36,610 bases of DNA, taken from Deltaproteobacteria bacterium (lineage in GTDB: Bacteria; Desulfobacterota; Binatia; Binatales; Binataceae). The stretch covers positions 9,674 to 46,283 of the forward strand of contig JAJZAG010000001.1 of NCBI GenBank assembly GCA_021799555.1. The letters are read 5' to 3'. The notes beneath the pieces were generated by a model that was not told the DNA's origin, did no database searches, and saw nothing but the letters and a program-made list of their open reading frames with translations. A program made the translations under genes and the position numbers. Below, in pieces: positions 1-36,610 of this stretch. The first letter of the stretch is position 1; the number at the start of each line of letters is the position of its first letter.

Positions 1-315
1 GTACCGAATTACAACGTGATGGGTGTCGCAAAAGCGGCCCTGGAAGCCTGCGTACGCTATCTGGCGATCGATCTCGGTCCGAAAAACATCCGTGTAAATG
101 CGCTCAGCGCGGGACCTGCGCGCACCCTCTCCTCCTCGGCGATCAGTGGCTATCACACGATGGCGCACGAGGTTGAAAATCGCGCGCCGCTGCGCCGCGG
201 CATGAAGAGTGAAGAAGTGGGCAGGATGTCGGCGGCATTGCTGAGCGATCTTTCCGCCGGTGTCACCGGGCAGACGATTTATGTAGACGTAGGTTACAGT
301 ATAGTCGGTTTCTAA
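1..315 (+). CDS. fabI: Enoyl-ACP reductase FabI, C-terminal part (5' truncated by window edge)
   Basis: Frame is open from base 1: VPNYNVMGVAKAALEACVRYLA (catalytic Y..M...K motif), IRVNALSAGPARTLSS, VTGQTIYVDVG. Confidence 0.93.
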   Translation, partial: VPNYNVMGVAKAALEACVRYLAIDLGPKNIRVNALSAGPARTLSSSAISGYHTMAHEVENRAPLRRGMKSEEVGRMSAALLSDLSAGVTGQTIYVDVGYSIVGF

Positions 316-362
316 ACGGTGCCGGATTTGCCTCCCGATGCCAATCGGATAGGAGAAGCGCG

Positions 363-1139
363 ATGGCGATTGATGTGGTGCCCCAGCTTCTGGATAACTT
401 CGCGTACCTGGTCGTGGATGAAACCACGCGGGAATGCGCTGTGGTCGATTGTGCCGAAGCTGACAAGGTTATCGCGGCCGCGCGTGGACTCGGCGTCAGT
501 ATCGTCGCGGTTCTGACGACACATTGGCATCCTGACCATAGTGGTGGAAATTTGGACCTGACGGCCAAGCTTAAGGGTCTAAGAATCTATGGTGCAAGCG
601 CTGAGAACGGCAGAATTCCCGGTCTCACTCATCCGGTCGCCAACGGCGATACGATCCATATAGGTATGCTCGAAGCGCGCGTGATCGGAATCCCCGCGCA
701 TACCAGCGGCCACGTTGCATATTACTTTGCGAAACTCGAGGCAGTCTTTACCGGCGATACGTTGTTCATCGGCGGATGCGGCCGCGTGTTCGAGGGCAAC
801 GCGGCGACGATGGTCGCGTCGCTCGGCCGCCTCGCGGCGCTGCCCGATTCAACGCGTGTCTATTGTGGACATGAATACACGGAAAAAAATCTCCGCTTCG
901 CGCTGACGCTCGAACCGCACAATGCCGCCCTAAAGGCAAGTCACGAGGCGGCGCTCAGGGCGCGCGCAGATGGCAAGTGGACGGTGCCCTCGACGATCGG
1001 CGACGAGAAAAAGATCAACCCGTTTTTGCGCACTGACAGCGCGGAGCTGCGCGCGAGCCTCAAAAGGATCGATCCTTCGCTTAGCAACAATTCTGCCGCG
1101 ATCTTCGCCAAGGTCCGGCAGCTCAAGGACAGCTTCTAG
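363..1139 (+). CDS. gloB: Hydroxyacylglutathione hydrolase (glyoxalase II)
   Basis: Metallo-beta-lactamase motifs THWHPDHSGG, PAHTSGH, FTGDTLFIGGCGR, YCGHEYT, and C-terminal PSTIGDEKKINPFLR. AGGAG SD upstream. Confidence 0.92.
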   Translation: MAIDVVPQLLDNFAYLVVDETTRECAVVDCAEADKVIAAARGLGVSIVAVLTTHWHPDHSGGNLDLTAKLKGLRIYGASAENGRIPGLTHPVANGDTIHIGMLEARVIGIPAHTSGHVAYYFAKLEAVFTGDTLFIGGCGRVFEGNAATMVASLGRLAALPDSTRVYCGHEYTEKNLRFALTLEPHNAALKASHEAALRARADGKWTVPSTIGDEKKINPFLRTDSAELRASLKRIDPSLSNNSAAIFAKVRQLKDSF

Positions 1140-1567
1140 AACGGCTTCAGAATCGTGAGCATCAATATTGCCAGCACCAGCAAACTCACCGCTCCATGTA
1201 CGATTGCGAACTCGCGGCGCGTCGACGCGCTGGGATTATCCTCGAGGAAGCGAATCCTGCGGTAGAAACGAACGTGGTAGAACAGTATAACGGCGACCAG
1301 CAGCAGCTTCGCATGCAGCCATCCCTGGGTCAGCACCTCAGGCCGCATCAGGATCAACACTATTCCAAGCGCGATCGTTATCGCGGCGCCAAAGTTCACC
1401 GCGACCTCGAACAAACGCCGCACCGTGCCGAGGAGTCGCTCTTTGGGAAGTCCCACTTCAAGCGGCACGCGTCCCAGCAAGCTCGCGAGCATCAGCAATC
1501 CGCCGATCCAGAAAATTACAGCGAACAGATGGAGTGCAAGCACCATTTCAAACACGGCATCGTTCAC
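1136..1567 (-). CDS. HemJ-like / CopD-family 4-TM membrane protein (UPF0093)
   Basis: LALHLFAVIFWIGG, WLHAKLLLV and C-terminal KPF resemble HemJ. GTG at 1567 follows a GGGAG SD and gives 143 aa. The YLPRL..YH segment of canonical HemJ is not conserved. Confidence 0.7.
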   Translation of the reverse strand: MNDAVFEMVLALHLFAVIFWIGGLLMLASLLGRVPLEVGLPKERLLGTVRRLFEVAVNFGAAITIALGIVLILMRPEVLTQGWLHAKLLLVAVILFYHVRFYRRIRFLEDNPSASTRREFAIVHGAVSLLVLAILMLTILKPF

Positions 1568-1633
1568 TTCGATTTCTCCCGGCCAGACCCCTATTGAACC
1601 GTCACGGCGTTCGCTGGCTCGATGACCGTATCG

Positions 1634-1674
1634 CATAGAAGCGGGTCATAGAAGCCTGTGCATAGAAGCCTGCG
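1634..1674. repeat. Three tandem copies of CATAGAAGC (13-14 bp period)
   Basis: CATAGAAGC at 1634, 1647 and 1661. Copies 2 and 3 extend to CATAGAAGCCTG(T/C)G. Lies between divergent genes. Confidence 0.85.
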
Positions 1675-1797
1675 AACGACGGGTGGGCCGCTTGCCAGCC
1701 CGGCCGGCAAATTGCACTTATGAAGCTGCGCTGAATTGCGAAATTTACGCATGGCGCGCCGGATTTTCAGCGCGCCGGCGCGCGGCAGAGGTTACCG

Positions 1798-3132
1798 ATG
1801 TCGCAGCAATACGAATCAGAGTTGAAACGAAAAACCGTCAGTGCGGAACAGGCCGCGGAATCCGTCAAGCCGGGCGACTGGGTCGAATACGGCTTCGGTC
1901 TCGGCCAACCCGATTTGTTCGACGCAGCGCTCGCCGCGCGCGTCCCAAAGCTCGATCGTGTGAAGCTGCGCGGATGTCTTGCAATGAAACCGCGTGCCGC
2001 AGTCGAAGCAGATCCGGAGGGGCGGCATCTCGCTTACCTGTCGTGGTATTTCTCCGGGCTGGAGCGAAAGATGCACGACCGCGGGCTGTGCAATCACATT
2101 CCGATGAACTTCGGCGAGGCGCCCGACAACTATCGCCGATTCGTTGACGTCGATGTCGCCGTGCTGAAGTGTGCGCCGATGGACGCGCACGGCTATTTCA
2201 ATTTCGGCCCTTCGGTCACCTATCACAAAGCGATTACGGAAACGGCCAAGCACCTGATTATCGAGGCCGACGCGAGCGTTCCCTACGTTTACGGTCTCGA
2301 GTGCGGCGTGCATATCAGCGAAGTAGATCAGGTAATCAATGCGGGCGCGGGCACGATGCCCGAGCTGAAAAATGCCGGGCCTGGTCCCGCCGACCAGAAA
2401 GTCGCGGAATTGATCGCGCCGGAAATTAAAGACGGAGCGTGCCTGCAAATCGGAATTGGCGCGATGCCGAACGCCGTCGCCGAGCTGCTGGCCCAATCGT
2501 CGGTCAAGGACCTCGGAGTCCACACCGAGATGTTCGTAGATTCCCTGGTCTCGCTTTACGAAGCCGGCAAGATCACCGGCGCGCACAAAACTACCAATCG
2601 CTATCAGATGACCTATTGCTTTGCCGCCGGCTCCTCGCGCCTCTACAAGTTTCTTGATCACAATCAGGCGTGCTTCGCCGGTCCTGTTGATTACACCAAC
2701 CTGCCGCATCACATCATGCGCAACGACAACGCGGTTGCGATTTGCAACGCCGCGCAGATCGATCTGACCGGCCAGGCCTGCTCCGAATCCGCGGGAATCA
2801 GGCAGATCAGCGGCACCGGCGGGCAGCTTCAATTCATCCGCGGCGCCTACGCTTCAAGGGGAGGCAAAGCGATCCTATGTCTCGCTTCGACTTTCGAGCG
2901 CGAAAATCGGCGCGCGAGCCGAATTGTCGCGCGCATCGATGAATCGAACATAGTGACCACCCCGCGCACCGACGTGATGTACGTCGTGACGGAGCACGGG
3001 ATCGTCAATCTAAAGGGCAAGTCCGTACCCGAACGGGCTCGTGCTCTGATCGGGATTGCGCATCCGGATTTTCGCGACGATCTCGAGCGCGCCGCGCGCG
3101 AGTATCGGATATTGCCGCGGACGCTTTTCTAG
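1798..3132 (+). CDS. Family I CoA-transferase (acetyl-CoA hydrolase/transferase; butyryl-/4-hydroxybutyryl-CoA transferase-like)
   Basis: LQIGIGAMP, GVHTEM (catalytic Glu), SGTGGQLQFIRGA, VTEHGIVNLKGKS..ERARALIGIAHPDFR. GAGGT SD. Confidence 0.9.
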   Translation: MSQQYESELKRKTVSAEQAAESVKPGDWVEYGFGLGQPDLFDAALAARVPKLDRVKLRGCLAMKPRAAVEADPEGRHLAYLSWYFSGLERKMHDRGLCNHIPMNFGEAPDNYRRFVDVDVAVLKCAPMDAHGYFNFGPSVTYHKAITETAKHLIIEADASVPYVYGLECGVHISEVDQVINAGAGTMPELKNAGPGPADQKVAELIAPEIKDGACLQIGIGAMPNAVAELLAQSSVKDLGVHTEMFVDSLVSLYEAGKITGAHKTTNRYQMTYCFAAGSSRLYKFLDHNQACFAGPVDYTNLPHHIMRNDNAVAICNAAQIDLTGQACSESAGIRQISGTGGQLQFIRGAYASRGGKAILCLASTFERENRRASRIVARIDESNIVTTPRTDVMYVVTEHGIVNLKGKSVPERARALIGIAHPDFRDDLERAAREYRILPRTLF

Positions 3133-3446
3133 CGGCTCGCCCGCGAGTCGCTGTCGGTGAACTTGTAGACGATCTCGTCGGGTCGCGTGAAGCCAAGTTC
3201 GCGGCGAATCACGCGTTCGAGATAGCGGTCGTTCGAGGTCAGGTTCTGAACGTTTGTTCCGAGTGCAGCGTTGCGCGCGATAAGCTTTGCGCGCCGCGCC
3301 TCGAGCGCGCGGCGCTCAGCGCGCAGCGCTATCAGGTCGCCCGGGCCAAGCGGACCCAGCCCAAGGCTCATCCCAAGGACGCTCAAAATCCCGGTCAGGA
3401 TTAGAATTAACCATTGCCGCCGCAGATAATCACTTAATCGGCGCAT
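3129..3446 (-). CDS. FtsB/DivIC-family septum formation initiator
   Basis: Single N-terminal TM helix, a coiled coil, then YLERVIRRELGFTRPDEIVY. Start uncertain (ATG 3446 preferred over 3482). Confidence 0.8.
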   Translation of the reverse strand: MRRLSDYLRRQWLILILTGILSVLGMSLGLGPLGPGDLIALRAERRALEARRAKLIARNAALGTNVQNLTSNDRYLERVIRRELGFTRPDEIVYKFTDSDSRASR

Positions 3447-3583
3447 TCGTTCATCATAGAGGGTTCGAGGTTCTGAGTTCAAGACAGTGCTTTGTTGAAC
3501 GGTATTCTAAACCCCAGAAAACGCATTGATTTAGGGAGCCGTTCCGACTTTAGAATTTCTTTATAAATTTATGCTCCAACCCC

Positions 3584-3612
3584 TTGCAATTGTAAAAACA
3601 GGTTTCTATAAT
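3584..3612 (+). promoter_or_regulatory. sigma70-type promoter
   Basis: TTGCAA (3584-3589), 17 bp spacer, TATAAT (3607-3612), preceded by an AT-rich tract (3549-3572) in a GC-rich genome. Confidence 0.85.
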
Positions 3613-3693
3613 CGCGATCGACGGGTGGGGTTCATCGGACCACTCATTAGGTAGGGTGCTCATCCAACAGCGGCCAATTGAGAGGAGGTGTCT

Positions 3694-3795
3694 ATGCCAG
3701 TTAAGAAGAATGCGGCCCCCAAGCGGGCAGCCAAATCAAAGTCAAAGCTGAAGAGCGGTATGAAGAAGAAGGCCGGCAAAAAGAAGAAGAAGTAA
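3694..3795 (+). CDS. 33-aa Lys-rich basic microprotein (below ORF-track cut-off)
   Basis: MPVKKNAAPKRAAKSKSKLKSGMKKKAGKKKKK*. AGGAGG SD at 3683-3688. Flanked by a promoter and a terminator. 13 of 15 Lys codons are AAG. Confidence 0.85.
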   Translation: MPVKKNAAPKRAAKSKSKLKSGMKKKAGKKKKK

Positions 3796-3896
3796 CTAGC
3801 CACAAGTTTTCCTCCGGGCTTTAACCCCCCGGAGGCTGGCTAACGATGCCAGGCAAGCTGCTGGAATGAGCCGAGGCGTAAACGCCTCGTAAACCG

Positions 3897-3928
3897 AGAG
3901 AGCCCCCCTAACCGGGGGCTCTCTTTTT
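3897..3928 (+). terminator. Rho-independent terminator
   Basis: 11-bp stem AGAGAGCCCCC (3897-3907) / GGGGGCTCTCT (3914-3924), 6-nt loop, followed by a T run. Confidence 0.85.
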
Positions 3929-4129
3929 GGTGTTTCCAGCATGACCGTTGACTTGGTGGTGGGCAGGTCACTCCAGATCCGGAGGCAGGAGACCTCACCA
4001 GCTCCGACAGCCCGTGGACCCTGTGGCCAATTCGCCGCCTTGATTTCCAGCACAGTCGGCCTGCCTGGATTCGGGCGAGGGAACAGAGGCGAGCGCGGGC
4101 GCTCTAAATGTTCGGCTTTCCGCGCGCTG

Positions 4130-4951
4130 TCAGTGCGCGGCCGGCGGTGCTCCAGACGCGCCGCCGGGTGCGGGGCGCGGTCCGCCCATCATGCCGTGTG
4201 ATCCGGGGGCGGGGAGTTCGCGCTTGGTGTATCCGGCGGGGACTTTGAACTGATCGGCGGCAATCTTCTGCGAGACAATCTTGATTACCACGGTTTGCGT
4301 CGTGATAGGCTTGCGATTTGCCATCATCTTTTGCAGCTTGGCCTGCTGATCGGGGGAAAGCCCCGGGATATTAATCTTGTTCATCTTCATTGTGGCGTCG
4401 GAGGCGAGTGGAACTCCGTCCGGAACGTCGCCCGAGGGCTGGACGCCGCTGGACTTGAATTTTTCCATCGTGGCCTTCATGAAGTCGCTATATTCGCGGG
4501 CGCCTGGCGCGGTTTTGGAAAAGCATTCGACCATAGTGACATCGCCGCCCATCGAGGTGGTCGTGGCGGTGTAGTCCTGGCAGGTGTAGCCGGCGATTTT
4601 GCGGGTGGTTGATTCCTTTTTGAAATTCATCGCGCCTGCCGATTGCGCCAGCATCTTCGCCATCGGGCCCGACGGCGGATAAGGCAATTGCACATAACTC
4701 TTTTGCGCGGGTTCGAGGAAATACATTTGACCGCTGCCGAGATCGATAATCACGGTGTGATTACCGCCCTCGATGCGCTGCTTGTCGCCCTGTACGTAAA
4801 TCGTCTGCTCGCGCTCTTTCGGCGGCGCCGACGATGCGCCCATTGGGGTACCTTGGACAGTCTCGTGCTGGGTGATCACCACGCCTGCCAGCGCGGGAAT
4901 TGCGGCCAGCATAAGCACGATGCCGGCCGTGGCGGCGATTGCCTTCTTCAT
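4130..4951 (-). CDS. Exported DUF4412-like protein
   Basis: True start is MKKAIAATAG..IPALA (signal peptide) at 4951, with an ATGA overlap with the upstream stop. Contains IIDL..GQMYFL, KIAGYTCQDY and FKVPAGY, typical of DUF4412-type proteins. Confidence 0.7.
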   Translation of the reverse strand: MKKAIAATAGIVLMLAAIPALAGVVITQHETVQGTPMGASSAPPKEREQTIYVQGDKQRIEGGNHTVIIDLGSGQMYFLEPAQKSYVQLPYPPSGPMAKMLAQSAGAMNFKKESTTRKIAGYTCQDYTATTTSMGGDVTMVECFSKTAPGAREYSDFMKATMEKFKSSGVQPSGDVPDGVPLASDATMKMNKINIPGLSPDQQAKLQKMMANRKPITTQTVVIKIVSQKIAADQFKVPAGYTKRELPAPGSHGMMGGPRPAPGGASGAPPAAH

Positions 4952-6018
4952 AATGTTTGCTCTCCTTGAGCCTTCTGGATCTCGAGCACGTTTGCGCTTC
5001 GAGCCGACAGCGCGTGCCCGGCGCCGCTTGCCCTTTCCACAACCAGCCGGTGTGCGGTCAGACTCGCGAGCCCGAACAGCACCCAGACCATCTCCTTGAT
5101 TCTTCTTAGAAACCCAATCGCAAAGCCAACCCCGGCAGGATAGCCGAGCAGACCAAGAATCAAAGCCTTGCCGCCTTCCTGGCTGACCAGCTTGGCGGGG
5201 ATCAAAAAAGTCGCGCGCTCGATTAGCAGTCCCACACCTTCGACGAGCAGCGCAATCCGGATTGTCGCCGGTTGATGGAGCAGCTTGAGCAGGATGAAAA
5301 TCTCGACTGGTCCCATGCTCCACGCGACGATGTAGCAAAGGCAAGACGCGAGCAGCCGCGGGCGATGGTGCGCATAGAAATCGAGCAGGATCGAATCGGC
5401 TTCGTCTGCCGAGGTCCTGATCTCGTCGTGGGCGGCAGCGCCGAAATCGAACTTAACCGCTGTGCGCCACAGATAAGAGAATGGGCGGCGGGTCTGCACC
5501 CAGAAGAACGCGGCCGCAAGCGCGACCGCGATCGCGAGTCCTCCGAATATCGGCCAGAGCAGTCGATGCGCCTGCGGGATCATCGGGATCGAGACCAATA
5601 TCGCGGCGCTGACGAAGACGATCTGCCCGATCGCCTCAGTCAGCGCCGCGACGATAACCGTCGCCAGCGCGATCGGCATCCTGAGCACCCGCCGCACCAT
5701 GAGCGCCATAACAAACTGCCCACCGAGTTGAGCGGTCGGGGTGACGTAATCGACCGCCTCGCCGGCGATTCGGGCTGCGAACAATCGACCGAAACCTAGT
5801 TCGCGGGGACATTCGGCGATCGTCGCCCGCCAACCCAGCGTGTTCGCGACGCGCGCCACCGACTCAAGCGCGATAGTCAGCGCAAGGCCCCATCCCGCCG
5901 TCCGCAGATAGGCAAGCACCTGACCGGCACCGAAATGCGACAGGAACCAGACGTAGAAGACGACGGCAAAGACAAGGAAAATTGATTCGACGCGGCGCAT
6001 CGCAAAAGGTGGTGTCAT
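4948..6018 (-). CDS. Lysylphosphatidylglycerol-synthase TM (flippase-like, UPF0104/HpnL-like) membrane protein
   Basis: Multi-TM protein with GWR, GEAVDYVTPTAQLGG, FLIPAKLVSQEGG, LRRIKE. Alternative start ATG 6000. Confidence 0.78.
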   Translation of the reverse strand: MTPPFAMRRVESIFLVFAVVFYVWFLSHFGAGQVLAYLRTAGWGLALTIALESVARVANTLGWRATIAECPRELGFGRLFAARIAGEAVDYVTPTAQLGGQFVMALMVRRVLRMPIALATVIVAALTEAIGQIVFVSAAILVSIPMIPQAHRLLWPIFGGLAIAVALAAAFFWVQTRRPFSYLWRTAVKFDFGAAAHDEIRTSADEADSILLDFYAHHRPRLLASCLCYIVAWSMGPVEIFILLKLLHQPATIRIALLVEGVGLLIERATFLIPAKLVSQEGGKALILGLLGYPAGVGFAIGFLRRIKEMVWVLFGLASLTAHRLVVERASGAGHALSARSANVLEIQKAQGEQTL

Positions 6019-6377
6019 ACCGCCGAATCGATGGTGCGGCGGCGCTCAAGCATTGTTTCAGCCGTCCCGTCGACGCGCAACCTGCCGCATTTTGCGGCTC
6101 CCGGCGGTACACTCGTGGCTTGAGGAGCGCCCGCCAAGGCTCCTGTGTTGCGTAGACTATCGGATCAATCTCCCTTGTGCATCAATGATCAGCTGGGACG
6201 CAATGAGGGATTAGGATAGGCCGCGCGAGTTCTCAGTGGCTGCGCACGGCTCGAGGGTTCGGTAAAGATAGTGGGAGGCAAAGCTCTCGAAACGGCGGCG
6301 CCTCGCAGGTGCGGCACAGCGAAAATTCCGCGCGCCGGCAGCCAATGAATCAGGGATTTTCCCGCGGACGACTGACG

Positions 6378-7634
6378 ATGAGTTTAGTAACGCGAGTCGC
6401 TACGCACCTTGCTTTGATTGCTGGCGGAATCGCCGCGGCGCTGTTGATCATCGAGGTCGGTCTGCGCGTCGCCAATCATTGGTTCCCATACTTCTTCCGC
6501 TACGACGCGGAACGGGGATGGGCGCTGCGACCGGACGCGAGCGGGTACTACGATCGCGAAGGCAACGCTTGGGTGCGGATCAACGCCGAGGGTTTTCGCG
6601 GTCCCGACCGCCCGCTCGAAAAGCCGCCGGGGACGTTCCGAATCGCTCTGTTGGGCGATTCCTATACCGAGGCGATTCAAGTGCCTTATGAGCAAACCTG
6701 GGGCGCGGTGCTCGAGCGGCGGCTGGCAGGATGCCCGGCGCTCCGCGGACGGCGTGTCGAAGTGCTCAACTTCGGCGTCGATGGGTACGGCACGACACAG
6801 GAGCTGATTACCCTCCGCAAGCAGGCTATCGCCTATTCACCCGACGTCGTGGTGCTGGCGTTTTTCGCGGGTAACGATATCCGCAACAATTCCGTCACGC
6901 TCGAGGGTGATCAATGCCGTCCATTTGTCAGCGTCGGTGCCAACGGCGGCCTTGTCCCGAGCGGTCCTTTGCTTAATTCGAGACTGTTCCGGCTGTGGTG
7001 CATGACGCGTTTTAACTCGCGCGACGGCTCGATTCCGGAGCTATTTGAAAACGCGTGGCGCATTCTCCGCAGCGGCGAGCAGACACCAACCGCGGAGCAT
7101 CCCGAAGAGGTTGCGCTCAACTACAGCATCTATCATCCCCCGCCCGACGCGGCGTGGAAGGATGCGTGGCGGGTGACTGACGCGCTGATCGGCGCCACGG
7201 GCGAAGAGGCGCAACGCGATCACGCGCGCCTGCTCGTGGTAACGCTGGACACAGGCATCCAGGTTTGGCCGGACCCAAAGGTGCGGGCCAGATTTACGCG
7301 CCGCGAGCGGATAAGCGATCTATTCTATCCCGACGAGCAGATCGCTGCCGATTGCCGCCGTCGCGGAATCGACGTGCTGACGCTCGCGCCCGAGTTGCAA
7401 CGCTACGCCGAGAGCAACCATGTTTTCCTGCACGGGTTCGGCAATACGCCGATGGGATTCGGTCACTGGAACGCGATCGGACATCGCGTCGCGGGCGAGC
7501 TCATCGCGGCGAAGCTGTGCACGATGCTCAGGGGAGGCGGCGATTCGCGCCAGGCCATGGCGGCGGCCTGCGACAGGTGCGGCGAACCGTCCAGGCCCGG
7601 CGTCGCGCGCGCACCCTCGCATGATGGACGATGA
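6378..7634 (+). CDS. Membrane-anchored SGNH/GDSL hydrolase-family protein
   Basis: N-terminal TM (IIEVGLR), INAEGFRG, RIALLGDSYT, VLNFGVDGYGT, GNDI, GHWNAIGH. Start uncertain (6309/6345/6378). Confidence 0.85.
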   Translation: MSLVTRVATHLALIAGGIAAALLIIEVGLRVANHWFPYFFRYDAERGWALRPDASGYYDREGNAWVRINAEGFRGPDRPLEKPPGTFRIALLGDSYTEAIQVPYEQTWGAVLERRLAGCPALRGRRVEVLNFGVDGYGTTQELITLRKQAIAYSPDVVVLAFFAGNDIRNNSVTLEGDQCRPFVSVGANGGLVPSGPLLNSRLFRLWCMTRFNSRDGSIPELFENAWRILRSGEQTPTAEHPEEVALNYSIYHPPPDAAWKDAWRVTDALIGATGEEAQRDHARLLVVTLDTGIQVWPDPKVRARFTRRERISDLFYPDEQIAADCRRRGIDVLTLAPELQRYAESNHVFLHGFGNTPMGFGHWNAIGHRVAGELIAAKLCTMLRGGGDSRQAMAAACDRCGEPSRPGVARAPSHDGR

Positions 7635-7665
7635 AACTTGCGGCTCGCTTCAGGCGGCGCGGCGT

Positions 7666-8520
7666 TTATTTCGTTTTCCGCGCCGACTCGAGCATCGCAA
7701 CCATGTCTCCCAGCACCGCGACGACCTTTGCGGGCGAGGCGACCCTGTACCGCGCATAACTGCGCTGCGCGGCGCCGACGCGAACAGTGACCCCTTCGTC
7801 GCGCAGTTCCAGGAACGCGTCTTCGTCGGTCGCATCGTCGCCGAAATAGACCGGCATCGGCGCGGGAGGACCGATCGCGGCCAGGATTCGCCGGACCGCC
7901 TCGCCTTTGCCGCCAGCCGCGCGCGGAAGCACTTCATCGACCATCTTCCCACCAAGGATTCGCAGGCGCGGGCACTCGGATGCGACAAATTGCGCGAACT
8001 TCGCGCGCGCGATTGATGCGGCTGCGGGCGCCGCGGTGCGGTAGTGCAACGCGATCGCGACGCGTTTGTCCTCGACCACAAAGCCCGCGCGGCGTGGAAT
8101 CTGAAACCGCATCCAGGCGCGGACTTTGGCGAGATCGCCGAGCGACTCTTTCGCAGCGGGGGAAAGGTAACGCCGGCCCGCGGGATCGACCATCTCGATC
8201 CCGTGGCTGCCGACCATCCAGACGCGGCCCTCCGGCTCGAGCAGCGCGGCCAAGGTCTTCAGGTCGCGTCCGCTGATTATCGCGAGCGCGATACGATCAG
8301 TATGGCGCGCCAGTGCGCTGATCGCGGGGCGGGCGAGCGCCACGGGCCGTGCGTCGGCGGGGCGCGCGGTGATTTCGGATAGAGTGCCGTCGTAGTCAAG
8401 ACACAGGAGCATCCGCCGCTTGTCCAGAATCGCGGGTAAGATTCCGCGCGGGAGCGGTTTGGGAATCGCGGCGGGGGCGCCCGGCGGCGTGGTGGATCTT
8501 GTGAGCGGCTTAAGGGTCAT
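7666..8520 (-). CDS. otsB: Trehalose-6-phosphate phosphatase
   Basis: HAD motifs LDYDGTL, ISGR, GSHG, EDK..A.HYR, GKMVDE, KG, YFGDDATDEDAF. Start set to ATG 8520 (uncertain). Confidence 0.9.
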   Translation of the reverse strand: MTLKPLTRSTTPPGAPAAIPKPLPRGILPAILDKRRMLLCLDYDGTLSEITARPADARPVALARPAISALARHTDRIALAIISGRDLKTLAALLEPEGRVWMVGSHGIEMVDPAGRRYLSPAAKESLGDLAKVRAWMRFQIPRRAGFVVEDKRVAIALHYRTAAPAAASIARAKFAQFVASECPRLRILGGKMVDEVLPRAAGGKGEAVRRILAAIGPPAPMPVYFGDDATDEDAFLELRDEGVTVRVGAAQRSYARYRVASPAKVVAVLGDMVAMLESARKTK

Positions 8521-8763
8521 GGCGAAAAGTACGCGGGCGAGCCGGATTCGGAGCAGATTCCCACGTGGCGATCGCGAAAATTCTCTCCGCATTCAGAGGC
8601 GAATCGAGCTATGATGCGATCAAGGCATCGTGTTTTTCAACTACCGCGGAAGGTAATTAGTTGCGGACCAGCGCGGCGGCGAAGTATTGTGCTCGCGCGT
8701 TTTGGATCGCAACGGCGCAAACGCGACCGGCGCCGGCGCGACAGCCGGTTGCTCGCCTCGACG

Positions 8764-10224
8764 ATGGAAGCATCAGCGCACACGGTCGAAACCCAGTCCG
8801 GCGGAAGGCTGATTGTTGTTTCAAACCGCGCTCCCGTACGCATCGTCCGCACAGGCAGCGAGAGCCGCTTCGAGACGACGGTGGGCGGCGTTGCGACGGC
8901 GTTCGTGCAGTTGCTCGACAAATATGGCGGCTTGTGGATCGCATGGTCCGGCGGCGTCGAGGAGTTCGGCCCGGCGATGACTGCGGCGCCGGAGCGGCGT
9001 TTCGCGATGCATCTGAAGAGGCTCAGCGAGTCCGAGGTTACGCTGTACTACTGGGGGATGTGCAATCGCGGGCTGTGGCCGTTGATGCATCAGATGACGG
9101 AATACTGCCGCTTCAACGCGCGGGAATGGAATGCATACCGCAAGGTGAACGAGAGTTTCGCGGCGGATTGCGCGACGGCGGCGGATACGGGCGATACGGT
9201 GTGGATTCAGGATTTTCATCTGGCGCTGATGCCGTCGTATTTGCGGCGCGGAGCGCCCAATCTTCCGATCGGCGTGTTCTGGCACGTGCCATTTCCGCCG
9301 CCCGGGATCATGGCGAAATTCCCGTGGCACACGGAATTGATCATGGGAATGCTGGGCGCCGATTTGATCGGCTTTCAGACTCGCGCGGACGCCCACGCCT
9401 TTCTTCGATGCTGCGAAACGTTTTGCACGGTCGCCGTCGATTACCAAAATGAACTGGTGCGCACCGACGGCAGGACGGTCGCGGTCGGAACTTTCCCGAT
9501 CGGCGCGCCGGTGGATTATTTCGAGCGGTTGGCCGCCGACCCGCACGCGGCGCGGCGGCTTAGACAAATCAAGCGCGCGGTCAAGGTTGAAAAACTGATC
9601 GTCGGCGTCGATCGCCTTGACTACACCAAGGGACTGATCGAGCGGTTGACCGCGTACGAGCGATTTCTCGAACGGCATCCGCGCTACGAAGGGCGCGTCA
9701 CGATGCTGCAAATCGCGGTGCCGTCGCGCACACGGGTGCATGAGTACATGATGCTCAGGCGGCAAATCGAGGAAAAGATCGCGCGGATCATCGCGCGGTT
9801 TTTTCGTGCCGGATGGCTGCCGGTGCGTTATCTCTACAAGCAGTATCCGCCGGAAACGCTGGCGGCCTATTACCTCGCCGCGGATGTCGCAATGGTAACG
9901 CCGCTGCGCGATGGGATGAACCTGGTCGCCAAGGAATATGTGGCGGCGCGGGCCGATTTGAACGGCGTGCTGGTCTTGAGCGAAAAAGCGGGAGCCGCTC
10001 AGGAACTCACCGAAGCGTTGATTGTCGATCCGACCAATATCGATCAGATGGTCGGGGTGATTAAGCAGGCGTTGGAACTCGAACCGGATGAGCGCAGAGC
10101 ACGGATGCGGGCGCTGCGGGCGCGCGTCAAGGAAAACACGCTCGAGCATTGGGCCGACACCTTCCTCGCCGCCCTGCGGGCGGCTTATCGGGGCGCACAT
10201 CCACACGCGATCGCGAAGTCATAG
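8764..10224 (+). CDS. otsA: Trehalose-6-phosphate synthase (GT20)
   Basis: [57 protein letters not shown] 8764 preferred over 8611. Confidence 0.92.
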
Positions 10225-10332
10225 AGTTCCGCGCAACAAGCGCGCGCCGGGATGGTCGGGAAAACGCGGCGATGCCGACCGCCGTTCATATTCGGGCGGC
10301 CAGCATCGCGGTGCGATTGGTGCTTGGGTGAC

Positions 10333-12225
10333 TTACGCCTCGAGCCGCTCGGTAGTATCGGCGGAGCGCATCGCGTCGAGCTTCAGGCCGCGGGTTTGCT
10401 CGGTGAACAGGCGCGCGTAAGTGCCGCCGCGGCGGAGCAGATCGGTATGGGTTCCGACCTCGACGACCGCGCCTTTGTCGAGAACGATAATCTGGTCCGC
10501 GGTGATGGCGCTGCGCAGGCGATGCGCGATCAGGAAGACCGTGCGGCCGACCATCAGGCGCTCCATTGCTTCGTGGATCAGGTTTTCAGATTCGGAATCC
10601 ACTGCGGAGGTTGCCTCGTCGAGAATGACGATTTTGGAGTCCTTGAGGAAAGCGCGCGCGAGCGCAAGGCGCTGGCGCTGTCCGCCGGAAACCTTGACGC
10701 CGCGCTCGCCGATAACGGTGTCGAGACCGTCGCTGAGATTTTCGACAAAATCAGCGAGGTTGGCCATTTCCAGCGCCTGCCAGAGCATCTCTTCAGTTGC
10801 GTCGGAGCGGGCGTAAAGCAGATTGTCGCGCACGCTTGCGCTGAACATCAACGCTTCCTGTGTAACGAGGCTTACGCTGTCGCGTAAAGATTTGAGGGTG
10901 AAGTGGCGCACGTCTTTGCCATCAAGCAGCACGCGGCCGGTCGTGGTGTCGTAAAAGCGCGGGATGAGGTTGGCAAGAGTAGTCTTGCCCGCACCCGAGC
11001 GGCCGACCAGCGCGACACGCGAGCCGCCCTGCACGTGCAGGTCAATTTGATTGAGCACGTTGCGGCGCTCGCCGCCTTCGCGCGGAGTGTAGCTGAAATT
11101 TACGCCTTCGAAATCAACCGAGCCCTTGCGTACCTTGAACGGGCGGGCAAGCGGATGGTCCACGATCTCGGGCTTGATATCGAGAAATCCGAAGATCCGT
11201 TCGATCGCCGCCATCGAGGTTGAAACGACCACCGAGAGCTGCGCGAAGCGTTCGAGGGGAACATACAGGAATTGAACCAGCGCATAGAAGGCGAGCAGCG
11301 TACCAAGCGTGATGCTGCCGCGCATTATCATCAGGGCGCCGATCCACACCACGACTGCCGGCGCACTGCGGGTCAGGAGCTGGATAAGCGCCTCGTTTGC
11401 GGCGGCCAGACGTGCCTTGTCAACCGAGCGGGCGTAAAGCTTTTCGCCACGATTGCGAAAGCGAGTTACTTCATGCGATTCGCGGCAAAACGACTTGACA
11501 GTTGACGCTCCGGTAACCCGCTCGTGAACCTCGGCGCTGATATCTGCGACCGCTTCCTGCATCCGATGGCTTACGGCCTTGATGCGCGGTGCGAAAATGT
11601 ACATGAAAGCAACCCAGAATGGCGCTACCGCGAGCGCGACCAGCGCCAGCCGCCAGTCCATCGCAAACAACATCAGGATGACCAGCGCGAGCGAGAACGC
11701 GTCCATCCAGACATCGATCAGCGCGGAACTGACCAGGTCGTTCGCTTGGGCGACGTCATTTAGCACGCGCGAGACGATCGCGCCGGAAGGATTTTGATCG
11801 AAAAACGAGTGCGGCAGGCGCTGCAGATGCTCGAACAGTTTGCATCGCAGGTCATGCATCAGGCCCTGGCCGCCGATCCCACCCCAATAGTTGCGATAGT
11901 AGCTCGCTAGCGATTGAACCCCGTAGAGCAACAATGTCACGATACTTAGAACGGCCAGCTTGGCCTGCGGGGTTGGCGCCATCCCCAGTATCCCGGCGCC
12001 TGCGATGCACAGGCGGTCAATCGTGCCGCTGATCGCGTCCAATTTCGGATGCGCGGCGACTAGGACGTCGGCCACGTATTTGAAAGCCCATGGAAATGCG
12101 AGTGGAAGTGTGAACTTGCCGATCCCGATCAGCGCCGCACCGACGACGTACCGCGAATGGGGCTTGATATAGGCTAGAAACCTGACCAGGGGACGGTCCG
12201 AGAAAGATACAGTGCTGTTATCCAC
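10333..12225 (-). CDS. ABC exporter, fused TMD+NBD (MsbA/Sav1866-like)
   Basis: Six-TM domain, then Walker A GRSGAGKT, signature VSGGQRQR, ILDEATSAVD and IAHRL. Start uncertain (GTG 12225 versus 12324). Confidence 0.9.
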   Translation of the reverse strand: MDNSTVSFSDRPLVRFLAYIKPHSRYVVGAALIGIGKFTLPLAFPWAFKYVADVLVAAHPKLDAISGTIDRLCIAGAGILGMAPTPQAKLAVLSIVTLLLYGVQSLASYYRNYWGGIGGQGLMHDLRCKLFEHLQRLPHSFFDQNPSGAIVSRVLNDVAQANDLVSSALIDVWMDAFSLALVILMLFAMDWRLALVALAVAPFWVAFMYIFAPRIKAVSHRMQEAVADISAEVHERVTGASTVKSFCRESHEVTRFRNRGEKLYARSVDKARLAAANEALIQLLTRSAPAVVVWIGALMIMRGSITLGTLLAFYALVQFLYVPLERFAQLSVVVSTSMAAIERIFGFLDIKPEIVDHPLARPFKVRKGSVDFEGVNFSYTPREGGERRNVLNQIDLHVQGGSRVALVGRSGAGKTTLANLIPRFYDTTTGRVLLDGKDVRHFTLKSLRDSVSLVTQEALMFSASVRDNLLYARSDATEEMLWQALEMANLADFVENLSDGLDTVIGERGVKVSGGQRQRLALARAFLKDSKIVILDEATSAVDSESENLIHEAMERLMVGRTVFLIAHRLRSAITADQIIVLDKGAVVEVGTHTDLLRRGGTYARLFTEQTRGLKLDAMRSADTTERLEA

Positions 12226-12495
12226 TAGCCTTTTCCCTTTTGGTTCGGCATCCGTAAGTAATGGGCTTGAACCGGGGAAGAAGAGAGCAACAGTCGTACC
12301 TACCTCATTCAAAGATAAATCCAAGCAAATTCAGGCTTTTTTTGTCGCGGGCGGAAGGAGCCGCCATACGGTTTGGTAATCCTTTGACCCATTTCGGAAG
12401 GCCGCCCGATTTCGTTCTGTTGAGCGATCTTCGATAATCCTGTTGGCGGAAGGCGAATAAAGCGCGATAGTCTTCGAAGCTTTGCGTGGCGATCG

Positions 12496-13893
12496 ATGGG
12501 TGCAGAAACCGGTGGGATGATGGCGGAGGTGGCGGAGACCGGTGGGGTTCAGCGATTCGACCAGACGGACGTAACGCCCGGTGCCAGCGCCGCAATAATC
12601 GCAGCGACCGTTATTCTGCTCCTCTATCAGGGCTACACCCTTTCTGTAGCCGGGGTTGCGGCACCCTGGATCGCGAAGAGCTTCGACCTGACCCAACCCG
12701 AGCTGGCGCGGTTGTTTGCGTGGATGTCAGCGTCGGCGATAGGTTCGCTATTGCTTGCGCGGATGGCGGATCGGGTCGGGCGCCGACGAATTATCGTTGT
12801 CAGCCTTTTGCTGACGCCGCTATTCTCCGCCGGCGCGGCGCTTTCGCCGCATCCGATATCATTCGCGGTTTTTCAGATTCTGATCGCGGCGCTGCTTGGA
12901 GGTTCGGTCTCTTCCGCGATCGTCCTTCTGGCCGAGCAGCTACCCGTCGAGCGCCGCGCGCAGGGGCAGGGATTCGCCGCCTTCGCAAGCGCGGTCGGTG
13001 GCGTGCTTGGCTATCTGCTCATCCCGTTTCTTCTCAAGTGGGGATACTCGTGGCGGTGGCTGCTCGCGCCGTCGGTCGCGGGAGCTATTTTGGTCTGGCC
13101 GGTCACCCGGATGCTGCCGCAGGAAACCCGCTTCGCGCAAAAGGTTATCGCCGCGTCGCGCGGTCAGAGCCATTTTTATGACATCATGCATCCGCTCTAT
13201 AGGCGACGATCGCTTACTCTGCTGGCCTGTGCGGCGCTCGACACGATGGCCGGGACGGCGGTCAACGGGTGGCTCTATTTCGAGGCGGTCTCGATTATCG
13301 GTCTTTCGCCGGGAAGTGCCAGCACGCTGGTGGTGGCCGGTATGGTGTTTGGTATGATCGGCTTCCCGATCGGTGCGTGGACTTCGGAACATCTTGGACG
13401 CGTGCCGACCGTCGCATGGTTTGGCGGTGCGGCGTGGCTCGGCGCGATCGCGTTCTACTGGGGTCCGGCTGGCGCGACAAGTTATCCGCTGCTTTTCCTG
13501 CTCGGATCGTATTGCTGGTTCAAGGTCGGGTCAGCGGTGATGACCGTCGGCGCCAACGCGGCGGCGACTGAACTGTTCCCGGCCGATATGCGCACCACGA
13601 TGGTCGGATGGCAGACCATTACGGGGGCGTTCTTCTCGATGCTGACGCAGGTGGTAATCGCGGCGCTCATTAAGCCGCTCGGCGGACTCGAGAACGTGAT
13701 CCGTTACTTCGCGCTGCTCGGCATTCCGAGCGCGATCCTGTTCGGTGCGTTTATCGACGAGACGCGGGGCCTCAAACTCGCCGTCGCCTCGAAAGAAGCA
13801 TTGTGGGATCGCCTCCATGGCCTCCACGCGCACCCATCGGGTGATTCTCGCCTGAACGCATCAGGCGCGGCGCAACCGGACCCGACGCGATGA
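12496..13893 (+). CDS. MFS transporter
   Basis: About 12 TM helices, motif A (ARMADRVGRRR), second-half SEHLGR, ELFP..MRTT and C-terminal ETRG. Confidence 0.88.
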   Translation: MGAETGGMMAEVAETGGVQRFDQTDVTPGASAAIIAATVILLLYQGYTLSVAGVAAPWIAKSFDLTQPELARLFAWMSASAIGSLLLARMADRVGRRRIIVVSLLLTPLFSAGAALSPHPISFAVFQILIAALLGGSVSSAIVLLAEQLPVERRAQGQGFAAFASAVGGVLGYLLIPFLLKWGYSWRWLLAPSVAGAILVWPVTRMLPQETRFAQKVIAASRGQSHFYDIMHPLYRRRSLTLLACAALDTMAGTAVNGWLYFEAVSIIGLSPGSASTLVVAGMVFGMIGFPIGAWTSEHLGRVPTVAWFGGAAWLGAIAFYWGPAGATSYPLLFLLGSYCWFKVGSAVMTVGANAAATELFPADMRTTMVGWQTITGAFFSMLTQVVIAALIKPLGGLENVIRYFALLGIPSAILFGAFIDETRGLKLAVASKEALWDRLHGLHAHPSGDSRLNASGAAQPDPTR

Positions 13894-15479
13894 CGACGAA
13901 AGCTCATAAAGCGCGAGTCCGGATGGTGTTGGCCGCGATGCTGGCGTTGTTAGTCTTTTGCGCGCTCACCGATCAAGGCGAGGCCGCGCGGCGCCGCAGC
14001 GTCCATCACCGCAAACCGACCCGAACGGCCACTCCAAGCGCGACACCGACGATCGCGATGCGTCCGCTGGTGCTGATAACCGGCGGCGTCGGCTCGCTGC
14101 GCGTGATGACGGCGACCAGTCCCTCGGTGCTGAGCACGGCGGAAGTTTATGATCCGGCAAAGGGCGTGTTCTTCCCTATCGATAACATGAAGTCCCGACG
14201 CGACCGGCAGTTCGCGGTTCGGCTCGCCGACGGACGCGTGCTGATCGGCGGCGGCGTCGATACGATCATGGTTCCATTGATGCTCTATCCGGGGCCGCCG
14301 ATGCCTTCGACGCTAGCCTCGACGGAGATATTCGATCCGCTGACCGGAGTATTCGCCGCGGCGGCACGAATGATCGACGCACGCGACCAGCCGACGGCAA
14401 CTCTGCTGACGAGCGGTAAGGTCCTGATCGCGGGCGGCGGAGTAGCCGTCACGGAACTCTATGACCCGGACGCGAAAAAGTTTGTTGCGGCTGGAGCGAT
14501 GGAATCGGCGCGCTTCGGCCAGACGGCCACGCTTATTGCCGAGGGCAATGTGTTGATTGCGGGCGGCGGCAGCGCCCGGGCGGAAATTTACCATCCCGCC
14601 ACGCAGAAGTTTTCGACCGGTGGTGAGATGAGCACCGATCGGATTTATCACACTGCAACTTTGCTGAGGGATGGCCGCGTGCTGATCGCTGGGGGCAGCC
14701 CGTACGCGCGCCGCGCGCCGCTTGACACGACGGATCTCTATGATCCGAAGAGCGACAAATTCGTCCCGGGACCAAAGATGACGGAGCCTCGCGCCGGACA
14801 CACCGCTACCCGACTCAAGGACGGTCGCGTCCTGATAGCTGGCGGCGGTGCGGACAATTCTGCCGAGATCTTCGATCCCGCGACGAACAAGTTTTCCGCG
14901 ACGGCTCCGATGATCGGCCGCCGCTTCGGTCACGTGGCAAAGCTCCTGCCCGATGGGCGCGTGCTAATTGCGGGCGGATGGGACGCAAGCTACAGTCCGA
15001 TGGCAAGCGCGGAGATATTCGATCCCTCAACCGGACGTTTCTCGCCCACTGGCAATATGACCCATGCTCGTGCTGGACAAACCGCGACGCTGATCTTCGC
15101 ACCGCTGCCAATCACCTGGTTCCATTCAACCCCAACCGCGACTCCGACAGCAACGGCGACGCCGACTACAACCGCAACCGCATCACCGACTGCAACCGCA
15201 ACGCCATCCGTCACGGCGACCGCGGCTGCATCGCCGACCAGAACCACAACCGCGACGCCCACCGCGCGGCCATCGCCGAAGCCGTCGGCAAAGCGTACGC
15301 CCAAGCCCCCGCCTGAGCTGGCGGTTCCAACGCGCAGCCCCAATGCCCGTGTTACGGCGAGCGAACGCGCAACACCCTTATCGAGTGCCTCGCCGCACGC
15401 GAGCGTCTTCGCCACTGTGACGCCGCCTTCGGCAACGTCCACAGCGACGCCCAGCGACTCGGACGGAATTACTCTATGA
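13890..15479 (+). CDS. Secreted Kelch-repeat beta-propeller protein with Thr/Pro/Ala-rich C-terminal tail
   Basis: Signal-peptide-like N terminus, seven VLI(A/T/G)GG...(E/D)(I/L/V)(Y/F)(D/H)P repeats and a TPTATP-type tail from about 15125. ATGA overlap with the MFS gene. Confidence 0.85.
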   Translation: MTTKAHKARVRMVLAAMLALLVFCALTDQGEAARRRSVHHRKPTRTATPSATPTIAMRPLVLITGGVGSLRVMTATSPSVLSTAEVYDPAKGVFFPIDNMKSRRDRQFAVRLADGRVLIGGGVDTIMVPLMLYPGPPMPSTLASTEIFDPLTGVFAAAARMIDARDQPTATLLTSGKVLIAGGGVAVTELYDPDAKKFVAAGAMESARFGQTATLIAEGNVLIAGGGSARAEIYHPATQKFSTGGEMSTDRIYHTATLLRDGRVLIAGGSPYARRAPLDTTDLYDPKSDKFVPGPKMTEPRAGHTATRLKDGRVLIAGGGADNSAEIFDPATNKFSATAPMIGRRFGHVAKLLPDGRVLIAGGWDASYSPMASAEIFDPSTGRFSPTGNMTHARAGQTATLIFAPLPITWFHSTPTATPTATATPTTTATASPTATATPSVTATAAASPTRTTTATPTARPSPKPSAKRTPKPPPELAVPTRSPNARVTASERATPLSSASPHASVFATVTPPSATSTATPSDSDGITL

Positions 15480-17727
15480 CCTCGACGGTGATCGAGTGAT
15501 GCTTTTCCAGCACTTCGACGGCGACCGCGCCGTCGGTGCGGCGCATCAGCAGCGATGCAGATTCGGAGCCGACACGTAAATTTTCCAGCTTGAGCCACTC
15601 GAGCCAATGCGGGATCGCGGGCGACTCGATTGTGACCCGCTTGCTCGCGCCATCGACCCTCAGCCCAAGCATCGACTGCACGATCGGAAATATGCTGGCT
15701 GCGGACCACGCCTGCGGATGACACGCGGTCGGATAGGGAACCGGGCCAACTTCAGCGCCGCGGTCAAAGCCGCACAAGAGCTCGGGCAGGCTCCCGATTC
15801 GCAAGCGAATCGCGGCGTTGAACATCCCTTCGAGGATTTTGATCACGCCCTGGCGGTTGCCGGCGCGGCCGAGTCCCATCGCCGCGAGCGCGTTGTCGTG
15901 CGGCCATACCGAGCCATTGTGATAGCTCATCGGATTGTAGCGGCGCTCGCCGGTCGAAAGTGTGCGCACGCCCCAGCCGGAGAACATGTCCGGCGCGAGC
16001 AGCCGCTCGCTCATTGCGGCCGCGTGCTCGCCTCCGACGAGGCCGGTGGCAAGGCAGTGCGCGCCATTGGAGGCCATCACTTCGCACGGGCGCTTGTCAC
16101 CGTCGAGTGCGAGCGCGAGCATCGCACGCCGCTCGACCCAGAATGTGCGAAGGAACACGGCCTTTAAGGCTTGGGCGCGCTTGGTGAGTTTGGCGGCGAC
16201 GTCCGTGCGGCCAAGCCGCGCTGCAACTTCTGCGAGCTTAGTGTACGCGGCGAAAACATAACCTTGCACTTCGGCCAGCGCGATCGGAGCCTTGGCGAGC
16301 GACCCGTCGGTGTGGGAGATTGAGTCGAAGGAGTCCTTCCACCCTTGGTTGGCAAGCCCATGCGGCGTCATCCGGTTATACTCGACCATCCCGTCGCCAT
16401 CGAGATCACCCCATCGCTCGATCCACTCGAGCGCCCGATCGACGTTTGACCACAGCTCGTGGGCAACTGTCAGGTCACCGGTTACCGAGACGTATTCACC
16501 AAGCAGCCACAGGAACAGAGGCGTGGAATCGACCGAACCATAGTAGCGTCCGAATGGAACTTCGCCGGTGGCGGCCATCTCTCCAGCGCGGACTTCGTGC
16601 ACGATTTTGCCGGGCTGTTCGTCGCGCGCGTCGTCGATACGCTCACCCTGTATCGCCGCAAGTGCGCGCAAGGTCTGGCCAGCGATATCGGGATTAAAGG
16701 CCAGCAGCGAGAGTGCGGTGATAATGCTGTCGCGACCGAACAGGGTCGCGAACCACGGGATTCCCGCCATCATGAAGGTTCCGGACGAGTCGCGACCGAT
16801 GATCGAGGTCAGATCCGCCATCGAGACGTCGAGCAGTCGATTGAACAGCTCGTCGCTCGAGCTCAGACGCGCCCATTGGCCGTCGCGATGGTTAATTTCC
16901 TCGCGCCGAAGCGCCAGAGCGTGGTCGAAATTTTGCGCGGTCTCATCGCCATGTAATGAAACTGCAGGCGCGGGTTCGAGGCGACAGCTTACTCGGGTCT
17001 CGATCGTGATCGACTCCCCGGCGTCGAGTTCGACGGCGTAGCGGGCGGCTTCGCCGGTGAGTTTAGCGGGTCGCGGGTCGAACGAAAGCTCCGTGATACG
17101 CGAGACTCCGTCGAGCCCGCGATATCGCAGCGCGGCTGTGGTTCCGGAATTTTTGGGTCTCCCGCGCTTGCCCTTGCGCTTGCGTTTTAGGCCGCGGACC
17201 TCGAAGAGATCGGCGAAGTCTGAATCAAACGATAAATCGAGCGGAAAGCTGACACGCTCGCGCGTGTAGTTCCGGGCGGTGACGCGGTGGTAGAGCGCGG
17301 CGTCGTTCAGCACCCAGGCACGTTCGAGCTGGATCGAGGTGCGCGGTACCGAGATCGCCCCGTCGCGCGCGCGCAGATGCGGATTAGTTAGGTTGACGAC
17401 CAGTTCGGCGTTGTCGTCGCTCAGATAAGAGTTCAGGTAGCATGGCGGTTTACCGTCGATCAGCATCTCGAAGCGGGAAAGAAACCGCGTGTCGCGATAG
17501 AAAAACCCGAGCGCCTCGAGCGGCGACACCGCCATATCTCCCGTCGTGTCGAAAACCGCAAAACTTTGCGCATGCGCCAGCACCCGGGATGACCCGGTGG
17601 TTGTGCCCGGGGACGCGAGCACGTAGTATTCGGACCCGACTTTGAGGGTGATCGGCACGGGACGTGAATCGCGAGCGGTTCGGCGCCTGGCCGCCTTGGA
17701 GTGGCGCGGGACTGGACGCTTTTTCAT
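15469..17727 (-). CDS. Amylo-alpha-1,6-glucosidase / glycogen debranching enzyme-like family protein
   Basis: GFFYRDTRFLSR, DFADLFEVRG, AGIPWFATLFGRDS, PGKIVHE, YYGSVDSTPL, GLANQGWKDS, YHNGSVWPHDN, LPELLCG, CHPQAWSA. Confidence 0.88.
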   Translation of the reverse strand: MKKRPVPRHSKAARRRTARDSRPVPITLKVGSEYYVLASPGTTTGSSRVLAHAQSFAVFDTTGDMAVSPLEALGFFYRDTRFLSRFEMLIDGKPPCYLNSYLSDDNAELVVNLTNPHLRARDGAISVPRTSIQLERAWVLNDAALYHRVTARNYTRERVSFPLDLSFDSDFADLFEVRGLKRKRKGKRGRPKNSGTTAALRYRGLDGVSRITELSFDPRPAKLTGEAARYAVELDAGESITIETRVSCRLEPAPAVSLHGDETAQNFDHALALRREEINHRDGQWARLSSSDELFNRLLDVSMADLTSIIGRDSSGTFMMAGIPWFATLFGRDSIITALSLLAFNPDIAGQTLRALAAIQGERIDDARDEQPGKIVHEVRAGEMAATGEVPFGRYYGSVDSTPLFLWLLGEYVSVTGDLTVAHELWSNVDRALEWIERWGDLDGDGMVEYNRMTPHGLANQGWKDSFDSISHTDGSLAKAPIALAEVQGYVFAAYTKLAEVAARLGRTDVAAKLTKRAQALKAVFLRTFWVERRAMLALALDGDKRPCEVMASNGAHCLATGLVGGEHAAAMSERLLAPDMFSGWGVRTLSTGERRYNPMSYHNGSVWPHDNALAAMGLGRAGNRQGVIKILEGMFNAAIRLRIGSLPELLCGFDRGAEVGPVPYPTACHPQAWSAASIFPIVQSMLGLRVDGASKRVTIESPAIPHWLEWLKLENLRVGSESASLLMRRTDGAVAVEVLEKHHSITVEVIE

Positions 17728-17812
17728 CGCGCGGCACTCACCGCGACAAGCAACACGGCAATCGGCGAGAAATTGCGCGGTGAATTCATCACGAACCTTT
17801 TTTCTCGACTGG

Positions 17813-18910
17813 CTATTTGGCCTGAGATTGCGCCTTGGCGATCAGCCGCCGGAAGAGCCGCTCATAATTGTCGGCCATCACTTCAACTGTAAAGCGCGCG
17901 TCGAATTCGGCGCGGCATCCCTTGCGCGGCAGCGACGCCGCCTTGGCAACCGCCGCCACGAGCTCCTCAACCGTGGTGCCGATGATCCCCGACACTCCCG
18001 GCTTGATGATCTCGGGTACCGAGCCGCAGGGCCGCGCCACGACCGGAGTCCCACACGCCATCGACTCGATCATCGTAAGGCCGAACGGCTCGGGCCAATC
18101 GATCGGGAACATCAGTGCGAGGGCATTACCGAGAAACTCGTTCTTCTCGGTCTCGTTGATCTCGCCGATATATTCAATATCGGGCGGGGAGATTCGCGGC
18201 TCGACCACTGCTTCATAGTAGGCGCGATCGACGGGATCGACCTTGGCGGCGATCTTGAGTTGAATTCCGGCCTTGCGGGCAATCTCGATTGCGAGGTCGG
18301 GCCGTTTTTCCGGCGAGATCCGGCCAAGGAAGGCAAGGTACTTCCCCGGCCCCGGACTAAAGCTCAGCAGGTCATGCGGAAGGCCGTGGTAAATCGTTTC
18401 GACCCAGTTCATGAACGGGAGCGGAATACGCTGGGCGTCGCTGATCGACACCGCCGGAATCCACCGGTAGTGATTGTAGATCGGGCGCAAGTCCTCGATA
18501 TCGAGCCGCCCATGCATCGTGGCCACCGTCGGCGGGTACTTGATGAGCTGTGCGAAGGGAAAACTCCAGTAATCGATATGCGAATGAATTATGTCGAAAC
18601 GCGCGCGCGCGTTTTCATAAACATCGCCGACCATTGGAAGCTGCAAAAATGTCCCCAGGTCGGATTTTCCTGCCAGTCTCAGCGCGGTCGAATATCCGGG
18701 CGCGAGCTTCGCGCGGGTAACCGAATCCCCCGAGGCAAACAGGGTCACATCATGTCCGCGACGGACCAATTCCTCGGTCAGATACGAGACCACGCGCTCG
18801 GTGCCCCCGTAGAGCTTCGGTGGAACCCGCTCGAAGAGTGGCGCGATCTGGGCGATGCGAAGCGGACGCGAAGCAGGACTGCCTGGCGATGGATTATCGT
18901 TTTTGGCCAA
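17813..18910 (-). CDS. Glycosyltransferase family 4
   Basis: IAPLFERVPPKLYGGTERVV, LGRISPEK and EPFGLTMIESMACGTPV (E-X7-E). TTG start with GGAAGGAG SD. Confidence 0.9.
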   Translation of the reverse strand: MAKNDNPSPGSPASRPLRIAQIAPLFERVPPKLYGGTERVVSYLTEELVRRGHDVTLFASGDSVTRAKLAPGYSTALRLAGKSDLGTFLQLPMVGDVYENARARFDIIHSHIDYWSFPFAQLIKYPPTVATMHGRLDIEDLRPIYNHYRWIPAVSISDAQRIPLPFMNWVETIYHGLPHDLLSFSPGPGKYLAFLGRISPEKRPDLAIEIARKAGIQLKIAAKVDPVDRAYYEAVVEPRISPPDIEYIGEINETEKNEFLGNALALMFPIDWPEPFGLTMIESMACGTPVVARPCGSVPEIIKPGVSGIIGTTVEELVAAVAKAASLPRKGCRAEFDARFTVEVMADNYERLFRRLIAKAQSQAK

Positions 18911-19304
18911 TCTTGGTTTCTCCTTCCTGAATGCCGGATCGACAGAATACTATAGATGCGGCTAAGCGCGCATGCCCCATCGCGACCGCTCACGATTATG
19001 CCAGCATAGCCGAATTCGCAAAAGATCAAGAGGCCACCGCGGTGAGAATATCAACCGGATGCGCGCGTGACGTGGCGCGGACCGGCCGGATTGGAATCGA
19101 CCTGTTCTATTGAGCGCGCTGGCTACGCCCAGGTGGAATCGGCATTATGTAAGCGTGGTAGCGCCACGTTGCGATGGACTGACCGGCAGGCGCTAGCCGA
19201 TTTGGCCGGGTTCACCTGGCGGGGGCGGCGGGCGGCTTTGCTTGAAGGCGGCGGCTGATTTATCCGGGGGTTCTTCTTTACGGAGCGCAAGGATTAACGC
19301 AGGC

Positions 19305-21752
19305 ATGGCTGTTCCTCCACTTTCCGATGCAAATCGTGATCTGTTCATCGCGCTGATCGAACATCACATCCGATTCACGCTGGCCAAGCGGCGTATCGAG
19401 CTGACCAAGCATGATTGGTATCGCGCGACCGCGATGGTGGTGCGCGACATGCTGATCGAAAAGATGCTAATGACGAGCCGCCGCTTCGAGCAGCATCGGT
19501 CAAAAAAGCTTTACTATCTGTCGCTGGAGTTTTTGATTGGACGCTCGCTCGAGAACAACCTCTTGAATCTTGGTATCATCGAAATCTGCCGAGAATTTCT
19601 TGCCGAGAGTGGAATCGATTTGCAGGTCCTGTTCGACGAGGAACCTGACGCGGCGCTCGGCAACGGGGGCCTCGGACGGCTGGCCGCATGCTTTCTGGAT
19701 TCGCTCGCGACGATGGACTTGCCCGGATACGCGTACGGGATCAATTACGAATACGGATTGTTTCGGCAGGAGATACGCGGCGGCTATCAGGTCGAGCGCC
19801 CGGACGCATGGCAGCGCGAAACTTCGCCGTGGCTCGTGGCGCGTCCCGAAGAGCTGTGCCGAATTCCGGTTTACGGACGAATCGAGGACCGGTTCGACGG
19901 CACCGGTGAGTACGTTCCGGCGTGGGTCGATCAACGGATCATTGTCGGGGTGCCGTCGGATTTACCGATCGCGGGTTTTGGGGGAAACACCGTCAACTTT
20001 GTCCGGCTCTATTCGGCGCATGCCTCGGACGAGTTCGACATGCAGATCTTCAACGCCGGCGACTACGTTAAAGCCGTCGAGCAGAAAATGCTCTCCGAGA
20101 CGATCTCGAAAGTGCTGTATCCGTCGGACGCGGTCGCGGCTGGACGCGAGCTGCGGCTTTTGCAGGAGTATTTCTTTGTGGCGTGCGCGGTACGCGATAT
20201 CGTGCGTTCGTTTCTCGCCCGCGGCGAGGATCTTATAGATTTCCCGGCACAAGTTGCTATTCAGCTCAATGACACGCATCCTGCACTGACTATTGCCGAG
20301 CTGATGCGGACGTTTATCGACGAATATGACCTGCCTTGGGCGATCGCATGGGAGATCACCCGCAGCGCAGTGGCGTATACGAATCATACACTAATGCCGG
20401 AGGCGCTCGAGCGATGGCCGGTCGAGCTTCTGGGCCGCGTACTTCCGCGTCATCTGCAAATCATCCGAGAGATCAATCGCAGATTTCTCGCGGCGGCTGC
20501 AGAGCGATGGCCAGGCGATTCGGACCGGTTTCGCCGCATCTCGATCTTCCAGGACGATCATGAGCATCAGGTCCGGATGGCGCACCTCGCGATCGTCGGC
20601 AGCCATTCGGTCAACGGCGTGTCCAAGCTGCATACACAACTGGTGAAGACGCGTCTGGTACCCGACTTTTACGAGATGTGGCCTGAGCGATTCAACAACA
20701 AAACCAACGGGGTAACGCAGCGCCGCTGGCTGCTGATGGCGAATCCGGCCCTCGCGGCGCTGCTCGACACGACCATCGGCACAGGCTGGGCAACCGCTCT
20801 TGAAGAGCTTGCCGGCGTGGAGCAATTCGCCGACGACAGCGCGTTTCAACAGTCTTTTATCGCGATCAAGCGTGGGAACAAGGAGCGCCTCGCGCGGATC
20901 GTCAACCGGATCGCGGCGGTGGATTTCGATCCTTCCGCGAGTTTCGACATCCAGGCCAAGCGTATCCACGAGTACAAGCGCCAACTGCTGATGGCGCTCG
21001 GTATCGTGCATCAGTACCTGCGAATTGTCGAGGACGGCGCCGAACCGCCGGCGCCGCGCGCGTACATCCTCGCCGGCAAGGCCGCGCCCGGCTATTGGGC
21101 AGCGAAGATGATCATCAAGCTGATCAACAGCCTTGGCGACGTGATCAACAACGACCCGAAGACTCGCGAGATGATCAAGGTGGCGTTTCTGCCTGACTAC
21201 CGGGTGTCGCTGGCGGAAAAGATCATTCCGGCGGCGGATATATCCGAGCAAATATCAACGGCGGGACGCGAGGCGTCGGGAACCGGGAACATGAAGTTTG
21301 CGATGAACGGCGCACTCACGATTGGAACGCTCGACGGCGCTAATATCGAGATTCGCGATGCGGTTGGCGCGGAAAATATATTTATCTTCGGGCTGACGGC
21401 CGAGCGGATAGAATCGATGACCGCCGCAAATGAGTATCATCCGCGGGACTACTATGAGTCCGATCCACGCCTTAAACGAGTATTGGACGAACTTGCCTCC
21501 GATCGATTCTGCGCCGGTGAACCAGGTCTGTTCCGATGGGTGCGCGACGCACTGCTCGAGCGCGACGAGTATTTTCTCATGGCGGACTTCGCGTCATATA
21601 TCGATACTCAGTCCGAGATATCGGCCGAATACCAGGATTCGCAAGCCTGGACTCGCAAGGCGATCCTTAATCTGGCGCGAATCGGGCGCTTTTCGAGCGA
21701 TCGCGCCGTCTCCGAATACGCGCGCGAAATCTGGAAGCTGAAGCAGGCGTAA
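19305..21752 (+). CDS. glgP: Glycogen/starch/alpha-glucan phosphorylase (classical GlgP/MalP type)
   Basis: YLSLEFLIGR, LGNGGLGRLAACFLDS, QLNDTHP, KTNGVTQRRW, KRIHEYKRQ and PLP motif EASGTGNMK. ATG 19305 preferred. Confidence 0.95.
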   Translation: MAVPPLSDANRDLFIALIEHHIRFTLAKRRIELTKHDWYRATAMVVRDMLIEKMLMTSRRFEQHRSKKLYYLSLEFLIGRSLENNLLNLGIIEICREFLAESGIDLQVLFDEEPDAALGNGGLGRLAACFLDSLATMDLPGYAYGINYEYGLFRQEIRGGYQVERPDAWQRETSPWLVARPEELCRIPVYGRIEDRFDGTGEYVPAWVDQRIIVGVPSDLPIAGFGGNTVNFVRLYSAHASDEFDMQIFNAGDYVKAVEQKMLSETISKVLYPSDAVAAGRELRLLQEYFFVACAVRDIVRSFLARGEDLIDFPAQVAIQLNDTHPALTIAELMRTFIDEYDLPWAIAWEITRSAVAYTNHTLMPEALERWPVELLGRVLPRHLQIIREINRRFLAAAAERWPGDSDRFRRISIFQDDHEHQVRMAHLAIVGSHSVNGVSKLHTQLVKTRLVPDFYEMWPERFNNKTNGVTQRRWLLMANPALAALLDTTIGTGWATALEELAGVEQFADDSAFQQSFIAIKRGNKERLARIVNRIAAVDFDPSASFDIQAKRIHEYKRQLLMALGIVHQYLRIVEDGAEPPAPRAYILAGKAAPGYWAAKMIIKLINSLGDVINNDPKTREMIKVAFLPDYRVSLAEKIIPAADISEQISTAGREASGTGNMKFAMNGALTIGTLDGANIEIRDAVGAENIFIFGLTAERIESMTAANEYHPRDYYESDPRLKRVLDELASDRFCAGEPGLFRWVRDALLERDEYFLMADFASYIDTQSEISAEYQDSQAWTRKAILNLARIGRFSSDRAVSEYAREIWKLKQA

Positions 21753-21785
21753 TCCCGCGCAGCCGCATCAAAGCGGCCGACGGGA
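21753..21785. terminator. GC-rich hairpin between convergent genes (possible terminator or stabiliser)
   Basis: TCCCG/CGGGA and GCCGC/GCGGC stems immediately after the glgP stop. No U-tract. Confidence 0.3.
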
Positions 21786-21804
21786 GCGGCGCGCGGTCTC
21801 AGCG

Positions 21805-22986
21805 CTATAATCCACGGGCTTCGGGAAAAATTCGCAGGAAGTTTTCCGCGTAAAAGCGGTTGCGTATCTCGTCCGGTCGGCTGCCCAGCGCGGCCTCGAA
21901 GCGCGCGATCGGATTGCGTCCCCCCTCGGTATGCGGATAGTCGCTCGAAAAGAGGTAAAGTTCCGGGTTTGATTGATCGATCAGGGATCCGACGTCTTCG
22001 AAGACAAACGGCGTGAACGCGATCTGCTCGGTCAACTGTTCCGATGGCTTGCGCTTAAACTTGGCGAGATTGAGGTCGGTTTTACGCCAATGCTGCACCA
22101 CCCAGTCCAGCCGGACCAGCAGGGACGGCACCCATCCGGCACCGAGTTCCACGCTGGCTCCGCGCAGATTTGGAAAGCGTTCGAATACCCCGTCAACCAG
22201 CATCATTGTCAGAAACGTTTCCGGCCCCTGATGCAGGACCGCGACATCCTTGGTGCGCAGATTCTCGCCGCCACCCATCCAGTCTTTGACCGGCGGCCGT
22301 CCGTTGTTCGTCCACGCCTTGCCTAGCTGAAGCGGCGAGCCGCCGACGTGCAGAACAAACGGGACGCCTGCTGTCGCTAGACGCTCCCAGAACGGATCTA
22401 GCGCGACATGGCCGGGTGAGCGATCGCCGCAGGCCCGATGTGGAACCCACACGGCTTTGAGATCGCTTCTGATCGCGAAATCGAGCTCTTCAAGCGCGAG
22501 CGCGGGATCATCGAGCGGCACGATCGCGACACCCAGCAGCCGCTTGTCGCGCGCGCAAAACTCAGCCATATGGCGGTTGTGCGCGCGCGTCGCACCGTAG
22601 CGGAGCCGCAGAGAAGTCTTTGAGCTCGGCGAAAACGACATCGCCACGCTGTGGGTAGCGAACACGAGCTGGCTGCGAAAGCCGAGCATATCGAGCGCAA
22701 CCGATCGCTCCAGACTATCGAATGCGCCCAGTGCCTGAATTTCCTTGACGCGCTCGATCAGATGATCGCCAAGGCCGATCAGATCGGCGACATGCTGTTC
22801 GCTATGGCGGCCGCCGCGCGCCATGATTTCGGCGACTTCCGCGTCGGTCACTATCGATGCGCTATAGCTCACCGCCGGAATTTCGTCGCGTAGATCCGGG
22901 TCGGCGTAGCGTTTGAGAAAATCAGGCAGCTCCATAATATGGCTGTCGGCATCATAAATCGGCCGAATATCGGGTGCGTATGCCAT
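21805..22986 (-). CDS. Amidohydrolase family protein (Amidohydro_2)
   Basis: DADSHIME, LHVG, VELGAGWVP, FSSDYPHTEG. GGAGG SD precedes ATG 22986. Confidence 0.85.
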   Translation of the reverse strand: MAYAPDIRPIYDADSHIMELPDFLKRYADPDLRDEIPAVSYSASIVTDAEVAEIMARGGRHSEQHVADLIGLGDHLIERVKEIQALGAFDSLERSVALDMLGFRSQLVFATHSVAMSFSPSSKTSLRLRYGATRAHNRHMAEFCARDKRLLGVAIVPLDDPALALEELDFAIRSDLKAVWVPHRACGDRSPGHVALDPFWERLATAGVPFVLHVGGSPLQLGKAWTNNGRPPVKDWMGGGENLRTKDVAVLHQGPETFLTMMLVDGVFERFPNLRGASVELGAGWVPSLLVRLDWVVQHWRKTDLNLAKFKRKPSEQLTEQIAFTPFVFEDVGSLIDQSNPELYLFSSDYPHTEGGRNPIARFEAALGSRPDEIRNRFYAENFLRIFPEARGL

Positions 22987-23101
22987 CGCGGCGCCTCCGG
23001 AATTTATGGCGGTCAGAACCCGCGACGGATTCAATCACGAATGCGGCCCGGCTTCCAAACAAATGCGCGGAGTTAGTCGGTTCGATCGGACCCGCGGATG
23101 C

Positions 23102-23959
23102 TCATCCACGCTTCATGGCCTCGAAGCCGCCGATCAGGTCCAGAATTTCGGTGGTGATCGCCTCTTGCCGCATCCTGCGCAGGTTTCTGTTCAGTTCCTT
23201 CGTCTTGCCAGAGATATTTTCGTGGGCGGCTTCCATAGTGCGGAAACGGGCCGCGTTTTCGCTCGCAAACGAGTCCATCGCGGCAGCTTCGAGGATTGCG
23301 AACATGTATTCGGAGGCAATTTCGTCAAGCAGACGACGCGGTTTCACGTTCACAAGCGGCGGGATGGCGGCCGACGCTTGTTTGCCGGGGGGAACTTCGA
23401 GTGGAAAGAGCTGGAGCGTAACTAGACTCGGACGCTGGCCGGCCGACTCGCGAATGAAGATCGCTTCGGCGTTCGTGAGTGCGCCGGAGAGCAAGCGGCT
23501 ATAGAGCGCAGCGGCAAGCCGATGCGCAGCCGCCGTCACCGCGCCGCTGTGGGTGGCCATCGGAAGCGTAAGTGTCGAGGCGATCCCGCGTTCGGCGGCA
23601 CGCTGCGCGCCTCGAGTTCCGACGAAAATCAGTTCGATCGCGGGATCCTTTCGGACCGCTTGGGTGGCTGCTTCGATAAGTGGCTGATTGAAAGCGCCGC
23701 AAAACCCGTGTTCCGAACAGAAAACGACCAGACCACGGTGCACAATCGCGCCCGCCGCCGCACGATCGCCGTCGGCCGGTACGAGAGTAGCCGCTTCCAT
23801 GAGAGCATTGCGGATAATATCGGCGTAGTTGCGAATCGCGTCGATCGAGCGCTGACTCTGTTGCATCTGCACGGCGGCGATCGCGCGCAGCGCCGCGACT
23901 ATTTCAAGCAACTCGGTTAGAGAAGCGATTTGGGTCGCGATTTCCTGAGTCCGTGCCAT
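23102..23959 (-). CDS. atpG: N-type ATPase gamma subunit
   Basis: SEHGFCGAFN, SENAARFRTMEAA, RQEAITTEILDL. Last gene of atpDCQRBEFAG. Confidence 0.93.
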   Translation of the reverse strand: MARTQEIATQIASLTELLEIVAALRAIAAVQMQQSQRSIDAIRNYADIIRNALMEAATLVPADGDRAAAGAIVHRGLVVFCSEHGFCGAFNQPLIEAATQAVRKDPAIELIFVGTRGAQRAAERGIASTLTLPMATHSGAVTAAAHRLAAALYSRLLSGALTNAEAIFIRESAGQRPSLVTLQLFPLEVPPGKQASAAIPPLVNVKPRRLLDEIASEYMFAILEAAAMDSFASENAARFRTMEAAHENISGKTKELNRNLRRMRQEAITTEILDLIGGFEAMKRG

Positions 23960-23971
23960 CGGATCCGGCTG

Positions 23972-25537
23972 CTAGCTTGAGGCGCTTGCGGCGGAAGACG
24001 CCGGAGTCGCGCCGACGCGGGCGACCAGTTCCGTCATCAGGTTGCGCAGGGCCGCGCGTGTGCCGTCATCGAGATCGCCGGTCGATTTGATTGCCTCGAT
24101 CGGGGCTGCGCCCTCTTCGTCGAGCCATTTGGCGAGCGAGTTGCGCAGCTTGGTGACCTGATCGAGCGGCAATGGATCGAGTAGCCCCTCGTTAAGCGCC
24201 AGCAACAGGGCGACTTGATGCGGCATCGTAAGCCCTGAGCATCGCGGTTGCGTGAGCACGGTGCGGATTCGGCGGCCATGCTCGATTATGCGGCGGGTGC
24301 GTTCGTCAATCATCCCACCGAAGCGCGTGAAAATTTCGAGTTCGAGAAACTGTGCGTACTCGAGCCGCAGATTTTCCGAAAGCTTGCGCATCGCCGGCGC
24401 CTGGGTCTTACCGCCCACGCGCGAGACGCTTTTGCCTACATTGATCGCAGGCTTCTGTCCCTCTTGGAAAAGGCGCGGCTCGAGAACGATCTGACCGTCA
24501 GTGATCGAGATCAGGTTGGTGGGGATGTACGCTGAAATATTGCCCTCCTCGGTTGTGGCGATCGGCAGAGCAGTTAGCGATCCGCCGCCGCGCTCGTGGC
24601 TCAACTTGGCCGCGCGTTCGAGCAGGCGCGAATGAATGTAGAAGATGTCGCCGGGGTACGCTTCGCGCCCAGGCGGATTTCGCAGCAGCAGCGAAAGCTG
24701 GCGGTAGATCACAGCGTGGCTGGTCAGGTCGTCGACTACCAGCAGCGCATCGCCGCCGCGCTCGCTGAAATATTCCGCCATCGAGCACGCCGCGTAGGGA
24801 GCGAGCCATTGCAATCCCGGAGGGTCATCGGAAGCGGCGATGACGAAGATGCATCGCTCCATCGCGCCGAATTGTTTAACCGTTTCGATTACCTGCGCGA
24901 CCGACGACGTCTTCTGGCCGACGGCGCAATAGACGCAGATAACTCCGGAATCGCGCTGATTTACGATCGTATCGACGGCGATCGCGGTTTTACCGGTTTC
25001 GCGATCGCCGATTATCAACTCGCGCTGCCCGCGGCCGAGCGCGAGCATCGAATCGATCGCGACGATACCGGTCTCGAGCGCCTTGGCTACGAGTTCACGC
25101 TCGATAATACCCGGCGCCGGTCTTTCGACCGGATAGAATTCGGCCGCAGCCAAATCCGGCCCGCCATCGAGCGGGATTGCGAGCGGGTTGAGCACCCGAC
25201 CGAGCAGTTTTTCGCCGACCGGCACGCGCGCGACCGAGCCGGTTCCGCGCACGCGGCTTCCCGCCGCGATTGCGTCGGCCGGACCGAGCATCGCGCACCC
25301 GATCAGGTTGGGGTCAAGCGCCAGCGCCATTCCAGCGACGCTCTTCGAGCCGTCGTTTGGTTCAAACATCAGCAATTCGCCAAGCCGGGTCGCGGGTAGA
25401 CCGGAGACCGTGGCGACGTCGTCGCCGATACTCTCGACGCGGCCTAAGAGATCCAACGAGGGTTTGGGCGTCAGGCTATCGAGGCGCCGCGCCGCCTCGC
25501 CGAGTTGGCGCGCGACATTCTCAGCCAGCGTGCTCAT
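23972..25537 (-). CDS. atpA: N-type ATPase alpha subunit
   Basis: GRGQRELIIGDRETGKT, PPGREAYPGDIFYIHSRLLERA, YIPTNLISITDGQI, SVSRVGG. Confidence 0.96.
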   Translation of the reverse strand: MSTLAENVARQLGEAARRLDSLTPKPSLDLLGRVESIGDDVATVSGLPATRLGELLMFEPNDGSKSVAGMALALDPNLIGCAMLGPADAIAAGSRVRGTGSVARVPVGEKLLGRVLNPLAIPLDGGPDLAAAEFYPVERPAPGIIERELVAKALETGIVAIDSMLALGRGQRELIIGDRETGKTAIAVDTIVNQRDSGVICVYCAVGQKTSSVAQVIETVKQFGAMERCIFVIAASDDPPGLQWLAPYAACSMAEYFSERGGDALLVVDDLTSHAVIYRQLSLLLRNPPGREAYPGDIFYIHSRLLERAAKLSHERGGGSLTALPIATTEEGNISAYIPTNLISITDGQIVLEPRLFQEGQKPAINVGKSVSRVGGKTQAPAMRKLSENLRLEYAQFLELEIFTRFGGMIDERTRRIIEHGRRIRTVLTQPRCSGLTMPHQVALLLALNEGLLDPLPLDQVTKLRNSLAKWLDEEGAAPIEAIKSTGDLDDGTRAALRNLMTELVARVGATPASSAASASS

Positions 25538-26279
25538 TTTGAGCCAACTCCCGCTCCGCCTGATTCAGCGCGTCACGCCAACTGAAGCGGAGGATCGCTC
25601 GGGGAAACTTTAGCTCCGCGCCGGCAATAAGTTCCGCGTCCGATGAGAACTCGATTCGCGATCGGGCGCCGAACCGCTCGCAAAGGGCCGCGCGCCATTT
25701 CTCAGCGGCCTCGGAATCCAGCGGAGCCGCGGTTGTAACGAGCAACTGGTGGTCGTCGTGCGCGGCGTCGCCCAGCAGCTCGGCGCGCTCCACGGCGGAA
25801 AGCTGGTCCAGATGGTCAAGCACGCGTGCCAGAAATAGATCCTCCATACACGGCGCGGGAAACTGCTGCAAAAGGCGCTGCGCAATGCGGACGGCAATCT
25901 GTATCGACTGTGCAAACACTTGTTGCGAGGCGAGATTGCGCTCTTCTTCGAGGCGCTTGAGCGCCGCGGCTTTGAGTTTTTCCGCGTCCGCGCGCGCAGC
26001 CTCCACCATCGCGGATCGTTCGTCGGCAAGCTGGGCGCGCGCGCGATCTAAGATCGCCTGACGCTCGGATTCAATTTGCAACTTTTGCGCCTCGAAATCC
26101 TTGCGCGCTTGCTCCGCGGCGGTTCGCGCAGCAGCCGCCTGCGCCTGTGCACTCGCGATTTCTTCCTTGCGGCGCGCGATAATCGCGCCCACAGGCCTAA
26201 AGAGGAATCGCTTCAGCAGCCAGACCAGAACCAGGAAGTTGATCGCCTGAAGCGCAAACGTTGACCAACTAAAGGACAT
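25521..26279 (-). CDS. atpF: N-type ATPase b subunit (extended, delta-like C terminus)
   Basis: W.TFALQAINFLVLVWLLKRFLFRP, coiled coil, then VTTAAPL...LIAGAEL...FSW. 252 aa. No separate atpH in the operon. Confidence 0.92.
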   Translation of the reverse strand: MSFSWSTFALQAINFLVLVWLLKRFLFRPVGAIIARRKEEIASAQAQAAAARTAAEQARKDFEAQKLQIESERQAILDRARAQLADERSAMVEAARADAEKLKAAALKRLEEERNLASQQVFAQSIQIAVRIAQRLLQQFPAPCMEDLFLARVLDHLDQLSAVERAELLGDAAHDDHQLLVTTAAPLDSEAAEKWRAALCERFGARSRIEFSSDAELIAGAELKFPRAILRFSWRDALNQAERELAQNEHAG

Positions 26280-26524
26280 CAGCGAACCGCGTAAGGATTT
26301 GCGAACAGCAGCAAGAGAGCCACCACCAAGCAGTAGATCGCCATCGTCTCGATCATTGCCAGGCCGACGAACAGGGTGCGCGACAGCGCACCCGCCGATT
26401 CCGGCTGCCGTGCAATGCCGTCCATCGCGGCGACGATTGCGCGGCCTTCGGCGAGCGCCGGACTAATCGAGCCGACCATCACCGCCAGCGCGGCGCCGAT
26501 TATGCTTACCATCTGCACAGTCAT
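26279..26524 (-). CDS. atpE: N-type ATPase c subunit (81 aa)
   Basis: ATG 26524 with GGAGG SD. PALAEGRA..ARQPE..GLAMIETMAIY..LLFANP. Confidence 0.95.
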   Translation of the reverse strand: MTVQMVSIIGAALAVMVGSISPALAEGRAIVAAMDGIARQPESAGALSRTLFVGLAMIETMAIYCLVVALLLLFANPYAVR

Positions 26525-26540
26525 ACCAAAACCTCCATTG

Positions 26541-27209
26541 CTACCTTTCGATTGCGCCGACTGCACCGCCGATATAGACGGCGGCGAGCACCGTGAATAT
26601 GTATGCCTGCACAAGGCCGACCAGGATTTCGAACGCCATAAACGGAATCGGAACCAGCAGCCCAGCCAGAGCTATTACTATCGCAACTACCAATTCGTCA
26701 CTCATTATGTTCCCGAACAATCGCATCATTAGCGAAAATGACCGCGTGAACTCCGACAGAATATTCAGCGGGAGCAACATAGGGTTCGGCTTCAGGTACC
26801 CTTTCAGATATTCGCCGAGCCCGTGCTGGCGAACCCCAAACACGTGCACGGAGAAAAATACTATCGTCGCCAGCGCCGCAGGAGTCTCGATCGACGCCGT
26901 GGGCGCGCGCACTCCTGGCAACAATTCCGACAGGTTCGCAACCACCAGGAAGATAAACAGAGATCCCAGAAGAGGAAGGAATGGCGCAGGATCGCGATTG
27001 ACTATAGCGCGGACCTGATCTTCGATCGCTCCGACTAGAGTCTCGACGATCGCCTGCAATCCGTCGGGAATTAGTTGCAAGCGCCGCGTCGCATAGCGGC
27101 TGGCGATAACCAAAGCAACAATCAGCGCCCACGTGGTAACGACGGTTCCGGTAATCACAACCGGTCCGATTTGGAATACCGCAACCGCTTCCAGGGGGGA
27201 CCGACTCAT
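26541..27209 (-). CDS. atpB: N-type ATPase a subunit
   Basis: Starts MSRSPLE with an ATGA overlap and AAGGAG SD. Essential Arg in SLMMRLFGN, plus VQAYIFTVL. Confidence 0.95.
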   Translation of the reverse strand: MSRSPLEAVAVFQIGPVVITGTVVTTWALIVALVIASRYATRRLQLIPDGLQAIVETLVGAIEDQVRAIVNRDPAPFLPLLGSLFIFLVVANLSELLPGVRAPTASIETPAALATIVFFSVHVFGVRQHGLGEYLKGYLKPNPMLLPLNILSEFTRSFSLMMRLFGNIMSDELVVAIVIALAGLLVPIPFMAFEILVGLVQAYIFTVLAAVYIGGAVGAIER

Positions 27210-27490
27210 CGCGCCGCTCCTTCCGTGAGTGCCCGGCCACGGACGGTGTAAACCTTTGCCAACTGGAAACCGATGAGGACTGAGAGCAAAGCGCCGGGGC
27301 CGAACTTTGCGGCAGCGGTGAAAACAACGGCCGCGCCCACCCAGCGCAGCGCATGGATGAAGATGGCAAGTCTTCCGCCGGAGAGGCCGCAGTAGAGCCG
27401 GACATTCCACTCGAGCGCGCCCAGAAACGCGAACGCAAATGCCGCCCCGAGAGCCAGGAACCCGAGCAGATTAAAAACGGCGATATTCAT
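27206..27490 (-). CDS. atpR: N-ATPase-specific subunit AtpR
   Basis: 94 aa, three TM segments with membrane-adjacent Arg residues (WNVRLY, HALRW). Position between atpQ and atpB, with ATGA overlaps on both sides. Confidence 0.8.
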   Translation of the reverse strand: MNIAVFNLLGFLALGAAFAFAFLGALEWNVRLYCGLSGGRLAIFIHALRWVGAAVVFTAAAKFGPGALLSVLIGFQLAKVYTVRGRALTEGAAR

Positions 27491-27795
27491 TGATCCGTGT
27501 GCATCCTTTGCCAGACCATATAAAATCCCGCGGAGACACCCAGGAAAACCAGCGCCGCGCTCCAGAAGACGCCACTGTGAAAATATACGTCGAGCCATCG
27601 CCCAACGAACACGCCTAATAACGGAGGCCCGACGATAGTCCATCCGAATCTGCCCATCATCGCGAGCGCGCGTCCGATCGGCCATTCGCCAGTTCGCTCC
27701 CAATAGTCGCGCCTGGCTCTTGCTCTACTTACCGCATCCGCAAGTTTGCGCTCCTCATCATCGGAAGCTTTGTTTTTTTGCTTCGGCTCTTTCAT
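27487..27795 (-). CDS. atpQ: N-ATPase AtpQ (ATPase gene 1 / AtpZ-like)
   Basis: LAMMGRFGWTIVGPPLLGVFVGRWLD with two TM helices. Canonical position after atpC. Confidence 0.85.
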   Translation of the reverse strand: MKEPKQKNKASDDEERKLADAVSRARARRDYWERTGEWPIGRALAMMGRFGWTIVGPPLLGVFVGRWLDVYFHSGVFWSAALVFLGVSAGFYMVWQRMHTDQ

Positions 27796-28226
27796 GACTT
27801 GTGCCCGAGCAGGCTCGCCGGCCGCTCGCTTGGCCGCAGATAACGATAGATTTTTTGCACGGCAGCCTCCTGGAGGCCGAACGCACCCAGCCTGGCGGCC
27901 TGTTCCGACTCCGCGTTCCTGGCCATTTGCTTGAGCACAACTTCGCGAAGATGCTGCAGGTCATTACCTACCACGGCCTCGCGGGTCGCGACCTGAACCG
28001 ACTTGCCCCCGCGTACGCGAAGCACACCGCCGCGAACTGCGGCGCAGTGCTCCGATCCCGCATCATCGCGCCAGTTCAGCACGCTGATCGTAAGCGCGGT
28101 CAAAAAATCAGCGTGCCCGGGCAAAACACCAAAAGATCCCGTCGAGTCCTCAGCGCGGACGTGGTGGACATTGTCTATATTAACCGCGATCTCGGTTGGA
28201 GTTGTGATGATCAGTCTCATTGCCAA
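27792..28226 (-). CDS. atpC: N-type ATPase epsilon subunit
   Basis: L.ITTP, GSFGVLPGHADFLTAL, AVRGGVL. Alternative start ATG 28220. Confidence 0.92.
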   Translation of the reverse strand: MAMRLIITTPTEIAVNIDNVHHVRAEDSTGSFGVLPGHADFLTALTISVLNWRDDAGSEHCAAVRGGVLRVRGGKSVQVATREAVVGNDLQHLREVVLKQMARNAESEQAARLGAFGLQEAAVQKIYRYLRPSERPASLLGHKS

Positions 28227-28229
28227 CAG

Positions 28230-29717
<1,488 letters not shown>

Positions 29718-32222
29718 TTAGTGCTGCCAAAGGATTTGTGCCGCCTCCAAAGGAATCGCGGCATCAGGGTGACGCGGTATAACACGCGGCGTGAATTCAT
29801 CGGTGCGGCGATTAGATGGCACCTGTGCCGCATAGGTCCAGCCTTTGACCGCTCCGACAAGCTCGTCGCCGCGGGTCATCTTGATTCGTTCCGGTGTGTC
29901 AGAGCCGAGCGGTTCAGCATAGAGCTCGACCTCGATCGCATTCGGATCAATGTCATCAAGGTAGAGCTGAACATGGATTAGATGATGTTCTGCGGAACTC
30001 TCGACATGAACGTTGCCAAAGTAGATCGCGGGCCAATGGCGGAAAAGCTGCTCGCGCCACGCGAGCAGCTGTTTGCCCAGGGCCGCATTGTTATCGGCGC
30101 GCTTACGGTAGGCACGTGCGGCGGGAACATAATATTGATCGGTATATTCGCGCACCGCACGATTGGCCGAAAATAAAGGGGTCAGATGTGCCATGCTCTG
30201 GCGAATTTTGGCTACCCACGCCGTCGGAATGCCGGAATCATCCCGGGTGTAGAAAGAGGGAATTACCTCTTTTTCAAGTAGCGCATAGAGTTGATTGGCT
30301 TCCGTGGCGTCCCAAACAGAGTCGTCATCGTGAAATTTTCCGTCTCCTAAAGACCATCCGACCTCCGGCGCGTAGGCTTCCGCCCACCATCCGTCCAGTT
30401 CAGAAAGATTGAGACCTCCGTTCACCAGCACCTTCATGCCACTGGTGCCACACGCTTCCCACGGACGCCGAGGCGTATTGATCCAGAGATCGACTCCATA
30501 CACCATGCGCCCGGCCAGCAGGAGATCGTAGTCACTGAGGAAGACGACGTGCTTGCGGACCTCCGGGCGCATCGCAAATAGCACCCAGTCGCGAATCATC
30601 TTTTGACCCGGAAGATCCTGCGGATGAGCCTTCCCCGCAACCAAAAGTTGCACGGGGCGTTGACCTTGGGTCAGAATTCGCACGAGCCGCTCCGGGTCGT
30701 GCAAAAGCAAATTCGGCCTCTTGTAAGAGGTAAATCGGCGGGCGAATCCGATGGTTAGCGTGTTGGGATCGAAAATCGATTCCGCGAGGGTATGATCGCC
30801 GCCAAAGTCTCGGGCCATCCTTGCACGCACATAGTTGACGAGGTCCGCCCGGTTGGACGCGCGTAACTGCCAGATCTGAGCATCGGTAACCGAGCAGATT
30901 TGCTCGCCGACTCTTTCCATCGCTCCGCGCCATCGATTCGGGCCGCAGGTTGTGGTCCATAGCTGGTCCGCGTGAGGCGAATCCCAGCTTGGTGTATGGA
31001 CACCGTTGGTGACGTGCCCTACCGGAACCTCGGCGCGAGGCCATCGTGGAAATAGCGGTTGGAATATTTCCCGGCTAACGATTCCATGCAGGCGGCTGAC
31101 GCCGTTGATTGCAGCGCTTCCATGAAGCGCAAGGTAGGCCATATTGAAGGGTTCATCGGAATTGTCGGGGTTGGCGCGGCCCAGAGCCATCAGTTCGCGC
31201 ATTGTAATGCCGAGGCGCTCTTCCGCGAATGCTTTCAGGTATTGCTCCATCAACGCCGGAGTAAACCGATCGAAGCCAGCGGAGACGGGGGTATGGGTAG
31301 TGAACAGGTTGCCAGCCCGCGTCACCGCCAATGCTGCCTCGAATGCCAAGCCGGTTTGCTCCATGAAACCGTGCGCACGTTCGAGCACGGCAAAGGCGGC
31401 GTGACCCTCGTTGAGATGACAAACTTCGGGGTTCAGTCCCAATCGCGCCAGCATGCGCCAACCGCCGATACCCAACGCGAGCTCCTGCTGAAGCCGCAAT
31501 TCTGAGCCGCCGCCGTAAAGTTCGCTGGTAATGCCGCGATAAGCGGGCGGATTGGCGGGGTCATTGGTATCGAGCAGGTATAGGGTTACGCTGCCGACCC
31601 GCGCCTGCCAGGTGCGCAGCCAAAGCCGCTGCCCCGGCAATCGAATTTCCAGGCGAAACCATTCGCCGTCTTTGTCGCGTACAGGCGAAATGGGTAACTG
31701 ACTCGGATCATTGTAGGGAAAGAGTGCAGTCTGATTTCCCGCTGCGTCGATAAATTGGCGGAAATAGCCCTGCTGGTAGAGCAGCCCAACGCCAACCACG
31801 GGTACCCCGAGATCATTGGCAGCTTTCAGTAAATCGCCCGCCACGTTGCCCAAACCGCCCGAATAAATCGGCAACGCTTCGCTGAGTCCGAATTCCATAC
31901 TGAAGTACGCAATTGCTGTGAGTTGCGCATCGGGATGTGCCTGTTTGAACCATGGCACCTGGCGGCGGTTCCTACGTTCAACCATTGCCTGAATCTGTCT
32001 GCGGTAGCCGGGATCGGCAGCCATTTTCGCGAGCTTTGTCCGTGAGACGGTTTGCAGAACCACCCATGGGTTATGCGTTAATTCCCACAGCTCAGGTTCG
32101 AGCCGGCTCCATAACTCGTCGGCGCCGTGGTCCCAGCAATTACGAAGATCGAGGGCTAATTCAGCCAATTCCTCGACGCCTTCAATATCGGGAGGCTCCA
32201 ATCCATAACCAGTTCTTACCAT
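29718..32222 (-). CDS. glgP: Alpha-glucan phosphorylase, second subfamily (DUF3417 N-terminal type)
   Basis: AYFSMEFGL, YSGGLGNVAGD, HLNEGH, FTTHTPV, FARRFTSYKR, AGKAHP and PLP motif EACGTSGMK. Confidence 0.93.
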   Translation of the reverse strand: MVRTGYGLEPPDIEGVEELAELALDLRNCWDHGADELWSRLEPELWELTHNPWVVLQTVSRTKLAKMAADPGYRRQIQAMVERRNRRQVPWFKQAHPDAQLTAIAYFSMEFGLSEALPIYSGGLGNVAGDLLKAANDLGVPVVGVGLLYQQGYFRQFIDAAGNQTALFPYNDPSQLPISPVRDKDGEWFRLEIRLPGQRLWLRTWQARVGSVTLYLLDTNDPANPPAYRGITSELYGGGSELRLQQELALGIGGWRMLARLGLNPEVCHLNEGHAAFAVLERAHGFMEQTGLAFEAALAVTRAGNLFTTHTPVSAGFDRFTPALMEQYLKAFAEERLGITMRELMALGRANPDNSDEPFNMAYLALHGSAAINGVSRLHGIVSREIFQPLFPRWPRAEVPVGHVTNGVHTPSWDSPHADQLWTTTCGPNRWRGAMERVGEQICSVTDAQIWQLRASNRADLVNYVRARMARDFGGDHTLAESIFDPNTLTIGFARRFTSYKRPNLLLHDPERLVRILTQGQRPVQLLVAGKAHPQDLPGQKMIRDWVLFAMRPEVRKHVVFLSDYDLLLAGRMVYGVDLWINTPRRPWEACGTSGMKVLVNGGLNLSELDGWWAEAYAPEVGWSLGDGKFHDDDSVWDATEANQLYALLEKEVIPSFYTRDDSGIPTAWVAKIRQSMAHLTPLFSANRAVREYTDQYYVPAARAYRKRADNNAALGKQLLAWREQLFRHWPAIYFGNVHVESSAEHHLIHVQLYLDDIDPNAIEVELYAEPLGSDTPERIKMTRGDELVGAVKGWTYAAQVPSNRRTDEFTPRVIPRHPDAAIPLEAAQILWQH

Positions 32223-32236
32223 AACTCGCTCGTTAG

Positions 32237-33418
32237 CTAATCGTGCGGAACACCAGTATATAGTGTTGAGTATACGTGCCGCGCGATCATGAGATCTTCA
32301 TTAGTGGGAATAACACGAACGATACAGCAGCCGTCTGTGGCGCTGATCGTATCGGCATTTTGCTGATTTTTCCGAGCATCAAGTACGACTCCGAGATGCG
32401 CGAGGCCATTGCAGATTTCCGCTCGCACGAGAGCGGCTTTTTCCCCGATACCGCCGGTAAACACCAGCATGTCGAGCCCGCCGAGAGCGGCCGCGAGGGC
32501 GCCAACCTGCTTACGCGCCTGATAACAAAACATCTCGATCGCCTGAGCCGCGCATGAATCCATATGACTGCGGTCAAGAAGCGTCTTCATGTCCGCAGTG
32601 ACCCCGGATACGCCAAACAATCCCGATTCGTCGTTGACAAGCCGCTCCAACGCGCGCGCGGCAAGATGCTTGTGATTGAGCAGGTAAAGAATGACGCCCG
32701 GGTCCAGATCGCCGCTCCTGGTTCCCATCATAAAGCCGCCGGTTGGCGAAAAACCCATCGTTGTATCGAGCGAACGCCCGTCTCTCACCGCCACCATGCT
32801 GGCGCCGCTACCGAGATGAGCGATAATCAGGCGCCGGGGCGGATTATCACCTAGCGTTTCCATGATGTACTCATAGGAGATGCCGTGAAACCCGTACCGC
32901 CGAATCCCTTCGTCAAACAGTCCACGCGGCAGCGCGAATCGCTCGGCCACTTCGGGCATCGCACGATGAAATGCCGTATCGAAGCACGCAACCTGCGGCA
33001 GACCGGGCGCGAGCGCGGCGATCGCTTCGATACCGGCGAGCTCATCGGGCAAATGCAGCGGTGCGAACGGGATGAGGCTTCGTAAGTTCGCGATCAGAGC
33101 GTCGCTGATCCGCTCAGGAGCTTCATGGTCAGGTCCGCCGTGGACGATACGGTGTCCGGCAGCGTCAGGTGACGGGAGGTCCAGGTGGGCCATCGCGGAA
33201 AACGCCGCCTCGAGTGCCGCGTGCGGCTCGAATATGCTGTCCCCTTCCCTCTCGAACTTTCTGCCGCTGGTGGTAACCCATAGGCGCCCTCGCAGCCCTT
33301 CGCCGCGTTCCACGCCCCCCTGTGCCATCATCGCTCCGATGCTGTTGTCGAATGCGTATAGGGCAAACTTGCGGGTGGAGGAACCGCTATTGAGACAGAA
33401 TATTATTCGCGCAGGCAT
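32237..33418 (-). CDS. ackA: Acetate/propionate kinase
   Basis: NSGSST.K, GHRIVHGG, FDTAFH, RYGFHG, HLGSGAS, MGTRSGDLDP, FTGGIGE, TNE. Confidence 0.93.
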   Translation of the reverse strand: MPARIIFCLNSGSSTRKFALYAFDNSIGAMMAQGGVERGEGLRGRLWVTTSGRKFEREGDSIFEPHAALEAAFSAMAHLDLPSPDAAGHRIVHGGPDHEAPERISDALIANLRSLIPFAPLHLPDELAGIEAIAALAPGLPQVACFDTAFHRAMPEVAERFALPRGLFDEGIRRYGFHGISYEYIMETLGDNPPRRLIIAHLGSGASMVAVRDGRSLDTTMGFSPTGGFMMGTRSGDLDPGVILYLLNHKHLAARALERLVNDESGLFGVSGVTADMKTLLDRSHMDSCAAQAIEMFCYQARKQVGALAAALGGLDMLVFTGGIGEKAALVRAEICNGLAHLGVVLDARKNQQNADTISATDGCCIVRVIPTNEDLMIARHVYSTLYTGVPHD

Positions 33419-33451
33419 GACTCAGTCTGTGTCAGTTGCGGGGTTCCATTC

Positions 33452-35851
33452 TCAATACTGCCATGTCCAGTTGGTGACTTCGGGATTGTCGATTCCGTGC
33501 TCGTATGCGTACTGAAGGTGTTCGTAGATTTGATCGGTCAACCATTTCTTGACATGCGCACCGACCGAGCGCAGGCGCGGCACGCGGTCGATTACATCAA
33601 TCACAAGATTGAAGCGATCTACCTGGTTGCTAATAGCCAGTTGCAGCGGTGTATTGATGCTGCCGAACTCCTTGTAGCCGCGCACGTGAAAATTGACGTG
33701 GTTGGTGCGCCGGTAGGCAAGCTTGTGAATCAACCATGGATAGCCGTGAAAATTAAATATGACGGGTTTGTCGATCGTGAACAGGCTGTCGAAGTCGCGA
33801 TCGCTGAGACCATGCGGATGCTCGGACGACGGCTGCAGCTTGAACAAGTCGATCACGTTAATAAAGCGAATCTTCAAGTCGGGAAAACGCTCGCGAAGAA
33901 TCGCGGTCGCTGCCAGCGCCTCGATTGTCACCACGTCTCCCGCGCACGCGATTACCACGTCTGGCTCCGCGTCTTGATCGGTACACGCCCATTCCCAAAG
34001 GCCAAGTCCCTGGGCGCAGTGCCGCTCCGCGGATTCGATATCCAGGAACTGTAGGTGCGGCATCTTGTCGGCGACGATCACGTTGACGTAGTTCGTGCTG
34101 CGCAGACAATGATCGGTAACGCTCAATAGACAATTAGCATCAGGCGGTAGATAGATCCGTGTCACCAAGGCGCTCTTGTTCGTCACGAGATCGATGAAAC
34201 CGGGGTCTTGATGGGTGAAGCCGTTATGATCCTGGCGCCAGACCGTCGAACTAATCAGTATGTTGAGAGAGGAAATCGCGGCGCGCCAAGCGACTTCGGA
34301 ACGGCACTTCTCGAGCCACTTGGCGTGCTGATTGAACATCGAATCGATCACGTGAGCGAACGCCTCGTAGGTCGAGAAGACTGCGTGCCTCCCGGTCAGC
34401 AGATATCCTTCCATCCAACCCTCAAGGGTGTGTTCGCTGAGCATCTCCATAACCCGTCCGTCGGGCGATAGCTCGCCGCCATCGTTGTCTTCGGGTTTGC
34501 GATCGGCGAGCCACGTTTTCTTGGTGGCTTCGTAGATCGCCTGGAGGCGGTTAGAAGCGGTTTCGTCGGGACCGAAGACGCGGAAGCTTGTCATGTTCTC
34601 GCGCATCACGTCGCGCAGAAAAGTTCCCATCACATAGGTGTTTTCCGCTTCGACGCGGCCCGGCTGATCGACCTTGACCGCATACTGGCGGAAATCAGGC
34701 ATGCGCAACGGCTTGCGCAAAAGTCCACCGTTGGCGTGTGGATTTGCGCTCATGCGCCGGTTCCCGGCGGGCGCGAGCTCGCGAAGGCTCGCGACAAGCT
34801 TGCCATTACCGTCGAACAGCTCCTGCGGGCGGTAACTGCGCATCCAGTCTTCCAGGATCTTGAGATGATCGGGATTGGTAGCCACATCGGCGATTGGAAT
34901 TTGATGAGCGCGCCAAAAGCCCTCGATTCGATGCCCGTCCAGCTCCTTTGGCGCGGTCCAGCCTTTTGGCGTCCGCAGTATGATCATCGGCCATCGCGGA
35001 CGGCTTGCGACGCCGCTCGAGCGCGCCTGCACCTGGATCGCGCGAATCTCGGCGAGACAGTGGTCGAGCGTGGCAGCCATCTTCTGATGCATCGCGAGCG
35101 GCTCGGCACCTTCGACTATGTAGGGGATATATCCATAGCCGATGAAGAGGCTTTTGAGTTCCTCTTCCGAGACGCGGGAAAGCAAAGTCGGATTCGCAAT
35201 CTTGTAGCCGTTGAGGTGAAGAATCGGCAGCACGGCTCCGTCACGAATCGGATTGAGGAACTTGTTGGAGTGCCACGACGTCGCCAGCGGCCCGGTTTCT
35301 GCCTCGCCGTCGCCCACTACCGGAACTACGATCAGGTCTGGATTGTCATAAGCAGCGCCATAGGCGTGCGAGATGCTGTAGCCGAGTTCACCGCCCTCGT
35401 TGATTGAGCCCGGGGTCTCGGGCGTGCAGTGGCTGCCGATTCCACCGGGAAAGGAGAACATCTTGAAAAGGCGCTTGAGACCTTCTTCGTCCTGGCTGCG
35501 GTCCGGATAGATTTCCGAATAGGTTCCCTCGAGATAAGCGTTGGCAAGAACCGCGGGCGCTCCATGACCAGGGCCCGAGACGTAGATCATGTTAAGGTCG
35601 TGAAGCCGGATCAGGCGGTTTAAGTGCACCCAGACGAAGCTCTGGCCGGGGTCCGATCCCCAATGGCCGAGCAAACGGCGCTTGATGTGCTCCGGCTGGA
35701 GCGGTGCTCTGAGCAGGGGATTGTCGCGTAAGTAGAGCATTCCAAGCGACAGGTAATTGCACGCGTGCCAATACGCATCGATATTGCGTAGCTCTTCGGC
35801 GCTGAGCGGTGCGGTCGTATCGGCGGGATCGGTTTTTGAGGTTCTGATCAT
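33452..35851 (-). CDS. xfp: Phosphoketolase (xylulose-5-P / fructose-6-P, XFP family)
   Basis: GHWG, GPGHG, EGGELGY, TPP motif GDGEAETG...[29 protein letters not shown] 35851 follows the SD-like AAGGTGGTGA (alternative GTG 35863). Confidence 0.96.
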
Positions 35852-35978
35852 TTTCTTCACCACCTTCGCCGGTGCTCATGGCAAATGAGCCTCCGCTCCT
35901 TAAAGAATTCTCGTGAATCGCGACCGACGCAACCACTGAGAAGAGCCGCAGAAAGCGCGCTCCGGCGATGTTTGAGGG

Positions 35979-35994
35979 AGCAATCGCTATGCCG
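35979..35994 (-). promoter_or_regulatory. Putative sigma54 -24/-12 promoter for the xfp operon
   Basis: Minus strand CGGCATAGCGATTGCT has exact GG-N10-GC spacing with GGCA and TTGCT, about 130 bp upstream of xfp. Confidence 0.65.
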
Positions 35995-36051
35995 CTAGCC
36001 AAGACCAAAAACCATAGCGCGCGTAGCGTGGTTGCGGGTTTGGCAATCCAA

Positions 36052-36095
36052 CCAAACGACACAGAGCGAATTGACCGGTGTGCCCAAAAGACACA
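36052..36095. promoter_or_regulatory. Candidate activator-binding direct repeat CCAAA(C/A)GACACA x2
   Basis: Copies at 36052-36063 and 36084-36095 (32-bp period). The second lies within the near-palindrome TGTGCC-N5-GACACA (36079-36095). Confidence 0.4.
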
Positions 36096-36146
36096 TCGCG
36101 GCGCACTCGGCGGTCGGGGCTGAACGAAAAATATCGGACTACAGGC

Positions 36147-36162
36147 TGGCTCGATTTTGGCT
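36147..36162 (+). promoter_or_regulatory. Putative sigma54 promoter for the CBS gene
   Basis: TGGCTCGATTTTGGCT has GG-N10-GC spacing and two mismatches to TGGCACG-N4-TTGCW. It ends 44 bp before the ATG. Confidence 0.45.
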
Positions 36163-36206
36163 CTGAATAGGGCTGAAAGTTTTCCAAGGCATCGGAGGAT
36201 GGCGCG

Positions 36207-36610
36207 ATGAAGGTCGAAAATATGATGAATCGCGACGTTAAGAGCTGTCATCCCTATGATCGGCTGAACCGTGGCGCTCAAGTTATGTGGGAAAACACCT
36301 GTGGCGCCGTGCCGATTGTTGACGAGCAATCCCGGCCAATTGGCTTCCTGACCGACCGCGATATCTGTATGGCCGCCTATACGCAAGGCAAGCCTCTGCA
36401 GGAAATGACGGTTGACAGTGCCATGGCGCACAGGATTTTCGCTTGCCGCGCCGACGATGATCTCTCGGCCGCAATGAGGATGATGGCCGAGACCGGGATG
36501 CGCAGGCTCCCCGTAACCGGCCCAGAGGGCAAGCTCGTAGGGATACTATCGCTCGACGATCTCGCGTGCGAAGCAGGAAGAAGCCTGCGCGGAGGTGTGA
36601 ACGCTGAGTT
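36207..36610 (+). CDS. CBS-domain pair protein (3' truncated; absent from ORF track)
   Basis: GGAGG SD, then MKVENMMNRDVKSC..MWENTCGAVPIVD..IGFLTDRDI..MRRLPV..LVGILSLDDL. Open to the window end. Confidence 0.9.
   Translation, partial: MKVENMMNRDVKSCHPYDRLNRGAQVMWENTCGAVPIVDEQSRPIGFLTDRDICMAAYTQGKPLQEMTVDSAMAHRIFACRADDDLSAAMRMMAETGMRRLPVTGPEGKLVGILSLDDLACEAGRSLRGGVNAE

Follow-up and report, generated by a model that had tools for sequence, protein, structure and literature searches.

Our results indicate that the unannotated ORF at positions 3694 to 3795 (plus strand; 33 codons followed by TAA; MPVKKNAAPKRAAKSKSKLKSGMKKKAGKKKKK) of the window, meaning the whole 36,610-nt stretch of DNA analyzed here, is, judged by its conservation among related genomes, a genuine microprotein gene under purifying selection. 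From the genomes compared, the gene appears to be lineage-specific to the Binatia, being found in all Binataceae examined and patchily in five further families. Its predicted mRNA is looped by a helix that joins the 5' leader to the 3' untranslated region (UTR), a new observation here, and comparative alignments argue that this helix is conserved.

A stand-alone transcription unit divergent from ftsB

The original prediction claimed a complete stand-alone transcription unit at positions 3584 to 3932, and every element was found where it had been placed. A -35 element, TTGCAA (3584 to 3589, plus strand), is separated by a 17-nt spacer from the -10 element TATAAT (3607 to 3612, plus strand), and TATAAT together with the spacer motif ATAAC is kept in 20 aligned loci. 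The sequence TTGCAA-17-TATAAT is predicted to be a sigma-70-type promoter with a transcript start near position 3619. The Shine-Dalgarno (SD) sequence AGGAGG (3683 to 3688, plus strand) is located 5 nt before the ATG at 3694 and outside the long-range helix; every one of the 31 aligned transcripts carries GGAGG, with GGA-GG invariant among them, and so do all 12 subfamily-2 loci. The unit ends with an intrinsic terminator (3896 to 3932, plus strand), whose stem (3896 to 3925; 12 pairs, 8 of them G-C) is followed by a T run and for which RNAalifold shows conservation and compensatory changes across 31 sequences.

These signals had also been described as the most consensus-like in the window, and this description holds: the promoter is the only one of 11 promoter-like sites in the 36,610 nt that matches the sigma-70 consensus at 10 of 12 positions, and the terminator stem, with its 12 pairs, is the longest among 51 terminator-like sites. 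As a class, promoter-like sites are no more frequent in the window than in shuffled sequence, and it is conservation, not the expression signals themselves, that shows the unit to be beyond chance.

Upstream of the promoter, an AT-rich box, TTTAGAATTTCTTTATAAATTTAT (3549 to 3572, plus strand), occupies about -47 to -70 relative to the predicted start and is nearly invariant in 20 loci; A/T runs are also found at this position in the other subfamily (L042, L048, and L050). UP elements are an established feature of rRNA-type promoters, and by analogy we infer that the box is a UP-element-like tract. Even with ≤3 mismatches allowed, the genome contains no second copy of the box. A regulon defined by the box was considered and rejected, as the half-site TTTAGAAT occurs 15 times in the genome against a rough expectation of about 22, that is, without enrichment.

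Past the terminator, the sequence of the window is not conserved within its genus, and the next real gene on the 3' side (4130 to 4750, DUF4412) is convergent. An attenuator leader peptide that senses Lys codons was rejected as a candidate because no same-strand structural gene is located downstream of the terminator. Sequencing runs that match positions 3100 to 4100 of the window are of DNA only and come from mine-drainage and sediment metagenomes.

On the left, the unit was said to diverge from an ftsB-like gene, and a match to PF04977 (5e-14) confirms this neighbor (3129 to 3482, minus strand) as FtsB/DivIC; NF002058 matches at 2e-10, below its cut-off, and the true start of ftsB is probably the ATG at 3446. 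The gene adjoins the unit and is divergent from it in all 36 Binataceae loci, with a gap of 199 to 261 bp. In subfamily 2, a divergent ftsB is present in 9 of 12 loci and was not detected alongside the other 3. One locus, L060, lies just 3' of an enolase-like ORF; eno is a classical ftsB neighbor. The motif ATTCTAAA (3504 to 3511, minus strand, read there as TAGAAT), recognized in the 20-locus alignment, is a likely -10 box for the divergent transcription of ftsB. The Binataceae conserve this motif, and other Binatia families have it as CATTCT upstream of ftsB (L042, L048, and L050).

Conservation and coding capacity of the ORF

The claim that the ORF codes for a protein is supported by its conservation, its indels, and its substitution pattern. 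A DNA search recovered the ORF with GGAGG and ATG in 20 of 20 loci, and overall it is present in 36 of 36 Binataceae loci. It is also carried at ftsB by all 5 Binataceae genomes that the profile search had missed, and it is present in L034 and L037. A lack of conservation of the ORF or SD sequence in close relatives had been named beforehand as refuting the prediction, and both are kept in every related locus examined. Indels in the ORF alignments occur in multiples of three only; differences at the three codon positions are 0.175, 0.202, and 0.384, the third being about double the first and second, and the median dN/dS is 0.14 (332 pairs). This dN/dS value carries less weight than it might seem to, because the antisense strand of the ORF has a stop-free frame that shares the third codon positions; the case for the sense frame follows from the invariant SD sequence, ATG, and stop codon. 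An antisense gene was itself rejected as a candidate: the stop-free, Phe-rich frame, present in 44 of 44 sequences, is an effect of composition, and neither a start codon nor an SD sequence is conserved for it. The gene is single-copy, and its synteny is fixed.

The peptide contains 15 K, 1 R, 5 A, and 2 P and no D or E among its 33 residues, and it is thus Lys/Ala/Pro-rich, acid-free, and of low complexity, as are histone H1-like proteins. Its K/(K+R) ratio is 0.94, versus 0.24 in the long ORFs of the same genome (61.5% G+C); among the ribosomal proteins of this genome, bL34 has a ratio of 0.29 (5 K/12 R) and bS21 a ratio of 0.45 (9 K/11 R). No hydrophobic run, membrane segment, or recognizable interaction motif is present, and AlphaFold2 predicted a single helix of 9 residues (pLDDT 68, pTM 0.23). 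Across the family, peptides are 25 to 38 residues long. M1, S15, K20, K24, and K25 are invariant among 46 distinct peptides, and within the Binataceae there is almost no variation in the C-terminal block MKKKAGKKKKK.

Distribution within the Binatia

A diverged form of the peptide (MA.KKKATSKAKKKAPAKKKAAKKKK) occurs in five Binatia families beyond the Binataceae. At the ftsB loci of other Binatia families, a K/A/P-rich ORF was found at the equivalent place in 3 of 14 cases. A class-wide profile search was positive in 12 of 201 genomes, from families f7, f9, f10, f11, and f13, and the gene was not detected in most of the Binatia families searched. A phylum-wide profile search (query A5) was positive in 4 of 301 genomes, all of them Binataceae, and in 0 of 291 outside the class, a result that says little on absence because sensitivity was low and a known positive (G032) was missed. 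A related-locus search of genome contigs recovered 1 locus with query A1 and none with query A3.

The sequences fall into two subfamilies bridged by intermediate sequences, and AKKKAPAKKK repeats are found in subfamily 2. Between families, the peptide drifts to K/A/P repeats and retains mainly its composition. Between the subfamilies, the RNA sequence is wholly changed, and the type of peptide is retained. The breadth of the gene across Binatia families and the helix between its UTRs both go beyond what the first reading of the sequence had noticed.

Searches for known protein and RNA families

The peptide had been said to be neither bS22 nor bTHX, and searches of Pfam, NCBIfam, PF08213, and the PDB, all negative, agree with this. 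The peptide matched 0 families of Pfam-A at E ≤ 1 (hmmscan) and 0 families of NCBIfam at E ≤ 10. When the whole genome was searched in six frames for PF08213 (bS22/DUF1713), 0 matches were obtained at E ≤ 10; in a control of the same search on 14 genomes, a signal was obtained in 4 and exceeded the cut-off in 1. Among all PDB chains, the sole ribosomal peptide picked up by a profile search was eS26, matched by chance through the N-terminal MPVKRK (E 0.24). The profiles of bTHX and the other Pfam-defined small ribosomal proteins were not matched, nor was that of Hc1/HC2 (PF07382).

In the ESM Atlas, only unnamed clusters were found, all scoring <0.9; the nearest named one (HC2) scored 0.76, which is chance level, and in that HC2-bearing cluster the named family is present in 20% of the members. 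A search of 1.84 billion protein representatives found only 5 matching clusters, all of the peptide's own family and 3 of them mis-extended gene calls. In Rfam at E ≤ 1, only chance-level hits were obtained, namely Atu_C4 (E 0.12) and BSnc120 (E 0.39), the latter corresponding to hairpin H3 plus the terminator. No description of the family was found in a search of the literature, other than subscription-only papers, for small proteins of the Binatia and Binataceae.

A conserved helix joining 5' leader and 3' UTR

The 5' arm of the helix, GCUCAUCCAACAG (3658 to 3670, plus strand), pairs with the 3' arm, CUGCUGGAAUGAGC (3858 to 3871, plus strand), in the RNAalifold consensus of 31 sequences and also in the single-sequence minimum free energy (MFE) structure. 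In the Binataceae (31 sequences), 95.5% of the 403 cells of this 13-pair helix are paired, and both partners have changed in 7 of the 13 pairs. The helix of subfamily 2 (13 sequences) has 11 pairs, 5 of them compensated, and 92.3% of its cells are paired. RNAalifold finds the helix separately in each subfamily, and the two helix sequences are unrelated. In either subfamily, 0 of 500 shuffles matched the observed values, in a type of covariation test that is inflated by the relatedness of the sequences; slid controls were 13 to 56% paired.

Scores of single sequences are modest, so that it is the alignments that carry the argument for the helix. The fold of the window's own transcript has a z score of -2.27, with 4 of 100 shuffles equally good, and the gap-free helix score per single sequence has a z of about 2 to 3, often equaled by the shuffle maxima. 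RNA.duplexfold applied to whole UTRs gave duplexes too long to be meaningful. In the consensus structure, the SD sequence and AUG are essentially unpaired, the helix stopping 12 nt short of the SD sequence on its 5' side. The helix, running from leader to 3' UTR, is a conserved one of the ~14-bp class seen in the hbs mRNA.

Several further elements accompany the helix. The 5' leader contains a hairpin, H0 (GGGUGG...CCACUC; 3623 to 3645, plus strand; MFE), and most relatives have a hairpin of other sequence in this position. In the 3' UTR, hairpin H1 (CCUCCGGG...CCCGGAGG; 3811 to 3835, plus strand) begins 15 nt past the stop codon, and a strong hairpin is found there in 31 of 31 transcripts with differing stem sequences. 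It is followed by a segment conserved in the alignments, CUGGCUAACGAUGCCAG (3836 to 3852, plus strand), for which folding models offer a local hairpin (H2) or, alternatively, pairing to the CUAGCC that follows the stop codon or to the AUGCCAG of the start codon; covariation favors none of these alternatives. The MFE structure pairs the start-region AUGCCAG to a CUGGC of the 3' UTR, and the two sides of this pairing are invariant or vary independently, which speaks neither for nor against it. Hairpin H3 (CGAGGCG-UAAA-CGCCUCG; 3872 to 3889, plus strand) abuts the long-range arm; 2 of its 6 pairs are changed on both sides (RNAalifold), and its counterpart in subfamily 2 is a GGGCCC hairpin after the arm. 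A short 3' UTR motif is similar in both subfamilies, GCUGGCUAACGAU in one and GCUAGGCACGUAG in the other, and across genera the sequence conservation of the UTRs is as strong as that of the ORF.

Possible functions of the microprotein

The reading that we favor, tentatively and with slightly less than even confidence, is that the microprotein is a strongly expressed Binatia polycation that acts through its charge, most probably on DNA, and that the loop protects its mRNA. Its abundance, what it binds, and what the helix does are all inferred. The peptide would be intrinsically disordered and almost purely lysine-based and would act in abundance on a cellular polyanion, as its counter-ion or as a ligand that condenses it. 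The most probable target would be DNA, with the peptide as a minimal, free-standing histone-H1-like tail; RNA or ribosomes and polyphosphate would be the alternatives, and composition alone does not discriminate among DNA, RNA, and polyphosphate. The mRNA, looped by the 13-bp helix and flanked by stable hairpins, would be a tiny message likely shielded from ribonucleases, and the loop may couple message stability to translation in the manner of the Bacillus subtilis hbs (HU) mRNA. A histone-H1-like role is favored over a ribosomal one because the bias for Lys over Arg is extreme (0.94 versus 0.24). The genome encodes five HU/IHF-type genes and therefore has no obvious vacancy for a nucleoid protein, and a general nucleoid role leaves the strict linkage to ftsB unexplained.

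It is unlikely, though a serious alternative, that the product is a lineage-specific ribosomal or ribosome-associated peptide that fills an rRNA groove, as bS22 at h44/h45 of the 30S subunit and bL37, bTHX, and bL38 do in other phyla, and whose structured mRNA is the target of autogenous feedback, being bound by free protein. Its size, charge, and strong stand-alone signals resemble those of known lineage-specific ribosomal peptides, autoregulated ribosomal protein genes typically have structured mRNAs as this gene does, and the near-invariance of MKKKAGKKKKK in the Binataceae points the same way. Against this, neither PF08213 nor any ribosomal chain was matched, the small ribosomal proteins of the genome are Arg-rich in contrast to a peptide with 15 K and 1 R, the drift in composition between families is unlike the fit to a fixed rRNA pocket, and most of the Binatia families searched yielded no copy of the gene.

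A rather less probable proposal is that the polycation senses its own level, its message forming a stable closed RNA and the free peptide binding its own UTRs and acting otherwise as a hitherto unseen bacterial mini-linker-histone for division or as a new Binatia-specific ribosomal protein. Compaction of the nucleoid for division would therefore account for the fixed head-to-head link with ftsB. The same link, seen in 36 of 36 Binataceae loci and 9 of 12 subfamily-2 loci and having outlasted the divergence of the peptide and FtsB to 40 to 50% identity, is the main argument for a cell-division factor, which would share a control region with ftsB or act at the divisome, in nucleoid occlusion, or in clearing the septum; the position of L060 beside an enolase-like ORF also suits it. 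We regard such a factor as distinctly unlikely: synteny alone is weak, the peptide has no membrane segment or interaction motif, and ftsB is undetected beside 3 of the 12 subfamily-2 loci.

The resemblance of the K/A/P-rich composition to the AlgP tail suggests a polycation of polyphosphate granules that organizes or neutralizes polyphosphate in an AlgP-like manner. This argument is purely compositional, since there is no Pfam hit and no homology to AlgP, and neither the window nor the loci show linkage to ppk or ppx; we consider the idea improbable.

The structured RNA of about 310 nt might instead be the main product, regulatory or scaffolding, with the ORF secondary (a dual-function RNA) or untranslated. 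UTR conservation equal to that of the ORF across genera, several conserved hairpins together with the long-range helix, and the 3' UTR motif retained in both subfamilies (GCUGGCUAACGAU/GCUAGGCACGUAG) would be expected of such an RNA. However, the invariant SD sequence, ATG, and stop codon, the indels in multiples of three, and the dN/dS of 0.14 point to selection on translation, the RNA sequence is replaced between subfamilies while the peptide type is kept, and no Rfam family was found at E ≤ 1 beyond the two chance-level hits. This makes it highly improbable.

Hardly tenable is a harmful peptide of the type I toxin kind, silenced by fold-back of the full-length mRNA until 3' processing: the ORF is small and stand-alone and the mRNA ends pair, but the peptide lacks any hydrophobic stretch and any long helix (AlphaFold2), the SD sequence and AUG are free of the long-range helix, a scan for consensus sigma-70 promoters found no minus-strand site in 3584 to 3932, the antisense frame has no conserved start, and a single-copy core gene with fixed synteny is not a mobile multicopy module.

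Genes as small and of as low complexity as this one are dropped by gene callers and masked in homology searches; this one, though unannotated, has the strongest expression signals in 36 kb and keeps its position at ftsB across an uncultured class. If the microprotein is abundant, it would be a missing component of the chromatin, ribosomes, or polyphosphate biology of the Binatia; if the peptide senses itself through its UTRs, the unit would represent both a new protein family and a new regulatory RNA element. Because compensatory change maintains the helix and its sequence is wholly exchanged between subfamilies, the unit supplies a natural set of comparisons for studying what end-to-end pairing does in very short bacterial mRNAs, and because the peptide can be synthesized, the binding hypotheses are cheaply testable without culture.

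Comparison with known systems

The mRNAs of type I toxins (hok/Sok and aapA1/IsoA1) share with this unit a small stand-alone ORF and pairing of the transcript ends, and the passages of PMC5416894 on aapA1 describe how folding of its full-length mRNA impedes translation until 3' processing. Unlike hok and aapA1, the microprotein is nonhydrophobic, its SD sequence lies free of the helix, a scan for consensus sigma-70 sites gave no antisense promoter, and its gene belongs to the single-copy core.

Small ribosomal peptides such as bS22 (with eL41 and mS38), bL37, bTHX, and bL38 are, in the parts of PMC10081302 and PMC11851116 devoted to them, about 24 to 56 residues long, very basic, often unannotated, and highly expressed. 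The account in PMC10081302 gives bS22, whose domain is PF08213, 33 residues and a pI of 12.75 and gives bL37 24 residues, both having been unannotated until cryo-electron microscopy. Compared with peptides of the bS22 type, the microprotein is dominated by Lys, predicted to be mostly disordered, subject to drift in composition, and without a family match.

Lysine-rich, histone-H1-like bacterial proteins or tails are represented by chlamydial Hc1/Hc2, AlgP, and DdbA (sections of PMC2848022, PMC9239181, and PMC3643593), and Pseudomonas AlgP localizes to polyphosphate granules and spaces them, as described in part of PMC9239181. Hc1/Hc2, AlgP, the N-domain of Streptomyces DdbA, and the microprotein are all polycations of low complexity, rich in K/A/P and devoid of acidic residues. 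In subfamily 2, the motif AKKKAPAKKKAAKKKK is similar to the repeats of histone-H1-like bacterial proteins, and Lys far exceeds Arg in the microprotein. H1-like proteins have more than 100 residues or form a tail on a folded domain, whereas the microprotein has 25 to 38 residues, is free-standing, and shows no detectable homology to them; it adds an invariant Ser, fixed N- and C-terminal blocks, a looped mRNA, and synteny with ftsB.

For the mRNA, the closest comparison is hbs of B. subtilis, which encodes HU and in which, according to the portions of Braun, Durand, and Condon (2017, PMC5737220) that treat it, a 14-bp interaction that joins the 5' UTR to the 3' UTR modulates cleavage by RNase Y. 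As far as those portions describe hbs, both mRNAs are short and have a strong SD sequence, a structured 5' UTR, and a helix of about 13 to 14 bp between leader and 3' UTR, and the hbs product is a basic, abundant protein that binds nucleic acids, as the microprotein is proposed to be. The hbs mRNA belongs to another phylum with another set of RNases, and the Binatia unit has an ORF of 33 codons and a helix known from sequence alone. Unlike that of hbs, the predicted Binatia helix appears to be conserved class-wide, with its sequence swapped between subfamilies.

A conserved polylysine microgene beside ftsB

Our analysis shows that the 33-codon ORF at 3694-3795 (+) is a strongly signalled, single-copy, class-restricted microgene under purifying selection, with a polylysine product predicted to be disordered and an mRNA predicted to be paired at its ends. 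The product is MPVKKNAAPKRAAKSKSKLKSGMKKKAGKKKKK (15 Lys, 1 Arg, no Asp or Glu). Reading of the window from 3300 to 4200 found each signal where the original prediction had placed it: a -35 element TTGCAA (3584-3589, +), a -10 element TATAAT after a 17-nt spacer (3607-3612, +), an AT-rich tract (3549-3572, +), a Shine-Dalgarno sequence AGGAGG 5 nt ahead of the ATG at 3694 (3683-3688, +), and a terminator with a 12-bp stem, including 8 G-C pairs, followed by a T run (3896-3925, +). Their description as the most consensus-like signals in the window also held among the sites listed by scans of the whole window: the microgene promoter is the only one of 11 promoter-like sites to score 10/12, the others scoring 9/12, and its terminator stem is the longest among 51 terminator-like sites. 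As promoter-like sites are no commoner in the window than in shuffles, the signals alone are no proof, and proof is supplied by conservation. The window genome carries a single copy of the microgene.

The left neighbor (3129-3482, -) encodes FtsB/DivIC (PF04977, 5e-14; NF002058, 2e-10, under its cut-off), in agreement with the predicted divergence from an ftsB-like gene. About 20 nt upstream of its reading frame lies a motif, CATTCTAA (3504-3511), conserved across Binatia families and also seen upstream of ftsB in the related loci L042, L048, and L050. On the ftsB strand (-) it reads TAGAAT, a putative -10 box, so a stretch of about 110 bp would hold both divergent promoters, placed back to back. 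A weak Rfam match to the Rhizobiales sRNA Atu_C4 (3006-3070, -; 22.8 bits where the cut-off is 80; E 0.12) spans the hairpin between ftsB and the convergent acetyl-CoA hydrolase/transferase gene (1798-3132) and most likely reflects nothing but a shared terminator. Past the microgene terminator, at 3929-3980, the window lacks a stretch (…CTTGC…ACCTAATGAT[CT]GCGA…) common to nine genus relatives (L002 to L010), so that the right-hand synteny of the unit is broken in this genome. The right-hand neighbors (4130-6018, -) encode a DUF4412 protein whose N terminus resembles a signal peptide and a membrane protein of the lysylphosphatidylglycerol synthase TM family (PF03706, 2e-22); neither is kept beside the microgene in relatives. 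The convergent orientation of the next gene rules out a Lys-sensing leader peptide.

Conservation and selection in Binataceae

When window positions 3130-3960 were searched against 41 related genomes, 25 matched. Within the genus 10/10 genomes matched and within the family 22/24; outside the family, only two of 16 genomes did so, both weakly. The region matched in distant genera spans the microgene unit and not ftsB. The ORF was present in 20/20 fetched loci (31 to 37 aa). Conservation of ORF and Shine-Dalgarno sequence in close relatives had been proposed as a test, and the ORF was found in 36/36 collected Binataceae loci (31 distinct sequences; the unpublished genomes G010 and G107 each contributed one locus, to counts alone), always divergent from ftsB across a gap of 199 to 261 bp and with GGAGG-N5-9-ATG invariant. 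A class-wide search with a peptide profile (A1) matched 16/25 Binataceae and 0/175 genomes from 19 other families. The ftsB locus was inspected in five of the nine missed Binataceae and held the microgene in all five, indicating that the profile, being short and of low complexity, had given false negatives.

ORF lengths among relatives differ by multiples of three only. Mean pairwise differences at codon positions 1, 2, and 3 are 0.175, 0.202, and 0.384, and the median NG86 dN/dS is 0.14 (332 pairs). The Phe-rich antisense frame is stop-free in 44/44 sequences and has its third positions in common with the sense frame, so the substitution pattern alone cannot pick the strand; three features decide for the sense frame, namely a GGAGG-N5-9-ATG that does not vary, a stop that is fixed, and the absence of a conserved antisense start. 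In the window, this antisense frame (3660-3803, -) is Phe/Leu-rich (…YFFFFLPAFFFIPLF…) and resembles a membrane peptide. An antisense gene was rejected, the frame being open for compositional reasons in the 44 relatives and having neither a conserved start nor a Shine-Dalgarno sequence.

A diverged subfamily in other Binatia

The ftsB locus was sought in ten further Binatia families (16 genomes) and matched in 14 genomes, three of which carry a K/A/P-rich ORF of 26 to 36 aa (motif SKAKKKAPAKKK) with a strong Shine-Dalgarno sequence in the same divergent position. A profile built from these ORFs (A3) matched 12/201 class genomes (family f9, 8/25; f7, 1/20; f10, 1/19; f11, 1/12; f13, 1/8), and an ORF preceded by a Shine-Dalgarno sequence is present in all 12 loci. 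Intermediate sequences connect the Binataceae subfamily with this second one, here called subfamily 2. Across 46 distinct aligned peptides, M1, S15, K20, K24, and K25 are invariant. Ser15 (window 3736-3738), in a K-S-K context, is the sole invariant non-lysine residue besides Met1 across both subfamilies, pointing to a possible site of modification or contact. Outside Binatia, a joint profile matched 0/291 genomes of the phylum, weak evidence of absence since a known positive was also missed. Among 1.84 billion protein representatives, only five clusters matched; all belong to the microgene family, and three are over-extended gene calls.

The peptide and its possible targets

The peptide matched nothing in Pfam-A (E≤1) or NCBIfam (E≤10), and a profile search of all PDB chains gave only two chance matches (E 0.24 and 0.49). 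ESM Atlas returned only unnamed clusters, all under 0.9. No description of the family was found in the openly accessible literature searched. AlphaFold2, given the 46-sequence alignment, returned one helix, at residues 16 to 24 (pLDDT 68, pTM 0.23); the model points to a mostly disordered chain.

Such a peptide would act by charge on a polyanion. Its K/(K+R) is 0.94 versus a mean of 0.24 for long ORFs in this genome (61.5% G+C), where bL34 has 5 K/12 R and bS21 has 9 K/11 R, which argues for selection specifically for lysine. Between families, composition is kept more than sequence. Given the lysine-specific selection and the drift into K/A/P repeats, we rank DNA first as the putative target, on weak evidence, with ribosome, RNA, and polyphosphate behind.

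A lineage-specific ribosomal peptide is the best of the alternatives, if a doubtful one. A search of the whole genome for PF08213, the bS22/DUF1713 domain according to PMC10081302, returned nothing at E≤10, consistent with the original view that the peptide is not bS22. The genome also encodes ordinary bL34 and bS21, along with five HU/IHF genes. A division-linked role is rather improbable. Besides the Binataceae loci, ftsB adjoins the microgene in 9/12 subfamily-2 loci; at the family f10 locus L060 the microgene directly follows an enolase-like ORF (L060 1831-3048, -) instead of adjoining ftsB. The eno-ftsB order is a common arrangement in other bacteria. Slightly less probable still is a polyphosphate partner resembling AlgP (PMC9239181).

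A predicted looped mRNA

Conservation is as strong in the unit's non-coding stretches as in the ORF. This would suit a functional RNA with an incidental ORF, a reading we consider quite unlikely beside the low dN/dS of the frame. RNAalifold, applied to 31 distinct Binataceae transcripts (ATG-78 to stop+140), predicted a 13-pair helix joining the leader (3658-3670) to the 3' UTR (3858-3871), together with hairpin H3 (3872-3889) and the terminator. In this helix, 95.5% of 403 cells are paired and both sides have changed in 7/13 pairs; 0/500 shuffles reached these values, in a test that relatedness of the sequences inflates, and slid registers are only 13 to 56% paired. The single-sequence minimum free energy structure of 3619-3932 also includes the helix (-117.1 kcal/mol, z -2.27). 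The Shine-Dalgarno sequence and AUG lie outside it, essentially unpaired in the Binataceae consensus. In 31/31 sequences a hairpin (H1; 3811-3835, +) whose stem varies starts 15 nt past the stop codon, and it is followed by a conserved segment (3836-3852). There, and at about columns 303 to 314 of alignment A4, a similar short motif is kept in both subfamilies, GCUGGCUAACGAU in Binataceae and GCUAGGCACGUAG in subfamily 2, although they differ elsewhere in the UTR; the motif may be recognized by a protein or an RNase.

RNAalifold again predicted a helix from 13 subfamily-2 transcripts, with arms of quite different sequence (about UCUCGCCUGRG with CUCAGGCGAGA, and other pairs in loci L061 and L062) in the same topological place, 50 to 75 nt ahead of the ATG and just ahead of the penultimate hairpin and terminator. 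Here 92.3% of 143 cells are paired and 5/11 pairs are compensated (0/500 shuffles). Even allowing for relatedness, which inflates tests of this kind, it would be difficult to account for the replacement of a whole helix between subfamilies if pairing were not selected.

A type-I-toxin-like unit, for which the aapA1 toxin mRNA is the comparison system, is highly implausible: the peptide is not hydrophobic, the Shine-Dalgarno sequence is left free, the scan for consensus sigma-70 sites found no promoter-like site on the minus strand between 3584 and 3932, and the microgene is a core gene.

The closest precedent for the predicted end-paired message is the Bacillus subtilis hbs mRNA, in which, according to PMC5737220, a 14-bp interaction between 5' and 3' UTRs modulates cleavage by RNase Y and the transcript is shielded by initiating ribosomes. 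By analogy, the loop and terminal hairpins would stabilise a very short message and may couple its lifetime to translation; putative autoregulation, in which the peptide binds its own RNA, is possible. The peptide itself drifts between families into K/A/P repeats that resemble the ones in histone-H1-like tails. We rate the microgene as a candidate for a minimal polycation of the H1-like kind that is free-standing and whose looped mRNA recalls that of hbs.

Follow-up and report, generated by a model that had tools for sequence, protein, structure and literature searches.

In fermenting bacteria, including bifidobacteria with the bifid shunt, it is standard physiology that the F1Fo enzyme spends fermentation ATP on proton export. 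To our knowledge, the shunt genes of bifidobacteria and cyanobacteria do not form one unit with genes for a second ATPase reserved for this purpose; the cells have a single F-type enzyme, which is the ATPase involved. In a cyanobacterium, the XPK-ACK route was reported to supply ATP for survival under dark anaerobic stress (PMC10365998), with phosphoketolase and acetate kinase yielding ATP without respiration, as they would in the locus described here. N-type ATPases (N-ATPases) have been characterized by Dibrova et al. (2010, PMC2881411) as second-copy enzymes that accompany a typical F- or A-type ATPase, with the gene order atpDCQRBEFAG, no delta gene, a long b subunit ending in a delta-like part, AtpQ, AtpR (a small membrane protein whose membrane core bears two Arg) and a c subunit with Glu in both helices. 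Their role is unsettled: they have been proposed, among other things, to export Na+, to pump protons under acid stress or to act as standby synthases.

The preliminary description of our locus had pointed to N-ATPases near acetate kinase and hypoxia-induced genes in Burkholderia, and this is correct. In B. pseudomallei, pta (BPSS1955), ackA (BPSS1956) and pfk (BPSS1957) adjoin the N-type cluster BPSS1945-1953 and were upregulated together with it in a gvmR mutant (PMC5964159); the chromosome II ATPase cluster is hypoxia-induced (PMC4187911), and its c-ring is a two-carboxylate, H+-specific c17 ring, for which the authors proposed a function as a pump (PMC5376962). The region BPSS1944-1957 thus resembles our locus in having an accessory N-type ATPase beside acetate kinase and a glycolytic gene, and as a system it is co-regulated, hypoxia-induced and proposed to be an ATP-driven proton pump (PMC5964159, PMC4187911, PMC5376962). 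It differs in that acetyl-phosphate comes from Pta (pta-ackA-pfk, with adhA), and neither a phosphoketolase nor a glucan phosphorylase is present there; the available text of these reports does not name fermentation ATP as the energy supply of the pump. A related cassette is part of the lxa locus of B. cenocepacia, where it belongs to a low-oxygen island that also carries genes for Usp and alpha-crystallin; the accessible part of the report names no ATPase gene inside this locus (PMC3721108). The theme of acetate kinase genes beside an N-ATPase is therefore known; the version with phosphoketolase, acetate kinase and glucan phosphorylase is new.

This version is found in a 36,610-nt stretch of a metagenome-assembled genome (MAG) of the Binataceae, hereafter the window. 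Pfam and NCBIfam profile searches showed that xfp, ackA, the gene for an alpha-glucan phosphorylase of the TIGR02094 type and the atp genes all lie co-directionally on the minus strand (Table 1), which bears out the tightly packed gene string originally described. The xfp product is full length, as XFP_N, XFP and XFP_C are each matched almost end to end; its start was placed at the ATG at 35851, the longest frame beginning at a GTG at 35863. The substrate of the phosphorylase is predicted to be an alpha-glucan from the family assignment. The open reading frame 26698-27438 was considered for atpB and rejected, as it had no family match.

Table 1 Features of the xfp-ackA-phosphorylase-N-ATPase locus (positions in the window)
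Feature	Position	Strand	Evidence and remarks
Sigma-54-type -24/-12 box GGCATAGCGATTGCT, GGCAT-N5-TTGCT	35979..35993	-	about 130-140 nt ahead of the xfp start
Divergent CBS-domain gene, truncated by contig end	36207..36608	+	Pfam
xfp, phosphoketolase, 799 aa from ATG	33452..35851	-	XFP_N 588, XFP 279, XFP_C 300 bits
ackA, acetate kinase, 393 aa	32237..33418	-	Acetate_kinase PF00871 341.8 bits, profile positions 2-392 of 392
Alpha-glucan phosphorylase (predicted), DUF3417/TIGR02094 type, 834 aa	29718..32222	-	DUF3417 88.4 bits and Phosphorylase; TIGR02094 771.3 bits (cut-off 191.7)
atpD, N-type beta subunit	28230..29681	-	Pfam and NCBIfam; Walker A GGAGVGKT present
atpC, epsilon subunit	27792..28226	-	Pfam; alt_F1F0_F1_eps 106.5 bits (cut-off 100.1)
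atpQ (PF09527)	27487..27795	-	54.2 bits (cut-off 26.6); TIGR02230
atpR candidate, 94 aa, hydrophobic, with Arg residues	27206..27490	-	PF12966 25.9 bits (cut-off 26), borderline
atpB, a subunit, 222 aa	26541..27209	-	NCBIfam; ATG overlaps atpR stop
atpE, c subunit, Glu in both helices, ETMxxY	26279..26524	-	Pfam; alignment to solved c-rings
atpF, long b subunit with delta-like C-terminal part, 252 aa	25521..26279	-	ATP-synt_B residues 7-138, OSCP 92-245; alt_F1F0_F0_B best match
atpA, alpha subunit	23972..25537	-	Pfam and NCBIfam
atpG, gamma subunit	23102..23959	-	Pfam; alt_F1F0_F1_gam best match, under its cut-off
Amidohydrolase PF04909, directly 3' of atpG, possibly same unit	21805..23034	-	Pfam

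The genes are separated by 33 nt (xfp/ackA), 14 nt (ackA/phosphorylase) and 36 nt (phosphorylase/atpD), and those of the atp block overlap or lie at most 16 nt apart. Terminator-like sites in the window were at the level of shuffled sequences (14 versus 13.6), with none at any junction and none found after atpG, in agreement with the earlier claim that an internal terminator is absent. The RNA of the three junctions did not fold better than shuffles (z 0.47 to 0.71), and a sigma-70 promoter scan of the window gave nothing exceeding shuffles. From the packing and the terminator-free junctions we infer that xfp through atpG would form a single transcript. The assembly is supported by contigs from public runs that bridge the junctions (X7 record 16, 30420-36610; X1 record 1, 22000-30447; X7 record 15, 29221-30447) and by the identical gene order in one congener genome (G007). 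Near-identical DNA was found in runs labelled as sediment and mine drainage metagenomes.

The sigma-54-like promoter previously noted at the head of the string is indeed present as a box, which taken alone is not significant (1 match versus 0.30 expected; at least one match in 26 of 100 shuffles). The same -24/-12 block, together with its leader, heads all five loci of the genus: it precedes xfp of the xfp-ackA-phosphorylase-atp unit in the window and G007, and the phosphorylase gene of the phosphorylase-atp unit in G003, G004 and G009. RpoN and no fewer than 15 sigma-54 activators are encoded in the MAG. The islands of G003 and G004 include genes for such activators; the contig studied here stops 0.6 kb upstream, and none is linked to the locus in the MAG. 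The putative operon is probably sigma-54-dependent. The motif was also considered as a regulon marker and rejected: it has 22 matches genome-wide versus about 14 estimated from base composition, and it is absent at atpD of most N-ATPase loci of the family.

The ATPase was assigned to the N-type as the preliminary description had proposed. All nine genes are present in the N-ATPase order, atpQ included, and a separate delta ORF is absent from the atp block, the NCBIfam delta model matching residues 176-246 of the long AtpF. Among the matches listed, the beta subunit shares 64-71% identity with its counterparts from loci in the N-type order, and no more than 61% with those from canonical operons. 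The NCBIfam alternate-F1F0 models were the best match for b and gamma, the second for beta, alpha, epsilon and c, and the fourth for a; six of the seven subunits scored below the respective cut-off, epsilon being the sole one to pass. The AtpR candidate had no NCBIfam match, and its PF12966 score is just under the cut-off, with Arg residues in the hydrophobic product. Judged by these features, the enzyme fits most, not all, of the N-ATPase criteria of Dibrova et al. (PMC2881411). It shares with their operons the gene order, the status of a second copy, the lack of a delta gene, the long b subunit with its delta-like end, AtpQ, an AtpR-like gene and the Glu in both helices of the c subunit, and differs in the c subunit motif (ETMxxY instead of ESTxxY), in the AtpR and alternate-F1F0 scores, and in the three carbon-metabolism genes that are added upstream behind one sigma-54-type box.

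It had been left to be confirmed that a separate canonical F1Fo enzyme exists elsewhere in the genome. We found pieces of one on other contigs of the MAG (alpha on C210, beta on C408, a and c on C217), the operon being split over contigs; the canonical beta subunit is 53-54% identical to the N-type one. We conclude that the window encodes an accessory ATPase in a genome that has a canonical F-type enzyme as well.

The only xfp and the only ackA found in the MAG are those of the locus. The absence of pta from the window, noted before, extends further: PTA_PTB was not found in the window, in the 92.5%-complete MAG, or in five congeners. Since no Pta was found, XFP is the only acetyl-phosphate source identified. 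The genes for PGI, PGM-family enzymes and transaldolase stand apart from the locus, on other contigs of the MAG, and the locus is hence not the self-contained battery it had been called.

Based on these data, we tentatively propose, as a reading to which we give somewhat less than an even chance, that an ATP-yielding shunt and an accessory N-type ATPase are joined in one operon so that fermentation ATP drives an ion pump under stress. The phosphorylase would release glucose-1-phosphate from stored alpha-glucan with no ATP spent, and PGM and PGI, encoded elsewhere, would convert it to fructose-6-phosphate. XFP would then form acetyl-phosphate from sugar phosphate, and AckA would convert acetyl-phosphate to acetate and ATP, making the shunt independent of an electron acceptor. 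The N-type ATPase would run in the hydrolysis direction, exporting H+ (less likely Na+), and would hold the membrane potential and the cytoplasmic pH when respiration fails or when the cell comes under an acid load, to which its own acetic acid would contribute. We infer the direction of the ATPase and the inducing signal from the gene arrangement: an ATPase placed directly behind an acceptor-free, ATP-yielding route would be predicted to consume ATP, and to do so upon respiration arrest or acid load.

Acetate kinase cassettes with a storage-polymer component also occur beside N-ATPases of Sphingomonadales. The genes phaC-MaoC::PTA-ackA-FabI are co-directional with the atp genes in Novosphingobium capsulatum and Stakelama flava, and ackA-FabI stands at the N-ATPase of Hephaestia mangrovi; the ackA of the cassette is the only one found in each of these three genomes. 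As in the window, storage-polymer genes and an acyl-phosphate/AckA step are placed co-directionally beside atpDC...AG; the difference is that the polymer is polyhydroxyalkanoate and not glucan, and that the route passes through CoA esters and Pta. A cassette common to the Sphingomonadales was considered and rejected: N-type beta occurs in 4 of 201 sampled genomes, and three new loci have no cassette within about 9 kb.

These cassettes bear on an alternative in which the parts of the locus belong to the same regulon and no ATP flows between them, XFP/AckA and an N-type standby synthase working at low membrane potential being two independent ATP sources that are switched on by energy limitation. 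A preprint argues that N-ATPases have many c subunits, which would suit them to low membrane potentials as ATPases or synthases, so that an enzyme with a high ion/ATP ratio could equally well produce ATP at a low potential; it also reports Na+-coupled synthesis and hydrolysis by a cyanobacterial N-ATPase and synthesis by one from Methanosarcina (10.64898/2026.10.01.756066). In Nitrospira marina, N-type subunits were up at low O2 (PMC8115632), and N-ATPase loci of the window's own family adjoin genes for respiratory proteins (cytochrome c, haem-copper oxidase). However, with respiration stopped, nothing identified in the locus would build up the gradient on which a synthase depends, N-ATPases are not ATP-synthesizing enzymes according to Dibrova et al. 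(PMC2881411), and the repeated adjacency of AckA cassettes to N-ATPases, seen in three lineages, is more in keeping with an enzyme that uses up ATP from fermentation. We therefore regard the standby synthase as somewhat unlikely.

The preliminary description had called for a survey of N-ATPase neighbourhoods; the same order was found in the congener G007, and the linkage proved rare. Full xfp-ackA-phosphorylase-N-ATPase linkage occurs in 2 of the 37 N-ATPase loci surveyed in the family, both in one genus; four of the 37 have less than 2.1 kb upstream and are unable to show linkage. Outside the family, it was found in none of 14 N-type loci among the matches listed (0/11 and 0/3), the set of 11 being a sample, not a census, in which the family of the window is not represented; just three of these 14 loci, again among the matches listed, have an ackA at a distance of up to 10 kb. 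Nor did the full linkage appear in any of 20 metagenome contigs centred on ackA that extend at least 4.5 kb beyond it on the downstream side. On these counts, we rejected the linkage as a general feature. Across the family, 86 of 101 genomes carry xfp, but for the most part it is distant from the N-ATPase, and in only three does it come within 25 kb. Among metagenome contigs, xfp stands upstream of ackA in 43 of the 64 with enough sequence there, and a DUF3417 phosphorylase gene downstream of ackA in 5 of 60. The xfp-ackA-phosphorylase string thus recurs as a module of its own without the ATPase.

The phosphorylase gene directly precedes atpD in all five loci of the genus, and in G018 just a CBS gene stands between the two. 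Hence, a putative phosphorylase-N-ATPase operon is common to the genus, and the window and G007 form the branch in which xfp-ackA lies between the promoter/leader and the phosphorylase gene; the pair may have been inserted in this branch or lost elsewhere. The window ackA shares 67% identity with the G007 copy, compared with no more than 43-50% for the ackA genes that stand alone in four congeners; judged by these identities, it belongs to a distinct, xfp-linked lineage.

The pair could accordingly be a mobile or translocated one that came to lie by accident upstream of an existing phosphorylase-N-ATPase unit, with no selected function and perhaps with separate expression of the carbon and atp genes. 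The restriction of the full order to a single genus, the distinct lineage of the pair and the wide occurrence of xfp-ackA without atp genes agree with this, as does the GC content: xfp, ackA and the phosphorylase gene (0.57-0.58) lie a little below much of the atp block (0.58-0.65). Against it, the pair sits exactly between the conserved promoter/leader and the phosphorylase gene with short, terminator-free gaps, two species with proteins diverged to 67-89% identity have retained the order, and ackA is followed by the phosphorylase gene in five unrelated metagenome contigs, so that an insertion would have recreated a recurring module. We consider accidental adjacency unlikely.

As for the coupling ion, alignment of the c subunit to solved c-rings showed that the Glu of both helices is kept and that the Na+ set ESTxxY reads ETMxxY, the equivalent of Thr67 being Met. 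Several N-ATPases are without the ESTxxY Thr as well (PMC2881411), and the Thr to Met exchange therefore bears more on the ion than on membership in the N-ATPases. If the enzyme exports ions, H+ would be likelier than Na+. A Na+ pump conferring salt tolerance, the role initially suggested for N-ATPases, combined with carbon genes that just share its stress promoter, seems quite improbable: the two Glu residues, the Thr and Tyr of the Na+ motif, and trehalose genes in the same window speak for it, as does the suggestion of Dibrova et al. that the helix-1 Glu may make up for a lacking ligand of the Na+ shell, but ligand loss correlates with lost Na+ specificity (PMC2881411), the two-carboxylate ring of B. 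pseudomallei is H+-specific (PMC5376962), and the runs with near-identical DNA are not marine or saline.

If fermentation ATP drives the pump as we propose, respiratory sediment bacteria would hold their membrane potential through anoxic or acidic spells on stored glucan. A wider generalization, which we regard as doubtful, is that N-ATPases in general are maintenance pumps of non-respiring cells, fed by substrate-level ATP from storage polymers and wired repeatedly to whichever polymer-to-acyl-phosphate cassette a lineage owns; in the present case, the route could operate as redox-neutral non-oxidative glycolysis, each glucosyl unit yielding at most 3 acetate and 3 ATP without an electron acceptor, and a many-subunit c-ring would maximize the ions exported with this ATP at a low holding potential. 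The examples would then be glucan-XFP-AckA here, PHA-Pta-AckA in Sphingomonadales and Pta-AckA-Pfk in Burkholderia. The AckA cassettes on another storage polymer in cultured, non-pathogenic Sphingomonadales make the idea testable in the laboratory, and it may extend beyond the genus.

An amidohydrolase gene also follows atpG in G007 (83% identity) and was undetected in the other three congener loci, where just about 0.9 kb of sequence is present downstream of atpG. The window further contains otsA and otsB for the synthesis of trehalose, a compatible solute. Among the 37 N-ATPase loci of the family, stress-type neighbours are encoded as follows: CBS-domain proteins in 10, hemerythrin in 8, sigma-54 activators in 7, Usp in 7 and Hsp20 in 4. 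Cytochrome c and haem-copper oxidase genes are found next to loci of this set, too.

On its minus strand, the window carries twelve co-directional genes between 23102 and 35993, assigned with Pfam and NCBIfam: a phosphoketolase (xfp), an acetate kinase (ackA), an alpha-glucan phosphorylase and the nine genes of an N-type ATPase. The spacing is 33 nt between xfp and ackA, 14 nt between ackA and the phosphorylase gene and 36 nt between the latter and atpD; within the atp block, neighbouring genes overlap or are separated by no more than 16 nt, and the atpR stop is overlapped by the ATG start of atpB. Terminator-like sites were not enriched relative to shuffles (14 vs 13.6) and none was present at a junction, where folding was no stronger than in shuffled sequence (z 0.47 to 0.71). 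The co-oriented packing without internal terminator noted in the preliminary description is thus upheld. Since contigs of other public runs spanned all junctions from the carbon genes to atpD, the gene order is not an artefact of the window's assembly. The contig ends with the window, inside a divergent CBS-domain gene.

Features of the operon, its head and the adjoining region (window positions)
Feature	Position	Strand	Basis or remark
xfp, phosphoketolase	33452-35851	-	Pfam/NCBIfam
ackA, acetate kinase	32237-33418	-	Pfam/NCBIfam
alpha-glucan phosphorylase, DUF3417/TIGR02094 type	29718-32222	-	771 bits, cut-off 191.7
atpD, C, Q, R, B, E, F, A, G (nine genes)	23102-29681	-	Pfam/NCBIfam
sigma-54-type box GGCAT-N5-TTGCT	35979-35993	-	predicted; ~130-140 nt before xfp start
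~130-nt leader	35852-35978		alignment A1, columns 300-400
storage-carbohydrate cluster	7666-21752		adjoins the operon
acetyl-CoA hydrolase/transferase gene	1798-3132		

The ATPase shares with the N-ATPase, as defined in the accessible text of PMC2881411, the gene order atpDCQRBEFAG, an AtpQ of PF09527, the lack of a delta gene and a long b subunit with a delta/OSCP-like C-terminal part. The AtpR candidate scored 25.9 bits, with a Pfam cut-off of 26. NCBIfam 'alternate F1F0 ATPase' models were the top match for b and gamma, the second for beta, alpha, c and epsilon, and the fourth for a, epsilon being the sole subunit above its cut-off for these models. Pairwise identity of beta was 64-71% to loci with the N-type order but at most 61% to canonical operons, among the matches listed. 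Pieces of a separate canonical F-type enzyme, whose existence the preliminary description had left to be confirmed, lie on three other contigs (C210, C408 and C217) of the metagenome-assembled genome (MAG; 3.66 Mb, 427 contigs, 92.5% complete). Therefore, the N-type enzyme is accessory.

The sigma-54-type box at the head of the unit is not significant in the window alone (one match vs 0.30 expected; at least one match in 26 of 100 shuffles). Such boxes number 22 in the whole MAG, and the strict pattern occurs 13 times across 37 N-ATPase loci of the family (1.37 Mb, both strands). Every one of the genus's five N-ATPase loci has the same box block; it precedes xfp in the window and in genome G007, and the phosphorylase gene in genomes G003, G004 and G009. 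We consider this conservation across the genus, and not the window match alone, to be the informative part. A similar leader, which may be regulatory, follows the box in the window, G007 and G003; its shared blocks, e.g. ATGGTTTTG, precede the phosphorylase gene in G003 and xfp in the other two. Besides rpoN, the MAG has genes for at least 15 sigma-54 activators. On the simplest reading, a sigma-54-driven phosphorylase-N-ATPase unit was ancestral to the genus, and the xfp-ackA pair now lies between leader and phosphorylase gene in one branch.

To place this arrangement, 401 genomes of the class were sampled with a threshold for N-type beta of E at most 1e-180, which misses more divergent N-types. 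A window-like beta was present in 34 of the 94 other family genomes and, at this threshold, in none of the 306 genomes that represent 19 other families. The 37 family loci are 36 fetched ones and the window; G010, G107, G379, G411 and G419 were counted in the genome tallies (N-type beta, xfp, canonical ATPase), with no locus or sequence used. The full order xfp-ackA-phosphorylase-atp occurred in two of the 37 loci (window and G007), and the phosphorylase gene stood immediately before atpD in five, which are all five of the genus. Elsewhere in the family, genome G018 has the order phosphorylase-CBS-atpD, and in G373 the phosphorylase gene lies ~6 kb from the N-ATPase; four of the 37 loci have less than 2.1 kb upstream, where linkage could not show. 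XFP is encoded in 86 of 101 family genomes, mostly distant from the N-ATPase, and lies within 25 kb of it in three (the window's, G007 and G395). Among the matches listed for named genomes outside the family, neither xfp nor the phosphorylase gene was within 10 kb of an N-type locus (0/11 each), and ackA was in 3 of 11. Of the metagenome contigs found via the window's AckA, 43 of 64 with enough upstream sequence had xfp immediately before ackA and 5 of 60 had a DUF3417 phosphorylase gene immediately after it; among the 20 that extend 4.5 kb or more downstream, none carried atp genes. From these counts we conclude that the full arrangement is a rare fusion of two recurring shorter modules, limited to one genus. 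The linkage envisaged earlier was found in G007, but at none of the other family loci with enough upstream sequence, the 11 outside loci listed or the 20 contigs.

Three of the compared contigs showed further neighbours. On metagenome contig L174 (1568-4879), ackA is followed by a shortened DUF3417 phosphorylase frame (535 aa) and then by a frame in which the N-terminal domain of a P-type cation-ATPase runs into a DDE transposase, possibly an ion pump gene that adjoined the module and was interrupted by an insertion sequence. On metagenome contig L194 (2761-17581), xfp, ackA and phosphorylase precede a SRAP peptidase, a caa3-type oxidase set (COX2, COX1, COX3, CtaG) and a cytochrome b/c fusion. 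In an uncultured alphaproteobacterium (L006:8153-9814), a P-type ATPase gene is directly upstream of N-type atpD.

AckA of the window shares 67% identity with its G007 counterpart and 61% with the copy linked to xfp in G395, but only 43-50% with the solitary ackA products of four congeners, whose genes lie far from xfp; therefore, xfp-ackA appears to be a distinct lineage travelling as a pair. Congeners G003, G009 and G006 (L123, L125, L127) have two xfp paralogues whose identity to the window copy is 60% and 74%; the 74% paralogue comes directly after a universal stress protein gene and has no adjoining ackA. The absence of pta noted earlier for the window extended further: searches for PTA_PTB genes had no hit in the MAG (92.5% complete) or in five congeners (86-97% complete), and XFP is therefore the sole acetyl-phosphate source identified. 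Genes for PGI, three PGM-family proteins and transaldolase are on other MAG contigs, so that a route from glucose-1-phosphate to the XFP substrates is predicted for the organism; the operon is accordingly not the self-contained unit first proposed.

Glucan phosphorylase releases glucose-1-phosphate without ATP cost, XFP forms acetyl-phosphate and AckA makes ATP from it; as in non-oxidative glycolysis, the route is redox-neutral if pentose-phosphate rearrangements recycle the remainder. At the sequence level, the window has the predicted enzymes packed behind one conserved promoter block, together with an accessory ATPase and with pta not found. Stored glucan would be converted along this route, and the N-ATPase would spend the AckA-derived ATP on exporting H+, possibly Na+, and thereby maintain membrane potential and internal pH during an arrest of respiration or an influx of acid; acetate production would itself add to the acid load, as in fermenters whose F1Fo works as a proton pump. 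According to the accessible text of PMC10365998, the XPK-ACK route supports the survival of a cyanobacterium stressed by darkness and anoxia. Near-identical DNA occurred in sequencing runs whose labels name sediment and mine drainage metagenomes, which suits either stress. We tentatively favour an N-ATPase acting as an ion pump run on XFP/AckA ATP, with slightly less than even confidence. The main alternative is somewhat unlikely: the genes would belong to a common starvation regulon, and the N-type enzyme would synthesize ATP when membrane potential is low. A 2026 preprint (10.64898/2026.10.01.756066), in its accessible part, suggests that both ATPase directions are possible. A fortuitous adjacency is unlikely.

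As for the ion exported by such a pump, both helices of the c subunit contain a Glu and its motif reads ETMxxY in place of the ESTxxY of Na+-binding rings, which leaves the predicted preference ambiguous. According to Dibrova et al. (PMC2881411, text portion), the additional Glu could stand in for a missing ligand of the Na+ shell, whereas the two-carboxylate c17 ring of Burkholderia pseudomallei is described as H+-specific in the accessible text of PMC5376962. That the enzyme is a Na+ pump with no link to the carbon genes is very unlikely.

AckA genes adjoin N-ATPases with other partners as well. In Novosphingobium capsulatum (L015:3996-9248), a co-directional phaC - MaoC::PTA - ackA - FabI-like cassette is just upstream of atpD; in Stakelama flava (L011:16473-21378), the same co-directional cassette is just downstream of atpG; and in Hephaestia mangrovi (L014:2-1482), ackA-FabI is ~8.5 kb upstream of the N-ATPase. 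The cassette ackA was the only acetate kinase gene found in each of these Sphingomonadales genomes, and no cassette was found at three further N-ATPase loci of the order. In B. pseudomallei, pta (BPSS1955), ackA (BPSS1956) and pfk (BPSS1957) adjoin the N-type genes BPSS1945-1953 by locus-tag numbering and rise together with them in a gvmR mutant (PMC5964159, accessible text); in hypoxia, the chromosome II ATPase cluster is induced and that of chromosome I repressed (PMC4187911, accessible text). Both agree with the Burkholderia precedent named in the preliminary description. N-type subunits of Nitrospira marina are likewise given as more abundant at low O2 in the available part of PMC8115632. 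Taking the Sphingomonadales, B. pseudomallei and window loci together, an acyl-phosphate/AckA step has therefore come to lie beside an N-ATPase in at least three lineages, each time with other partner genes, in a pattern far from universal. Three elements are already known: the N-ATPase itself, the survival route through XFP and AckA, and the AckA genes next to the Burkholderia N-ATPase. The searchable literature, beyond which lay subscription journals and supplements (including the PMC2881411 neighbourhood figures), yielded no pairing of phosphoketolase with an N-ATPase or N-type ATPase; N-ATPase and acetate kinase are co-named in a few papers, with the terms unrelated where compared. The operon-level fusion of an N-ATPase with glucan phosphorolysis and phosphoketolase appears to be new, as does the idea that N-ATPases are repeatedly accompanied by cassettes for different storage polymers.

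Downstream of the operon are an amidohydrolase gene, also found after atpG in G007, and a cluster encoding an 836-aa canonical glycogen phosphorylase, a GT4 glycosyltransferase, a GDE_N_bis/MGH1-like debranching-type enzyme, a Kelch-repeat protein, an MFS sugar transporter and OtsA and OtsB (trehalose); the window is thus a storage-carbohydrate neighbourhood. The N-ATPases of relatives are placed in variable islands with recurring neighbours, counted over the 37 family loci: CBS-domain proteins (10), cytochrome c (9), hemerythrin (8), sigma-54 activator (7), universal stress protein (7) and Hsp20 (4), besides Usp-CBS fusions, an AAA_33/APH-type kinase and a DksA-like protein. In gene content they are similar to low-oxygen/dormancy islands, one of them being the B. 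cenocepacia lxa locus, for which the accessible text of PMC3721108 gives Usp genes, alpha-crystallin, ackA, pta and phaC. Stress-type islands were seen across loci L086-L120 (e.g. L086 oriented 650-9700, L088 oriented 400-9550). In the window's own MAG, an AAA_33 kinase, a CBS paralogue and Hsp20 are on separate short contigs (C186, C403, C15), which also bear activators 61-65% identical to the island activator. Homologues of the window's acetyl-CoA hydrolase/transferase (cluster c16), which might serve acetate re-uptake, lie within ~12 kb of the N-ATPase in four other family loci.
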